Source of the DNA: a virus
Strand: one strand, 5' to 3'
Virus record (IMG/VR): IMGVR_UViG_3300045988_137693
Length of the DNA stretch: 56,335 nucleotides
The notes under the pieces are model-generated. The model was given only the letters and a program-made list of their open reading frames with translations. It made no database searches and was not told the origin of the DNA. The first letter of the stretch is position 1; each line of letters starts with the position of its first letter. Below, one piece after another: positions 1 to 56,335 of this stretch. The position numbers were made by a program, and so were the translations under genes.

Positions 1-85
1 ATTTTTTTTTTTCGCGCATGACACATGTCCTTTATTGAAGAAATTCAACAATATCAAAGGAGTAATCATGCTTATCATCGACAAG
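1..85. repeat. Terminal overlap; bases 1-85 are identical to 56251-56335 (circular closure of the assembly or a short terminal redundancy)
   Basis: Read directly: both ends carry a+11t+cgcgcatgacacatgtcctttattgaag...cttatcatcgacaag. Confidence 0.9.
13..42 (+). promoter_or_regulatory. Conserved promoter-like box (CGCG-N12-CCTTTAATGA-GAAC family), copy 1
   Basis: cgcgcatgacacatgtCCTTTATTGAagaa, about 25 nt upstream of the AAAGGAG RBS and ATG at 68. Confidence 0.55.
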
Positions 86-322
86 ATTTTGAACCGAACC
101 GAGTCTTTCACTGCCGATGGGTATTGCAAGGACCAAGATCAAGTGAATACGATTCTTAACACAGTCGGCTCTTTACCGTACGTAAAGAGCTATGACCATG
201 CCATAGTAACGTATCCATTTTACGATCATCCAACCTTGTACATAACCATCACTACGTGGGGACACGGGCGTCGAGATCAAATCGCCAAAAAGATCGCTGA
301 AACCATGTATATTGATGAATGA
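68..322 (+). CDS. Hypothetical early protein (84 aa)
   Basis: ATG 68 lies 6 nt after the aaaggag RBS. The tracked ORF 35..322 starts inside the promoter box, so it was trimmed. Confidence 0.6.
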   Translation: MLIIDKILNRTESFTADGYCKDQDQVNTILNTVGSLPYVKSYDHAIVTYPFYDHPTLYITITTWGHGRRDQIAKKIAETMYIDE

Positions 323-327
323 TCATC

Positions 328-365
328 AAAGCCCAAGTCGCACATGCGGCTTTGGCTTTATATTT
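328..365 (+). terminator. Intrinsic terminator, conserved stem-loop family (AAGCC..GTCGCACATGCGGC..GGCTT + T-run)
   Basis: aaagcccaagtcgcacatgcggctttggctttatattt. Confidence 0.7.
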
Positions 366-370
366 GCAGT

Positions 371-400
371 CGCGAATGAAACATACCCTTTAATGAGAAC
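371..400 (+). promoter_or_regulatory. Conserved promoter-like box, copy 2
   Basis: cgcgaatgaaacatacCCTTTAATGAgaac. Confidence 0.55.
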
Positions 401-425
401 CATACCATCATTAAAGGAGAAAACC

Positions 426-512
426 ATGTTCGCTGGAATTTCCGCCATCGCTATCGCAATCGTTGCTCTCGCTGGAGAGTACTATGTGGTCGCTTTGACG
501 CAAGAACACTGA
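426..512 (+). CDS. Small hydrophobic peptide (28 aa)
   Basis: aaaggag RBS then ATG 426: MFAGISAIAIAIVALAGEYYVVALTQEH. The upstream part of tracked ORF 312..512 spans a terminator and promoter box. Confidence 0.45.
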   Translation: MFAGISAIAIAIVALAGEYYVVALTQEH

Positions 513-625
513 ACACCATTTCCTCTAATCAGGAATGTTCAATAGAAGCAGAGCCATCTGCTTTGCTTCTTGTCCGATGATGCGTATGGTTTATATTTTT
601 TGGGCAAGAGGTTTGATGATGTATT

Positions 626-655
626 CGCGAAAGAATCATGGTCCTTAATGAGAAG
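626..655 (+). promoter_or_regulatory. Conserved promoter-like box, copy 3 (one T shorter)
   Basis: cgcgaaagaatcatggtCCTTAATGAgaag. Confidence 0.5.
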
Positions 656-680
656 CTATATATCAACCAAAGGAGTTATT

Positions 681-785
681 ATGGACCTCATCAAGACTAT
701 TTTCAAGACCGTCGTCTGGGGCGCAATCGCCATCATCGCTATATTCGTTTTTGCGATTGCCCTCATCGTCTGCGGATTGTTCTAG
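681..785 (+). CDS. Small membrane peptide (34 aa)
   Basis: aaaggag RBS then ATG 681: MDLIKTIFKTVVWGAIAIIAIFVFAIALIVCGLF. Confidence 0.5.
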   Translation: MDLIKTIFKTVVWGAIAIIAIFVFAIALIVCGLF

Positions 786-807
786 CTTGATCAATCCTAA
801 TAATGAC

Positions 808-836
808 AAGCCGTTACCCACACGGCTTCTCATTTA
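808..836 (+). terminator. Possible intrinsic terminator
   Basis: Stem aagccgt/acggctt with a 7-nt loop, followed by ctcatttat. Confidence 0.4.
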
Positions 837-908
837 TCCGATATGTCGAGTATAGCCGTAACGTCACGTACCACCACTGAGACCGGACATGGCGTTTATA
901 TTTTTTTT

Positions 909-938
909 CGCGCATGAATCATCGCCTTTAATGACAAC
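909..938 (+). promoter_or_regulatory. Conserved promoter-like box, copy 4
   Basis: cgcgcatgaatcatcgCCTTTAATGAcaac, preceded by a T-run. Confidence 0.55.
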
Positions 939-957
939 ATAACCGAAAGGAGCAAAC

Positions 958-1353
958 ATGTCCAATCAATCAAAGAGCATTAATCAGAAGTTCGATGAAC
1001 AGATCAATGCGTATTTGGATCGTCTCAAGGAGGAGATGAATCCGGAGAACGAATCCGATTTGAACGACGATTTGACAAGGACTTCCGAAGTCACAAGAGA
1101 CACTCTTGATGGCGACGGCAACGTCACGAGTTCGGTTGTGGAACGTCACGATGAAATGACGAACCACAATCTGGAATCGCTGAAGTCGCTGGTCGCCGTC
1201 AAGAACGACTATAATGACCATCAGAAGAGCCTGATCGAAACCGTCGTGAAAGCCGGAGTCTCGCTCGCTGGAATCGTCATCCTGCTGGGATTCGAAGCAA
1301 ATCATACCATCAGTTCAAGAAGTCTCGGGTTTCTGCCCAAACCGAAGATCTGA
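958..1353 (+). CDS. Hypothetical protein, acidic N-terminal part with a C-terminal transmembrane segment
   Basis: 131-aa ORF, aaaggag RBS, hydrophobic stretch VVKAGVSLAGIVILLGF. Confidence 0.65.
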   Translation: MSNQSKSINQKFDEQINAYLDRLKEEMNPENESDLNDDLTRTSEVTRDTLDGDGNVTSSVVERHDEMTNHNLESLKSLVAVKNDYNDHQKSLIETVVKAGVSLAGIVILLGFEANHTISSRSLGFLPKPKI

Positions 1354-1378
1354 CATGTAATCTATAGGATTACGTCAT

Positions 1379-1414
1379 AGCCTGAGTCGCACATGCGGCT
1401 TTGGCTTTTTTTTT
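1379..1414 (+). terminator. Intrinsic terminator, conserved stem-loop family
   Basis: agcctgagtcgcacatgcggctttggct followed by t9. Confidence 0.75.
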
Positions 1415-1496
1415 CGATGCCAAGAGCATATTATGTTCATCGTCATTGCCGCGTTCATTTTTCGCGATTGTCCTCATCAGCACCTGTCCATGGCGC

Positions 1497-1526
1497 CGCG
1501 ATTCATCCATGTCCTTTAATGACCGA
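1497..1526 (+). promoter_or_regulatory. Conserved promoter-like box, copy 5
   Basis: cgcgattcatccatgtCCTTTAATGAccga. Confidence 0.5.
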
Positions 1527-1549
1527 ATAATCTACAAAAAAGGAGAAAC

Positions 1550-1816
1550 ATGGATATCAAGACAACATCCAAGAATCTGTTCGGCACCGCAAAGGACCGC
1601 GTCAAGGAACTTTGGGACAAAGAACAGGAAGAGGACAATGTTGATCTCGTGATCCGTCGTCTCAACGAAGGATATTACGATCAACTGCCGAATGGCCAAG
1701 AACGCAAACACCATGCTGTGTGTATTGTCATGGACAAGCTCGGAACCGCAAGTCTACAGCTTGACGTCGTACGACGTTATCTGAAAGCATTGTCGGACCA
1801 AGCCTACCACGACTGA
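1550..1816 (+). CDS. Hypothetical protein (88 aa)
   Basis: ORF with aaaaggag RBS. Confidence 0.65.
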   Translation: MDIKTTSKNLFGTAKDRVKELWDKEQEEDNVDLVIRRLNEGYYDQLPNGQERKHHAVCIVMDKLGTASLQLDVVRRYLKALSDQAYHD

Positions 1817-1826
1817 CACATTGCTG

Positions 1827-1860
1827 GCGAATGACACTTGGCCATTCGCTTTTTATTTTT
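1827..1860 (+). terminator. Intrinsic terminator
   Basis: Stem gcgaatg/cattcgc, then tttttattttt. Confidence 0.65.
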
Positions 1861-1871
1861 AGGAGTAAACC

Positions 1872-2129
1872 ATGGCAAGAAGACCAGTCGGACGACTTAA
1901 TTTCACTCGCAAATATCATAACAAGATATCGCCTCATATTTCAGGACCAAAAATCGCTCTGAATATGCTCTATGCTTGGATGCTTGGACGTGATATTCCT
2001 TGCAGACTATATGAGCGTCGCATTGATATTCCGATTGAAGCCTGGGAAGAGTACGATGTTCAGATTATGGACGGACTTGACGCGATCGACAATATATTCC
2101 ATGCCAATTTCCAGGTAAGGAAGTGGTAA
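1872..2129 (+). CDS. Hypothetical protein (85 aa)
   Basis: ORF with taggag RBS. Confidence 0.6.
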   Translation: MARRPVGRLNFTRKYHNKISPHISGPKIALNMLYAWMLGRDIPCRLYERRIDIPIEAWEEYDVQIMDGLDAIDNIFHANFQVRKW

Positions 2130-2130
2130 T

Positions 2131-2802
2131 ATGACCGGTGCTTATACCAATCATATCGTCCTTCTCGGCAAGCAGGGTTCCGGTAAGACGTCCATCGCCG
2201 AAGAACTTGCTCGTCGAGGGTTTCAGCGCGTCGTATCGGTGACCACACGTCCTCCTCGTGACAATGAAGAGGATGGTGTCGATTACTGGTTCGTGGACGA
2301 TGCCGAATTCGATGCTGCTTTGCCGGATTTGGTGGCCGTTCGAGAATACCGGACCGTATTCGGTACGTGGCGTTACGGCGTGAATCTTCAGGATATCAAT
2401 GCTGATGACGACACTGTGACTATTCTCGATCCGACTGGATATTTGACCATTAAAGACCGCATCACCGATCGATTCGGAGTCTATCTGCATATCGACGACA
2501 ATATTCGATATCAAAGACTGCTCCTTCGAGGAGACGATCCGGAGGAAATCAGTCGTAGGGAACGCGACGATGCCGCCCAGTTCGCCGTACTCGAAGAACG
2601 GCTTACCGATGTCGTGGACATGATGTCCAATGGCAAACGATGGGTCAATTTCGAGGAATTCTCGAAAGGTGGATACGATACCAGTCGAACCGTGACCGAA
2701 GAAACCGATCGGATTCTACGATATATGAACGCGTTCAATCGCGGAGAAATTAATTATGAACGAGCGCCACAACCGGTGTTCAATCATGATCCGGAATTCT
2801 GA
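2131..2802 (+). CDS. Guanylate-kinase-like nucleotide kinase (P-loop)
   Basis: GKQGSGKTS P-loop, then VSVTTRPPRDNEEDGVDYWFV and WRYGV, the pattern of the guanylate kinase family. Confidence 0.65.
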   Translation: MTGAYTNHIVLLGKQGSGKTSIAEELARRGFQRVVSVTTRPPRDNEEDGVDYWFVDDAEFDAALPDLVAVREYRTVFGTWRYGVNLQDINADDDTVTILDPTGYLTIKDRITDRFGVYLHIDDNIRYQRLLLRGDDPEEISRRERDDAAQFAVLEERLTDVVDMMSNGKRWVNFEEFSKGGYDTSRTVTEETDRILRYMNAFNRGEINYERAPQPVFNHDPEF

Positions 2803-2822
2803 TCATAACTAAGGAGCAAAAC

Positions 2823-2993
2823 ATGAGAAATAAAATCGAATTGTATCGTGAAGCACGACTCTGGATTACCAAGGTCATTATCCCATTGGCTGGAATGGCG
2901 ACATTATATTTCAGCAATCCTGACAATCGTGCCGACTTCAAAACTCGTTTTCTGAAATCAAGACTTGAAAAGAAATTTGGAGGTTTATTATGA
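2823..2993 (+). CDS. Small hypothetical protein (56 aa, one hydrophobic segment)
   Basis: Below the ORF-track cutoff. aaggag RBS, ATG 2823, ATGA overlap with the next gene. Confidence 0.45.
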   Translation: MRNKIELYREARLWITKVIIPLAGMATLYFSNPDNRADFKTRFLKSRLEKKFGGLL

Positions 2994-3376
2994 GTTGGGA
3001 TAACCCGAAAGAATACGGCGTATATTTAAGCGAAGGCGAGCAGGAAGTCCATTTTCCCATCGGATTGGCTTTCGATAGCGAGCAAATTCCTGAAGGAAAA
3101 CAGGCTCCGCTCAAGACACTCGAAGAAGCGGCCGAATTGACGGAAGCAATCAAAGACCAGCTGAAAGGACAGAATGATCCAGAAGCCGATTATGAATCGC
3201 TTCGTCAGCATTCCCTCGAAGAATTCTGCGATGTATACCAGACGTTGGTGAACATCGCATTCGCTTTCGGATTTTCCCAGACCGAGATCGAGGACGCTTA
3301 TATGAAGAATGTTCGTCGTAACGATGAACGAGGACGTTATCCTTCAAATGAATTGGAGGAAAGTTGGCTTGGCTGA
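2990..3376 (+). CDS. Possible MazG-like / all-alpha NTP pyrophosphohydrolase
   Basis: EEFCDVYQTLVNIAFAFGFSQTEIEDAYMKNVRRNDERG resembles the C-terminal helix pair of MazG-type enzymes. Weak call made by eye. Confidence 0.4.
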   Translation: MSWDNPKEYGVYLSEGEQEVHFPIGLAFDSEQIPEGKQAPLKTLEEAAELTEAIKDQLKGQNDPEADYESLRQHSLEEFCDVYQTLVNIAFAFGFSQTEIEDAYMKNVRRNDERGRYPSNELEESWLG

Positions 3377-3603
3377 AACAGTACTTCCAGATCGGTTACG
3401 TTACGGTGGTTAAGGCATATGCCAAAACCATTGCCGCCGAATGCAAGCTGTTAGGCGCGATCTATAATTCAGGTCACGTTAAAAACGTGATGATCATGAA
3501 TCGCGAATCCGATGGCGTATACACCATACGAGTCGAAACCAGTGTGCTTACGACCCCATTCGTCTTGCGGAAAAGGATCGCCAAACAACTGGCGGAGTTC
3601 TAG
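3364..3603 (+). CDS. Hypothetical protein (79 aa); TTG start is uncertain
   Basis: ORF follows a ggagga RBS with only a 3-nt spacer. Confidence 0.4.
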   Translation: MAWLKQYFQIGYVTVVKAYAKTIAAECKLLGAIYNSGHVKNVMIMNRESDGVYTIRVETSVLTTPFVLRKRIAKQLAEF

Positions 3604-3613
3604 ACGCTGTAAA

Positions 3614-3643
3614 CGCGAACCATACATCCCCCTTAATGAGAAC
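3614..3643 (+). promoter_or_regulatory. Conserved promoter-like box, copy 6
   Basis: cgcgaaccatacatccCCCTTAATGAgaac. Confidence 0.55.
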
Positions 3644-3671
3644 CATACACAACCTAATGAAAGGAAAAATC

Positions 3672-3929
3672 ATGGAAGATCAGAACAAGGAAACCACCGA
3701 AGTCGTCGAGACCGAGGAGAAGAAGCCCAACAAGATCGTCCAGTTCGTCAAAGATCATAAGGACCGTATCAGGGATATCACCATTGGAGCCGCTGCCGCC
3801 GCAGGACTCGCATTGCTGATTCACCTGGGAAAGTCCGAAGATGTTGACGATGAGGACGACGATTGGGACTATTCCTCATCCGACGAATCGAATTCCAACG
3901 CTGAATCCACAGATTCCTCGCAAGAGTGA
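3672..3929 (+). CDS. Hypothetical acidic protein with a central transmembrane segment
   Basis: ATG 3672 after an aaaggaa RBS; ITIGAAAAAGLALLIHL, then an acidic DDEDDDWDYSSSDES tail. Confidence 0.6.
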   Translation: MEDQNKETTEVVETEEKKPNKIVQFVKDHKDRIRDITIGAAAAAGLALLIHLGKSEDVDDEDDDWDYSSSDESNSNAESTDSSQE

Positions 3930-3939
3930 ATTGTTCTAC

Positions 3940-3977
3940 AAGCCTGAGTCGCACATGCGGCTTTGGCTTTATATTTT
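3940..3977 (+). terminator. Intrinsic terminator, conserved stem-loop family
   Basis: aagcctgagtcgcacatgcggctttggctttatatttt. Confidence 0.75.
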
Positions 3978-4001
3978 CGATCGTTCATAAGAAAGGTTGT
4001 T

Positions 4002-4757
4002 ATGGTGAGTAATATCATCACCAACGGACGAAAATTTCTTGGAAGAAACTCCCATACGATTCTCGCAGGCACGGCAGTGGTTGGTGTGATCGGAACCGCC
4101 GTTATGGCGTCACGAGATACCATTCAGGCGAATGATCGTCTGCTGGAGTATCGCATGGAGCTCGATGGCAAGCCATATGACAAGAAGGAGCTCGTCAAAC
4201 GAGTTGCTCCATGTTATATTCCGACCGCGTTGACGGTCGGTGCGACGATCACCGCGATTATCGGCGCCCACCAGACCGCCACACATAAGATCATCGCGTA
4301 TTCCTCGGCATATACCATGGCCCAGGAAGCCGCGACCATCTATCGTGATAAGGTGCACGAGATCGTTGGCGAAAAGAAAGCCAAGGAAATCGAAGCGGCC
4401 GTAGCCAAGGACCAGATCGCCAAATCCAAAGACGACGCTTCGGCCGTGGTCATCGGCGACGGCAATGTGCTGTGCATGGACGGATTCAGCGGACGGTTCT
4501 TCCCGTCGACACTGGAGAAGATCCGCAAGGCCCAGAATGACGTCAATTACAAGATGAATGCTGAAATGTATGCATCGTTGAATGACTTCTATGAGGCCTT
4601 GGATCTGCCGTATATCGGTTGTGGTGATGATCTCGGTTGGACGTCGGAACATCCGATCGAACTGAGTTTCAGCACTACACTGACCCCTGATGGGAAACCG
4701 GCACTTGTGGTGAATTTCCACGAATCGCCGATGGCTGACTATCGCAATCTTATTTGA
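4002..4757 (+). CDS. Membrane-anchored protein, paralog A of the 6844..7758 product
   Basis: N-terminal TM segment (ILAGTAVVGVIGTAVMA). Shared blocks with 6844..7758 include SLNDFYEALDLP...LGWT versus FLNDVYRLLGLP...LGWI. Confidence 0.7.
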   Translation: MVSNIITNGRKFLGRNSHTILAGTAVVGVIGTAVMASRDTIQANDRLLEYRMELDGKPYDKKELVKRVAPCYIPTALTVGATITAIIGAHQTATHKIIAYSSAYTMAQEAATIYRDKVHEIVGEKKAKEIEAAVAKDQIAKSKDDASAVVIGDGNVLCMDGFSGRFFPSTLEKIRKAQNDVNYKMNAEMYASLNDFYEALDLPYIGCGDDLGWTSEHPIELSFSTTLTPDGKPALVVNFHESPMADYRNLI

Positions 4758-4777
4758 GTATCAACAAGGAGCAAATC

Positions 4778-5041
4778 ATGTCTTATATTTCCCTACTCGC
4801 CCAAGCCGGTAAAGCAGCGGCTCCATATCTGAAGCCTCTTGGCATCCAATTGGGCAAATCCATCTGTACGGGTGTACTTACTCAGCTTGCGGGTAAGTAT
4901 GCATTCCGTATAACCGGGGACCATATTCTGGCGCAACGCGATCGCGATATTCGCGAAGCGGTGAAACAGGATATGGAACTCAAACAACTCATGGCTGAAC
5001 AAAAGATCGCCATGGCAAACCAACGACAGGAGGAAAACTAA
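4778..5041 (+). CDS. Hypothetical protein (87 aa)
   Basis: aaggag RBS then ATG 4778. Confidence 0.6.
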   Translation: MSYISLLAQAGKAAAPYLKPLGIQLGKSICTGVLTQLAGKYAFRITGDHILAQRDRDIREAVKQDMELKQLMAEQKIAMANQRQEEN

Positions 5042-5042
5042 C

Positions 5043-5501
5043 ATGATCAAGGAAACCATTTCTTACGAGGACATCGACGGCAACAGCAAGACCATGGATG
5101 CATATTTCCATCTCACCATGCGTGAAATGCGTCAACTGCTGAAGGACGGCATCCAGGACAAGCTTGATGCAGTGACTTCCGGCAAGGCCTCTACGGATAC
5201 CATGTTCGATCTGATCGATGAGCTGATCAAGGCATCGTACGGCAAGCGAATCGAAGACAACGGCGAAGCGCATTTCGTGAAGAACCCGGAACTCACCGAG
5301 ATCTTCATGCAGTCCGATGCATACGACAGTCTGTTGGGCAAGTTGATGTCCGATGACACGTTCGCAACGCGATTCTTCACTGGTCTGGTGCCGAAGGCAT
5401 TGTCCGATCGCCTGAACGCTATCGGGAATGGTGCGACTCAGAACACACTCCCTCCCGAAGCGGCGAAGTATCTCGCTCAGTTGAACCAGCAGAATAACTG
5501 A
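5043..5501 (+). CDS. Hypothetical protein (152 aa)
   Basis: ORF tightly coupled to the previous gene. Confidence 0.7.
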   Translation: MIKETISYEDIDGNSKTMDAYFHLTMREMRQLLKDGIQDKLDAVTSGKASTDTMFDLIDELIKASYGKRIEDNGEAHFVKNPELTEIFMQSDAYDSLLGKLMSDDTFATRFFTGLVPKALSDRLNAIGNGATQNTLPPEAAKYLAQLNQQNN

Positions 5502-5581
5502 TTCTCATATATTAAGCAATGAGGAAAGAGTTCGGACGATGTCTGGGCTCTTTCCTTGCATATTTCGAAAGGACAAAGAGC

Positions 5582-6220
5582 ATGGCAGAAGACGATCGCA
5601 AGCCGTTAGTCGTCGATGTCTCTCGACAGAACCTGGGTCTTCCGGAATCCAAAGAAGCGCCAAAGAAAGCCGCGGTCGCCCATGGCAAACTCAAAGAGGA
5701 TACCATGGTCGAGAAGGGTGTGAAGCGCTTCTTCGGAGGTGATCCGAAAGACGTCATGATGTATATGCTGACCGATGTGCTGGTGCCGGCACTCAAGGAC
5801 ACATTCGTCGATATGGTCATCGGCGGAACGAAACGAATGGTATACGGCATGGGTGCATCTGATTATCGCCCGACCAGTCCTCGATTGGTTCGACGCGATA
5901 ACCCGAGCTATTCACAGAACACGAATTATAACGCCATGTCGAGCAATCGACGTGTGATTGATAGCACGGTTCGTGAACGCCACGATTTCAGCAAAGTCGT
6001 ATTTCCAGACAGACCGTCGGCTGAAAATGTCCTGACGGCCATGAACGACTATATTCAACAATATGGCGTCGTTCGGGTAAAGGACTTCTACGAATTTGCC
6101 GGAATCACCGCTGAATATACCGATCAGAACTGGGGCTGGCATGACATTCGTGGTAGCCGTGTTCGATCGATCTATGGCGGATATATCGTGGAACTTCCAC
6201 CTACGGAGCACCTGCAATGA
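5582..6220 (+). CDS. Hypothetical protein (212 aa)
   Basis: ATG 5582 after an aaagga RBS. Confidence 0.65.
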   Translation: MAEDDRKPLVVDVSRQNLGLPESKEAPKKAAVAHGKLKEDTMVEKGVKRFFGGDPKDVMMYMLTDVLVPALKDTFVDMVIGGTKRMVYGMGASDYRPTSPRLVRRDNPSYSQNTNYNAMSSNRRVIDSTVRERHDFSKVVFPDRPSAENVLTAMNDYIQQYGVVRVKDFYEFAGITAEYTDQNWGWHDIRGSRVRSIYGGYIVELPPTEHLQ

Positions 6221-6387
6221 GCGACCGGGACGAGCTGAGGAACTGGTATTCGAATCCGTCATGGGCACGTAAAGTCGATAAAATGACAGACGAGCAAATA
6301 CCGATCGTGCTCAAACGAGTACGAGCAATCAAAGAGCAAGCGAGGAACGATCAAAATGGCATATCCAATCACAGACGGCATCGATGA
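6217..6387 (+). CDS. Small hypothetical protein (56 aa)
   Basis: Below the track cutoff; ATGA overlap with the previous stop; overlaps the next gene by 32 nt. Confidence 0.4.
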   Translation: MSDRDELRNWYSNPSWARKVDKMTDEQIPIVLKRVRAIKEQARNDQNGISNHRRHR

Positions 6388-6643
6388 CACCGATCATCAG
6401 ATGCTACTGACTGTCGACGATATTCGGGAGTCCGATCGAGCCAGAACAATATCCATGATTAATCGAACATGGTTACATCGCCTGTTTCGACATTTTCCGG
6501 AGATAGCGAACTTGACGATTGATATCACTATTGATTGGCCGGGACGATTGCCGAATACGGCCGTGATCACAACCAGGGATGGACGGAAATATCTATATAC
6601 GTCCGATCCGAATCATGATTTCGGCACGATCGAGGAGATATGA
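6356..6643 (+). CDS. Hypothetical protein (95 aa)
   Basis: ORF with gaggaa RBS. Confidence 0.6.
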   Translation: MAYPITDGIDDTDHQMLLTVDDIRESDRARTISMINRTWLHRLFRHFPEIANLTIDITIDWPGRLPNTAVITTRDGRKYLYTSDPNHDFGTIEEI

Positions 6644-6834
6644 TGGATCATTTTCTTGCCATGGTGAAATTCCAACAGCTTTTCCCGGAACTCTCGGAGC
6701 GAGTTCAGAAATACCGCCGAATAGATAACCATACGGCATTGATCATATTATTCAGCGGAGCACACTATGTGTTTCGCTGGGAATCAACCAAAAAGTGGAC
6801 TCTGCAAACCGAGTTCGCCTACAACAACAAATAA
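6640..6834 (+). CDS. Hypothetical protein (64 aa)
   Basis: ATGA-coupled ORF. Confidence 0.55.
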   Translation: MMDHFLAMVKFQQLFPELSERVQKYRRIDNHTALIILFSGAHYVFRWESTKKWTLQTEFAYNNK

Positions 6835-6843
6835 GGAGCAAAC

Positions 6844-7758
6844 ATGTCCGTTAAAAGTACATTGGTCAAAACCGCAGCTAAGAGCGGTCTCTTTCTGAAG
6901 AAACATAGCCCGGAAATCCTGACCTATTCTGGTCTGGTACTTGGCGTCGCCGCAACCGTCACCGCATGTCGGTCGACCATGCATATCGATGACGTGAAGA
7001 AGAATCATGAAACCGAGATGAGCCGCGTCGAAACCCTCGAAAAGATGGTGGACAACGGCGAGCTCGATGACGGCGATTTCACGGTCAATGAAGCGGCTTC
7101 GTCGAAGCAGATCATCTACATGCGTACCACCGTGGCTTATGCGAAGCTCTATGCTCCGACCATTATTCTGACCGGACTGAGCATCGCCTGCATTCTGTCG
7201 GCACACAACATCCTCCAGACTCGATACACGGCTGTGGCTTCGGCATTCGCTGCTGTAACCGCCAAGTTCAGCGATTACCGCGAACGTGTCGTAGCCCAGT
7301 ATGGCGAAGAGGTCGATCAGAAGTTCTATCAGAACATCGACACCGTCGAAGTCGCCGACGACAAAGGCAAGGTCATCGAGACCAAGAAGGAGCAGAACGT
7401 CCAGACACTGAGCCCGACCGATAAATGGTTCGGACCGGATTCTCAGATCTGGGATAACGAATCCCCGGATATGAATACCGTGATGCTGAAGTCCGCACTG
7501 GATCGTGCTCAGAACAAGCTCGATTACACCGGACATCTGTTCCTGAACGATGTCTATCGTCTGCTCGGTCTTCCTGATACCAAGGAAGGCGCCGTGCTCG
7601 GTTGGATCAATACGCCTGATCGCGATTCGATTGTCGACTTCGGCGTGTTCGGTTGCAGCGATGATCCCTGGGACAATGTCAAGGATTGCCCGTGGGATGG
7701 CAAGGAAGAGATCCTGCTTCAGTTCAACTGCGACGGCATCGTCTACGATCAGATCTGA
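6844..7758 (+). CDS. Membrane-anchored protein, paralog B of the 4002..4757 product
   Basis: N-terminal TM segment (ILTYSGLVLGVAATVTA) and conserved blocks shared with 4002..4757. Confidence 0.7.
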   Translation: MSVKSTLVKTAAKSGLFLKKHSPEILTYSGLVLGVAATVTACRSTMHIDDVKKNHETEMSRVETLEKMVDNGELDDGDFTVNEAASSKQIIYMRTTVAYAKLYAPTIILTGLSIACILSAHNILQTRYTAVASAFAAVTAKFSDYRERVVAQYGEEVDQKFYQNIDTVEVADDKGKVIETKKEQNVQTLSPTDKWFGPDSQIWDNESPDMNTVMLKSALDRAQNKLDYTGHLFLNDVYRLLGLPDTKEGAVLGWINTPDRDSIVDFGVFGCSDDPWDNVKDCPWDGKEEILLQFNCDGIVYDQI

Positions 7759-7774
7759 TCGTTATATTCAATAT

Positions 7775-7812
7775 GGGAGCGTCATTGGAATCGTGGCGCT
7801 CCCTTTTTTATT
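7775..7812 (+). terminator. Intrinsic terminator
   Basis: Stem gggagcg/cgctccc, then ttttttatt. Confidence 0.7.
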
Positions 7813-7824
7813 AAGGAGAAAATC

Positions 7825-8214
7825 ATGAAGGTTACAACCATTATTAAAATCGCCAAGGCCGCTGTCGCCGCTATATCTCTTGGAGTCGCCGCTGTCGGTG
7901 CGATTCGTACTGCCAAGAATGCCAAGAAGCTGCACGAGACCGCAGTGGATGCCATTCAGAAGGCTGAGAATGACGAGATCGAGTCCGACGAACAGATGCA
8001 GAAGATCAATGATAATCTGTTCAATCGTGTCGGCGATATCGTGTTCGATGCCGGAGCGTTTCTGGTAGCCACTGCTGCCACCGCCATCGTCGGATATCTG
8101 TACGTTTCCGCATATAGCGACAGGACGTGGGCCGAAGGTATAGACGCTGTTACTCGCTATGGCTGTGCCGTCACGAAGGCTTTGGCTCATCGAATCAAGG
8201 CCGAGGAGGCGTGA
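7825..8214 (+). CDS. Hypothetical membrane protein (129 aa)
   Basis: Two hydrophobic segments; aaggag RBS. Confidence 0.6.
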   Translation: MKVTTIIKIAKAAVAAISLGVAAVGAIRTAKNAKKLHETAVDAIQKAENDEIESDEQMQKINDNLFNRVGDIVFDAGAFLVATAATAIVGYLYVSAYSDRTWAEGIDAVTRYGCAVTKALAHRIKAEEA

Positions 8215-8215
8215 T

Positions 8216-8626
8216 ATGAATATCGATGAAATTAACGCATATCACGACGAGATTGCCAATGCCCGAGAAATATTAGGCGACACTCATGCCGGACCGGCTT
8301 CTCGTGCTCAGGCATCGTTAGCGGCATGTGCAACATATTTCTCGCAAATAGATGACGGTGTTCTCCAAGCGACCATCAATGAACCTGATGTCATCGATGA
8401 TTCTCATAAACCGAACAAAGCTCATGAGAATTCATACATGATGATCGGAGGAATATCGATAGCATCGATCACGTTCTCCGATATCATTCATGATTGCAAA
8501 TGCCTAAAAGAACGCAATGCGAAGAATATATGGTATGTGGTCAAACGCCATATTCCATATATCACGATTGGAACTTTCCTGATCATCGCTAGTGTACTTC
8601 TTGAAAGGAGCGAACATGAATCGTGA
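8216..8626 (+). CDS. Hypothetical protein with a C-terminal TM segment (136 aa)
   Basis: ATG 8216 after a gaggagg RBS; the upstream extension of tracked ORF 8159 was rejected. Confidence 0.6.
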   Translation: MNIDEINAYHDEIANAREILGDTHAGPASRAQASLAACATYFSQIDDGVLQATINEPDVIDDSHKPNKAHENSYMMIGGISIASITFSDIIHDCKCLKERNAKNIWYVVKRHIPYITIGTFLIIASVLLERSEHES

Positions 8627-9488
8627 GAATCTGATATTCGCCGGCATCGGATTTCTGGCCGGTGTCGCCGTCACGACCGTCGTCGGATATTTCGGCGTAT
8701 ATCGAAAGTACATACCGCTTCGCCAGCTGGAGGACGAAGTCAATCAGCTCGAAGAACAACGTCAATCCAAAGGACGTCAGCTCGATGCCATGGATGCCGC
8801 TTACGAGGAACGCAAAGTGGCATACGAGAAGGATCTTCAAGAACGGTCCGATCGTCTCGACATGTACGATAGCGACATCGCCGACGCCAAAAAAGAACTC
8901 GAAGCAATCAAACCAACACCAGAACAGGAGCCTGAAACCTTGACCACAGACGAAACCAAAATCTTCGCGCGATTCGAAATCCATGACGGCAATCCTCGAT
9001 GGGATGGACCGTTGACCGATGAGGAACAGGCATCGTATGATGCTTGCGATGGGGACGAAAATCTTATTCTCGGGCTGCTCACCGAAGTGAAGGAGCATCG
9101 ATTCAAGAACTCCATCGATCCGAACCGAACCGTATATATGATCGACGACTATGAGCACAAGACCGCTCCGGACTTCATCGATACGGTGTACCTTGACTAC
9201 TATGTCAGAGACGACAAACTCGCCGAAGGACGAGCGCTCGTCGAACGTCCGGATGATCTCATCGATATGGCCGTACTTATGCAATTCGGTAAGTATGGAT
9301 GGCAGGAAGATCCGAACGTTGTGATCTGCCGTAACGATACGTTCGAGACGGATTACGTGATCGAACGTCATGAGGAATCATATCAGGAGTCGGTGTTCGG
9401 CATCGATCCGGATAAGATCACCTTGCCGTCACATCGAGTGCTCGAAGATATGGCCAGGAAAGCCTATGAGGAGGAGCAACATGCCTAA
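8616..9488 (+). CDS. Hypothetical protein: N-terminal TM, coiled coil, C-terminal globular part (290 aa)
   Basis: ATG 8616 after a gaaaggag RBS. Confidence 0.65.
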   Translation: MNRENLIFAGIGFLAGVAVTTVVGYFGVYRKYIPLRQLEDEVNQLEEQRQSKGRQLDAMDAAYEERKVAYEKDLQERSDRLDMYDSDIADAKKELEAIKPTPEQEPETLTTDETKIFARFEIHDGNPRWDGPLTDEEQASYDACDGDENLILGLLTEVKEHRFKNSIDPNRTVYMIDDYEHKTAPDFIDTVYLDYYVRDDKLAEGRALVERPDDLIDMAVLMQFGKYGWQEDPNVVICRNDTFETDYVIERHEESYQESVFGIDPDKITLPSHRVLEDMARKAYEEEQHA

Positions 9489-10041
9489 GAGCGAACCACA
9501 TGTGAAACCATATTTCGATTGGCTTCTGGAAGATGTGGTCGGTATTGATAATGATGGATATTCCAAACTCTATCATGAGATGAATACGATCCGTTACACC
9601 TATCGTATCGCCATGGATGCCAATCGAGAAGGCGATGCCCTCGAACTCCGTGGCGATTACGAATATTACAATCACGCACCATGTGATGCGCAATTCCAGG
9701 GAGGAGTGGTGAGCTTCCTGGAATTCCTTATCGCAGTGATTCTACGGGTCGATAATGATCTCGCACTCAAGCTGTCTCGTGCCGATTGGATACATCTGTT
9801 CATCAAAAATATGGATCTGCAAGCCTACACGGATTCATATTTTGATGCCGTTGGAGACGCATCCGAACCGGTACGACTGCTTGTCGAACGCACCATGAAC
9901 CGGAAGTATAACGCCGATGGGAGCAATGGTGGATTGTTCGTCATCAAGGGATGCGACAAGGATCTTCGACGGATGCAACTGTTCGATCAGTGGACATTGT
10001 TCGGCAATTCCGACCACGATATTCCATATAAGTGGGACTAG
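9481..10041 (+). CDS. Hypothetical protein (186 aa)
   Basis: ATG 9481 after a gaggagga RBS. Confidence 0.6.
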   Translation: MPKSEPHVKPYFDWLLEDVVGIDNDGYSKLYHEMNTIRYTYRIAMDANREGDALELRGDYEYYNHAPCDAQFQGGVVSFLEFLIAVILRVDNDLALKLSRADWIHLFIKNMDLQAYTDSYFDAVGDASEPVRLLVERTMNRKYNADGSNGGLFVIKGCDKDLRRMQLFDQWTLFGNSDHDIPYKWD

Positions 10042-10053
10042 AAAGGAGTGGGT

Positions 10054-13000
10054 ATGGACCAAATACGAGTGACTGAAGTCAAAAGCACCAAAACCGCAAC
10101 CAAGGTCATTGCAAATCCTAGGGCCCGTGGATTCAAGGATCTTATTGTCAAGGGTGGACAGTTCTACGCCGTATATGATCCAGATACGCACCTGTGGTCC
10201 AGAAGTGTCGGCCGTCTCTCCGAACTCATTGATAGGGATATCAGCGAGTATATCGCAACGCATTCGGACAAGACCTTGACTCCGGAATACATGGACAATA
10301 TGTCCAATGGACAATGGAACCGATATTTGTCGCAACTGAAGAACCTCGATGACAGCAGCATCATGCTGGATCAGAAGGTTATATTTGACAACGACGAAGT
10401 CGATCGCGACGACTACGCCTCGTTCAAATTACCGTATGATCTCATCGAGGGTCCGACACCGAACTACGATCGCCTGATGGAAACGATCTATGACCCGGAC
10501 GAGCGTCGAAAACTCGAATGGGGCATAGGTCTGATCGTGGATGGTAAGGACCAGAAACGTATTCAGAAATTCTTCGCCATTACCGGTGCTCCCGGTACCG
10601 GTAAATCGACGATTCTGAACATCATCCAGGAACTGTTCGGGAAGTACGTTTCGTTCTTCAATGCCAAGGAACTTGGTCAGGGATATCAATTCGCCACTGC
10701 TGCGTTCAAAAACGCTCCGCTCATCGCCATTCAAAGCGACGGCGATCTCTCAAAGATCGATGATAATTCATTGTTGAACACCATTGTTTCGCATGAATAT
10801 ATCAAAGTCAATGAGAAAGGCGTCAAGCAGTATGATATTCCGATCAAGACGATGCTGTTCATGGCTTCGAATAAACCAGTGAAGATCACAGACTCGAAAT
10901 CGGGTCTGATTCGAAGGTTGATTGACGTCTATCCATCAGGACGAAAACTCAGCAATGCTGAATATTTCGAAGCCATGGACGGTATCAAATTCGAACTCGG
11001 TGCGATCGCCCACCATTGCCGAGAGGTCTATCAGGAAATGGGTCCGAACGCATATGGCAATTACATACCAACCGAAATGGTGGCCAGAACGAATGATATG
11101 TATTCGTTCTTGTCAAGCGTTCTCGACCAATTCGAAGATGACGATCATATCGATGGTCTCGAACTTTGGCGTCAATATAAGGTTTGGTGCGATGAAGGTA
11201 ACGTGACCATGCGCATGAAACGTGATGACTTCCTGTTCGAATTGTCATCATATTTCAACAAGACGACCGATAACATCGTCAATGGTCGCAAATCCACTCG
11301 TAACACCGGTTTCGAGGGAATCCGTTGGGATAAATTCGAGAAAGTGGAGAAACCGAAGCTGATCGAAGCGAGAAAACTCGAACTTAATTCGACCGATTCG
11401 ACTTTCGACCACATGGCTCAGGATTGGCCGGCCCAATACGCCGCCGATAATCCAACCGGAGGACCTCGGTTGCCTTGGGATCAGGTAACCACCACATTGA
11501 AAGATGTGGACACCACCAAACTGCATTGGGTACGAGTACCTGAGAATCATATCGTCATCGACTTTGATCTCAAGGGCGATGATGGCGAGAAGAGCCTGGA
11601 ACGCAATCTTGCCGAAGCTGCGAAGTATCCGCCGACGTATGCGGAATTGAGCAAATCCGGTAAGGGCGTGCACCTGCATTATATTTACGATGGTGACGTG
11701 ACGAGGCTCAAACCTCTGATCGACATCAACGTGGAATGCAAGGTGTATCGAGGGAAGTCGGCATTGCGAAGGAAACTCAGCACATGCAACGATCTCGAAG
11801 TCGCGCATATTTCCAGCGGTCTTCCTCTCAAAGGAGATAAAACCATGATCAATGAGAAAGCGATCAAAGATGAGCAGCATCTTCGCAATCTTATCAAAGG
11901 AAACCTAAGAAAGGAATATTGTCCCGGAACCAAGCCATCGATCGACTTCATCTGTAAGTTGCTGGACGAAGCATACGAGTCTGGCATCCAGTATAACGTC
12001 GAAGACATGCGTCTTGATATTCTCAATTTCGCCATGAACTCCACGCATAATCGAGATTATTGCATGAAGGTTGTGGCGAATATGAAGCTTCGTTCCGACG
12101 AACCCGACAGCTTGGAACCGCCGAAGCATACCGGGACACCTGATATTCTGACGTTCTACGACGTCGAGGTGTTCCCGAATCTGTTCATGATCTGCTTCAA
12201 AGACGCAGGTGATGAGAAGGATCATCCGGTGAAGACCTTGATCAATCCAGATCCGAAAGATGTTCGTAAGCTCTGCGGCAAGGCACTGGTCGGATTCAAC
12301 AACCGACGATACGACAATCATATGCTCTACGCATGGGGTTGGCTCGGTTATGACAACCAACAGCTCTACAACCTGTCTCAGGATATCGTGGCTGGTGGGC
12401 CTCGCAGTCGAAACGCCATGTTCCAGAATGCCTACAACATCTCCTATACGGATATCTACGACTTCTCCGCAAAGAAGCAGTCGTTGAAGAAGTGGGAGAT
12501 CGAACTCGGGATCGATCATCACGAACTCGGCATGCCGTGGGACAAGCCGGTCGATCCGAAACTCTGGGATCTGGTGCAATCATATTGCGAGGATGATGTC
12601 CGAGCGACGGAAGCGGTGTTCAACCATCTTCATGAAGATTTCGTGGCCCGTCAAGGTCTGGCGAATCTGTCCGGCCTCACGCCGAATGATTCGACGAATC
12701 AACATACGGCCCAGATCATATTCGGAGACGCGAAGAATCCGCAGAAGGAATTCCCGTTCCCGGATCTGAGCGAAACCTTTCCCGGGTATACCTTCGACAA
12801 ATTCGCTGATAAAGATCACAAATCCAAGTATTTGGGCGAGTATCCTTCCGAAGGCGGATATGTGTGGGTATACGGTATGGCTAACGGCGACAATGGTCCA
12901 TATTACGGACGTCAGATCCAATGGTCCATGACCGGGAAGGACCGACTCGAACGATATCGTGAGGTCTATCGATCTCAGGATATGGATTTCGACACCATGC

Positions 13001-14154
13001 ACCCCGATCTGGCGAAGCGTCTCGAAGGATATTCATATGACGGTGCTGATCAGTTCATGCCTGAACTTCCAGACAAGACGCTCGGTGGTATGTTCGGCAA
13101 CGTCGGTTTGCTTGATGTGACCAGTCTGCACCCGTCGAGTCTTGAGGACATGAATTTCTTTGGTCCATACACCAAACGATTCAGCGACATCAAGGCCGCT
13201 CGTGTTGATATCAAGCACGGTGATCTCGAATCCGCTCGTCGACGTATGGATGGTGCTTTGGCTCCACTGCTTAAGGAGGGTGAAAACACCAAGTCGCTTG
13301 CACAGGCACTGAAGATCGTGATCAATTCGGTATACGGTTTGACCAGTGCGAAGTTCCCGACAAAGTTCAACGATGTCGGGAATGGAGCCAACGATCGCAA
13401 TGTCGACAACAAGGTCGCGAAACGCGGCGCCTTGTTCATGCTTCTGCTCAAGCAAAAGGTTATGGAGCTTGGCTACACAGTCGTGCATATCAAAACCGAT
13501 TCGATCAAGATAGCCGATATCGATGAATATGTTGTGACATTTGTCAATGACATGGGAGCGAAATATGGCTACGGATTCGAACTCGAAGCGATCTACGACA
13601 AGATGTGTATCGTCAACAAAGCGACGTACATCGCCCATCATTGTTACGGCGACGACGGGCACGACGCCGCATCGCATGGTGGTTGGGCGGCAACGGGTGC
13701 ACAGTTCGCAGTGCCCTACGTCTTCAAGACGCTGTTCTCTCATGAAACGATTGATTTCAAGGATCTTTGCGAAACCAAATCCGCCACGACATCGATCTAC
13801 CTAGACTTCAACGAGGGGCTACCCGAGGACGAACATCGCTATGATTTCGTCGGCAAGGTAAGCGCCTTCAGTCCGGTCCAACCGGGTTGTGGCGGAGGCC
13901 TGCTGGTCCGTGACAACGGCAACGGCGGTTACGCCGCGCTGTCCGGCACCAAAGGTTATCGCTGGAAGGAATCGAGCGTTCTCCGAGACGGTCACAAACA
14001 AGATGAAGTCGATTACACCTACTACGAACATCTCGCCGATGAGGCACGAGATGATATTTCGCAGTATGGTGATTTCGACTGGCTGGTAAGCGGCGAACCG
14101 TATGTTTCGCCGAATCCTGGAAGCAATAATCTGGTTGCTTCCTTGACTCGATAA
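10054..14154 (+). CDS. Fused replicase: D5/SF3-like P-loop NTPase + archaeo-eukaryotic (prim-pol type) primase + family-B DNA polymerase with 3'-5' exonuclease
   Basis: Walker A ITGAPGTGKST. Primase signatures VIDFDLKGDDGEKS and SKSGKGVHLHY. Exonuclease motifs FYDVEVF, FNNRRYDNHMLY, SYCEDDVRAT. PolB motifs A LLDVTSLHPSS, B KIVINSVYG, C HIKTDS. Confidence 0.9.
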   Translation: MDQIRVTEVKSTKTATKVIANPRARGFKDLIVKGGQFYAVYDPDTHLWSRSVGRLSELIDRDISEYIATHSDKTLTPEYMDNMSNGQWNRYLSQLKNLDDSSIMLDQKVIFDNDEVDRDDYASFKLPYDLIEGPTPNYDRLMETIYDPDERRKLEWGIGLIVDGKDQKRIQKFFAITGAPGTGKSTILNIIQELFGKYVSFFNAKELGQGYQFATAAFKNAPLIAIQSDGDLSKIDDNSLLNTIVSHEYIKVNEKGVKQYDIPIKTMLFMASNKPVKITDSKSGLIRRLIDVYPSGRKLSNAEYFEAMDGIKFELGAIAHHCREVYQEMGPNAYGNYIPTEMVARTNDMYSFLSSVLDQFEDDDHIDGLELWRQYKVWCDEGNVTMRMKRDDFLFELSSYFNKTTDNIVNGRKSTRNTGFEGIRWDKFEKVEKPKLIEARKLELNSTDSTFDHMAQDWPAQYAADNPTGGPRLPWDQVTTTLKDVDTTKLHWVRVPENHIVIDFDLKGDDGEKSLERNLAEAAKYPPTYAELSKSGKGVHLHYIYDGDVTRLKPLIDINVECKVYRGKSALRRKLSTCNDLEVAHISSGLPLKGDKTMINEKAIKDEQHLRNLIKGNLRKEYCPGTKPSIDFICKLLDEAYESGIQYNVEDMRLDILNFAMNSTHNRDYCMKVVANMKLRSDEPDSLEPPKHTGTPDILTFYDVEVFPNLFMICFKDAGDEKDHPVKTLINPDPKDVRKLCGKALVGFNNRRYDNHMLYAWGWLGYDNQQLYNLSQDIVAGGPRSRNAMFQNAYNISYTDIYDFSAKKQSLKKWEIELGIDHHELGMPWDKPVDPKLWDLVQSYCEDDVRATEAVFNHLHEDFVARQGLANLSGLTPNDSTNQHTAQIIFGDAKNPQKEFPFPDLSETFPGYTFDKFADKDHKSKYLGEYPSEGGYVWVYGMANGDNGPYYGRQIQWSMTGKDRLERYREVYRSQDMDFDTMHPDLAKRLEGYSYDGADQFMPELPDKTLGGMFGNVGLLDVTSLHPSSLEDMNFFGPYTKRFSDIKAARVDIKHGDLESARRRMDGALAPLLKEGENTKSLAQALKIVINSVYGLTSAKFPTKFNDVGNGANDRNVDNKVAKRGALFMLLLKQKVMELGYTVVHIKTDSIKIADIDEYVVTFVNDMGAKYGYGFELEAIYDKMCIVNKATYIAHHCYGDDGHDAASHGGWAATGAQFAVPYVFKTLFSHETIDFKDLCETKSATTSIYLDFNEGLPEDEHRYDFVGKVSAFSPVQPGCGGGLLVRDNGNGGYAALSGTKGYRWKESSVLRDGHKQDEVDYTYYEHLADEARDDISQYGDFDWLVSGEPYVSPNPGSNNLVASLTR

Positions 14155-14178
14155 TACACAGATCAGAAAGGTCAGCTC

Positions 14179-14265
14179 ATGAGTGTGAGCGATTTTCTAA
14201 GTTTGATGATTTCACTCGGCTTGCTTATGCTCATGAGCTGGTTTGTAGACAATCATAAATTCTAA
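14179..14265 (+). CDS. Possible small hydrophobic peptide (28 aa)
   Basis: Below the track cutoff: MSVSDFLSLMISLGLLMLMSWFVDNHKF. Confidence 0.3.
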   Translation: MSVSDFLSLMISLGLLMLMSWFVDNHKF

Positions 14266-14274
14266 GGAGCAATC

Positions 14275-14454
14275 ATGTCAATTACTATGATCATTGCGAT
14301 TTGGGCGCTGGTCCTGATGATCATCGTCAATCTATGGACCTATATTCCCAAGCAACGACCGATACCTCGACACTCCGTTTTGTATATCGCCATGATGGAG
14401 ACATTTGATCGGCCAGCAATGGTACCGATTGAATGCGGGAGGAACGATAAATAA
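14275..14454 (+). CDS. Possible small membrane protein (59 aa)
   Basis: taaggag RBS then ATG 14275: MSITMIIAIWALVLMIIVNLW... Confidence 0.4.
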   Translation: MSITMIIAIWALVLMIIVNLWTYIPKQRPIPRHSVLYIAMMETFDRPAMVPIECGRNDK

Positions 14455-14457
14455 AAT

Positions 14458-14490
14458 CAGACCTACCTTGAAAGTGGGTCTGAAATATTT
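14458..14490 (+). terminator. Hairpin plus T-rich tail; first of two related GACCTACCTT hairpins
   Basis: Stem cagacc/ggtctg with loop taccttgaaagtg, then aaatatttt. Confidence 0.4.
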
Positions 14491-14640
14491 TACTTTTGAT
14501 TATGTTGGAGAAGGTGTCAATAGAAGCTGACCTACCTTCAAGTCCGGTCACCTCTAAAAACGGCGTGCGAAAGTCCCAAACGATGCTCATTATCAACGAA
14601 ATCGGCATCTATGAAGTATACAAAGAACAGGAGTAAAACC

Positions 14641-14865
14641 ATGGCACTCACCACCGAAGAAGTAGACGATCTCATGCATTGCAACTGCGATGCCGAGGTC
14701 AAAGCGCTTGATTTCGATATCACTGCCAACAGGATCAAAGCGATTCTCATCTGCACCGGATGCGGAAAAATGGTATCGGTGTCCGGTGATATCGACATGG
14801 TTTCGGATGTGACATATACCGAAACAGTCCGATTCGTCTTGGACCAATCGGAGGACTGCGAATGA
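14641..14865 (+). CDS. Hypothetical protein with two CxC/CxxC pairs (74 aa)
   Basis: caggag RBS then ATG 14641; HCNC...CTGC. Confidence 0.55.
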   Translation: MALTTEEVDDLMHCNCDAEVKALDFDITANRIKAILICTGCGKMVSVSGDIDMVSDVTYTETVRFVLDQSEDCE

Positions 14866-14927
14866 AACTTCCATTCAAAGTCCATTTTGAAATGCAACCA
14901 ACCATTGTAAAGAATAAGGAGAAAATC

Positions 14928-15122
14928 ATGTCCGATAATGACACTACTCAGGTACTCGATGCGAACGAGGTCATCGATCAATCCAAATCCACGCTTAAGG
15001 ATGTCGTGCTCGATCATCCGGCATATCTGGCCTTGGCCGGTCTTGGCATCTTCGCCATCGGGTATCAGCTCGGACGTAACCAGGGTGTCAACTCGTTGCT
15101 GAAATTCGCGATGAGCAACTGA
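14928..15122 (+). CDS. Hypothetical protein with a C-terminal TM segment (64 aa)
   Basis: aaggag RBS then ATG 14928. Confidence 0.5.
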   Translation: MSDNDTTQVLDANEVIDQSKSTLKDVVLDHPAYLALAGLGIFAIGYQLGRNQGVNSLLKFAMSN

Positions 15123-15202
15123 TGTTATATTTACTCATAGGTGCCGTATTGGTTATGATTTTCGCAGCGTGGTTCCCGTTGTGGTGGGATGATCATTGTT
15201 AA
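15122..15202 (+). CDS. Possible small hydrophobic peptide (26 aa)
   Basis: ATG overlaps the previous stop by one base (TGATG, A at 15122 shared): MLYLLIGAVLVMIFAAWFPLWWDDHC. Confidence 0.3.
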   Translation: MLYLLIGAVLVMIFAAWFPLWWDDHC

Positions 15203-15232
15203 CGCGAACCAGACATGGCCTTTAATGAGAAT
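15203..15232 (+). promoter_or_regulatory. Conserved promoter-like box, copy 7
   Basis: cgcgaaccagacatggCCTTTAATGAgaat. Confidence 0.55.
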
Positions 15233-15258
15233 ATTAATTCACATTAAAGGAGTTAATC

Positions 15259-15630
15259 ATGACCGATATTTATGCACACATTACTATCATAGACACCAAC
15301 ACCGGTGAAATCATTCCGAGAAATCGAAATGGCTGGGAGTTGATGGCCGCTGTATTTATGATTGGTTATAATTGGCAAGCCGATCGATTCAATGAACAAA
15401 TTGATTCGTGGAATTCGGAATTCGATAAGACTCACCCAAACCATGGTGATCTTATGAATAACGATGAATACCATCAATTCATTCTGGATCGTTGGCAACC
15501 GATTATTGACCAATACAACAATGAGATGGCCAAATACACAGATTCAGTCAAATTTATTATCGAGGATTTCACTGTCTGCATGGTGAATGACTATGGACAT
15601 AAAGTCGGAATGCAACTCGTAACCGAGTAA
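15259..15630 (+). CDS. Hypothetical protein (123 aa)
   Basis: ORF with aaaggag RBS. Confidence 0.65.
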   Translation: MTDIYAHITIIDTNTGEIIPRNRNGWELMAAVFMIGYNWQADRFNEQIDSWNSEFDKTHPNHGDLMNNDEYHQFILDRWQPIIDQYNNEMAKYTDSVKFIIEDFTVCMVNDYGHKVGMQLVTE

Positions 15631-15638
15631 CATTCATA

Positions 15639-15676
15639 AAGAGTGGACCGCACATGCGGTCTGCTCTTTGTCTTTT
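15639..15676 (+). terminator. Intrinsic terminator, related stem-loop (CCGCACATGCGG core)
   Basis: agagtggaccgcacatgcggtctgctctttgtctttt. Confidence 0.7.
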
Positions 15677-15685
15677 GGCTATATT

Positions 15686-15715
15686 CGCGAACCAGACATG
15701 TCCTTTAATGAGAAC
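15686..15715 (+). promoter_or_regulatory. Conserved promoter-like box, copy 8
   Basis: cgcgaaccagacatgtCCTTTAATGAgaac. Confidence 0.55.
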
Positions 15716-15735
15716 TATCAAGAAAAGGAGTCAAC

Positions 15736-15951
15736 ATGTCTGTTGATATTTGCCAAGTCATCGCTGATTTCATTCTCATCACGATTGTCGTGCTGGGGAT
15801 CGAAGCGGGCATTCAAGATCGTATCAAGCATAAGGATATGACCTGGTTTGCCTGGATCGGTCGCCACTGGAATAATCGTAAGGAGAAGAAAGCAGCCAAC
15901 AAACTGACAAAGAAACAAGACATCAACGAAACCACTTTCGCTGAGAAGTAA
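15736..15951 (+). CDS. Small membrane protein (71 aa)
   Basis: ORF with aaaggag RBS and an N-terminal TM segment. Confidence 0.6.
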   Translation: MSVDICQVIADFILITIVVLGIEAGIQDRIKHKDMTWFAWIGRHWNNRKEKKAANKLTKKQDINETTFAEK

Positions 15952-15955
15952 TCAT

Positions 15956-15993
15956 AAGCCTAAGTCGCACATGCGGCTTTGGCTTTGCATTTT
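15956..15993 (+). terminator. Intrinsic terminator, conserved stem-loop family
   Basis: aagcctaagtcgcacatgcggctttggctttgcatttt. Confidence 0.75.
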
Positions 15994-16010
15994 AATAAAA
16001 GGAGATTATC

Positions 16011-16538
16011 ATGCCAGTCAACATCATCAAGCGCCCGAACGGTGACGTCAACAAGATCGAATGCGAGAACGTTCGTCTGATCTGGACGAATTTCGCAGGC
16101 CGCGAAGGCAAGTACAATCCGGCCGGCAACCGCAACTTCAACATCGTTCTCGAAGAATCAGATGCCAAAACGCTTCAGGACCTTGGTCTGAACGTCAAGT
16201 TCCATGAAGGCCGCGATGAAAACGATCCGGGCATCTACACACTTCAGGTGAAGATCAACTTCAAGTCCTACAATCCTCCGGAGATCTGGATGAAGAATTC
16301 TCACGGCAACGCCCAGTTGGATGAGGATTCCGTCAAGATGCTCGATCCGCTGGTGTCCGCCGACGCCGTGACGGAGTCGTGGCTGAGCTTCAATTTGAAC
16401 CATTACGAACAGTTCACCACCGCATATTTGCAGAAGCTGCTGGTAACGGTTCAGGAATCCGATTATGAAGCTCGATTCTTCGACGAACCGGATTCCGCCA
16501 TGAACACCATGACGTTCCACAAGGTTGAGAAGGACTGA
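16011..16538 (+). CDS. Possible single-stranded-DNA-binding protein (phage gp2.5-like type)
   Basis: The N-terminal block VRLIWTNFAGREGKYNPAGNRNFNIVL and an acidic C-terminal tail (FFDEPDSA) resemble phage SSBs. Call made by eye only. Confidence 0.45.
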   Translation: MPVNIIKRPNGDVNKIECENVRLIWTNFAGREGKYNPAGNRNFNIVLEESDAKTLQDLGLNVKFHEGRDENDPGIYTLQVKINFKSYNPPEIWMKNSHGNAQLDEDSVKMLDPLVSADAVTESWLSFNLNHYEQFTTAYLQKLLVTVQESDYEARFFDEPDSAMNTMTFHKVEKD

Positions 16539-16540
16539 TC

Positions 16541-16663
16541 ATGTCATATGATAATCGAACCCCAAGGCCTGGCGTCCTGAAGGTATGCATCTATTCCATC
16601 CTCACCGGAGGATTATATTTCTTCTGGTGGTTCGTCAAGACATTGTCCGGCGGATACCGCTGA
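16541..16663 (+). CDS. Possible small membrane protein (40 aa)
   Basis: Below the track cutoff: ...ILTGGLYFFWWFVKTL... Confidence 0.4.
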   Translation: MSYDNRTPRPGVLKVCIYSILTGGLYFFWWFVKTLSGGYR

Positions 16664-16674
16664 CATGACATCGT

Positions 16675-16718
16675 GACAGGTATGGGCCGTCATCGGCCTG
16701 TACCTGTCCTTTATTTTT
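16675..16718 (+). terminator. Intrinsic terminator
   Basis: Outer stem gacaggta/tacctgtc, inner stem ggccg/cggcc, then ctttattttt. Confidence 0.7.
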
Positions 16719-16730
16719 GAAAGGTTTATC

Positions 16731-17132
16731 ATGATTAATTTCGACACGTTGAACGGCGAGAAACTCATCGATCAGGCATCCAAACAACATGCCGATGTCT
16801 GCAAAGCCTCGGCACAGATCGCATCTCGATACGCGGATGTCTCGGATCTGGTCAGAGGCAAGCATGTCGATATGAGCGCGGAGTATCTCGAACGATACAA
16901 GTATCCGACGGTATATTTGGACCCGGATCGTATGGAAGAGATCGAAGATGCTCACGGCAATCCGGTGATTCATGTCTGGATGGAGTGCATGGATTGCACT
17001 GCCAGCGGTTTCATCGACATCAAGGATCAGGAGGAACTCCATGATAACAAGCAACGCCCGAAAACTGCCAAGTCGCAGCGAACCAGTGGCAACCGCATGG
17101 GTGGCGGAGACGTCTCGGAAAAGTATTGCTAG
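16731..17132 (+). CDS. Hypothetical protein (133 aa)
   Basis: ORF directly after the terminator and a gaaagg RBS. Confidence 0.6.
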   Translation: MINFDTLNGEKLIDQASKQHADVCKASAQIASRYADVSDLVRGKHVDMSAEYLERYKYPTVYLDPDRMEEIEDAHGNPVIHVWMECMDCTASGFIDIKDQEELHDNKQRPKTAKSQRTSGNRMGGGDVSEKYC

Positions 17133-17187
17133 AGCACGTCATGTCTCCTATCTGCCGAGCAACTTCGATCGTCTCTGGGAGATCTTC

Positions 17188-17400
17188 ATGCTGATATTCC
17201 CGGACGACGCATCGAACGTCGAATCGGCTGAGGATTTCGATGATCATTCATTGAAGCTTGTCATCAACAGAGCGACCAAGAGATTCTACGATGACGATCA
17301 ATATGAAGTCGACGACTCGACCGAATATGCGATATTCACCGTGGAATTCGGCCAATGGTATCTGTGGACGAAGGGGGCGAACTTCAGTGGCGAATTATGA
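17188..17400 (+). CDS. Hypothetical protein (about 70 aa); start uncertain
   Basis: First ATG with a gggag RBS within tracked ORF 16972..17400. Confidence 0.4.
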   Translation: MLIFPDDASNVESAEDFDDHSLKLVINRATKRFYDDDQYEVDDSTEYAIFTVEFGQWYLWTKGANFSGEL

Positions 17401-17680
17401 GCCTGAAACACCTGATTCGGATGTTTACGACAAACACGCCAAAGAGATATTCGAATATGTCTTGCCTGAACTTGCCAATAGCGTCTTCGAATACAAATCC
17501 GCAGGACCGCATGGGGTAAGCTTCATCACCGGCAGCGGCGATGTATTTCTCTGGTACGAGCTGGAGCCATATTCCAAGGATCCATCACAGATTCGATGGA
17601 TTCTGGAGCATGTTTGCCAGAAGGAACGTCCGGTTGAGAATACGGATCGTCCGATGGCCTTGGAAACCAAATACGATTGA
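17387..17680 (+). CDS. Hypothetical protein (97 aa); GTG start
   Basis: aaggggg RBS 8 nt upstream of GTG 17387. Confidence 0.5.
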   Translation: MANYEPETPDSDVYDKHAKEIFEYVLPELANSVFEYKSAGPHGVSFITGSGDVFLWYELEPYSKDPSQIRWILEHVCQKERPVENTDRPMALETKYD

Positions 17681-17704
17681 TATATGTACACAAAAGGAGC
17701 AATC

Positions 17705-18271
17705 ATGTCAGACACAACTTTTTCGCCGCTCATAACCCTGTCCAGCACATCATTCTCACCGATCGTGATGTATAACGCCATGTCTCTTACTGTCGAACAG
17801 ATGCGAGCATGTCAATGTGATACGCCTTTGGCCATGACCAAGCCGATGGCCGTTGCCAATAAAGGCCGCATGTACGCCTGCACCAGCTGGTGTCCGTTCT
17901 GCGGAGCGACCCAACACGTCACGGCGGATGCCAAGATGTTTCCGAGCACCGCTCCTGCGGATGTTTGGAGACTGGATGCGGACAAGATCTACGAATTCGT
18001 CTCGAGGATCAACGATCTTGGATATTTGCCGAAACATGCCGGTTCCGATGATCTCGCATGGACATTCCCGCAGAGCTATTCCGATGGAACGTTCTCAACG
18101 AACGTCTTCAACATCGCCGTCGGCCGTGGTCTCACGGTCCGGGCTCCGGAGTGCTATATTCTGCGAGACGAACAGCTCACGGTTTTCGATACCAAACTGC
18201 TGGATGAATTCGACCAGCTCGGAATCCTTGGCCTGATGTTTCCGAAGGAGCCGGCCCATGCCAACGCCTGA
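17705..18271 (+). CDS. Hypothetical Cys-rich protein (188 aa)
   Basis: aaaggag RBS then ATG 17705; CQC...CTSWCPFC. Confidence 0.6.
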   Translation: MSDTTFSPLITLSSTSFSPIVMYNAMSLTVEQMRACQCDTPLAMTKPMAVANKGRMYACTSWCPFCGATQHVTADAKMFPSTAPADVWRLDADKIYEFVSRINDLGYLPKHAGSDDLAWTFPQSYSDGTFSTNVFNIAVGRGLTVRAPECYILRDEQLTVFDTKLLDEFDQLGILGLMFPKEPAHANA

Positions 18272-18743
18272 CGAATATCGCAGCGCACGGTGCCTGCTTG
18301 GTCTCACACAGCATCAAGTCGGCAAGATGATGAAGATCCGTCGTGAGACCGTGGGACAGCTGGAATCCATCAATCCCGACACGCCACGCACCTGGGAGGC
18401 GTATACACGCTACTACGACGTGTGGCTGCGCGAGTATGCCCGTATCAAGCATCCTGACCTGTTATTCGCCGTCGAGGCGATTCTCAACGGTAACCGTACG
18501 GTCATAGCCTGGCTTGGCGAACAACCCGATCCTGACAACGATACTCGTCACGGACGTCATCGTCCGAATCGTATTGTGGAGCTCGATCTGACATTTCCGA
18601 CCATTGCGGAGACGTCGCAATATCTCATCAATGCTGGCTATACCAATGCTGATCCACATACGGTCCAGACCAAGATCTCGCAGTTACTGAACGGGTATAG
18701 GAAACAACAGACATTATACGGCTTCCACTTCGAAGACGTATGA
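18258..18743 (+). CDS. DNA-binding protein: N-terminal XRE-like HTH plus a C-terminal NUMOD-like helix-turn-helix
   Basis: ARCLLGLTQHQVGKMMKIRRETVGQLE, and FPTIAETSQYL...QTKISQLLNGYRKQQTLYGFHF. Confidence 0.6.
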   Translation: MPTPDEYRSARCLLGLTQHQVGKMMKIRRETVGQLESINPDTPRTWEAYTRYYDVWLREYARIKHPDLLFAVEAILNGNRTVIAWLGEQPDPDNDTRHGRHRPNRIVELDLTFPTIAETSQYLINAGYTNADPHTVQTKISQLLNGYRKQQTLYGFHFEDV

Positions 18744-18761
18744 TGGGGAAGGATATTTGCC

Positions 18762-18968
18762 ATGGCTCCGGCCAGCGTATTCGACAAGGCTCACAGACAG
18801 CTATCATGCCATGCTGGAGCCTCGATCATCATCACCGATGCATGGGAAATCAGTCCCATGCAGTACGAATGTCTGGCAATGTGCTCACGTTGCCGGCGAC
18901 AAGTCTACATCCCGATCTCACGGAAAGAATACCACAAGATGGATAATCGTGAGATCTGGCAGGAATAG
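18762..18968 (+). CDS. Hypothetical small Cys-containing protein (68 aa)
   Basis: Best RBS (ggggaagga) among three overlapping tracked ORFs. Confidence 0.45.
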   Translation: MAPASVFDKAHRQLSCHAGASIIITDAWEISPMQYECLAMCSRCRRQVYIPISRKEYHKMDNREIWQE

Positions 18969-18977
18969 GAGAACATA

Positions 18978-19319
18978 ATGGCAACGGATAATCTTACCCA
19001 CGAACAGGCTCTCGAGAAAGCCGAATGGATCGACAAGCTTCGCGAACTGGGATTCGTCTGGGATAGCAACATCGACGGTCAGCCGAATCTCTCGAAATGG
19101 CGTCATAAGAACATCAGTCATTTCACCGCTCGTCTGGCCTTGGTGACCGATGCCGAGAACGAACACAACGGTCATTTCGTGGCCATGATCAGCATTGATC
19201 TGGACTATGCCGCGCTTCCCGATATCCATTTGGGCGCGGAGACGACGGAGCAACTGCAACAGATCTATGATGTGGTGACGTACCAATATAATGCCGGTTC
19301 AACCGAGGAGGAGTCATGA
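18978..19319 (+). CDS. Hypothetical protein (113 aa)
   Basis: ORF with taggag RBS. Confidence 0.6.
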   Translation: MATDNLTHEQALEKAEWIDKLRELGFVWDSNIDGQPNLSKWRHKNISHFTARLALVTDAENEHNGHFVAMISIDLDYAALPDIHLGAETTEQLQQIYDVVTYQYNAGSTEEES

Positions 19320-19630
19320 CCTCAATCAGCATCAGACCATATTTGCGATGGAAGCTCGAGAACCTCGGATTCGAGTACGATCCCGTTGAGGACACCTGGT
19401 TCTGGGGTTGGAAGAAGAAAGTCCGTCTCAACCTCGATCGGTCCATCGACATGTTCATCTGGAGCGCTTCGGTGGTGACGGCCAAGGCGCCGGCATCCTA
19501 TGTGGATGATCGGCATGCCATTATCAGCTGGAACCAATCGGAAGAGGAGTTTCTCAAGCTGAAACGCTCGACCATTGCATATTACATCGGCGACATGGTG
19601 CGAAAACACAAGCCGACTGTGACAAAATAA
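19316..19630 (+). CDS. Hypothetical protein (104 aa)
   Basis: ATGA-coupled ORF. Confidence 0.6.
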   Translation: MTSISIRPYLRWKLENLGFEYDPVEDTWFWGWKKKVRLNLDRSIDMFIWSASVVTAKAPASYVDDRHAIISWNQSEEEFLKLKRSTIAYYIGDMVRKHKPTVTK

Positions 19631-19646
19631 CCGAAAAGCCATATCA

Positions 19647-19700
19647 ACATGTGGCCACGAAACATATTTCGCGAGGTTTCTGTGGCCGCATGTTATATTT
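19647..19700 (+). terminator. Long imperfect hairpin plus T-rich tail
   Basis: acatgtggccacgaaac ... gtttctgtggccgcatgt, then tatattt. Confidence 0.45.
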
Positions 19701-19708
19701 AGCGTAAA

Positions 19709-19742
19709 AATCTAGTATTTTGCCCTGAAAAAGTACTAGATT
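19709..19742. promoter_or_regulatory. Operator-like 9-bp perfect inverted repeat upstream of the BRO/helicase operon
   Basis: aatctagta-N16-tactagatt, 23 nt upstream of ATG 19765. Confidence 0.5.
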
Positions 19743-19764
19743 GTATCATATAAGGAGCAAAATC

Positions 19765-20262
19765 ATGGAAATCAGAACACAGAACTGGTATGGATACGAT
19801 ATTCGTTTCGTAAAATATTGCGGAACGTGGTATGCAGTGCTAAAAGATATTTGCGACGCGTTGGATCTTCATACTTTCAAAATAGCACAGCGCATTAATG
19901 CAAATGATCTACGAAGACTACCTATTCCATCATCTAATATACCTAATGGGTATAACAGATTACAAGGAGAAAACATCACTCGATCGATGCTCGTCATCAA
20001 CGAACATGGCATATATCAGGCGCTGTTCCGTAGTCGACGACTCGAGGCGAGACAGTTCACCGATTGGGTCTGTGACATGCTTGAACACATGCGATCAGCC
20101 ATCGGCCTTCAGCAGTATGAGGTCATGCAGATGACCGAGCCGGAGATCCAATACGACATCGACGAACAGCTCGGTGAGGCATTCTACGATATTGAGTCGG
20201 GCACGTGGCGGATCCAACGGACCATTGAGAACGGCGATGTTCTCGTATACGATGAGGAGTAA
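19765..20262 (+). CDS. BRO-N domain protein (antirepressor-like DNA-binding protein)
   Basis: YDIRFVKYCGTWYAVLKDICDALDL...INEHGIYQALFRSRRLEARQFTDWV matches the BRO-N pattern. Confidence 0.7.
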   Translation: MEIRTQNWYGYDIRFVKYCGTWYAVLKDICDALDLHTFKIAQRINANDLRRLPIPSSNIPNGYNRLQGENITRSMLVINEHGIYQALFRSRRLEARQFTDWVCDMLEHMRSAIGLQQYEVMQMTEPEIQYDIDEQLGEAFYDIESGTWRIQRTIENGDVLVYDEE

Positions 20263-20264
20263 AC

Positions 20265-21512
20265 ATGCCTGGTGTCAACTTACGACAGTTTCAGCACGAG
20301 TGCGTGCAGGCCCTGAGGTCGGGCAAGGTGTTGGCGGCCGGAGTTGGCGCCGGCAAGTCCATCATGGCGTTATATTGGTACGTCACCAAGTGCTGTACGG
20401 TGCGGACCTCGCATAACGCCAATGGCGAGCTATTCCAGATCATGCCGGGGAGTCCGGATCTGGTGATCATCACCACTGCCAAGAAACGCGATAACCACGA
20501 ATGGGATGACGAGCTCTATCGCTACGCCCTGCATCAGGGTGAGAATTCGAAGCAGATGGGTAGGGTCCATGTCACGGTGGATTCGTGGAACAACATCACG
20601 AAATACGTCGATGCGTCGGCCGTATTCATATTCGACGAGCAGCGTGCCATCGGTTCCGGAGCCTGGAGCAAGGCGTTCGTGCGGATCGCCAGACGTAATC
20701 CCTGGGTGATGCTGAGTGCGACCCCAGCCGATACCTGGAGCGATTGGTGCCCGATATTCGTCGCGGACGGGTTCTACCGGAACCGCACCGAGTTTTTTCG
20801 TCGTCATGCAGTATACTCCCGGTACACGAAATATCCGAGAATAGACCGCTGGATCGATGAGGATTATCTGAACAAGTGCCGTGATCACGTGCTGGTGACC
20901 TGCGAGGTGCCGAGAGAGACCGAACGCGTGGTGCATCAGCTGACCTGCGCATATGATAAGGAGACGGTTCGCAAGGCGATGAAGACACGGTGGAATCCTG
21001 AGACGGAGGAGCCGTTCCTGAACGCCACGGAGCTGTGCTTTTATCTGCGGAGGGTGATCGATACGGATCCTACACGCCTGTCGTACGCCGCACATGTGGT
21101 ACGTGACCATCGCAAGGTGATCATATTCTACACGCTGCGTGCCGAGCTCGAACAGATTCTGAAGCTCGAGGAGGTCACGGGCGTGCCGGTCTACCAGTAC
21201 AATGGCGGCCGGCATGACGATCTGCCTCAGGGGAATTCCTGGGTGTATGCGGTGCAGTTTCAAGCGGGATCCGAGGGCTGGAATTGCACGAGCTGCAACA
21301 CGGTCCTGTATTGGTCGCTGCCGTACAGCTACAAACAGGCTGAGCAGGCGGCCGGCAGGATCGACAGACTCGACACGTCGTATAAGACCCTGAACTACTA
21401 TATCATGCGATCGTTCGCGCCTTTGGATCTGGGAATCATCCGGGCACTTCGGAACAAGGAGGATTTCAACGCCTCCGGGTTCTTGAGGAGCAGTGCGCGA
21501 CAAAAGGAGTAA
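20265..21512 (+). CDS. Superfamily-2 (DEAD/SNF2-like) helicase
   Basis: Motif I AGVGAGKS, motif II FIFDEQ, motif III LSATPA, motif VI QAAGRIDR. Confidence 0.8.
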   Translation: MPGVNLRQFQHECVQALRSGKVLAAGVGAGKSIMALYWYVTKCCTVRTSHNANGELFQIMPGSPDLVIITTAKKRDNHEWDDELYRYALHQGENSKQMGRVHVTVDSWNNITKYVDASAVFIFDEQRAIGSGAWSKAFVRIARRNPWVMLSATPADTWSDWCPIFVADGFYRNRTEFFRRHAVYSRYTKYPRIDRWIDEDYLNKCRDHVLVTCEVPRETERVVHQLTCAYDKETVRKAMKTRWNPETEEPFLNATELCFYLRRVIDTDPTRLSYAAHVVRDHRKVIIFYTLRAELEQILKLEEVTGVPVYQYNGGRHDDLPQGNSWVYAVQFQAGSEGWNCTSCNTVLYWSLPYSYKQAEQAAGRIDRLDTSYKTLNYYIMRSFAPLDLGIIRALRNKEDFNASGFLRSSARQKE

Positions 21513-21514
21513 CT

Positions 21515-21847
21515 ATGCCAAAAGGGAGAATGGCTGTCGTGTATGTTCATACGGGACACCGAAACATACAACACGATCCGTTCGATATTCGAGAACTACA
21601 CGAATGGGTGGAAAGCAAGGGGAGTTTCTGCGGAGACAATCCTGCTGGATACGGAATCGGACAAATAACTCATATTGACCGAGATCAGGTTATGTTGAGA
21701 CCCGATGGATACACTTTGGATATATATAGCGAAACCCATCAGGTGATATGTCCTGATTGCCGCAAGCATCGCAAGTATGTATTCAGGGCTTATGATACAT
21801 CCTCTGCGTGGTATCAGGAGACACGGTTCGATTATTCGAAGGAGTGA
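21515..21847 (+). CDS. CxxC-motif protein, member of a local paralog set
   Basis: VICPDCRKHRKYVF. Confidence 0.6.
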   Translation: MPKGRMAVVYVHTGHRNIQHDPFDIRELHEWVESKGSFCGDNPAGYGIGQITHIDRDQVMLRPDGYTLDIYSETHQVICPDCRKHRKYVFRAYDTSSAWYQETRFDYSKE

Positions 21848-22032
21848 GACATGACCCAGCTGCATACGGAATTGGACTATCATATGCTATAAAACATCGA
21901 CCGATTCTAGATAACAATGATAAATATCTAGACCTATATACCGAACGTCGACGTGTAACATGCCCGTCATGCCATCAGCAACGTGTATACATGTTTGTAG
22001 TATATAATACCGATTATCGAACAAACATTTAA
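21808..22032 (+). CDS. Truncated tandem paralog of 21515..21847; start uncertain
   Basis: HDPAAYGIGLSY...YLDLYTERRRVTCPSCHQQRVYMF aligns with DNPAGYGIGQIT...YTLDIYSETHQVICPDCRKHRKYVF. Confidence 0.35.
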   Translation: MVSGDTVRLFEGVRHDPAAYGIGLSYAIKHRPILDNNDKYLDLYTERRRVTCPSCHQQRVYMFVVYNTDYRTNI

Positions 22033-22059
22033 TAGCACAACAATTTACTTGGAGTAAAC

Positions 22060-22668
22060 ATGCGTATCAACGAATTCGAACTGATCAACCCCATGAGTGA
22101 TGTACAGAATACCATTACAAGATTGGTGAATCATCGTGGGTCATGCGATGATCTGTCGCCGAGACATGAGATCATCATGAGTGATATTCTGCTGTTGCAG
22201 ACGGATCTTGCACATCCTGAGATATCATATGATATGACCGAGGCGAAGATCAATGCGTATTGTCCCCGCTGTAGGAGACATGGGTCTGGATGGATCGAAA
22301 CCAATGGATGGTTTTCAGCGGTGTCGCCATCACGCGGAGTAGTGATTCGTCATGCGATGGATGAGCTTCCTGCTCGTATGGATAGGCATGGTCGTGTTTG
22401 CGGGCATCATCGTTTGATGATGTCTTCCGCGGTTCGATCGAAGGATATCGCATTCCATGTCAGGGAGGAGAACACCAGGAATTATATCTGGTTCAAGAAG
22501 CGTAAGGCTTTGGCGAAGCAGTGGTTTCCGTTGAGTAGCGGTGACGAACAGTACCATTTGGTATGGTGTCCGGACTGTTTTGCGATGACTTGCGTGGACG
22601 TCGGAAAGATGTCTTTTACGCGGTACGACCCCTCAAACGCCAGTTTTAGAGGGGACGAATGGTACTAA
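22060..22668 (+). CDS. CxxC-motif protein (two CxxC pairs, 202 aa)
   Basis: AYCPRCRRHG and VWCPDCFAM. Confidence 0.6.
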   Translation: MRINEFELINPMSDVQNTITRLVNHRGSCDDLSPRHEIIMSDILLLQTDLAHPEISYDMTEAKINAYCPRCRRHGSGWIETNGWFSAVSPSRGVVIRHAMDELPARMDRHGRVCGHHRLMMSSAVRSKDIAFHVREENTRNYIWFKKRKALAKQWFPLSSGDEQYHLVWCPDCFAMTCVDVGKMSFTRYDPSNASFRGDEWY

Positions 22669-22682
22669 AAAGCACTTCCGAA

Positions 22683-23052
22683 TGTGTACAATTTGTGTGA
22701 CAAAAGCAGTTCTAAATGTGTACAATTTGTGTGACAAAATCGATGTGTGTGTACAATTTGTGTGACATGAGCGAAAATGCCCTTGATGCGGTAAAAACGC
22801 CAAAATCGGCTTTGTCACACAAATTGTACACACAAATCGGTTTTGTCACACAAATTGTACACATTTGAAAACGTCTTTTAGGGCCTGAAAACGTTGAAAT
22901 TTCAACGTTTTTGGGATTTTGAGGGTGTTTTTCTGTGTGTACAATTTCTGTGACGTACTTCTTATTCCGGTGAAAAAAGAAATATAATCATTATAATATA
23001 AAAATAAGTAAAGTATAACCTACGTCACACAAATTGTACACATTTGAAAACC
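22683..23052. repeat. Iteron cluster, palindrome and AT-rich tract; putative replication origin or regulatory hub
   Basis: The 20-mer TGTGTACAATTTGTGTGACA occurs on + at 22683, 22717 and 22748, and degenerate at 22936. Its reverse complement occurs at 22813, 22844 and 23023. A 24-bp perfect palindrome aaaacgttgaaatttcaacgtttt lies at 22888-22911, and an AT-rich tract at 22971-23020. Confidence 0.6.
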
Positions 23053-23076
23053 ACTTTTTTGCAGAAAGGAACCGTC

Positions 23077-23541
23077 ATGACTTATTTCATCCTCGATGGC
23101 AATCGAGAAACCATTTACGAAATCGCTCACGACATGATCGGGTGCAGATGTCAACCCGGGACTCCGGTATGCATCAGTATCCCGAAGATCGATCCGGATG
23201 AACTCACATCTCAGGAACGTCGTAATTTTTCCATGAACGATTTCGTCCTGGCATGTTATTGTTCCGGATGTCGCAAGCGAACCAAACTCATGGTACCGCT
23301 CGATAAGCTCCCGCATGTCGATGCCGACGCCATCCTACAGATCGCACGGCAAATGTCGACAGAGGGGATTAATTGCAATCATGACCGAGAGAGCTGGGAA
23401 GTGACCGCACCAGTCATTCGGGATGATGCCCCGAGTCAAATTGATTTGAATGGCGTTCGCTTGTTGTTGCATATCGTCTACTGCGTGAAGTGCCGGCATC
23501 TTGTACATGTGTACATTACCGAGGCCCATCGAGTGTATTAG
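23077..23541 (+). CDS. CxxC-motif protein (two CxxC pairs, 154 aa)
   Basis: CYCSGCRKRT and VYCVKCRHLV; ATG 23077 after a gaaagga RBS. Confidence 0.6.
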   Translation: MTYFILDGNRETIYEIAHDMIGCRCQPGTPVCISIPKIDPDELTSQERRNFSMNDFVLACYCSGCRKRTKLMVPLDKLPHVDADAILQIARQMSTEGINCNHDRESWEVTAPVIRDDAPSQIDLNGVRLLLHIVYCVKCRHLVHVYITEAHRVY

Positions 23542-23549
23542 GAGGAAGC

Positions 23550-23915
23550 ATGCGTTTTCGCGAACCAATATTCGAACAGCCCATGCGTGTCATGGAAGAC
23601 GATCATATCTGCCAGGACATCGACGACTATAGCTACTATGCCGGAATGCAGCTGGAAGACGCCAAGCGCGAACTCGTCGAACATAACGGCGATGAGATCA
23701 TCAAGATCGGATGGATGCATGTGGTACCGTTGCATCCGGTTCGGAAGTACCAGGATCATCCGATTAAGATCACCACACTTCGATACGGCACTTCGGAAGT
23801 ATTTCCGAATATCTATGAAGCAAGCATCAAGAAAGGGTTTAGTCTTTCTTCGTTGCGTGATCTATTGTGTGGAAGGGGCATATGGTCTGATAACTTCGTT
23901 GCTGAATACATCTAG
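23550..23915 (+). CDS. Hypothetical protein with a NUMOD-like C-terminal HTH (121 aa)
   Basis: taggagga RBS; FPNIYEASIKKGFSLSSLRDLLCG. Confidence 0.5.
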   Translation: MRFREPIFEQPMRVMEDDHICQDIDDYSYYAGMQLEDAKRELVEHNGDEIIKIGWMHVVPLHPVRKYQDHPIKITTLRYGTSEVFPNIYEASIKKGFSLSSLRDLLCGRGIWSDNFVAEYI

Positions 23916-23919
23916 ATCA

Positions 23920-23941
23920 TTTGTGCACAAATGTGCACAAA
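23920..23941. promoter_or_regulatory. Tandem palindromic operator-like site TTGTGCACAA / TGTGCACAA
   Basis: tttgtgcacaaatgtgcacaaa, just upstream of cataat/tagaat -10-like hexamers. Related to the TGTGTACAA core of the iterons. Confidence 0.45.
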
Positions 23942-24024
23942 CATCGTCTCGCACATTTCCCATAATGGATAGAATATACATATAACTACAGGTATCTCCC
24001 GTATTTTACGGTCGGAGGTTTTCC

Positions 24025-24324
24025 ATGGTTTTAGAGCGAGACTTCCAGCGCAAACTGGTCAAGCGCTTGAGGACAGAGATTCCAGGATCCATTGTCATGA
24101 AAGCCGATGCGAACCAAGTACAAGGTATTCCGGATCTCTTGATCCTTGCTCATGGCCGATTCGCTTCACTGGAAGTCAAACGCTCTGCTACCGCATCACA
24201 TCGACCTAATCAGGATCACTTCGTTCAGAAGATCAACGACGATGGCGGTTTTGCTTCGTTCGTCGATCCTTCGAATGAAGACGATGTGGTGGACCAAGTC
24301 AAGCGATATCTATCCAAAGCCTAG
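24025..24324 (+). CDS. VRR-NUC domain nuclease (PD-(D/E)xK fold)
   Basis: GIPDLLILAHGRFASLEVK catalytic pattern. Confidence 0.7.
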   Translation: MVLERDFQRKLVKRLRTEIPGSIVMKADANQVQGIPDLLILAHGRFASLEVKRSATASHRPNQDHFVQKINDDGGFASFVDPSNEDDVVDQVKRYLSKA

Positions 24325-24355
24325 GGAATCACGGCTTTTCATTTTAGGAGTCATC

Positions 24356-24949
24356 ATGACATTCACGTTCAATCAGCATACTGACCTTCAAGGTAAGCAC
24401 GCATATTTGAGTGCCAGTCATCATGTCTGGCTCAACTATGACGATGAGCATTTCAAGGATATCTTCTATTCCAATCTCATGAAGGAACGTGGCACACAGC
24501 TTCACGCCTTCGCCGAGTTTGCGAATAGGATGGGCCGGAAGATGCCGCGCAATCATGAGACCATCAACGAGTTCATCAATGATGGCCTTGGATACAACAT
24601 GAGCCCTGAAGTGGTGCTCTATTACAGCGAGTATTGTTTCGGGACTGCCGACCTTATCGGTTTTGATCCGAAGAAGAAACTGCTTCGAGTGTTTGATCTC
24701 AAGACCGGTCAGAAGGATGTGCTCGAGTTCGGACAGCTGCATGTGTATTGCGCTCTGTTCTGTCTCGAGTACAACATCAAACCGGACGATATCAATTTCG
24801 AATGCCGACTCTATCAGAATGATGAAGTTCGCATTGAAGAGTTTACTGATCCGGAAACCATCAAGGATATTATGGATCTTATCGTTCACGATGATAAGAT
24901 GATTCGTGAACTTCGCGCCGAAGCGAAAGCTAATAAATTGATCTTCTAG
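24356..24949 (+). CDS. RecB/Cas4-like PD-(D/E)xK exonuclease
   Basis: TADLIGF...LRVFDLKTGQ, then GQLHVYCALF (QLxxY-like). Confidence 0.7.
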   Translation: MTFTFNQHTDLQGKHAYLSASHHVWLNYDDEHFKDIFYSNLMKERGTQLHAFAEFANRMGRKMPRNHETINEFINDGLGYNMSPEVVLYYSEYCFGTADLIGFDPKKKLLRVFDLKTGQKDVLEFGQLHVYCALFCLEYNIKPDDINFECRLYQNDEVRIEEFTDPETIKDIMDLIVHDDKMIRELRAEAKANKLIF

Positions 24950-24962
24950 AAAGGAGCGGATT

Positions 24963-27764
24963 ATGGCTGAAGAGTCATATTCTGGTGATGACGAGTCGTT
25001 GTATGACTTCGAGCATTACGGTACTCCACATCAGGGTGCCACTCCGCATTCCGGACGGTACAAATGGGGTTCTGGCGATGAGGATTCCTTGACCAGAGCC
25101 AATGGCTTGCTGGGTCAAGTGGCTCGGCTCAAAGAGCAAGGGATCAAGAATTCAACAGAGATCGCACGAGCGCTTGGCATGACTACCACCGAGTACCGAG
25201 CACGATATTCCATGGCCTGGAATGAAGCCGAGAACTATACTCGTAACCGAGCGCTGAACCTTCAGAAGCAAGGCTGGGGTGCTACAGCTATCGGCAAAGA
25301 GCTTGGACGTTCTGAATCGACAGTCCGTGGCTGGCTCAAAGATGGTCGCGAGGTTCGCAATGATATCGCAACAGATATCGCTGAGAAACTCATGGCCTCT
25401 GTTCCGAAGAACGGTGGTCTTGATATCGGTAAATCCCAGGAATTGTATCTGGGGGCATCTGCCGATAAGCTCAAGGTTGCAGTGCAGATGGCAGTCGATA
25501 AGGGCTATGAAGTCCACTACATGTATGAGAATCAGCTCGGTACCGGTCCTGGCCAGAAGACGACCCTTAAGCTGTTGACCGCTCCTGGTGTCAAGGTTTC
25601 TGGCCCTGAAGGTCTGTATGCTCATCGTGAGCGTATCGCTTTCTTGGCAAAAAATCTTGACGACATTCCCGAAGGATCTTCCGGAGCACTGAAGCCTCCA
25701 GTATCGATCGATAGCAAGCGAGTTAAGATCGTTTATGCTGAAGACAAGTTTGCTGGATTCAAGGGCGTCGAACGAGATGGCGTGATGCTGATTAATCCCA
25801 AGGCTCCTGATCTTCAGTTGCCGGATGGTAAACGTTACGCTCAGGTTCGAATTGCCGTTGATGGCACTCACTACCTCAAGGGTATGGCGCTCGTTGGCGA
25901 TCCTCGGTCGTTCCCTCCTGGCGTCGATGTGGCCTTCTGCACCAACAAGCACAAGGGCACTCCGAAGATGGATGTTCTGAAGAAGATGCAGACTATCAAG
26001 TCTACCAACGGAACAGAAGTCATCGATACTGAGAACCCGTTCAAGGCCGCAGTGCGTTTGCAGCCTATGTATGTGGATCCGAAGACCGGTAAGAAGAAGC
26101 AATCCGCCCTGAATATTCTGAACACCGAAGGCGATTGGGATGGTTGGTCGAAGAATCTTCCATCTCAGATGCTTTCCAAGCAGGAACCTTCATTTGCTTC
26201 TCAGCAACTCGGTATCGCTCTGGATCGTTCTCGATTGAATCTGAAAGAAATCAAATCGTTGACCAATCCAGTCGTCAAGCAAAAGCTTCTTCAAGAGTTT
26301 GCTGACGAATGCGATTCCGCTGCCGTTTCTTTGAAGGCCGCTGCCGTCCCACGTCAGAAGTCTCATGTGATCCTTCCGATTAATTCGTTAAGTGATCGTG
26401 AGATCTATGCGCCGAACTACCGAAATGGCGAGAAGGTGATGCTGGTTCGTTATCCGCACGCTGGTCGATTTGAGATGCCTGAACTTGTGGTGAACAATCG
26501 AAACAAGGAAGGTCTTAAATACATCGGCAATGCGAAGGACGCAGTCGGCATTAATTCCAAAGTAGCCGAACGTCTATCAGGTGCTGACTTTGACGGAGAT
26601 ACTGTTCAGGTAATTCCGAATAAAAGTGGTCAGATTAAGAATGCCGCTCCATTGAAAGGACTTCAGGGATTCGATCCCAAAGAATCATACGCTTTGCCAA
26701 AAGACATCAAGCCTAACGACAAACGTTTGATTTCTCCTGAGATGAAGCAGCGTCAGATGGGTATCGTATCCAATCTGATTACCGATATGACAATCAAAGG
26801 CGCTCGTCCTGACGAATTGGTTCGAGCAGTTCGCCATTCCATGGTAGTGATTGATTCCGAAAAGCATAAGCTTGATTGGAAACAATCCGAGACTGATAAT
26901 AACATCAAGGCTCTCAAGGAGAAGTTCCAAAGTGGTGGAGCTTCTACACTTGTTTCAAGAGCTAAGGGTGTGGTCCGTCTTCCGGAGCGTAAGCCCCGAT
27001 CCATGAAGAATGGCGGTCCGATCGATCCTGAGACCGGTGAGAAGCGTTACGAACTTACCGGCGAGTCTCACAGTCGAGCAGTTCGTAATTCGAAGGGTGA
27101 GGTTGTTCGTTATGAAACAGTCCCCAACCTTACGAAGTCTACGAAACTTGCCGAGGCTAAAGATGCTAGGGAACTTTCTTCTGGTACTTTGATGGAATCT
27201 ATTTATGCTCGTTACTCTAACGGCATGAAAGATTTGGGTAACCAATCTCGAAAGGCCTACCTCCAGGCGGAGCCTTTCAAAGTAGACCCCCAGGCGAGAA
27301 AAACATACGCCCCTGAAGTTAAGAAGATGGTAGCCCAGCTCAATGAAGCCAAGAAGAACCAACCTCTAGAACGCCAGGCTCAGGTCATAGCCAACGAGAG
27401 GCTTCGCGCCATCAAGGAAGATCATCCTGACTATGACAAGGAAGATCTCAAGAAGGCTGGACAAAAAGAGCTCAAACGAGCTAGAGCTATTGTTGGTATT
27501 CAATCCAAGAGGGTGGATCTTACGGATCGAGACTGGGAGGCAATTCAAGCAAGGGCCATCTCAGCTAACAGACTTCGTGAGATACTGCAATACGCTGATC
27601 CCGATCGAGTTCGAGAACTGGCTACTCCGAGAAAGAAAGAAAAGCTTCCTTCTTGGGCTATTGCTAGAGCGAAATCGCTCATGAATGCTGGCTATACCAA
27701 TGCAGAAGTCGCAGATGCTTTGGGTATTTCGACTTCAACATTGTCTGAGAACCTTGGGAAGTGA
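24963..27764 (+). CDS. Candidate single-subunit two-barrel RNA polymerase (RdRP/QDE-1/YonO-like catalytic motif) flanked by HTH motifs
   Basis: VMLVRYPHAGRFEMPELVV...AERLSGADFDGDTVQVIPN (DFDGD at 26586-26600) parallels R-x-P...GGDLDGDTY of RdRP-family enzymes and NADFDGD of beta-prime. HTH-like motifs: STEIARALGMTTTEY, ATAIGKELGRSESTVRGWL, TNAEVADALGISTSTLSENL. Confidence 0.6.
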   Translation: MAEESYSGDDESLYDFEHYGTPHQGATPHSGRYKWGSGDEDSLTRANGLLGQVARLKEQGIKNSTEIARALGMTTTEYRARYSMAWNEAENYTRNRALNLQKQGWGATAIGKELGRSESTVRGWLKDGREVRNDIATDIAEKLMASVPKNGGLDIGKSQELYLGASADKLKVAVQMAVDKGYEVHYMYENQLGTGPGQKTTLKLLTAPGVKVSGPEGLYAHRERIAFLAKNLDDIPEGSSGALKPPVSIDSKRVKIVYAEDKFAGFKGVERDGVMLINPKAPDLQLPDGKRYAQVRIAVDGTHYLKGMALVGDPRSFPPGVDVAFCTNKHKGTPKMDVLKKMQTIKSTNGTEVIDTENPFKAAVRLQPMYVDPKTGKKKQSALNILNTEGDWDGWSKNLPSQMLSKQEPSFASQQLGIALDRSRLNLKEIKSLTNPVVKQKLLQEFADECDSAAVSLKAAAVPRQKSHVILPINSLSDREIYAPNYRNGEKVMLVRYPHAGRFEMPELVVNNRNKEGLKYIGNAKDAVGINSKVAERLSGADFDGDTVQVIPNKSGQIKNAAPLKGLQGFDPKESYALPKDIKPNDKRLISPEMKQRQMGIVSNLITDMTIKGARPDELVRAVRHSMVVIDSEKHKLDWKQSETDNNIKALKEKFQSGGASTLVSRAKGVVRLPERKPRSMKNGGPIDPETGEKRYELTGESHSRAVRNSKGEVVRYETVPNLTKSTKLAEAKDARELSSGTLMESIYARYSNGMKDLGNQSRKAYLQAEPFKVDPQARKTYAPEVKKMVAQLNEAKKNQPLERQAQVIANERLRAIKEDHPDYDKEDLKKAGQKELKRARAIVGIQSKRVDLTDRDWEAIQARAISANRLREILQYADPDRVRELATPRKKEKLPSWAIARAKSLMNAGYTNAEVADALGISTSTLSENLGK

Positions 27765-27770
27765 TGAAGT

Positions 27771-28076
27771 ATGACATTATCACCACTAGAGCAAGCATGT
27801 CTTAGGCATGATGTATTGGTAACTACAGTGGACAATCCTATCAATCCATTCGTTGATTTCGAAGGATGGATGAATCTAGACATTGCCATGGGCTATGATA
27901 CATGTGGTCTAGTTAGCCAAATGTTCATGGGTTATGATAACATGTCTGATGAGGATCAAGCAATCGAGTATGCTCGAATGATTCGAGATCTTTTTGCTCA
28001 TGATCCTTTGGGTGTGTACACATTAGCCAAGCGTCCATCATGGCGTGAAGTTCCATCTGCTGCATCAAACGAATAG
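27771..28076 (+). CDS. Hypothetical protein (101 aa)
   Basis: ORF closely following the previous gene. Confidence 0.55.
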   Translation: MTLSPLEQACLRHDVLVTTVDNPINPFVDFEGWMNLDIAMGYDTCGLVSQMFMGYDNMSDEDQAIEYARMIRDLFAHDPLGVYTLAKRPSWREVPSAASNE

Positions 28077-28740
28077 CATGATGCGATTGCATGATGTGAT
28101 TGCATCATGTTGCTTGTCATCAACAACATATGCAATGACAAACATAACAACAATGCATGATGCTTGATGTATGTTACATGATGAATGATGAATGATAAGA
28201 TTCGTATAAGCAATGAATCACATTCGCTCATATGAATCTTATCATTCATCAATCATTCATCAATCATTCATCAATCGTTGTCAATCATCGTTGTTTATTG
28301 TCATTGCAAATCGAAATCAATCAAATGCGAATGAATTAACTTTCATTCAACTGCAACCAACTATTGGATGAATTGTAAATGTAATTTATAATTCATAGCA
28401 AAGAATAATTTTGAATTTAGATTCGTTCTAATTCAAAATTGTTGAGATGCCCAACCCTAGGATCTCTTTTGAGATACCGGGGGAGGGGGTCGTGAAAAAC
28501 ACACCCCCTATGGCATCGCCCGACAACTCGAAAATACCCCGCGGGGGATATTTTGGAATTGCTTTTTAGCTCTCGTAGGGTTCTCCGGGGGTGTTGGGTG
28601 CTCTCCGAATTAGTTTCCGATACATGTACCGCTGCGAAACGGTGGAAACACTCCTTGGATCGAGCATGATTCTCCCCAATGCCCCTAGAAAACTCTGCGA
28701 TAGCGTTGAGAATCCGCTAATAAAAGGAGATGATGTCCCT
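28077..28740. other. Non-coding, repeat-dense region upstream of terS; putative packaging recognition (cos/pac) region
   Basis: GCATGATG repeats at 28073-28112. 17-bp perfect inverted repeat at 28187-28203 / 28234-28250. ATCATTCATCA x3 at 28241-28273. More than 10 (A)TGAAT/ATTCAT motifs. 11-bp inverted repeat at 28407-28417 / 28430-28440. G5/C5 hairpin at 28484-28509. Palindrome CCCCGCGGGG at 28537-28546. Confidence 0.55.
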
Positions 28741-29079
28741 ATGGCTCGTCGCAAACGGGTCGAGGAACCTATCGCCCCTCCACTTATTCCTGAACGAACT
28801 CCGGAAGGACGCGAACAACAGCTCGAAGCACTTGCTATGGATCTCGTTGAACGTCGTTTAAGAGAGGGGACCGCTTCCTCGGCAGAGACAGTGCATTTTT
28901 TGAAGCAAGCTTCATCTCGAAATCAACTCGAGATGGAGAAGATGCGGCATGAGAATCGTAAGATCGAAGCGCAGACTCATGCCATCAATAGCCTTGAGGA
29001 TCAAACCAAGCTTTTCCAAGAAGCAGTCAAAGCCATGCAGGGCTACATCATGCCATCTGGCGAAGAAGAGGTGGAATAA
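28741..29079 (+). CDS. terS: Probable terminase small subunit
   Basis: Position upstream of HNH and terL. Basic N-terminus, the TASSAETVHFLKQASSRNQLEMEKMRHEN block and a coiled-coil C-terminus resemble small-terminase families of Gram-positive phages. Confidence 0.5.
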   Translation: MARRKRVEEPIAPPLIPERTPEGREQQLEALAMDLVERRLREGTASSAETVHFLKQASSRNQLEMEKMRHENRKIEAQTHAINSLEDQTKLFQEAVKAMQGYIMPSGEEEVE

Positions 29080-29636
29080 TGATTTTATCGGATAGAACCA
29101 TTCGAAGCCTCGCCACAAATTGCGGTTTGATCGATCCGTTTAATGAAGATCAATTGCAGCCGTGCAGTTATGATGTTCGACTCGATTCACGAATCAAGCG
29201 ATTCGTGAAGACTAACGATTTAGCGATACATATCATTGACGGTTCATCGAAAGAATTGCATGGCGTATCGATGGATACCCTCAACCTCGCCAATATGGCA
29301 TATGCTCTTCGCCCTGGCGAATTCATTCTCGGATCTACCGTCGAAGCAGTATCGATTCCGGATTATCTGGCGTGTCGTTTCGAAGGAAAATCGTCGTTGG
29401 GACGTATCGGTCTGACTACGCATGTCACGGCTGGGTTCATTGATCCCGGTTTTCAAGGAACCATAACTTTGGAGATCAAGAACGAGAATCAATTCCCAAT
29501 TCTATTAAAGCCCGGAATGCTTATTGGTCAGTTGTGCTTCATTCGTCTCAACACCAAGGTTGATCGGATGTATGGTTCTGCCGGACTTGGTTCCCATTAC
29601 CAGAACCAGATCGGTGTCACCGAGGCTCGATCATGA
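29079..29636 (+). CDS. dcd: dCTP deaminase
   Basis: MILSDRTI..., SYDVRL, GKSSLGRIGLTTHVTAGFIDPGFQGTITLEIKN, IGQLCF. Confidence 0.9.
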   Translation: MILSDRTIRSLATNCGLIDPFNEDQLQPCSYDVRLDSRIKRFVKTNDLAIHIIDGSSKELHGVSMDTLNLANMAYALRPGEFILGSTVEAVSIPDYLACRFEGKSSLGRIGLTTHVTAGFIDPGFQGTITLEIKNENQFPILLKPGMLIGQLCFIRLNTKVDRMYGSAGLGSHYQNQIGVTEARS

Positions 29637-30049
29637 ATGGCATTATTCGAACTTATTCAGAACTCATGCGTATCGAATCATATGAAGAACGTTTCGAGTA
29701 TCTGGCTCTGAATGGAACAGTCGCTCGTCCGACATTCGGTAACGAACGATGGATGAACCAGAGATTCTATCATTCGAAAGAATGGTATGATGTTCGAGAT
29801 TATGTGATCGCTCGAGACAATGGTTTTGATCTAGGTCATCGGGATTACCCGATACCAGGAAAGATCATGATTCATCACATGAATCCATTGACTCCCGATC
29901 AGATCGAACATGCAGATCGCAACATGCTTGATCCAGAGTTTCTTATCTCGTGTTCTCTGGCAACCCATAATGCCATTCACTACGGTGACAAAGACCAACT
30001 TCGGATCATGAATGAACGTTTTCCGAACGATATGATACCATGGAGGTGA
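29633..30049 (+). CDS. HNH endonuclease (terminase-associated type)
   Basis: IMIHHMNPL...SLATHNAIHYG; sits 1.2 kb upstream of terL, with three small intervening genes. Confidence 0.8.
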   Translation: MNGIIRTYSELMRIESYEERFEYLALNGTVARPTFGNERWMNQRFYHSKEWYDVRDYVIARDNGFDLGHRDYPIPGKIMIHHMNPLTPDQIEHADRNMLDPEFLISCSLATHNAIHYGDKDQLRIMNERFPNDMIPWR

Positions 30050-30051
30050 AC

Positions 30052-30279
30052 ATGAACAAACATACTACATTTGAGATCGTAGCATTTGTTTCGGCAATAA
30101 TGTCGGCATTGATCTCAGCGATTCTTCTAGGCATCGTGTGCAGTTTCATGATTATCACCAGGGATCAGCAACAGGAAGTGCGAACGGTTAAAACCGGCGA
30201 CATTTCTTGGATCTGTCTCGATACAAAAGATGGCGATCGCATCGTTGCTGAAAGTTGCCAAATATTACCACATGCATAG
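30052..30279 (+). CDS. Small membrane protein (75 aa)
   Basis: ggaggtg RBS; TM segment IVAFVSAIMSALISAILLGIVCSFMII. Confidence 0.5.
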   Translation: MNKHTTFEIVAFVSAIMSALISAILLGIVCSFMIITRDQQQEVRTVKTGDISWICLDTKDGDRIVAESCQILPHA

Positions 30280-30374
30280 GATGGGTGCTCATCGTGAGCG
30301 TATTGCTTTTTAGTTATGACGTCAATGACGAGCATCTTGAACAAGATGTCACCGTCAGAGTGAAATGAGGATCA

Positions 30375-30734
30375 ATGGGTACACTATTACAATCTTCGAT
30401 CCTGAATACGATCAAGCAGATGCTTGGCATCGATGAAACATTTAATGGTTTCGATCCGGAAATTATCATTGATATCAATTCGGCATTGATGACTCTGCAT
30501 CAGTTAGGTATTGGTCCATCGGACGGATTTCAGATCGCTTCTGAGAGTGATATCTGGGAGGATCTTACAGTAGATGTGTCACAACTTAACGGGATTAAAA
30601 CCTATATCTATCTCAAGACCAGACTGCTGTTTGATCCTCCATCAAATTCATTCCTCGTGCAATCTATGGAAAAGCAACTTCAAGAGCTTGAATGGCGATT
30701 GAACGTTAATGCGGAAGGAGCATTCGATGGATAA
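30375..30734 (+). CDS. Possible head-tail connector (gp6-like) protein
   Basis: N-terminal ILNTIKQMLGIDETFNGFDPEIIIDINSAL pattern, typical of the gp6-like connector family. Confidence 0.45.
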   Translation: MGTLLQSSILNTIKQMLGIDETFNGFDPEIIIDINSALMTLHQLGIGPSDGFQIASESDIWEDLTVDVSQLNGIKTYIYLKTRLLFDPPSNSFLVQSMEKQLQELEWRLNVNAEGAFDG

Positions 30735-31269
30735 CGACATTGAGGCTGTTGATCCTGTCGAGCAATGTTTTGAACATTTCGGCATCCTCGGTATGAAATG
30801 GGGACGTCGACGTTCGACCGAGGAACTTCAAGCCGCTCGCGGCAAGAAAGATTGGGAAGGCGATTCCGACAAGAATTCCGGTAAGGACTCAACTGAAGGA
30901 TCTCAGTCGCCTAGGAAAGATTCAGCTGAAGGTCCCAAGGTCGTTCGCAAAGAATCCGACCATGAGAAATACCAGCGTCTTTCTCGCATGAAGGTTCAGG
31001 ATATGTCCACTCAAGAGATTAACGATTGGGTGAATCGAACCAATGCCATAGCCAATTATAATCGATTGACGGCTCAGCAGAAAGAGGCATCACGATCCAA
31101 AGGCCAGAAATTCATTCATTTCATGTTGGATACCGGAAAATCCATGGCCATCGATGCGGGCAAAGAAATCGCTAAAGATTATCTTAAGACGGCTCTCAAA
31201 GGATATGCCGAAAGCAAGATCGCGTCTTCTACACCACGACATGCGAAGTCGAAGAAGAAAAAGAAGTAG
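30727..31269 (+). CDS. Hypothetical basic protein with an N-terminal FEHFG..GMKWG motif
   Basis: 180-aa ORF with a Lys-rich C-terminus. Confidence 0.55.
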   Translation: MDNDIEAVDPVEQCFEHFGILGMKWGRRRSTEELQAARGKKDWEGDSDKNSGKDSTEGSQSPRKDSAEGPKVVRKESDHEKYQRLSRMKVQDMSTQEINDWVNRTNAIANYNRLTAQQKEASRSKGQKFIHFMLDTGKSMAIDAGKEIAKDYLKTALKGYAESKIASSTPRHAKSKKKKK

Positions 31270-31272
31270 CGT

Positions 31273-33039
31273 ATGACACTGTCAAACACTGCGACTCCGC
31301 GATACTATGGTGAGTTTCGTCAGAAAGTGATGTCAGGTGAAATCCCGGTATGTCGTGAAATCTCGATGGAGATGAATCGTATAGATGCCATGATTGCGAA
31401 TCCTGGTATTTACTATGATGATACCGCTGTCGAGCATTGGGTGAATTTCTGCGAGCACGAACTTGTGTTGACTGATGGTTCTCCACTTCATTTGCTTGAT
31501 TCGTTCAAGCTATGGGGCGAGCAGATCTTCGGATGGTACTATTTTGTGGATCGATCGGTCTATATCCCGAATACCGATCGTCCTGGAGGCCATTATGTCA
31601 CCAAACGCATCAAAAAGCGTTTGATTAATCGACAGTATTTGATCGTTTCCCGTGGTAATGCCAAGTCATTGTATGCGACATGTTTGCAGGCATACATGCT
31701 ACTGTGCGATCCGAATACCACCACTGGCATTGTCGTGGCACCGACCATGAAACTTGCCGATGAGATCATGTCGCCGATCCGTACCGCTATTCAGCGAGCT
31801 CCAGGACCGGCGATTAAGATGATGACGCAGGGGAAACTCCCAGGACGAAGTGGCGGTGTCACTGGCAATCAGGTCATGTTGGCATCGACAAAGGTTGGTA
31901 TTCAATATTTTCCAACGAATAGTCTTGTCGAAGTTCGTCCGATGTCCATCGATAAACTTCAGGGAGCTCGACCTAAGATCGCTACCGTTGACGAGTGGCT
32001 TTCTGGTGATACTCGCGAAGATGTTGTCGGTGCATTGGCCCAAGGTGCTTCTAAGGAACAATCCGATAGAGGCGGTTCCGATTGGCTGATCGTGGCGACG
32101 TCGTCCGAAGGCACCGTCCGTAATTCGGTCGGTGATACCATCAAGCTTGAGCTTATGAGTATTCTGAAAGGCGAGTATCAGGACTTTCACACTTCGATAT
32201 TCTACTATCGACAGGATGATGTCAAAGAGGTCGCCGATCCGTCAACTTGGATGAAATCGAATCCGAACATTGGCATTACCGTAACGTATGAAACGCTACA
32301 GAATGATGTCGAACGTGCGGAGAAAGCACCGGCCAATCGCAATGATATTTTGGCTAAACGTTTCGGTATCCCTATGGAAGGCTACACCTACTTCTTTACG
32401 TACGAGGAAACGCTTCCGCACACCAAGAAGGACTTCTGGGGATTACCATGCGCACTCGGTGCCGATCTTTCGCAAGGCGATGATTTCTGTTCGTTCACCT
32501 TCATGTTCCCACTGCGTGGCGAAGTATTCGGAATCAAGACTCGAAATTATATTTCCGAGTACACCTTGACAAAACTTCCTACAGCTGCTCGTCAGAAGTA
32601 TGAGGAATTCATTCGAGAAGGTTCTTTGCATATCATGGAAGGAACCACTCTTGACATGGATCTGGTGTACGATGATCTCGATCAACACATCATTGATTGC
32701 CAATATGATGTTCGCGCATTCGGTTATGATCCATACAATGCCAAACGATTCGTCGAACGATGGACCCAAGACAATGGTGCTTTCGCCATTGAGAAAGTCA
32801 TTCAAGGAGCCAAGACGGAATCTGTTCCGCTTGGTGAATTGAAGAAACTCGCTGAAGATCGTCGTTTGTTGTTTGATGAATCATTGATGTCATTCACCAT
32901 GGCGAACTGTATGACATTGGAAGATACCAACGGTAATCGAAAGCTATACAAGGCTCGTCGCGAAGACAAGATCGATGCCGTTGCCGCGATGATGGATGCT
33001 TTTATAGCATTCAAGAACAATCGAGATGCATTCGAGTAA
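31273..33039 (+). CDS. terL: Terminase large subunit
   Basis: Size, position and N-terminal ATPase block (LIVSRGNAKSLYATCLQAYML); a nuclease-type C-terminal half. Confidence 0.9.
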   Translation: MTLSNTATPRYYGEFRQKVMSGEIPVCREISMEMNRIDAMIANPGIYYDDTAVEHWVNFCEHELVLTDGSPLHLLDSFKLWGEQIFGWYYFVDRSVYIPNTDRPGGHYVTKRIKKRLINRQYLIVSRGNAKSLYATCLQAYMLLCDPNTTTGIVVAPTMKLADEIMSPIRTAIQRAPGPAIKMMTQGKLPGRSGGVTGNQVMLASTKVGIQYFPTNSLVEVRPMSIDKLQGARPKIATVDEWLSGDTREDVVGALAQGASKEQSDRGGSDWLIVATSSEGTVRNSVGDTIKLELMSILKGEYQDFHTSIFYYRQDDVKEVADPSTWMKSNPNIGITVTYETLQNDVERAEKAPANRNDILAKRFGIPMEGYTYFFTYEETLPHTKKDFWGLPCALGADLSQGDDFCSFTFMFPLRGEVFGIKTRNYISEYTLTKLPTAARQKYEEFIREGSLHIMEGTTLDMDLVYDDLDQHIIDCQYDVRAFGYDPYNAKRFVERWTQDNGAFAIEKVIQGAKTESVPLGELKKLAEDRRLLFDESLMSFTMANCMTLEDTNGNRKLYKARREDKIDAVAAMMDAFIAFKNNRDAFE

Positions 33040-33050
33040 GGAGGTGAATC

Positions 33051-33350
33051 ATGGCTGAATTTAAGACTGCTCTTCGCAAAAAACTTTCGCGGGAAGGAGA
33101 GGCTCTTCCTGATGGAAGCTTTCCAATTCGTAACGAAAAAGATTTGAAGAATGCCATTAGTTCGTATGGTCGCTCCAAAGACCCTGAGAAAGCCAAAGCG
33201 TGGATCAAACAACGCGCCAAGGCTCTGGGATTGGAGAAATTAATTCCAGAATCATGGGTTTCAAATATGCCTGCGGCTAAGGCAGTTCGAAAGAAGCCGT
33301 TGAACAACCAGTTCGTTGCTAAAGCCGTTCGAAAGAAGGTGATGAACTGA
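33051..33350 (+). CDS. Small basic protein between terL and portal
   Basis: ORF with aaggaggtg RBS. Confidence 0.55.
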   Translation: MAEFKTALRKKLSREGEALPDGSFPIRNEKDLKNAISSYGRSKDPEKAKAWIKQRAKALGLEKLIPESWVSNMPAAKAVRKKPLNNQFVAKAVRKKVMN

Positions 33351-33351
33351 C

Positions 33352-34731
33352 ATGGCTACCGCATTAACAAGAATTAGCAAATTCTGGAATGCTTTTTCGA
33401 CTCCTCCAGGAAAGTATATTCCAAACGTTGGACAATCATATTCGTTGAATCCCGATCGGCCTTATTTCACCGGCGGAAATGAACGGTCTATTGTTTCGGC
33501 GTTGTATAATAGGGTTGCTCTCGACGTGTCGACACTGACAATTCGACATTGCCGATTGGATGCTCAAGGCCAATACATTGAGGAAATCAAGGATCCTTTG
33601 GACGATTGTCTCAACGTTGCGGCTAATATCGATCAAACCGGTCGTCAGTTCATTCATGATTTGACAACCACCATGTTCGATGATGGAGTCGCAGCTGCTG
33701 TTCCGGTAAAGACATCTAATAATCCGAACTCATCCGGTTCATATGACATTTATGAACTGAGGGTCGGCAGGATCATCGCTTGGATGCCGCAGCATGTTCG
33801 AGTATCGGTATATAACGATATTTCAGGTCAACGAGAAGAACTTATTCTTCCCAAGACCTGGGTGGCAATCGTCGAGAACCCGCTATACTCGGTCATGAAT
33901 GAACCGAATTCGACGCTTCAGCGATTGATTCGGAAACTTAATCTTTTGGATGCGATTGATGATCAATCCAGTTCTGGAAAATTGGATTTGATTCTTCAGC
34001 TTCCGTATACGATTAAGTCTGATGCTCGCCGTAAGGAAGCCGAACGTCGTCGTTCCGACATCGAAAAGCAGCTCACTGGTTCGAAGTATGGTATCGCTTA
34101 TACCGATGGCACTGAACGTATTACCCAGTTGAATCGATCTGTTGATAATAATCTTCTCGAACAGATCAAACACCTGACAACCATGTTGTACGGTCAATTT
34201 GGCGTATCGGAAGCCATTGCTAATGGCACCGCTACTGCTGAGGAAATGTTGAACTATCACAATCGCACGATTGAACCAATCATCTCGGCAATCTGTGATG
34301 CGATGAACGCCAAGTTCCTCACGAAGACCGCTCGATCTCAGGGACAGACCATTAAATTCTTCCGAGATCCGTTCAAGCTGGCTCCGGTCGATCGGATTGC
34401 TGAACTTGCTGATAAGTTCACACGAAACGAGATCATGACCTCGAACGAATTCCGTTCGGTTCTCGGCATGTCTCGAGTCGACGATCCTGCCGCCGATGAG
34501 CTTCGTAACAAGAACCTCAACAAGGCCGATTCCGGATCAGATATGTCCGGTCTTACGGATGAAGGTCAGTCAGAAGGCTCTGACGAAGAACCAATGACCC
34601 AGGAACGATACGATGCGGAAATAGCAGCGTTCGATAAGAATGATGCCAATAAGGCTCTGGATAGTGAAATTAATAAACTCTATTCCGATGCTTCGATGAC
34701 CAAAGCTGTTCAGACGAAGAAAAAAGTCTAG
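33352..34731 (+). CDS. Portal protein
   Basis: 459 aa, located between terL and the protease/capsid gene, with an acidic C-terminus. Confidence 0.8.
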   Translation: MATALTRISKFWNAFSTPPGKYIPNVGQSYSLNPDRPYFTGGNERSIVSALYNRVALDVSTLTIRHCRLDAQGQYIEEIKDPLDDCLNVAANIDQTGRQFIHDLTTTMFDDGVAAAVPVKTSNNPNSSGSYDIYELRVGRIIAWMPQHVRVSVYNDISGQREELILPKTWVAIVENPLYSVMNEPNSTLQRLIRKLNLLDAIDDQSSSGKLDLILQLPYTIKSDARRKEAERRRSDIEKQLTGSKYGIAYTDGTERITQLNRSVDNNLLEQIKHLTTMLYGQFGVSEAIANGTATAEEMLNYHNRTIEPIISAICDAMNAKFLTKTARSQGQTIKFFRDPFKLAPVDRIAELADKFTRNEIMTSNEFRSVLGMSRVDDPAADELRNKNLNKADSGSDMSGLTDEGQSEGSDEEPMTQERYDAEIAAFDKNDANKALDSEINKLYSDASMTKAVQTKKKV

Positions 34732-34771
34732 AACGAAGAAATAACATTAATTCGAGAAAGGAGTGATCCAT

Positions 34772-36706
34772 ATGGCTGATGGCTTTAAGAGTGATTTCAG
34801 TGGCTACGCTACAAAGAACGATGTTCTTTGCTCCGATGGCCGAGTCATTCGTAAAAACGCATTTGCCGATCAGGATGGCACCGTGGTTCCTCTGGTGTTC
34901 CAGCATGATCATACCAGTCCGCTTTCGGTGATCGGTAAGGCGTTGCTGGAAAACCGTGATGATGGAGTCTATGCATATGGCTATCTGAATGATACCGATG
35001 CCGGTAAGGCTGCTCGTGGCATCATTCAACATGGCGATATGATGTCGTTATCCATTGCGGCTAATAAGGTAGTCCAGGAAGGAGCCGATGTGCTTCATGG
35101 TAAGATCCGTGAAGTGTCGTTGGTCTTTGCTGGAGCTAACCCGGAGGCGACTATTGATAATGTGATTCGTCATTCTGATGATGGTGACTCGTTTGAGGAT
35201 CCGTCCTCGATCAGCGCCAATTTCCTGTGCGAGATCGAACAGGGTGACGAGTCTGGAGATCCTTCGGAGGTATTCTCTGAAGATTCTCTGAATGAAGTGC
35301 TTCACGCAGATGCAAATGCGGAGAAGCACAAGAAAGAGGATGAACCAGCTTCCGACGATTCTGCCAAACAAACCGCAAAATCCGAAGAAACTGATTCGGA
35401 CGATTCCGATTCTGAATCGGATGACGAGGATCCTCAGAAGGTCTACGACAGTCTGAATGATAAGCAGAAGGCGCTTGTCGAAGGTCTTGTCGGTATGGCT
35501 CTGAATGAGGGTAAGACCACATCGGCCAAGACCGAGGGCGAACAATCCAATAAACAGCAAACCGTCGAACAGTCGGCGGATGAAGGAGATGAAATGAATA
35601 TCTTCGAACACAATGCTACCGAAGGCGCTACGTCTTTTGAGCACTCTGATGATTATCAGAGCTTTATGCATTCTGAAGGTGTAAAGGGCGCTACTGATTT
35701 CGCCCATGCTCAGGAGAACTTCTTCCGAGCCGCCCAGCGCGATCCGTCTGGTTCTCTCCAGAAGTTCGTGCTTCAGCATGCCCAGAATTATGGCATCAAG
35801 AACATTGACGTGTTCTTCCCGGATGCCCGCGCCGAGCGCACCGAGCCCGATCTGTACAAGCGCGACACCGAGTGGGTGGCCGGTCTTCTGAACGGCGTCC
35901 ATAAGGTTCCGTGGACTCGCATCAAGTCCGCGTACGTTGACCTGACTCCGGATGAGGCTCGTGCTAAGGGCTTCACGCTTGATCGTGACAACAACCATCG
36001 CAAGTTCGATGAAATGATCAAGGCGTACAAGCGCCAGACCACGCCGACCACCATCTACAAGAAGCAGAAGGTGGACCGTGATGACGTGCTTGACATCACC
36101 GAGTTCTCCGTGGTGAACTTCCTGATGCGTGAAATGCGTATCCAGCTCGATGAGGAAGTCGCTCGTGCAATCCTTATCGGTGACGGTCGTGACGTTTCCG
36201 CTGAGGATCACATCAACACCGAATGCATTCGTCCAATCGTTTCCGACGACGATCTGTACGTGATGCATTCCGTGGGCAAGGCCGACGAAACCCAGACCGC
36301 TCTGGTTGACCGTATTCGTCAGTCCAAGGTCGGCTACATGGGTTCCGGCAATCTGACCGCATACGTTTCCCCGACCCTGCACGCCAGCTTCGCCGTGCAG
36401 CGTGATCAGATGGGTCGTCGTCTGTACGACTCCGATACCGCTCTGGCTTTCGAACTCGGCGTCCAGAAGATCGTTGAGGTTCCGCTGCTCGAGAACTTCA
36501 AGCTGGAGAACAAGAACACCCTTCAGGCCATCATCTTCGATCCTCGTGACATCACCGTCGGCACCGATCGTGGCGGCGATGTGACTTCGTTCGACAACTT
36601 CGACATCGATTACAACCAGTACAAGTACCTGATTGAGACTCGTATGTCCGCCGCTCTGACCAAGCCGAAGTCCGCGATCGTGATCGAGGCAACCCCAAAA
36701 GCGTGA
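34772..36706 (+). CDS. Prohead protease (HK97/S78-like) - acidic scaffold-like linker - major capsid protein fusion
   Basis: N-terminal FSGYATKNDVLCSDGRVIRKNAF...PLVFQHDH...MMSLSIAAN...IREVSLVFAGANPEA. Acidic Ser/Asp-rich middle. HK97-fold-like C-terminal half. Confidence 0.85.
   Translation: MADGFKSDFSGYATKNDVLCSDGRVIRKNAFADQDGTVVPLVFQHDHTSPLSVIGKALLENRDDGVYAYGYLNDTDAGKAARGIIQHGDMMSLSIAANKVVQEGADVLHGKIREVSLVFAGANPEATIDNVIRHSDDGDSFEDPSSISANFLCEIEQGDESGDPSEVFSEDSLNEVLHADANAEKHKKEDEPASDDSAKQTAKSEETDSDDSDSESDDEDPQKVYDSLNDKQKALVEGLVGMALNEGKTTSAKTEGEQSNKQQTVEQSADEGDEMNIFEHNATEGATSFEHSDDYQSFMHSEGVKGATDFAHAQENFFRAAQRDPSGSLQKFVLQHAQNYGIKNIDVFFPDARAERTEPDLYKRDTEWVAGLLNGVHKVPWTRIKSAYVDLTPDEARAKGFTLDRDNNHRKFDEMIKAYKRQTTPTTIYKKQKVDRDDVLDITEFSVVNFLMREMRIQLDEEVARAILIGDGRDVSAEDHINTECIRPIVSDDDLYVMHSVGKADETQTALVDRIRQSKVGYMGSGNLTAYVSPTLHASFAVQRDQMGRRLYDSDTALAFELGVQKIVEVPLLENFKLENKNTLQAIIFDPRDITVGTDRGGDVTSFDNFDIDYNQYKYLIETRMSAALTKPKSAIVIEATPKA
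36694..36700 (+). promoter_or_regulatory. Candidate -1 programmed frameshift heptamer C CCA AAA
   Basis: X XXY YYZ in the capsid frame, one codon (GCG) before its TGA stop. The -1 frame is the Ig-like ORF. Confidence 0.5.
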
Positions 36707-37287
36707 CGCCTCCTGAATCGACTGACAAGAAGGTGACCGCCATCGCGGTCACTCCTTCCACGCAGTCGATCACCATTGGAGGCACTACTCAGCTTAGGGC
36801 GACAATCACCCCTGCTGACGCAACCAATCAAAATGTCAAGTGGTCTTCTAAGCAGGAGGCTGTTGCTTCCGTATCGGAATCCGGTGTCGTGACCGGAAAG
36901 ACCGCCGGCGTTGCCCATATCGTGGCTTCCGCTCAGGATGGCAGCAAGGTGACCGGTGAGGCTCAGGTCACGGTTGCCGCGCCGACGCTTGGAACCTTGA
37001 CTGTTGATGCCACACTTGGAGCCGACGGATATTCGGTGACGGTGACTCCTAACGTTGAAGCAGGTAACACGCGATATTATCGTGTGACCGAATCGAACGC
37101 CGCTCCGACGATCACGTATGATCAGACGGTGACGACTTCCGAATGGACTGCGTTCACTTCAGGACAAAAGATCACCAGCACTGATGGCGAGAACATCTCC
37201 GTGCCGGTCATCTCCGTGGTTGAATTGACTGCCGGTGGCAAGGCTCGCAAGTACGGTAAGGCAACGCTTCCCGCACCGTCCGTTTGA
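36703..37287 (+). CDS. Bacterial Ig-like (Big_2-type) domain protein; probable C-terminal extension of the capsid protein or a decoration protein
   Basis: AIAVTPSTQSITIGGTTQLRATITPADATNQNVKWSS...VVTGKTAGVAHIVA. GTG start overlaps the capsid stop. Confidence 0.7.
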   Translation: MTPPESTDKKVTAIAVTPSTQSITIGGTTQLRATITPADATNQNVKWSSKQEAVASVSESGVVTGKTAGVAHIVASAQDGSKVTGEAQVTVAAPTLGTLTVDATLGADGYSVTVTPNVEAGNTRYYRVTESNAAPTITYDQTVTTSEWTAFTSGQKITSTDGENISVPVISVVELTAGGKARKYGKATLPAPSV

Positions 37288-37301
37288 TATAAGGGTGATC
37301 A

Positions 37302-37625
37302 ATGGCCCGATTCGCTGGAGCAGTAGGATTCGCGGAACAGGTGAAGACGGCTCCCGGTGTATATCGAGATGAAATTGTCGAACGACAGTACACAGGCACT
37401 GTCATTCGCAATACCGTTCGTTGGAATACAGGGTCTGAGGTGAATGAACCGATGCGATTGGATCAATCGATATCGATCATCTTGGACCCGTATTTCAATG
37501 ATCATCTGCAAGCGTTGCGTTATGTGCGTTGGATGGGCGGATTGTGGAAAATCACGTCCGTTCAGATCCAGCGTCCCCGTGTCATATTGCAACTGGGAAG
37601 TGAGTATCATGAGCAGACCCCGTGA
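37302..37625 (+). CDS. Probable head-closure / head-tail adaptor protein
   Basis: Position and size; the YVRWMGGLWKITSV pattern resembles head-tail joining proteins. Confidence 0.45.
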   Translation: MARFAGAVGFAEQVKTAPGVYRDEIVERQYTGTVIRNTVRWNTGSEVNEPMRLDQSISIILDPYFNDHLQALRYVRWMGGLWKITSVQIQRPRVILQLGSEYHEQTP

Positions 37626-37962
37626 GGAACTACAACAGATACTTGAGAACCTCATGAGTGAAGCTTATGAGGCGCTTCCCGATGATGTTCGCAATGTAAC
37701 ACCGAATTTTTCGGGGCATGTGTATTTTCAGGCTCCGTCAAGAATCGAGTATCCTGCAATCGTCTATGAACGGACGAGTGCCGATACACAGTTCGCTGAT
37801 GACGCTCCATATATCTATGAGAAGCGTTACCAGGTGACTGTCATCGAAAAGGATCCCGATTCATCCATACCAGATCGAGTCGCGATGCTTCCGAAATGCC
37901 TATTTGATAGACATTACGTCGCTGAAAATCTGCATCACGACTCATTTGTCATTTATTTCTGA
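37609..37962 (+). CDS. Probable neck / tail-completion protein
   Basis: Called on position only; ATG 37609 is in frame within tracked ORF 37444. Confidence 0.4.
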   Translation: MSRPREELQQILENLMSEAYEALPDDVRNVTPNFSGHVYFQAPSRIEYPAIVYERTSADTQFADDAPYIYEKRYQVTVIEKDPDSSIPDRVAMLPKCLFDRHYVAENLHHDSFVIYF

Positions 37963-37974
37963 AAGGAGTATCCC

Positions 37975-38670
37975 ATGGCAGCTCTTGTTTGGGATAAGAC
38001 CGGTGAACGTACGTATGAGACCGGTGTCGATCGTGGCGTTCTGTTCGTCATGAAGGCGGATGGTACCGGTTACGATGCCGGTGTCGCTTGGAACGGTCTG
38101 ACTGGCGTCACCGAATCGCCTTCCGGTGCCGAAGCGTCCGCTCAGTACGCCGACAACATCAAGTACCTGACTCTGACTTCCGCTGAAGAATTCGGCGCTA
38201 CGATTGAGGCCTTCACTTATCCGCCGGAGTTCGCTCCGTGTGACGGCCAGGCCACTCCGGCTGAGGGCGTTACCGTTGGTCAGCAGGCTCGTCGCAAGTT
38301 CGGTTTCTCGTATCGAACCAAGATCGGCAACGACACCGCTGGCATCAACTACGGCTACAAGCTGCACCTGATCTATGGCGCCACCGCAGCCCCGTCCGAG
38401 CGCGAATACGCGACCGTCAATGATTCTCCCGAGGCCCAGACCCTGAGCTGGGAGATCAGCACCGATCCAGTCGAAGTCGGTGTCGATGGCGTGACCGCAA
38501 CCGCTCAGGTCACCATCGACTCCACCAAGGTCGATAAGACCAAGCTCAAGGAGCTCGAAGACAAGCTGTACGGACGTGGCACTGGCAACGCCTCTCCGAC
38601 TCTGCCTACGATCGCCGAAGTGATCAACATGTTCAAGACCACCTCTGGTGGTGGCGTGAGCTCACACTGA
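37975..38670 (+). CDS. Major tail protein
   Basis: VAWNGLTGVTESPSGAEASAQYADNIKYLTL..EEFGATIEAFTYPPEF is a typical major-tail pattern. Confidence 0.8.
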   Translation: MAALVWDKTGERTYETGVDRGVLFVMKADGTGYDAGVAWNGLTGVTESPSGAEASAQYADNIKYLTLTSAEEFGATIEAFTYPPEFAPCDGQATPAEGVTVGQQARRKFGFSYRTKIGNDTAGINYGYKLHLIYGATAAPSEREYATVNDSPEAQTLSWEISTDPVEVGVDGVTATAQVTIDSTKVDKTKLKELEDKLYGRGTGNASPTLPTIAEVINMFKTTSGGGVSSH

Positions 38671-38872
38671 CGAATTGTCCGATTTCGCTGTCGACGAACC
38701 GAACGCGCTCACCCTGTCCTGAGTCGTTCAAAATAGGAAGTAATTCTTCCTGGCCACCTTTATGGTGGTCAGACTCTCTGGAAGATAACAACATTAGCCA
38801 CAATTGATGCTACACGTTTTCTTGACCACCATCTTTCAGAGGGCCTGACCATTGTAACGGAAAGGAGTTATC

Positions 38873-39973
38873 ATGTCTCTCAATGGTATCGATATCTCGA
38901 ATTGGCAGGCCTACATCGATCTTACTGCTGTTCCCGCCGATTTCGTCATCGCAAAGGCCACTCAGGGGACCGAGTACGTATCCCCCGATTGTGCTCGACA
39001 GGTCGAACAGGCACGTGCGACTGGAAAGCGCTTTGGCGTCTATCATTACGTCTCCGGTGGCAACGCCGTCGCCGAAGCCAATCATTTTGTCGACAGCTGT
39101 ATCAATTGGGTCAACGCAGGTCTGTTCTGCATCGATTGGGAAATTCAAGAGAATTCCGCTTGGGGCGATGAGGGGTATCTTGAACAAGTCGTCGCTCAGG
39201 TGAAGGCTCGTACGGGAATTCCTCCGCTCATTTACTCGTCGGCAGCTTATTATGCTCAGGTTGCTGCTGTCGCCAATCGTCAGAACTGTGGTCTGTGGAT
39301 CGCGCAGTATGCGAATAATGTCCCTACCGGATATCAGGACACTCCGTGGAATGAAGGCGCTTACGCTTGCGTCATTCGCCAGTATTCTAAAACCGGTCGT
39401 CTTCCTGGTTATGACGGCGATCTGGATCTCGATAAGTTCTACGGCGATGGAGCCACGTTCGACAAGTATGTGACCGGTGGCGGAAACGCTTCGAATGTTC
39501 CTCCTTCACAGCCTGCCGATCCGCTCGCCGGACGTTCCGATGACGATCTCGCCAATGCTGTGATTCGTGGTGAATTCGGTGACGGCGATGCTCGCAAGCA
39601 GAAGCTTGGCAGTCGTTATGCTGCCGTTCAGGCGTTGGTGAATCAGAAGCTCGCTGCTCCAGCATCCCCTGGTCGGACATATACGGTTCAGCCCAACGAT
39701 ACCCTGTCGACGATCGCTGCCAAACTTGGTGTGGATCAGTCTCAAATCACCGGATTCCATTCCGGTAATCCGAACCTGATTTATCCGGGCGAGGTGCTGA
39801 ATATTTCTGGAGGATCGCCACAGCCGACTGCCGAATACTACACAGTTCAGTCGGGTGATAATCTGTCGACTATTGCCGCTCAATACGGCACCAGTTGGCA
39901 GCACATTCGTGATCTGAATGGTTTGTCGAATCCTGATCTTATCTATCCTGGTCAGGTTCTTCGCGTTAGGTAA
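38873..39973 (+). CDS. Endolysin: GH25 muramidase + two LysM domains
   Basis: NGIDISNWQ...[12 protein letters not shown]...GVYHY...IDWE. Two copies of YTVQxxDxLSxIAA...IYPGxVL. Confidence 0.9.
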
Positions 39974-39976
39974 GGA

Positions 39977-40540
39977 ATGATTATGCTCGAGCTCACTCTT
40001 CCAAAGGTTGAGGGTTATGATGAGAACACTGGAATGTTTGTTGCAGCAGCTCCCGCCGTGACCCTCAAGCTCGAGCATAACCTTGTCGCGATCTCAAAAT
40101 GGGAATCAAAATTTAAGAAGCCGTTCTTCTCCAAGGAACCCAAAACCGAAGAGGAGAGCAATTATTACATTTGGTGCATGGATCAGGATTCTGAACATAC
40201 CCTTTCTTTATATTTTCGCTTGACCGATGCCGATAGGCAGGCCATTCAGGAGTACATTGCCGATCCTCATACCGCAACGGTGATCAACGATCGACGTGAA
40301 ACCAAGCAACATGCTAAATCGTTCACATCTTCCGAGACCATCTACGCCGCGATGACAGCTCGAGGTATTGACTGGAGTGCTCAATATTGGCACATCAATC
40401 GTTTGTTGACATTGATACGTCTCATCGATGTGGAAAATTCGAAGGGTGATAAACACAATCGTATGAGCGCCAAAGACAACAGAGCTGAACGTGCTCGTAT
40501 CCTTGCGGAGAATCGTAAACGTTTTAACACGAGAGGTTAG
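39977..40540 (+). CDS. Probable tail assembly chaperone
   Basis: Position upstream of the tape measure; no frameshift partner ORF seen. Confidence 0.45.
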   Translation: MIMLELTLPKVEGYDENTGMFVAAAPAVTLKLEHNLVAISKWESKFKKPFFSKEPKTEEESNYYIWCMDQDSEHTLSLYFRLTDADRQAIQEYIADPHTATVINDRRETKQHAKSFTSSETIYAAMTARGIDWSAQYWHINRLLTLIRLIDVENSKGDKHNRMSAKDNRAERARILAENRKRFNTRG

Positions 40541-40542
40541 TC

Positions 40543-40926
40543 ATGACGGGTATCAGGGTTGAGGTCAATGGCGACTTCAGTGGCCTTGATCGTTTTATCA
40601 CTAACATCAAAGAGCAACGGTATCTCAAAGTACTGGATCGAATCGGACGTCGCGGCGTTGATGCTTTGTCCAACGCCACACCTGTTGATAGTGGCGCGAC
40701 AGCCACTGCCTGGGGGTATGAGGTCCATAGGTCGAAACATCGATCCGAAATTATTTTTACCAATTCCAACGTCAACGATGGCGTGAACATCGCCATTATT
40801 CTCCAGTATGGACACGGCACCGGAACTGGTGGATACGTCGCTGGACGCGATTACATCAACCCGGCGCTTGCAAAAACATTTGATCAATTGGCCGATGAGG
40901 CCTGGAGGGCGGTGACTAATGGCTAA
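40543..40926 (+). CDS. HK97 gp10-like tail component
   Basis: ALSNATPVDSGATATAWGYEV...ILQYGHGT pattern. Confidence 0.5.
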   Translation: MTGIRVEVNGDFSGLDRFITNIKEQRYLKVLDRIGRRGVDALSNATPVDSGATATAWGYEVHRSKHRSEIIFTNSNVNDGVNIAIILQYGHGTGTGGYVAGRDYINPALAKTFDQLADEAWRAVTNG

Positions 40927-43900
40927 CATCGACGAACGTGTGGTCAAGCTGTCCATGGACGATTCGTCCTTGCAGCAAGGCGTATCTCGTGTTACCAAGG
41001 CTTTGGAGCAGCTCAAGAAAGCGTTCAATTTCAGCGACACCAAGTCGTTTGAAGAGCTCGATAAAGCTGCCAAGAAAGTCAAGTTTGATAGCGTCTCCAA
41101 GTCTGCATCCGATATGCAGAAGGATGTCAGCAAAGCCACATCCAAGGCGGCTGACGACTTTGCCGAGATGGGTTCGAGCGCTCAGAAGAGCGTCCAACAG
41201 ATTGGCGCCGCTTCCGATAATGTCAATTTAACTGGTGTTGCATCCGCTGCGAACAAGATGTCCGATCAGGTGCAGCAGTCTGCCGCTGAAGCAAACTCCG
41301 CGATCGGAAAGATTGGCACCAATACCGTTGGCATTCAACAAACCGTTGATGCGATTGACGGCATTAATGATGCGGCCAATCGTGTCGATTTGAGCCCGAT
41401 TCAGAAGGGTGTTGAAAACGTCAAAATGGGAATCTCTTCCATGAGGGATTCCTTGACGAACAGTGTGAATACCTTCAAGGCCACACCTATCGGCGAGCAG
41501 CTTGATGCGGTTCAACCGCATTTCAAGGCCCTTGAGGCCATCGGCGTTGTTGCCATGGGCAATCTTGCGGCTAAAGCGGCTACGTATGGCATGCAACTTG
41601 CCAGTAATCTGACTAATGGCATTCGTAGTGGTTTCGAAGAGTATGAGACTCAGCTGAATTCGGTTCAGACCATTCTTGCCAACACCCAGAAAGAGGGAGC
41701 CAACCTCACTCAGGTCAATACTGCTCTGAATCAGCTCAATACCTACGCTGATAAGACCATTTATAATTTCACCGAAATGACCAGGAACATCGGTACGTTC
41801 ACAGCTGCCGGCGTTGATCTTCAGACTTCGGTGAATTCGATCAAGGGTATTGCTAACCTCGCGGCCATTTCTGGCTCAAGTTCTGCTCAGGCCTCGACTG
41901 CTATGTATCAGCTATCCCAGGCATTGGCCACTGGTACGGTCAAGCTCATGGACTGGAACTCGGTCGTCAACGCCGGTATGGGCGGTCAGGTCTTTCAGGA
42001 TCTGTTGGTTCAGACTTCTGAGAAACTTCAAACTGGCGCTAAGCAGTATATCGCTGCTGAGGGTTCCTTCCGCGACTCGCTTCAGAAAGGTTGGCTGACT
42101 TCGGATGTTCTGACCCAGTCATTGAACATCCTGGCCATGGACATCACCGATGTCGAGAAGGCCGTTCAGTCGCTCGTCTCAAAGGGCTACACCGAGGAAG
42201 AAGCTCGTCAGCTTGTCCAGCTCGCCCAGACCGCTCAGGATGCGGCGACCAAGGTCAAGACATTCTCGCAGCTTATCGATACGGCCAAGGAAGCAGTCGG
42301 TTCCGGTTGGTCTCAGTCGATGCAAATCCTGTTTGGTGATTTCGAAGAAGCCAAGGATCTGTGGACCGGTGTTTCCGATGAGATCAATAATATCATCAAC
42401 GCCCAATCGCAGGCTCGAAACCAGCTACTGTCTTCCGGATTCTCGTCCGGATACAAGCAGCTGGTGAATCAAGGAATCGTCGATACCCAAAGCTTCCAGG
42501 ATATTCTTACGAATCTTGGCAATCGAGATTACGTTAGCGGGCTTATTAATCAATATGGTAGCTTTGAGAAGTCGCTTCATGCCGGTTGGTTGACTGCCGG
42601 AATGCTGAAAGACGGCGTGGCTCAGCTCACCCAAAAAGTTGATGGCTATGATGATGCGACCAAACAAAACCTTGGCATCACCAACGAACAGATCAATCAG
42701 CTTCATGCATTAAATGCAGGTCTTCAAAATGGCAGTATTTCCGCTGATGATTTCGCCAAGAAGATGCAGCGGATGTCCGGTCGAGAGAACGTCATCCAGG
42801 GTCTTGCCAATATTTGGAACTCTCTGAAGACGATCATTCAGGCGGTGGGCAAGGCTTGGGATGAAGTCATGCCTAGCATGAGTGGTGATACCATTTATGC
42901 GCTTACTGAAGCTTTCCGCAAGTTTACCGAAGGGCTGAAACCTTCGCCTCAGTTGCTGAATGTCATCACTACTGCCACCAAAGGCGTCGCTACGGCGTTC
43001 AAAGCGTTTCTTGGTGTTGTCGGCTTAGCAGCCAAAGGCTTCGGCACATTGCTGGGCTTTGCTGGTAAAGTCGCTGGATCATTCATTAATATCGCTTCAT
43101 CGGCTATTAATGGCGCCAAAGCATTCGCCGAATATGTCAAGCAATCCAAGGTTGTTACCAATGCAGTCAAGCTATGGGAAGCTTCATTCTCATCGTTTGG
43201 AACGGTCCTCAAGACCATTGGCGATTCTATCAGCGGCGTATTCGATGGCCTGTTCGATGGCGCGAAGAAAGGCACTTCCGGATTCCCCGATATTCTCGGG
43301 ATCATCAGCAAGACCCTGGCTGGTTGCGCTCAAGAAGTCAATAATTACGGCACTGAATTCCAGACAGCCTTCCAAGCGAAGTTCGGCTCTGTTCCGGAAA
43401 TCGCTCAGAAGGTTTCGGATAAGGTTTCTTCTGCGATCCAATCACTTCGCCCAGCGTTCAATTGGATTGGCGATCGTCTTCAGGAAATCGGAGAAGCCAT
43501 TCAGCGATTCTTCGGCGATCTCAACGGCAAGATTACCCTCGATCAGATTCTGTCGTTGATCAATGGCGGCTTATTGACCGGTGTTCTTGTTGGACTCAGA
43601 AAGTTCATCAAGGGACTCAATGAAGTTGGCGATGATCTTGAGAAGTCGACCTTCAAAGGCGCTCTGAAGAAGACACTCGACGATATCGGTAATTCGTTTA
43701 AGGACTTCGCCAAGTCGTTTAAGATCGTTTCGATCACCGCCATCGCTGCGTCGATAAAGTTGCTTGCTGACGCCTTAACGCAATTGTCGACCATCAGGAC
43801 CGAAAAGATCATGCCGGCACTTGGCGCTATGACCGCCATCATTACTGTCATGACTGGCATGATGGCTGGACTTGCTGCTTTGGCGGAAGTAACCAACAAA

Positions 43901-46900
43901 GCCGGAAAACTGGTCTTTGATTTCGATGCGTTGAACAAGGTCGCTTTGGCCATGGTGGCGCTCGGCGCTTCCATGAAACTTATGGCCGAAGCCGCCTATA
44001 TGCTCAAGGACATGGATCCGGCGCAAATCGCGGTGATATTTGGGTCGATGGCCACTGCGATCGTCGCTCTTGGCGGATCAATCGCTTTGATGGGAACGGC
44101 CAAGCCTGAACGATTGAATGCCGTCGGCACCAATATGATTAAGTTGGGCGCCGGATTCGTGTTGATGGCGTCCTCCTTGGTCGTGCTCGCTAGAGCCATC
44201 CTCATGATTGCGAGCGTCAAACCCGATGACCTTGCGCGTTCGATGAATGCCGTCGCACTGGGTATCGTTCTTCTCACCACAGCCATGGGAGGTCTTGGCG
44301 CCGGTGCGAAATTCGGTGCTGATTATTCCGGTGTCGGCAAGAATATTCTCTTGATGGTAACTGCCTTGATCCCCCTCGCTCTAGCGATAAAGATCCTTGG
44401 TACTATGGACCTTGACGATCTTGCCAAGGGTCTCGGTGCCGTCGCCATTGGACTGGGCGTCCTCGCTGGTGCCATGGCTGGTCTTGGCTATATTCAAGGC
44501 ATGGGCGGAAGTTACGGGAAGTCCGCAGCGGCCATCATGGCATTCGCGACTGCCATGGTGCTTCTTGCGGTCCCGATCAAGGTGCTCGGTGGCATGGATC
44601 TTGATGACCTCGCCAAAGGCGTAGGCGCTTTGGTCATCACCCTCGGCGCCTTCGCCGGAGCAATGGCTCTATTCAGCAAGTTCAATGGCCAATTCGCCGG
44701 AATGCTGATGGCTTCAGCCGCTATATTGTCATTCGCTACGGCTGCTGTGGCATTGACCATTCCGATCAAGGTCCTTGGCGGAATGGATCTGAATAGTCTG
44801 GCCAAGGGTCTCAGCGGTTTCGGTTTGGCTTTGGCTGGTATGGTTGCGGCCATGAATCTCATGCCCAACAACATGTCGGGTCAAGCCGCTGGTATGATGG
44901 CGTTCGCTGCTGGCATTACCGTTCTTGCCGTCGCCATCCGTCTTATGGGATCGATGGATATCAAGCAGCTCGTTACCGGGTTGACTGGATTCTATGGGGC
45001 TCTTGTCGGACTCGGATTCGCAGGTACGGTTCTCGGTCCGATGGCCGTAGAGCTTATAGCAGTCGCCAAAGCCATGGGCGTGTTCGGTCTAGCCTGCCTC
45101 GCCATCGGCGCTGGTATGGCACTCGCTGGAGCAGGACTCACCGCTCTCGCAGCTACAGGTTCCGCTGCCGGTGGCATTCTGATGACGGCACTCGACGCTC
45201 TGATTCAGTTCATTCCGGCATTGGCGAAATCGCTGGTGACCGCATTGATCGGCGTCCTTCAGGCGATCGTGGCTGCTTTGCCTCAGATTCTTGACGCGTT
45301 GTCGTCGATTCTCAGGGATCTTATGGCGTGGCTTGTCCAGCAAGTCCCGGCAGTCGCCGACGCTGTTGTGACAATGATCGATAAGATATTGCAGGTGGTT
45401 GCCGCACACGCTGATACCATCACCGACAGTCTCGTAACCATTCTGGTTGCAGCGCTCAACGCCGTAGCCGGTCATGCTCCGGAGATTACAGCAGCTCTTG
45501 GCAATGTCATGACTGCCATATTCACCGCCATCGCGGATTCGATACGTAATCTCGATCCATCGGTGCTTACTTCGCTACTTCTTTCCGTTGGAGTCATGGC
45601 CTTGATATTCAAGGCTTTGGCGAAGATGAAGAAAGACGTCGTTGGAGCACTGATGGTTGGCGGCACCATGATCGGACTCATGGCCGCCCTCACGGGCGTC
45701 TTCGCACTCATGAACCTGCTGAATCCGGTCAACACCGTGGCATCGGCGGTATCGCTATCCACGGCCTTGATCGTCATGACCGGCGCATTCAAGATCATGG
45801 AGACCGCGAAGAAGCACGTCATCGGTGCTCTGGCTGTCGGCTCGGCAATGGCTGCAATCCTTGCCGAGTTGGCACTGGTCTTCGGACTGATGTCCGCCAT
45901 GAACATCGACAACGTTGGCACCATCGCAGCGTCGTTGTCCGGAACCATTCTGGCCATATCCGCAACGGCAGCGATCATGAGCCTAGTCAACGTCGGTGCC
46001 GCTATGAGTGGCGTTGCTGCTTTGGCGACGTTTATCGCCGGTCTCGCTGCTATCGTCGTTGCCGCTGGCGCTATCAAGCAGATACCCGGCGTCGACTGGT
46101 TGGTGTCTGAAGGCGCCGCATTCATGGCGAAGATCGGAGCCGCACTTGGCGGATTCATCGGATCCATTGCCGGCGCTATTACCGGTGCCATCATGGGGGC
46201 GATTGGAAGTTCGCTGCCGGCACTGGCTACCGGTTTGTCTAACTTCATGACCAATCTGAAGCCATTTATTGCAGGCGCCAAAGAGATTGATGGATCCGTC
46301 GCAACAGCCGTTGATACCCTGGCCAATGTGGTGCTCAAGCTCACGGCTTCGAATCTTCTCGATGCCATCACCAGCTTCATAACCGGTGGCAATGGTATTG
46401 AGAATTTCGGAACCAAGCTGGTACCGCTTGGCCAAGCATTGAAAGACTACTCTGCAGTAGTTGCCGATTTGAATTCGGCATCCATCGTGTCGTCTGCCAT
46501 GGCTGCTCAAGCGCTGACACAGGTGCTGAATGCACTTCCTGCCGACGATGGACTTTGGCAGAGAATTGCCGGTAGTAAGGACTGGAGTACCTTATCCGAC
46601 GGCCTCGTCCAAATGGGCATGGCGTTGAGTATGTACGGCGTTGCCGTGACTGGACTTCAGCCAGGACCGATAAGCGCTTCCATTGAAGCGCTCAACGGAT
46701 TGAACGGCGTGCTGAACGCTGTTCCTTCCGATGACGGTTGGTGGCAGAAAGTTGCCGGTGGCAAGGATTGGAGCACATTGTCCACCGGACTCACCGGAAT
46801 GGGCAAGGCGCTTGCCGGATATGGCAAAGCCGTATCTGGTGATGGAGTCAATATCGACGCCATTCAGAAGACGGTTCCAGCCATTAAGAAGTTGAACGAG

Positions 46901-48607
46901 GTTCTTCAGAACGTTCCTTCTGATGACGGTTGGTGGCAGAAGATTGCCGGTGGCAAGAGCTGGGGCACGCTTACTGAAGGTCTGAAGGGTCTCGGCGAAG
47001 CGCTTGCCGGATATGGCACAGCCGTATCGGGCGATGGCGTTAACGTCGGAGCCATTCAGAAGACGGTTCCGGCAGTCAAGTCGTTGACCGAGATTCTGAA
47101 GAGCGACTTCAGTCAGGTCGGCGATTTCGGTCCTATAAAGAACGCCGCAACGCAGCTTGGCAACGGTCTGGCTGGATACTATAACGCCGTTTCCGAGGTT
47201 TCGCCTGATGCCATCACACCGACGTTCGCTCCATTGCGTTCCTTGATCAATGTCGTCAACAGTCTTGGCGGCATGAAGATGGAAGGCACATCAGTCGGAT
47301 TCATCACGGCCGCAACTCAGCTCGGTATCGGATTGTCGAACTACACGAAGAACGTGGCCGAACTGGACTTCTCGAATATTTCGGCCAGTGTCAGTGCCGT
47401 TGGTTCGTTGTCCAAGGTCATGGGCGGAATGCCGGCCGAGTATGGCGGAGTCACGGCGTTCCAGCAAGCTGTATCCACGCTCGCCGCGACATCGTTCATG
47501 TCTCTGGCCAGGTCCATTCAAAATGCCAATAGTTCCATTAGTACTGGTCTGTCCGATTTGAACACGGCGTTGAGCACTGGCACAACGACCTTGACCGGAT
47601 CAGTGAATGCTCTGAATTCCGCTTTCCGTGATATCAATCTGAGCGGCGATCTCTCGTCTCAGATGAGTGCTGCTGCAAGTGCTGCGAATTCTGGAGCAAA
47701 TCAGATCCGTTCGGCATTGAACGCTCTCGCCACTTGGTTGAGCGGTTTCGCTTCGATCTGGCAGGCATCGTTCACGCCGATAATCGGAGCCACTCGTACC
47801 GGCCTCAACCTGGTCGCTCAGGCGATTTCCTCGTACAACGGTCGTTTCTCGCAAGAGGGACGTAGTTTGGCGAATAGTCTGGGCAGCGGCATGCGTTCTG
47901 GCATCGGCAACCTTTCGAGTATCTTCAATAGCGCTCTGAGTGCCGCCGTCGATGGTGCTCGTGCGTATCGAGGAAGCTTCGAGAGTGCCGGTTTCTACCT
48001 TGCGGCTGGTTTGGCCGTGGGCATATCACGCAATTCCGACGCTGTCAGCAGGGCAGCAGCAGATGCTGTGTCGAATGCCGTTGCGGCAGCCAGGGAAGCA
48101 GGCGACATCAATTCGCCGTCACGTGTCATGGCTAAGGTCGGCATGTGGTTCGACAAGGGTCTGGAGAACGGTATCGCCGATAATGTCGGTGGCGTCGTTC
48201 GAGCCGCAAAGACCATGATGACGAGAAGCATCGATGTCGTCGATGCTTCGTTGAGCAATATCGGCAAGATCGATATTCCGGAATTCGACGTCAATCCGAC
48301 CATTACTCCGGTGATGGATCTATCGGTCGTCGAGGGTCAAGCCGCGTATCTGAATTCCATGCTGTCCGACACAGTTGGCATCGGATATTCGTCCAAGATG
48401 ATTGGCAAGATCACTGCGATTCCTCGTCAGAGGGATACCGGTCATGCTGTCGAAAGTGTTGAGAAGACCCCTCAGCAAATCATTAACAACTACGACTTCA
48501 CGCAGAACAACACTTCTCCGAAGGCGCTCAGTCGTTATGATATCTACAAGCAGACCCGTACGCAGTTCCGTCAATTCGAGCAAATGAATCGAAATGGAGG
48601 TCGATGA
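40919..48607 (+). CDS. Tape measure protein (2562 aa)
   Basis: Size, position, long helical and hydrophobic repeats. Confidence 0.9.
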   Translation: MANIDERVVKLSMDDSSLQQGVSRVTKALEQLKKAFNFSDTKSFEELDKAAKKVKFDSVSKSASDMQKDVSKATSKAADDFAEMGSSAQKSVQQIGAASDNVNLTGVASAANKMSDQVQQSAAEANSAIGKIGTNTVGIQQTVDAIDGINDAANRVDLSPIQKGVENVKMGISSMRDSLTNSVNTFKATPIGEQLDAVQPHFKALEAIGVVAMGNLAAKAATYGMQLASNLTNGIRSGFEEYETQLNSVQTILANTQKEGANLTQVNTALNQLNTYADKTIYNFTEMTRNIGTFTAAGVDLQTSVNSIKGIANLAAISGSSSAQASTAMYQLSQALATGTVKLMDWNSVVNAGMGGQVFQDLLVQTSEKLQTGAKQYIAAEGSFRDSLQKGWLTSDVLTQSLNILAMDITDVEKAVQSLVSKGYTEEEARQLVQLAQTAQDAATKVKTFSQLIDTAKEAVGSGWSQSMQILFGDFEEAKDLWTGVSDEINNIINAQSQARNQLLSSGFSSGYKQLVNQGIVDTQSFQDILTNLGNRDYVSGLINQYGSFEKSLHAGWLTAGMLKDGVAQLTQKVDGYDDATKQNLGITNEQINQLHALNAGLQNGSISADDFAKKMQRMSGRENVIQGLANIWNSLKTIIQAVGKAWDEVMPSMSGDTIYALTEAFRKFTEGLKPSPQLLNVITTATKGVATAFKAFLGVVGLAAKGFGTLLGFAGKVAGSFINIASSAINGAKAFAEYVKQSKVVTNAVKLWEASFSSFGTVLKTIGDSISGVFDGLFDGAKKGTSGFPDILGIISKTLAGCAQEVNNYGTEFQTAFQAKFGSVPEIAQKVSDKVSSAIQSLRPAFNWIGDRLQEIGEAIQRFFGDLNGKITLDQILSLINGGLLTGVLVGLRKFIKGLNEVGDDLEKSTFKGALKKTLDDIGNSFKDFAKSFKIVSITAIAASIKLLADALTQLSTIRTEKIMPALGAMTAIITVMTGMMAGLAALAEVTNKAGKLVFDFDALNKVALAMVALGASMKLMAEAAYMLKDMDPAQIAVIFGSMATAIVALGGSIALMGTAKPERLNAVGTNMIKLGAGFVLMASSLVVLARAILMIASVKPDDLARSMNAVALGIVLLTTAMGGLGAGAKFGADYSGVGKNILLMVTALIPLALAIKILGTMDLDDLAKGLGAVAIGLGVLAGAMAGLGYIQGMGGSYGKSAAAIMAFATAMVLLAVPIKVLGGMDLDDLAKGVGALVITLGAFAGAMALFSKFNGQFAGMLMASAAILSFATAAVALTIPIKVLGGMDLNSLAKGLSGFGLALAGMVAAMNLMPNNMSGQAAGMMAFAAGITVLAVAIRLMGSMDIKQLVTGLTGFYGALVGLGFAGTVLGPMAVELIAVAKAMGVFGLACLAIGAGMALAGAGLTALAATGSAAGGILMTALDALIQFIPALAKSLVTALIGVLQAIVAALPQILDALSSILRDLMAWLVQQVPAVADAVVTMIDKILQVVAAHADTITDSLVTILVAALNAVAGHAPEITAALGNVMTAIFTAIADSIRNLDPSVLTSLLLSVGVMALIFKALAKMKKDVVGALMVGGTMIGLMAALTGVFALMNLLNPVNTVASAVSLSTALIVMTGAFKIMETAKKHVIGALAVGSAMAAILAELALVFGLMSAMNIDNVGTIAASLSGTILAISATAAIMSLVNVGAAMSGVAALATFIAGLAAIVVAAGAIKQIPGVDWLVSEGAAFMAKIGAALGGFIGSIAGAITGAIMGAIGSSLPALATGLSNFMTNLKPFIAGAKEIDGSVATAVDTLANVVLKLTASNLLDAITSFITGGNGIENFGTKLVPLGQALKDYSAVVADLNSASIVSSAMAAQALTQVLNALPADDGLWQRIAGSKDWSTLSDGLVQMGMALSMYGVAVTGLQPGPISASIEALNGLNGVLNAVPSDDGWWQKVAGGKDWSTLSTGLTGMGKALAGYGKAVSGDGVNIDAIQKTVPAIKKLNEVLQNVPSDDGWWQKIAGGKSWGTLTEGLKGLGEALAGYGTAVSGDGVNVGAIQKTVPAVKSLTEILKSDFSQVGDFGPIKNAATQLGNGLAGYYNAVSEVSPDAITPTFAPLRSLINVVNSLGGMKMEGTSVGFITAATQLGIGLSNYTKNVAELDFSNISASVSAVGSLSKVMGGMPAEYGGVTAFQQAVSTLAATSFMSLARSIQNANSSISTGLSDLNTALSTGTTTLTGSVNALNSAFRDINLSGDLSSQMSAAASAANSGANQIRSALNALATWLSGFASIWQASFTPIIGATRTGLNLVAQAISSYNGRFSQEGRSLANSLGSGMRSGIGNLSSIFNSALSAAVDGARAYRGSFESAGFYLAAGLAVGISRNSDAVSRAAADAVSNAVAAAREAGDINSPSRVMAKVGMWFDKGLENGIADNVGGVVRAAKTMMTRSIDVVDASLSNIGKIDIPEFDVNPTITPVMDLSVVEGQAAYLNSMLSDTVGIGYSSKMIGKITAIPRQRDTGHAVESVEKTPQQIINNYDFTQNNTSPKALSRYDIYKQTRTQFRQFEQMNRNGGR
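44395..45100 (+). repeat. Tandem, roughly 170-190-bp coding repeats within the tape measure gene (hydrophobic LGxMDLxxLAKGLG... units)
   Basis: Units start near 44396, 44584, 44773 and 44944. Confidence 0.7.
46530..47105 (+). repeat. Three tandem 192-bp coding repeats within the tape measure gene (VPSDDGWWQKxAGGKxWxTL... units)
   Basis: Units start near 46530, 46721 and 46913. Confidence 0.8.
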
Positions 48608-49533
48608 TGTTTCAGTCTATGACTGTTACGAATGCTCGTGGCGACACGCTCGATCTCCCCATCCGAAACCCAATGGCGACTGGCTATAACGTCGTCGCCA
48701 TTGACGGTCTCGGACCGGTCGATGCCGTGCTTCAGACCAGCAACACCGTCACCACCGACGGCGTGATCTTCAATGGCGCCCGTAAGGATGAGCGCGAGAT
48801 CACCATCAATCTCGCGTATCATCCGGAATCGGGTAAGAACATTGAGGATCTTCGGCATGGAACATACAGGTATTTCCCCGAAAAAGAGGAAGTCACCTTG
48901 GTGTTCCATGCCGACACCCGTTCGGTTCGTACGACCGGCATCGTCGAATCGAACGAGATTTCGATATTTTCCGAAAAAGAGTCGTCGTCGATCGTTGTCA
49001 AATGCCCCGATCCATGGTTCAGGATAGATAACGAGCTGAATAGGATCACATCGTTCTCCAACATCGAACCGGTGTTCGAATTCCCGTTCAACTGGGCAAA
49101 TAATCCGGTGAGTGAACCGAATGCGTTGTGGTTTGGTGCCATTCAGAATATGCATTCGAAAAACATCATGTATGATGGCGAATCAGAAGTCGGCGTGATC
49201 ATCCGTATGTCGTTTGATGGCCCGGTGAATAATATTCGCATCTATAATGAAGAGGCCGGTCAGGAGATCGACGTCTTTACGGATAAGGTCGGACAGATCA
49301 TCCCCGACGGCATCCGAAAAGGCGATGAACTGGTTATTTGCACGGTGCCGAAGCAGAAGTACGTTGAGATCATTCGAGACGGTATCTCGACTAACATTCT
49401 CAACGCCATCAATCGAGACGTGCGATTCATCACGTTGCATAAAGGCGCGAATACCATCGTGTATTCCGCCGATTCCGGTGTGGATAACATCCTCGTGTCG
49501 ATCGAGAACGAAACGTTGTATACAGGAGTGTGA
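48604..49533 (+). CDS. Distal tail protein (Dit)
   Basis: Immediately after the tape measure; typical N-terminal pattern TVTNARGDTLDLP...VVAIDGLGP. Confidence 0.8.
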   Translation: MMFQSMTVTNARGDTLDLPIRNPMATGYNVVAIDGLGPVDAVLQTSNTVTTDGVIFNGARKDEREITINLAYHPESGKNIEDLRHGTYRYFPEKEEVTLVFHADTRSVRTTGIVESNEISIFSEKESSSIVVKCPDPWFRIDNELNRITSFSNIEPVFEFPFNWANNPVSEPNALWFGAIQNMHSKNIMYDGESEVGVIIRMSFDGPVNNIRIYNEEAGQEIDVFTDKVGQIIPDGIRKGDELVICTVPKQKYVEIIRDGISTNILNAINRDVRFITLHKGANTIVYSADSGVDNILVSIENETLYTGV

Positions 49534-49539
49534 CGTTAT

Positions 49540-50793
49540 ATGACTGAACAGTTGACCAAACGTTCCATGCAGCTGTTCGTGCTCGATAAGAGTTTCGAAG
49601 TCGTCAGCCTATGTGACACGTTCAGTTCGCTTATCTGGACTGAACGGTATTCCGGGTATGGCGACTTCGAACTCTACCTTCCAGCTTCCGTGGCCAACAT
49701 CAACATGTTCCCTCGAGGCTTTTACCTATGGCTGATAGAACCGTTCGTATACGATAAGAACGGCAAGAAGATCGAGACTCGCAATGACGTCATGATCATC
49801 GAGAAGACTGAACTGAGTACGGACATCGAAGATGGCGATCGATTGATCGTCTCCGGACGTTCGCTTGAATCGCTGCTGCTTCGAAGGGTGATTCCGAAGA
49901 AAGTCAAGTATGAATCGATCGATCCTCGAGAGATCATCAAGACAATACTGAACGAAAACATCATCAAACCTTCGGAACCCGCACGCAAGATTCCGAACTT
50001 CAAAATGGCAATCGATTCTTCGCAACCACTGGATCCGAAGTACAGGCAAACCTTCGAATTCGATGGCGATTACGTCTATGATGCCATCAAGACGATATGC
50101 GATACTTATGACTTGGGGTTCTCTCTCGATCTGAAGTCCGATGATCATTGGCAATCGTCCTATCTGTCGTTTTCGGTTCTCGAAGGTACCGATCGTTCGT
50201 ATGAACAGATCAAGAACCCCTATATGGTCTTCTCGCCGAGATTCGATAACCTCGTATCCTCGGATACCATTGAAGACGATACCGAATTCTATAATTCGGC
50301 ATACGTCGCCTCGACCGAGGAGACCAAGGACAACGTGACCCGTCGTCTGATCAAATACGTGCCGAACAACTCCGGTCGTTCTGGCTGGGACATCCGGGAA
50401 ACGTTCTATACGGATTCCGACGCCAAATTGAACGATGCTGATAACCATCCTCGTCCAGACCACGACATATATCCTGAACTGGAAAAGTACGGCCGAGACG
50501 AATTGAAAGTGCAGAAGTCGAACAATTCGTTCAATGCCGAAATCGCTTTGCTTGGCTCGGTTCGGTATCATCGCGACTACGAGATCGGCGACATCATCCA
50601 GTTCGACAACACCTACGGCGTCAACAAAAAAGCGCGCATCACCGAATACGTTCGTAATGAGGACGACAATGGCTACCGTGAGTATCCGACGTTCGAGCCG
50701 TTCTCCACCGAAGGCATCGATGCACTTGAGGATTCGTACGGCAATTACGTGCTGGATAATCACGGCAATACCATCAATGAGGGATTCATCTGA
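49540..50793 (+). CDS. Tail-associated (Tal-like / Gp37-like) baseplate protein
   Basis: Position after Dit; the LIWTERYSGYGDFELYLPAS N-terminal pattern. Confidence 0.7.
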   Translation: MTEQLTKRSMQLFVLDKSFEVVSLCDTFSSLIWTERYSGYGDFELYLPASVANINMFPRGFYLWLIEPFVYDKNGKKIETRNDVMIIEKTELSTDIEDGDRLIVSGRSLESLLLRRVIPKKVKYESIDPREIIKTILNENIIKPSEPARKIPNFKMAIDSSQPLDPKYRQTFEFDGDYVYDAIKTICDTYDLGFSLDLKSDDHWQSSYLSFSVLEGTDRSYEQIKNPYMVFSPRFDNLVSSDTIEDDTEFYNSAYVASTEETKDNVTRRLIKYVPNNSGRSGWDIRETFYTDSDAKLNDADNHPRPDHDIYPELEKYGRDELKVQKSNNSFNAEIALLGSVRYHRDYEIGDIIQFDNTYGVNKKARITEYVRNEDDNGYREYPTFEPFSTEGIDALEDSYGNYVLDNHGNTINEGFI

Positions 50794-50809
50794 TCGAAAG
50801 GAGATCGTA

Positions 50810-51436
50810 ATGACATATACTTCAGGATTCTTCAATTCGGTCAATCACGACCGAACGTATGACGCCGATACCTTCGGTTCCATGTTCGATGGGGTCATCA
50901 ACGATGGCGTTTTTCGTACATGGGGCGATGGTATGGTCGTGACCGCCGTCGGCGGCATGACAGTGGCGGTCGGCACCGGTCGAGCGTGGTTCAATCATAC
51001 GTGGACCGTGGTCACCGCCGACGAACGTCTGACGTTGGCCGCTTCATCGCCGTCCATGCCGCGCATCGATGCGGTAGTGCTCCGCGTCGATAAGTCGACG
51101 TTGGTTCGACGGAATCGAATCTACATCAAACAAGGACAGGCGTCCGGTTCGCCGTCACGACCACAGCTCGAAAACACGTCAACGGTCCGTGAGTATGTTC
51201 TCGCTGACATTCGCGTCAATAACGGTGCCACCGCAATCTCTCAATCGAACATCACGAATCAGATCGGACGCGACACCCCATTCGCTGAACTGGTGAATAA
51301 CACGTTCGATTCGGCGAACCTGATCAAGCAATGGGAATCGCAATTCCAGGATTTCATTCGCAACTCAACGCTGGATCCGAAAGTGTTGAGTCCGATTTCA
51401 AATTACACGATCGATAGCATGTTCGTCATTAAGTAA
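50810..51436 (+). CDS. Tail/baseplate structural protein
   Basis: ATG 50810 after an aaaggag RBS; the MTYTSGFFNSVNHDRTYDA... type is found after Tal genes. Confidence 0.55.
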   Translation: MTYTSGFFNSVNHDRTYDADTFGSMFDGVINDGVFRTWGDGMVVTAVGGMTVAVGTGRAWFNHTWTVVTADERLTLAASSPSMPRIDAVVLRVDKSTLVRRNRIYIKQGQASGSPSRPQLENTSTVREYVLADIRVNNGATAISQSNITNQIGRDTPFAELVNNTFDSANLIKQWESQFQDFIRNSTLDPKVLSPISNYTIDSMFVIK

Positions 51437-51446
51437 AGGAGTCAAA

Positions 51447-52355
51447 ATGACAAGAATTCTCGATGCACACGGCAACGAACTCAAGCTGGAAGACATTGAT
51501 CTGAATGCCGGCAAGCTTGTTGACGAGACCATTACCGTCCATCATGACGCTGTTGAAGGCGTCGAGGAAGTATCTCATGTCGAGGTGCTCAAAGAATACT
51601 ACGAGACTGGTCCGGATGGCGAACCGGTTCTCGATGAGGACGGTCATAAGATCGTCTTCGGCAAGGATGTAAAGACCATCATTGATGTCCCAGGCGTTGA
51701 GGCCAAGCCAGCTTACGACGAACAGGAAGAGATCCAGCGATACATCCCGTATACCGCTGAAGAACTCGATAAGATCGCCAAAGAGAAGGCCGACGCCCAG
51801 GCCAGTGCGGCCGTTGCGGACGCTGAAAAGTTGGCGATTCGTCTCATTGTGCAGAAAATCGCTCCGTCGCTATCCACGGACGAACTGATGCAGGTCGCAG
51901 CGATTCTCCCGAACTGGGATGCGTCGAAGACGTACACTGAAGACGATATCGTCCGTTATCAACAGAGCCTGTATCAGGCCATTGGCGAGGTCCCGGCCAA
52001 CACGGTTCCTGATGCGGCTACCGACAAGTGGAAGAACCTGACGAAGCCGGTCGATGGGGTCGCACGATGGATTCAGCCGAACAGCGCGGAGAACGCGTAT
52101 GATTCAGCGGCCGTCGTCATGCATGACGATGAGCAGTGGTTCTCCGATGAGGATTACAACATGCATGAACCCGGTGTCGACGGCTGGACGTCGAATGGTG
52201 ACGCCGTCGCCGAGTGGGCCCAGCCGACCGATGCGAACAATGCCTATGCCGAAGGCGCCGTGGTGCGTCATAATGGCAAGCGATGGGTTTCAACGGTGTC
52301 CGGCAATGTCTGGGAGCCCGGTGCTTCCGGAGTGACCCGGTGGGTCGAATCCTGA
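51447..52355 (+). CDS. Tail fibre / receptor-binding protein with two C-terminal carbohydrate-binding-like repeats
   Basis: Repeats ARWIQPNSAENAYDSAAVVMHDDEQWFS and AEWAQPTDANNAYAEGAVVRHNGKRWVS (CBM5/12-like W..Y..G motif). Confidence 0.6.
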   Translation: MTRILDAHGNELKLEDIDLNAGKLVDETITVHHDAVEGVEEVSHVEVLKEYYETGPDGEPVLDEDGHKIVFGKDVKTIIDVPGVEAKPAYDEQEEIQRYIPYTAEELDKIAKEKADAQASAAVADAEKLAIRLIVQKIAPSLSTDELMQVAAILPNWDASKTYTEDDIVRYQQSLYQAIGEVPANTVPDAATDKWKNLTKPVDGVARWIQPNSAENAYDSAAVVMHDDEQWFSDEDYNMHEPGVDGWTSNGDAVAEWAQPTDANNAYAEGAVVRHNGKRWVSTVSGNVWEPGASGVTRWVES

Positions 52356-52367
52356 TAGAAGTCTCAT

Positions 52368-53405
52368 ATGGCACGTATTAACAGTTATACCAAGATCACC
52401 GGAGCACCGGCTGATTCCGACTGTTTCATCATCGACTCGACGCAGGGCACCGCAGGCACCCGAATCGTGTTGTGGTCCGTGTTGAAGAGCGTTCTCACTG
52501 GCATATTCGCCTCTAAAAGCCATAAGCATCCGGGCAGTGATATCACGTCAGCTGTCGCCAACGCCAATGCCGCCATCAACGATTCCACCGGTCAGAACAT
52601 CGCCTCGACGTATGTGAAGGAGATCACCGCGAACGGCAGGACCATCACGGTGAAACGCGGCAACGACACGACCTTCACGTTCCAGACACAGGATACGAAC
52701 ACAACGTATCCTGTTGCTGATGCTAGTAAGTCTGGTATTATGGCTGCTAGCGATTGGTCTCTTCTGCATTCGCTGAAGGCCATTAATAAGGCGGTTGATA
52801 TATCAGATGGTACCAATCTGAATTCGTACAATTCGGTTGATGAATGCGGATGGTATTATGCCCATGGCGGCAACAATGTGACCAATAAGCCGTCAGGCGT
52901 CGACCATTTCGGTATGTTCCTCATGCGGATGGCGACGGGAGTGATCTCTCAGATCCTGTACGACAACAGTAACAAGATCTGGACGAGGTCATTTGGTTCT
53001 AATAGATGGAGCTCGTGGACCGCTCTGGTCCGAACGACCGATACGATCGACAACGCCACGAACGCCACCAAGGCAACGCAGGACTCCGCCGGTCAGACCA
53101 TCAATACGACCTATGTGAAGTCCATTACCGCATCCGGCCGCACGGTCACCGTGACCAAGGGCAATGGTACGACCTCGACGTTCACCACGCAGGATACGAC
53201 ATACTCCGCAGCCACGCAGTCGGCTGACGGTCTGATGTCGTCCGCCGATAAGCGGAAGCTCGACGGTCTGTCCGGCGATTACACTTCAGCCATCGGTCTC
53301 GCCACGTCCTCGAAGGACGGTCTGATGTCCAAAACCGACAAGGCGAAGCTCGATGCGATTGGATCGATATCCAACAGTACGATCGACGGTTTCTTCAGAA
53401 TTTGA
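52368..53405 (+). CDS. Tail fibre protein with internal repeats
   Basis: Duplicated DSxGQxIxxTYVKxITAxGRTxTVxxGNxTT.TFxTQDT blocks and GLMSxxDKxKLD motifs. Confidence 0.75.
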   Translation: MARINSYTKITGAPADSDCFIIDSTQGTAGTRIVLWSVLKSVLTGIFASKSHKHPGSDITSAVANANAAINDSTGQNIASTYVKEITANGRTITVKRGNDTTFTFQTQDTNTTYPVADASKSGIMAASDWSLLHSLKAINKAVDISDGTNLNSYNSVDECGWYYAHGGNNVTNKPSGVDHFGMFLMRMATGVISQILYDNSNKIWTRSFGSNRWSSWTALVRTTDTIDNATNATKATQDSAGQTINTTYVKSITASGRTVTVTKGNGTTSTFTTQDTTYSAATQSADGLMSSADKRKLDGLSGDYTSAIGLATSSKDGLMSKTDKAKLDAIGSISNSTIDGFFRI

Positions 53406-53429
53406 TGATATTTTAGGAGGTATGATATC

Positions 53430-53882
53430 ATGGTAGCTTATCTTGACGAGGCGGGGGCTCGGTATCTAGTCAAGAAGGTTCTTGACCGGATCCAGCCCGT
53501 TGGATCTCTCTATTTCAGCACTAATAGCACGTCCCCAGCGAGTTTATTCGGTGGCACCTGGGAACGCTATGCGCAGGGACGAGTAATGGTCTCTGCATCG
53601 GACACCGATACAGATTTCACCGTCGGCAAAACCGGCGGAGAGAAGACGCATAGTCATTGGCTACCGCTTGGTATGGAGGATTTCTCCAACGGTGTGTTCT
53701 CTGTCACTTGGACGCGCAGTAACCAAGGTGGCGTCCGACGTCGAAGCATCGCTCCCGGCCATCACGATCTCTACTCCCCGGACTCCAGATCACCGCACTC
53801 GAACGGCACCGAGGAACAGTCGTATTCCGAGTCGAGTCTTCAGCCGTATGTTGCAGTGTATGTGTGGAGAAGGACCGCTTAA
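53430..53882 (+). CDS. Tail-tip protein 1 (PVGS..GGTWE...QPYVAVYVWRRTA family), current orientation of invertible cassette A
   Basis: taggagg RBS. 74-aa constant part ends in the 31-bp repeat; a 76-aa variable C-terminus follows. Confidence 0.8.
   Translation: MVAYLDEAGARYLVKKVLDRIQPVGSLYFSTNSTSPASLFGGTWERYAQGRVMVSASDTDTDFTVGKTGGEKTHSHWLPLGMEDFSNGVFSVTWTRSNQGGVRRRSIAPGHHDLYSPDSRSPHSNGTEEQSYSESSLQPYVAVYVWRRTA
53622..53652. repeat. Inverted repeat A, left copy (31 bp, in frame, encodes VGKTGGEKTH)
   Basis: gtcggcaaaaccggcggagagaagacgcata; exact reverse complement at 54085-54115. Confidence 0.95.
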
Positions 53883-54084
53883 GCGGTGCGACGCCAAATA
53901 TAGACAGCCACATATGGCTGCAAATTGTTATGCGGCATGTTTCCACCAGCCGATTTAGTTTGAGCAATATTGACGAACGAATCATCACGTCGACCGGCTT
54001 TTACTTTACCAGCGTATGGCGAATTAGTTCCATCAGCTACTGATATATCATGAGTGTGGGATGCCAACTCATCCACTGTAAGCG
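53653..54084. mobile_element. Putative invertible segment A (432 bp) carrying two convergent alternative C-terminal modules
   Basis: Bracketed by the perfect 31-bp inverted repeat. The two stop codons overlap within the palindrome ACCGCTTAAGCGGT (53874-53887). Confidence 0.7.
53879..54084 (-). CDS. Promoterless alternative C-terminal module (68 aa) for tail-tip protein 1
   Basis: Read from the right repeat: (VGKTGGEKTH)TLTVDELASHTHD...GGNMPHNNLQPYVAVYIWRRTA*. No RBS or start of its own. Confidence 0.7.
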
Positions 54085-54115
54085 TATGCGTCTTCTCTCC
54101 GCCGGTTTTGCCGAC
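54085..54115. repeat. Inverted repeat A, right copy
   Basis: tatgcgtcttctctccgccggttttgccgac. Confidence 0.95.
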
Positions 54116-54140
54116 TCCTCACGGAAAGGCAAGACCTATA

Positions 54141-54710
54141 ATGGTTGCATATTTGGATCAGGCAGGTGTACAGCACCTCATTGCTAAGATTCGCGATACG
54201 TTTTGGCCGGTCGGCACGATTCTGGCGACGACCACCAACACATCACCGGCGTCCTATCTCGGAGGCTCCTGGGAGGCGTATGCTCCCGGAAGGACGCTGG
54301 TGGGTGTAGATGCTTCTCATCCGCTTAACAGTACTGGTGGAAGCGAGACACATGAACATGGTCCAGGAACATTTGGTGCACAGGTCTCGCTTGACGGACA
54401 GAACACCGTCGTGCGACGTGTCCGTCTTTCCTCGTTCAAGGGTGATGTGCGCAAGAGCGGTGCCATCAATGGCGGTTCGTTCGACGCAACCTGGGGAGCT
54501 GCCATCGCCGGACATTCCGACATATGGATTCATGAGCGGAAGGTTTCCATAAACCTTCGTTCCATTACCAGTCTTTTTACTATTCCAGTTCACACCGCCT
54601 CTAGTTTCCAATTCAAATCCAAACGCGATACTAACAGGAATATGTGCATTGTCGTCTTTCCATACGACGTGTATTCCAGCATGATCGTTGAAGTTCGTTC
54701 CAGCCGCTAA
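54141..54710 (+). CDS. Tail-tip protein 2 (paralog of protein 1), current orientation of cassette B; atypical C-terminus, possibly degenerate
   Basis: MVAYLDQAGVQHL..PVGTIL..YLGGSWEAYAPGRTLVG, then VDASHPLNSTGGSETHEH.... It lacks the QPY..WRRTA end, and the last ~65-80 aa are antisense to the - strand module. Confidence 0.5.
   Translation: MVAYLDQAGVQHLIAKIRDTFWPVGTILATTTNTSPASYLGGSWEAYAPGRTLVGVDASHPLNSTGGSETHEHGPGTFGAQVSLDGQNTVVRRVRLSSFKGDVRKSGAINGGSFDATWGAAIAGHSDIWIHERKVSINLRSITSLFTIPVHTASSFQFKSKRDTNRNMCIVVFPYDVYSSMIVEVRSSR
54255..54306. repeat. Inverted repeat B, left copy (52 bp, in frame, encodes YLGGSWEAYAPGRTLVG)
   Basis: tatctcggaggctcctgggaggcgtatgctcccggaaggacgctggtgggtg; exact reverse complement at 54788-54839. 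Confidence 0.95.
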
Positions 54711-54787
54711 ATCAGTCGAACGGCCGACATCAACGGTTTTCGCACCACCCTGCTTGTTGAGAGTGAAGTCGGTATCCGTTGTGGACG
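54307..54787. mobile_element. Putative invertible segment B (481 bp)
   Basis: Bracketed by the perfect 52-bp inverted repeat, with family-like coding on both strands reading inward. Confidence 0.6.
54471..54787 (-). CDS. Promoterless alternative module for tail-tip protein 2 (no stop codon at the expected terminus)
   Basis: Read from the right repeat: (GRTLVG)ASTTDTDFTLNKQGGAKTVDV...GNLPLMNPYVGM..VERTA. Compare ASDTDTDFTVGKTGGEKT and GNMPHNNLQPYVAV in cassette A. Confidence 0.5.
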
Positions 54788-54839
54788 CACCCACCAGCGT
54801 CCTTCCGGGAGCATACGCCTCCCAGGAGCCTCCGAGATA
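54788..54839. repeat. Inverted repeat B, right copy
   Basis: cacccaccagcgtccttccgggagcatacgcctcccaggagcctccgagata. Confidence 0.95.
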
Positions 54840-54861
54840 TTATATAGAAAGGATCATATCA

Positions 54862-55188
54862 ATGGATTGGATCGAAATGTTGATTACAATCGCTGGATCG
54901 GTATTCACATCCAGTGGATTGTGGACGTTGATCCAGTATAGAGTAAAACAAAAAGATACCGGAATTCTTATGACTCGTGGTATGGCACATTACCGAATCA
55001 TAGAGGAGGGTCAGAAATTCATCGATCGCGGGTGGATCACCCATGAGGAATATGACGACTTCATGAAGTATCTTGGCGACCCTTATCTGGAGTCCGGATC
55101 AAATGGTCTGGCGAAGAAAATGATCGACGACATATCCGACCTTCCGTTCAAATCGGTTTCGTCGATTCGTAGTACTATGGATCATTAA
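54862..55188 (+). CDS. Membrane protein with an N-terminal TM segment; possible holin or lysis accessory
   Basis: gaaagga RBS then ATG 54862: MDWIEMLITIAGSVFTSSGLWTLIQY... Confidence 0.5.
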   Translation: MDWIEMLITIAGSVFTSSGLWTLIQYRVKQKDTGILMTRGMAHYRIIEEGQKFIDRGWITHEEYDDFMKYLGDPYLESGSNGLAKKMIDDISDLPFKSVSSIRSTMDH

Positions 55189-55230
55189 GACGTCGCGTGA
55201 CATACATGGCTCTCAATGAAAGGAGCCATT

Positions 55231-55530
55231 ATGAACAACGACAAGATCTCTAATGGACACTATGAAGCACAACTCAAGAACGGATACTTAAGGATCAAGG
55301 GTGTAACACATCTTGGATGCTTAGCACTTACCGGTACCGTATATGACGGTGATATTCGTATACCATGCGAAGTCATCGAAAAAGACGGACTGGTAAGATG
55401 TGTAAGTTTCAAGCTGAAATATATGCCTTGGTTTGCTGGTAGAAGTTTTGTTAAGGGTTTGAAATTCATCATGTTCCCAAAAAGGATCTGTAAATCGAAA
55501 GCCATCATAGAGGCAATCATTTCAGAATAA
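55231..55530 (+). CDS. Hypothetical protein (99 aa)
   Basis: aaaggag RBS then ATG 55231. Confidence 0.55.
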   Translation: MNNDKISNGHYEAQLKNGYLRIKGVTHLGCLALTGTVYDGDIRIPCEVIEKDGLVRCVSFKLKYMPWFAGRSFVKGLKFIMFPKRICKSKAIIEAIISE

Positions 55531-55574
55531 AGCATAAGAGCCTATGCACCACGCATGGGCTCTTATGCTTTTCT
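55531..55574 (+). terminator. Intrinsic terminator (12-bp stem)
   Basis: Stem agcataagagcc/ggctcttatgct, then tttt. Confidence 0.75.
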
Positions 55575-55606
55575 CACGTAAATCATAGAAGAAAGGATCA
55601 TATATC

Positions 55607-55903
55607 ATGGCCGAACACGCCGATCAGAAAACGTCATTTCTCACCGATGCAGGTTATGACGGCCTCATCAAGGCTGCACGTCGATGGCTGCCAGCGCTCA
55701 GTGTCTTGCTGATCGTGATCGCCGGTGTCTGCACGCAGCTCGGTCACGTCCCCGGCATGGAGGCCGCCACGGCCGGTCTGGCCACGGTTTCCGGTATCTG
55801 TATGGCACTGAGCTGGGGTATCAACGAGCTGCTCAAGCGTGCCAAGGATCAGTGGAACACGTCGACTGATTCAGACAACACCACTGAGAGTACTGCCGAA
55901 TGA
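55607..55903 (+). CDS. Probable holin (two TM segments)
   Basis: WLPALSVLLIVIAGVCTQLG and LATVSGICMALSWGINELL, with a charged C-terminus. Confidence 0.55.
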   Translation: MAEHADQKTSFLTDAGYDGLIKAARRWLPALSVLLIVIAGVCTQLGHVPGMEAATAGLATVSGICMALSWGINELLKRAKDQWNTSTDSDNTTESTAE

Positions 55904-55909
55904 TATCGT

Positions 55910-55946
55910 ATAAGAGCCTATGCCACGCGCATGGGCTCTTATATTT
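55910..55946 (+). terminator. Intrinsic terminator, near-duplicate of the one at 55531
   Basis: Stem ataagagcc/gggctcttat, then atatttt. Confidence 0.7.
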
Positions 55947-55954
55947 TGTCTCGA

Positions 55955-55984
55955 CGCGAATCGTACATGGCCTTTAATGACAAG
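55955..55984 (+). promoter_or_regulatory. Conserved promoter-like box, copy 9
   Basis: cgcgaatcgtacatggCCTTTAATGAcaag. Confidence 0.55.
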
Positions 55985-56008
55985 AGAATCTATCATAAAG
56001 GAGCAATC

Positions 56009-56218
56009 ATGAACGATACATTTACTTATGTCAGCCAACAGCACAGCCAGCACACTTGCCTGGAGCTTGTTCGGTGGATCAAGAACCACTGCGATCCGGA
56101 AACGGAGAGCGGTATTCTTACGACCAAGACGAAGAAGCTTCGGGTGATTATGGTCACTACCAACCTGGAAGACATGAGCGCATTCGCAGATTATCTAAAG
56201 ACCATCACTCTCGTCTGA
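56009..56218 (+). CDS. Hypothetical early protein (69 aa)
   Basis: aaaggag RBS then ATG 56009. Confidence 0.6.
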   Translation: MNDTFTYVSQQHSQHTCLELVRWIKNHCDPETESGILTTKTKKLRVIMVTTNLEDMSAFADYLKTITLV

Positions 56219-56225
56219 AAAAGGT

Positions 56226-56262
56226 GAGCCGCACATGCGGCTTGCTCTTTATTTTTTTTTTT
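56226..56262 (+). terminator. Intrinsic terminator (CCGCACATGCGG core) with an 11-T run
   Basis: gagccgcacatgcggcttgctctttattttttttttt. Confidence 0.75.
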
Positions 56263-56335
56263 CGCGCATGACACATGTCCTTTATTGAAGAAATTCAACA
56301 ATATCAAAGGAGTAATCATGCTTATCATCGACAAG

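Follow-up and report, generated by a model that had tools for sequence, protein, structure and literature searches.

Does a perfect inverted repeat lying inside the reading frame of a phage tail gene mark a segment that can be flipped to exchange the gene's C-terminus, and, if so, what could carry out the inversion? Here we report a computational analysis of this question in the viral record IMGVR_UViG_3300045988_137693 of IMG/VR, which was studied over its full length of 56,335 nt (hereafter, the window). Two small paralogous tail genes, gene 1 and gene 2, each carry such a repeat, and the segments bounded by the repeats are referred to as cassettes A and B, respectively. As a whole, the explanation that we regard as likely comprises two invertible tail-tip switches, a damaged cassette B in this particular genome, and flipping driven by homology between the repeat arms.

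Tail-tip genes and their inverted repeats

The window represents a complete genome of 56.25 kb, as its ends share an exact 85-bp overlap and the related contig L001 continues from the window end into its start. The phage is apparently virulent with a free genome, and it is a gut phage with a probable Bifidobacterium host. Gene 2 follows the genes for Dit, Tal and three further tail proteins. Both genes score above the curated cut-off of the Pfam family Gp10_C (PF21939, 27 bits), gene 1 over its full length and gene 2 in its N-terminal half only (46.4 bits, residues 18-71, profile positions 2-65 of 139). Tail genes of this type are homologous to the C-terminal domain of T4 gp10; gene 1 matches the corresponding structure 2FKK (E=4e-6) with both its N-terminal and C-terminal motifs aligned, and its PHROG matches are annotated as tail protein and baseplate wedge. 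Elsewhere, in Streptococcus prophages, the Gp10_C domain makes up the C-terminal end of a 618-aa structural protein that is encoded between a tail endopeptidase and a holin. Position and homology together suggest a receptor-binding role for the tail-tip genes. Gene 2-type proteins are probably intertwined trimers; an AlphaFold2 model of P0050, an intact equivalent of gene 2, reached a pLDDT of 42 with a 24-sequence alignment. The features of the locus are as follows.

53430-53882, plus strand: gene 1, the intact 150-aa paralogue hosting cassette A (Gp10_C full length, 69.6 bits, profile positions 2-139 of 139)
53622-53652, plus strand: left arm A, 31 bp, coding for VGKTGGEKTH (repeat search)
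53879-54084, minus strand: silent module V1b, intact, ending in NNLQPYVAVYIWRRTA and a stop (ORF translation)
54085-54115, minus strand: right arm A, 26 nt upstream of the gene 2 start (repeat search)
54141-54254, plus strand: constant N-terminal part of gene 2 (const2), MVAYLDQAGVQHLIAKIRDTFWPVGTILATTTNTSPAS, beginning with the ATG start at 54141 (ORF translation; 95-97% identity in relatives)
54255-54306, plus strand: left arm B, in frame, coding for YLGGSWEAYAPGRTLVG (same 52-mer in L037, L081, L082 and L084)
54307-54521, plus strand: module V2a, expressed now, truncated after ...AAIAGHSD (intact in L003, gene at 7057, in P0050/L084 and in L081)
54518-54521, no strand: junction of an 86-nt deletion (alignments to L010/L014 and L081)
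54518-54787, minus strand: module V2b, silent now, ASTTDTDFTLNKQGGAKTVDV...GNLPLMNPYV, truncated (expressed C-termini of relatives)
54788-54839, minus strand: right arm B, a partial copy of gene 2 (codons 39-55) that is not translated (repeat search)

The initial annotation had placed a 52-bp in-frame inverted repeat within the second of the two Gp10_C-type genes, and repeat finding and DNA search bear this out: the segment at 54255-54306 (plus strand) returns at 54788-54839 (minus strand) with 481 nt between the arms, and the 52-mer occurs exactly twice in the window, with 100% complementarity. None of 100 dinucleotide-preserving shuffles contained any such match, even with 3 mismatches allowed, and the arms have sharp ends, identity dropping abruptly on either side. 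In the present orientation the frame after the left arm reads VDASHPLNSTGGSETHEH; after inversion in silico it reads ASTTDTDFTLNKQGGAKTVDV, still in frame, as had been predicted. An in-frame TAA lies immediately upstream of the right arm on the minus strand of the window, and the translation of L084 (ERZ28596935) has an in-frame stop preceding the YLGG of that arm. Cassette B is, in these respects, built as a tail-fibre switch, in which a segment flanked by inverted repeats in a tail gene allows an in-frame swap of the C-terminus. The earlier description of the 52 identical bases as lying within otherwise diverged paralogues has to be corrected, because they are not common to gene 1 and gene 2; they are common to gene 2 and the partial, untranslated copy of it that closes its own cassette.

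The 31-bp perfect repeat of the neighbouring cassette A (53622-53652 and 54085-54115) was likewise recovered. Arm A has no dyad symmetry (896 of 1000 shuffles were equally good), within arm B there is a marginal dyad, CTCCTGGGAG-7 nt-CTCCCGGAAG, with an 8/10 match (42 of 1000 shuffles equally good), and a shuffle-based comparison of arms A and B revealed no common core motif beyond chance. The layout of the arm B dyad is that of a tyrosine-recombinase core site. Gene 1 also carries a poly-G tract, for which an ON/OFF role is put forward as a possibility.

The deletion at the centre of cassette B

The interior of cassette B measures 481 nt in the window versus 567 nt in L081, and by comparison with L010, L014 and L081 its centre lacks 66-86 nt at 54518-54521. 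In L081, the 86 nt are flanked by a 4-nt microhomology (CGAC on the plus strand, GTCG on the minus strand). As a result of the deletion, neither module keeps its stop codon or the conserved C-terminal strand (PYVAVxYWRRxA): V2a has lost about 18 codons and its stop, intact forms ending in SASSMEPYVAVYIWRRTA or VASSMQPYVAVRYWRRIA and a stop codon, and V2b has lost AVxYWRRxA and its stop. What remains of V2b matches, at 92-94% identity, the C-terminus that is expressed in the 154-aa proteins P0001 and P0002 as well as in L081, L037, L001 and L004. A promoter search for the silent modules detected no minus-strand site above background.

Because both modules have lost this strand and the stop, gene 2 is probably defective whichever way the cassette is turned, and it is a probable pseudogene in this genome. 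The present reading frame finds no stop where one is expected and runs to 54710 through the antisense of V2b, and the inverted frame would leave the cassette and end at 54941; the 189-aa ORF called for gene 2 in the present orientation is an artefact of the lost stop codons. The idea that the two cassettes could yield up to four tip combinations probably does not carry over to this genome, where such combinations would be non-functional since the central deletion removes both C-termini with their stops. The relatives have an intact version of this system, of which the window's cassette B is probably a decaying copy.

Alternatively, the repeat, its orientation or the deletion at the centre might have been created by an assembler at a repeat-induced bubble. 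The window contig, the ends of which overlap by 85 bp, probably derives from a metagenome assembly, and the deletion junction is unique to it: by exact look-up, a junction 30-mer was absent from viral_contigs, a junction 24-mer was absent from metagenome_contigs and the 189-aa product had no record, so that none of these look-ups returned a second contig of the window's strain. The 86-nt deletion itself, seen in no other contig, could be an assembly or amplification error. However, the same 52-bp arms and layout recur in many independent ENA, JGI and Logan assemblies made with different assemblers, and a deletion with only 4 nt of microhomology is atypical of a de Bruijn-graph error. We therefore consider an artefactual origin of the locus very improbable.

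Orientation and module variation in related phages

The closest relative found, L081 (ERZ28620005), is 95-97% identical to the window; its 52-bp arms are the same, and between them the same pair of C-terminal modules is turned the other way round. Both products of the switch exist as intact fusions elsewhere, const2 with V2b as the 154-aa proteins P0001 and P0002 and const2 with V2a as the 145-aa P0050, and orphan ORFs of 97-101 aa are the counterpart of the silent state. Exact flips of the neighbouring cassette A distinguish the members of three further pairs, L010/L014, L022/L024 and L032/L033, the interiors of which are 98.6%, 99.8% and 97.2% identical, respectively, when one is read as the reverse complement, and only 1-15% identical when read directly. 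Orientation in short-read metagenome assemblies may be unreliable for repeats near the k-mer size, which concerns the 52-68-bp arms of cassette B and leaves unaffected the 27-36-bp arms of these three cleanest pairs. The genomic comparisons thus indicate that the segment inverts in related phages. Elsewhere in the genome the inverted relatives differ by 1-5%, and inversion is therefore possibly rare on the timescale of an infection. The comparisons also indicate that cassettes A and B flip independently, as the initial annotation had proposed, since L010 and L014 differ in the orientation of A only and the window and L081 differ in both. As to the invertible design of cassette B itself, the claim is supported by the architecture, by the two orientations seen in the window and L081 and by the intact fusions; the present copy is damaged and probably non-functional.

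Nearly all of the approximately 38 relatives have one or two cassettes in the same place, with arms of 17-68 bp (in some, the perfect arms span only 17-18 bp) and interiors of ~430-600 nt. Throughout the family the arms keep the same outer edge, which is equally compatible with a defined recombination site. The arms of cassette B evolve in concert: at 5 polymorphic columns both arms agree in 12-13 of 13 cassettes, and the untranslated right arm has stayed identical to the coding arm through several substitutions. This supports the earlier suggestion of ongoing recombination or gene conversion. The locus combines the features used to recognize gene-altering programmed inversions, namely a repeat in a coding sequence, a partial inverted copy of it and variation in orientation between strains (PMC9881135).

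Variation of another kind was also observed. At least ten module types are seen across the family, and V2a is found in cassette A of L003, L024 and L027, i.e., modules move between the A and B contexts, which points to general mosaicism. Cassette B has been lost by independent deletions in L007, L026 and L030, so gene 2 is dispensable, and it is rearranged in L090. These losses and the shared modules, together with the damage to both orientations of the window copy and the divergence of 1-3% within inverted pairs, which are therefore not isogenic, would fit a locus that is not a working switch: the inverted copy would serve as an archive of modules, flips and swaps would be rare accidents when co-infecting phages undergo general recombination, and cassette B of this genome would be a dead remnant. 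Against this, the layout of in-frame arms, a silent module with its own stop and an identical untranslated arm is kept in nearly every relative, which argues for selection on the ability to flip, and three close pairs as well as the window and L081 differ by exact flips. We judge it improbable that the cassettes are only such an archive.

Searches outside the family added little. Megablast of positions 52300-56335 against the GenBank phage collection gave no match, and a scan of bacterial genomes for prophage relatives gave one distant match, in a Clostridia MAG, with no cassette. The honeybee Bifidobacterium phage BitterVaud1 was rejected as a cassette carrier, having two Gp10_C genes and a vestigial converging module and no repeat arms. 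A link to a bifidoprophage with an 80%-identical lysin was rejected as well, since that prophage contains neither a Gp10_C gene nor CAGGGTTA. In a literature search of incomplete coverage, neither this phage lineage nor its cassettes were described in any paper found.

Candidate flipping mechanisms and comparison with known inversion systems

Pfam or PHROG scans of every ORF of at least 106 aa in the complete genome identified no serine, tyrosine or DEDD recombinase; the Resolvase domain had no match in these ORFs, nor did its PHROG counterparts, and Phage_integrase had no match anywhere in the window. Several ORFs of 140-300 aa belong to no recognisable family. A diversity-generating retroelement was rejected, as none of the scanned ORFs belongs to a reverse transcriptase family and the repeats are identical inverted copies rather than A-mutated direct ones. 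Two genes encode candidate recombination partners for cassette flipping.

16011-16538, plus strand: predicted single-strand annealing protein (phrog_4787, E=5.7e-35; Pfam PF24083)
24146-24949, plus strand: predicted exonuclease, with a Cas4-family annotation in relatives (phrog_3953, E=4e-61; neighbour-gene annotation in Curtobacterium phages)

In the model that we propose, cassettes A and B are two switches that invert independently of each other and lie side by side where the tail module of this siphophage, which lacks an integrase, ends; each is within a small (~150 aa) Gp10_C-type tail-tip protein. Each consists of a constant N-terminal part, an in-frame arm, an expressed C-terminal module and a second module placed tail-to-tail on the opposite strand, and ends with an untranslated inverted copy of the arm. 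This anatomy, the flips between relatives, the deletion and the lack of an invertase gene are observations, from which the recombination mechanism is inferred. Recombination between the arms would flip the interior and join the constant part to the other module, presumably altering receptor specificity. The 31-68-bp perfect arms could be the substrate of the phage annealing protein and exonuclease, or of host RecA. For this homology-driven step our confidence is only a little better than even; we favour it because of the concerted evolution of the arms and because no site-specific recombinase is encoded in the complete genome.

The inversion could otherwise depend on a site-specific invertase acting in trans, either a tyrosine or serine recombinase of the Bifidobacterium host or an unrecognised phage protein, with the long arms merely embedding a short core site. 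Well-studied phage tail-fibre switches are all known to use a dedicated recombinase (Gin, Cin and Min; for Rin, see PMC6109161), and an enzyme in trans has been proposed for an inversion of ~500 bp that has no recombinase of its own in tRNA-Met bifidoprophages (PMC6109161). The fixed outer edge of the arms and the 8/10 dyad of arm B with its 7-nt spacer would suit such an enzyme, and the 17-18-bp perfect arms of some relatives are short for efficient homologous recombination. However, no recombinase gene is present in the complete genome, and a phage lacking an integrase would not usually rely on an invertase of its host. A single enzyme would have to act on two unrelated sites, given that arms A and B have no motif in common and arm A has no dyad; neither the rix site of Rin nor the 8-bp CAGGGTTA occurs in the cassettes; and the concerted evolution of the arms would not follow from crossover at a fixed point, which does not homogenise them. 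On this evidence we find a trans-acting invertase unlikely, and homology-driven flipping remains our preferred reading.

A broader proposition, which we put forward tentatively and would not yet expect to prove correct, is that a lineage of virulent gut Bifidobacterium phages has a host-range switch that works with no dedicated invertase, by general homologous recombination (Red/RecET-like or RecA). Homogenised repeats of ~30-70 bp at conserved codons of the tail-tip genes would be flipped by this machinery, and two independent cassettes, combined with the poly-G ON/OFF tract in gene 1, would generate a combinatorial tail-tip repertoire. Bifidobacterium is a key genus in the gut of infants and adults; its phages are hard to culture and the rules of their host range are almost unknown. 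If true, a conserved flippable pair of tail-tip genes would explain how these phages follow variable host surfaces, and the set of modules would be a catalogue of natural receptor-binding modules. A switch that flips through short homogenised repeats, by general or phage-encoded homologous recombination, would call for a wider definition of programmed inversion, and surveys keyed on a nearby recombinase would overlook such loci.

In the Mu G, P1 C and p15B Min segments, the serine invertases Gin, Cin and Min are encoded beside the inverted segment and act at 26-bp dyad-symmetric crossover sites with a recombinational enhancer and a dependence on Fis, and the flipped segment also carries a tail-fibre assembly gene. 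To our knowledge, every textbook phage inversion switch has its own invertase. The cassettes resemble these systems in having a repeat-bounded segment in a tail gene, a constant N-terminus, a swapped C-terminus and a silent inverted alternative. Unlike them, the window has no invertase gene and no Resolvase gene adjacent to the cassettes, arm A lacks a dyad and arms A and B share no dyad site of ~26 bp; the cassettes span only 430-600 bp and carry nothing but two module ends, and two separate single-switch cassettes occupy two paralogous 150-aa genes.

The Rin shufflon of Bifidobacterium prophages (Mavrich et al. 2018, PMC6109161) comes from what is probably the same host genus, and it likewise joins a constant N-terminus to alternative C-terminal modules by inversion. 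It belongs to temperate phages and has an adjacent tyrosine recombinase, 11-bp rix sites (TTCCCTAACCC) preceding each module, 3-5 modules and proteins resembling lactococcal receptor-binding proteins (PMC6109161). In contrast, the window encodes a Gp10_C-type protein, has no integrase and no adjacent XerD-like tyrosine recombinase (rin), and the perfect arms measure 31-68 bp, with one expressed and one silent module per cassette; TTCCCTAACCC has 0 matches in the cassettes with up to 1 mismatch allowed. The tRNA-Met bifidoprophages 689b-1 and Bb423phi2 contain a second, recombinase-less inversion of ~500 bp at the 8-bp CAGGGTTA, which spans a small gene and the 3' end of its neighbour, both of no recognisable function (PMC6109161). 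Compared by its published description, that inversion is similar to the cassettes in size, in its location in a structural module, in the absence of a flanking recombinase and in its dissimilar segments, and differs in its 8-bp sequence, which is absent from cassettes A and B.

Gene-altering inversions and intragenic invertons have been surveyed in bacterial chromosomes (Milman et al. 2023, PMC9881135; Chanin et al. 2023, PMC10028968), where recombinase genes are enriched beside the loci and prophage tail fibre genes are among the enriched targets. As in these loci, the cassettes have an inverted repeat within a coding sequence, followed downstream by a shorter partial copy in inverted orientation, and close strains differ in orientation; unlike those loci, the cassettes reside in a free, apparently virulent phage genome that has no recombinase. 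The cassettes would be a variant of the known phage tail-fibre inversion switches, apparently one with no flipping enzyme of its own.

Cassette B and its flipping among relatives

The 52-mer TATCTCGGAGGCTCCTGGGAGGCGTATGCTCCCGGAAGGACGCTGGTGGGTG lies at 54255-54306 on the plus strand and recurs as a perfect reverse complement at 54788-54839. The arms are 481 nt apart, and identity stops sharply on either side of each. The window holds no further copy with up to three mismatches, and 100 shuffles yielded none. The left arm forms codons 39-55 (YLGGSWEAYAPGRTLVG) of gene 2, the ORF starting at ATG 54141; the right arm, preceded directly by an in-frame TAA, is untranslated and still identical to its coding counterpart. 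Under in-silico inversion the frame is preserved, with ASTTDTDFTLNKQGGAKTVDV... taking the place of VDASHPLNSTGGSETHEH..., so that the initial annotation was correct about both the repeat in this second tail-tip gene and the in-frame flip. Cassette A, in gene 1 (53430-53882), is also real, with a 31-bp perfect repeat at 53622-53652 and 54085-54115.

Searching with the 345-aa tail protein encoded upstream returned 79 loci, of which about 38 belong to close relatives on phage contigs of 55-60 kb. Almost all of these have one cassette or two at the corresponding position, with perfect arms of 17-68 bp and interiors (the DNA between the arms) of ~430-600 nt. The intact cassette proteins (143-177 aa) each have one of two constant N-termini, followed by one of at least 10 unrelated middle parts, and all terminate in PY(V/I)xVxxWRRxA. 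In three near-identical phage pairs, the interior is exactly inverted between the arms.

Identity of cassette interiors read as reverse complement in three pairs of relative phage contigs
L010 / L014: 98.6%
L022 / L024: 99.8% (200-nt left flank 100% identical)
L032 / L033: 97.2%

Read directly, the same interiors show only 1-15% identity. The closest relative found, L081 (ENA ERZ28620005, 56,409 bp, 95-97% identity), has identical 52-bp arms and shares both cassette B modules in the opposite orientation; its cassette A is inverted too. Comparison with the closest relatives thus shows that cassette B itself has flipped, and the family as a whole bears out the invertible reading. Between L010 and L014 only cassette A differs in orientation; the cassettes therefore flip independently, as had been proposed. 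Both fusions of the constant N-terminal part of gene 2 occur intact in other metagenomes, with V2b, the module now silent on the minus strand (154 aa; P0001 and P0002, 93-94% identity), and with V2a, the module now expressed (145 aa; P0050/L084). V2b is also found as orphan ORFs of 97-101 aa, which correspond to the silent state.

The V2a core (window 54333-54521) lies in cassette A of other phages (L003 7258-7445, L024 7145-7332, L027 759-947, L006 7094-7282), fused to the gene-1-type constant part with the joint at conserved GG(S/E)(K/E)TH codons; modules thus pass from one cassette to the other and from phage to phage. In Bifidobacterium phage BitterVaud1 (L080), a 44-nt palindrome (70%) at 4391-4496, directly 3' of the Gp10_C gene, is built of the C-terminal codons of that gene and what is left, in antisense, of the end of a second module. 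It is the relic of a tail-to-tail cassette that has no repeat arms.

Genome and likely host

The window spans an entire phage genome, circular or terminally redundant, with 56,250 bp of unique sequence, because positions 1-85 are identical to 56251-56335 (an exact 85-bp terminal overlap) and the relative L001 continues from the window end directly into its start. The large genes all lie on one strand, and the genome contains no integrase gene.

Main genes of the window
10048-14154, primase/helicase
16011-16538, single-strand annealing protein (phrog_4787)
20265-21512, helicase
24146-24949, exonuclease (phrog_3953)
24963-27764, 933-aa protein, 'RNA-dependent RNA polymerase' in PHROGs (phrog_4291, 1063 bits)
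29079-29636, dCTP deaminase
29633-30049, HNH endonuclease
31273-33039, terminase large subunit
33352-34731, portal
34763-36706, protease fusion
37975-38670, major tail protein
38873-39973, GH25-CW_7-LysM lysin
40919-48607, putative tape measure (2562-aa ORF, by position and size)
48604-49533, distal tail protein (Dit)
49540-50793, Tal-like tail protein (Sipho_Gp37)

Tal is followed by three more tail genes (one with carbohydrate-binding CBM_5_12 modules), gene 1, gene 2, and small membrane proteins. Streptomyces phages have terminases with 69% identity to that of the window, and the 933-aa protein shares 50% identity with its BitterVaud1 counterpart. The host is very probably a human-gut Bifidobacterium, because the lysin is 80% identical to that of an integrated Bifidobacterium prophage on chromosomal contigs, beside which lies a Bifidobacterium L-serine dehydratase gene (89% identity to that of B. 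ruminantium).

The lysin gene is embedded in the structural module, after the major tail protein and before the 2562-aa ORF, and not with the small membrane proteins at the genome end. The 933-aa protein has helix-turn-helix motifs at both ends and is conserved in BitterVaud1 and many phages of Streptomyces, Arthrobacter, and Gordonia, whose annotations call it only a 'DNA-binding protein'; it could be a single-subunit RNA polymerase of the YonO type. Distant from the main tail module, a pair of DUF6353 paralogues (3963-4757, E=1e-61; 6844-7758, E=4e-55) flanks a tail-assembly-chaperone-like gene (5043-5501). Downstream of the cassettes, GC-rich 45-nt hairpins at 55527-55571 and 55903-55947 (82% alike), and another at ~56218-56245, each followed by a T run, are placed 3' of successive small ORFs; they look like repeated intrinsic terminators. 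The ribosome-binding stretch AGAAAGGATCATAT is repeated at 54846 and 55590.

Tail-tip proteins and damage to cassette B

Gene 1 matches the whole Pfam Gp10_C domain (PF21939, 69.6 bits) and gene 2 its N-terminal half only. Gene 1 also aligns with the C-terminal domain of the T4 baseplate protein gp10 (PDB 2FKK, E=4e-6), over both its N-terminal motif and its last strand (QPYVAVYVWRRT vs QPYITVYRWIRI), and the PHROGs matches are to tail protein and baseplate wedge families. In Streptococcus prophages, a Gp10_C-type domain makes up the C-terminal 145 residues of a structural protein of 618 aa, encoded between the tail endopeptidase and holin genes. Position and homology most naturally suggest a distal role in contact with the receptor for both proteins. 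An AlphaFold2 monomer model of P0050, an intact gene 2 equivalent, had a pLDDT of 42.

The poly-G tract of gene 1 (53449-53458, codons 7-9) was compared across L001-L038, L081, and L084. G8 keeps the gene in frame for its full product of 148-170 aa (8 relatives), G7 leaves a 12-aa ORF (7 relatives), and G6 a 17-aa ORF (5 relatives). Tract length differs within close pairs (G6 in L010 vs G8 in L014; G7 in L032 vs G8 in L033), and the window tract is interrupted (GAGGCGGGGGC), which locks it in frame. The pattern resembles ON/OFF variation by strand slippage added to the inversions, or the differences could be homopolymer sequencing error.

In the window, neither orientation of cassette B has a stop codon at the position used by the relatives. 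Alignments show its centre to be short by 82 nt relative to L014, 66 to L010, and 86 to L081, whose interior measures 567 nt against 481 nt in the window. The junction lies at 54518-54521, and the loss looks like a microhomology deletion, since the absent stretch has GTCG at either side in L081. It takes ...ASSMxPYVAVxYWRRxA* from V2a and AVxYWRRxA* from V2b, the conserved terminal strand that aligns with the last strand of T4 gp10. Because the stops of both modules are removed, the current 189-aa ORF consists of gene 2 plus 57 residues read through from antisense sequence; after inversion, translation would run on into the following gene and yield 266 aa. In either orientation, gene 2 of the window is thus probably non-functional. 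The initial annotation had allowed for up to four tip combinations; the repeat and the family-wide invertible reading of cassette B stand, but four functional combinations are not upheld in this genome, where both module ends are lost. The 86-nt deletion is either a real mutation or an error in the window assembly, as its junction was found in no other contig.

Cassette B was lost by independent deletions in L007 (~7990-8030), L026 (~8005-8020), and L030 (~7330-7350), the first two with end points in or beside the repeat arms and L007 retaining a 21-nt palindrome. In L090 (reverse complement, ~2504-2524), it is rearranged by a deletion between the codons for the conserved C-terminal motif in two silent modules, which lie in direct orientation. 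Given these losses, the phage can tolerate damage to gene 2, which is dispensable, and the locus is recombination-prone.

Inversion mechanism and known systems

No member of the serine, tyrosine, or DEDD recombinase families was detected among ORFs of at least 106 aa in the complete genome. Neither the Rin rix site nor the 8-bp CAGGGTTA of bifidoprophage systems occurs in cassettes A and B, whose arms have no motif in common beyond chance. Arm A has no dyad symmetry, and that of arm B is marginal, with half-sites 7 nt apart (42 of 1000 shuffles did as well). The two arms evolve in concert: they agree in 12-13 of 13 B-type cassettes at each of five polymorphic columns, and in 26 of 26 A-type cassettes at two columns. 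Since a fixed-point crossover only swaps arm halves and carries no substitution across from one arm to the other, gene conversion or variable-position crossovers must act, and these comparisons imply that homologous recombination must act on the arms, at least over evolutionary time, in line with the recombination suspected from the window alone.

The phage encodes its own annealing protein (phrog_4787) and exonuclease (phrog_3953), and Red/RecET-type pairs, as used in recombineering, recombine homologies a few tens of bases long. We favour inversion driven by homology between the arms, perhaps via these two proteins, because the recombinase and common site are absent, the arms are concerted, and this pair is present. 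Against it stand the outer arm edge, fixed across the family, the marginal arm B dyad with its spacer, perfect identity of merely 17-18 bp in some cassettes, and the 1-5% divergence of inverted relatives elsewhere, so that the flipping rate may be low. A host invertase flipping the cassettes in trans is a serious rival, already proposed for a bifidoprophage inversion without recombinase (PMC6109161). The choice between homology-driven inversion and a trans invertase is open to experimental test.

The searched literature, of incomplete coverage, held no description of this phage lineage or its cassettes. Recombinase genes are enriched beside gene-altering inversion loci in surveys covering bacterial chromosomes only (PMC9881135; PMC10028968), and the cassettes fit the general signature of such programmed inversions. 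Like Mu G, P1 C, p15B Min, and Rin, they give a tail protein a constant N-terminus and a C-terminus selected by inversion. Membership in the serine-invertase switches (Mu G/P1 C/Min type) or Rin was rejected, with no adjacent recombinase and no matching site, and the Rin shufflon has several modules, unlike the cassettes here. The closest described case, likened by description, is the second inversion of tRNA-Met bifidoprophages, of ~500 bp and without recombinase, for which a trans invertase was proposed (PMC6109161). What is new relative to known switches is the combination of a complete genome without an invertase and the concerted evolution of the arms.
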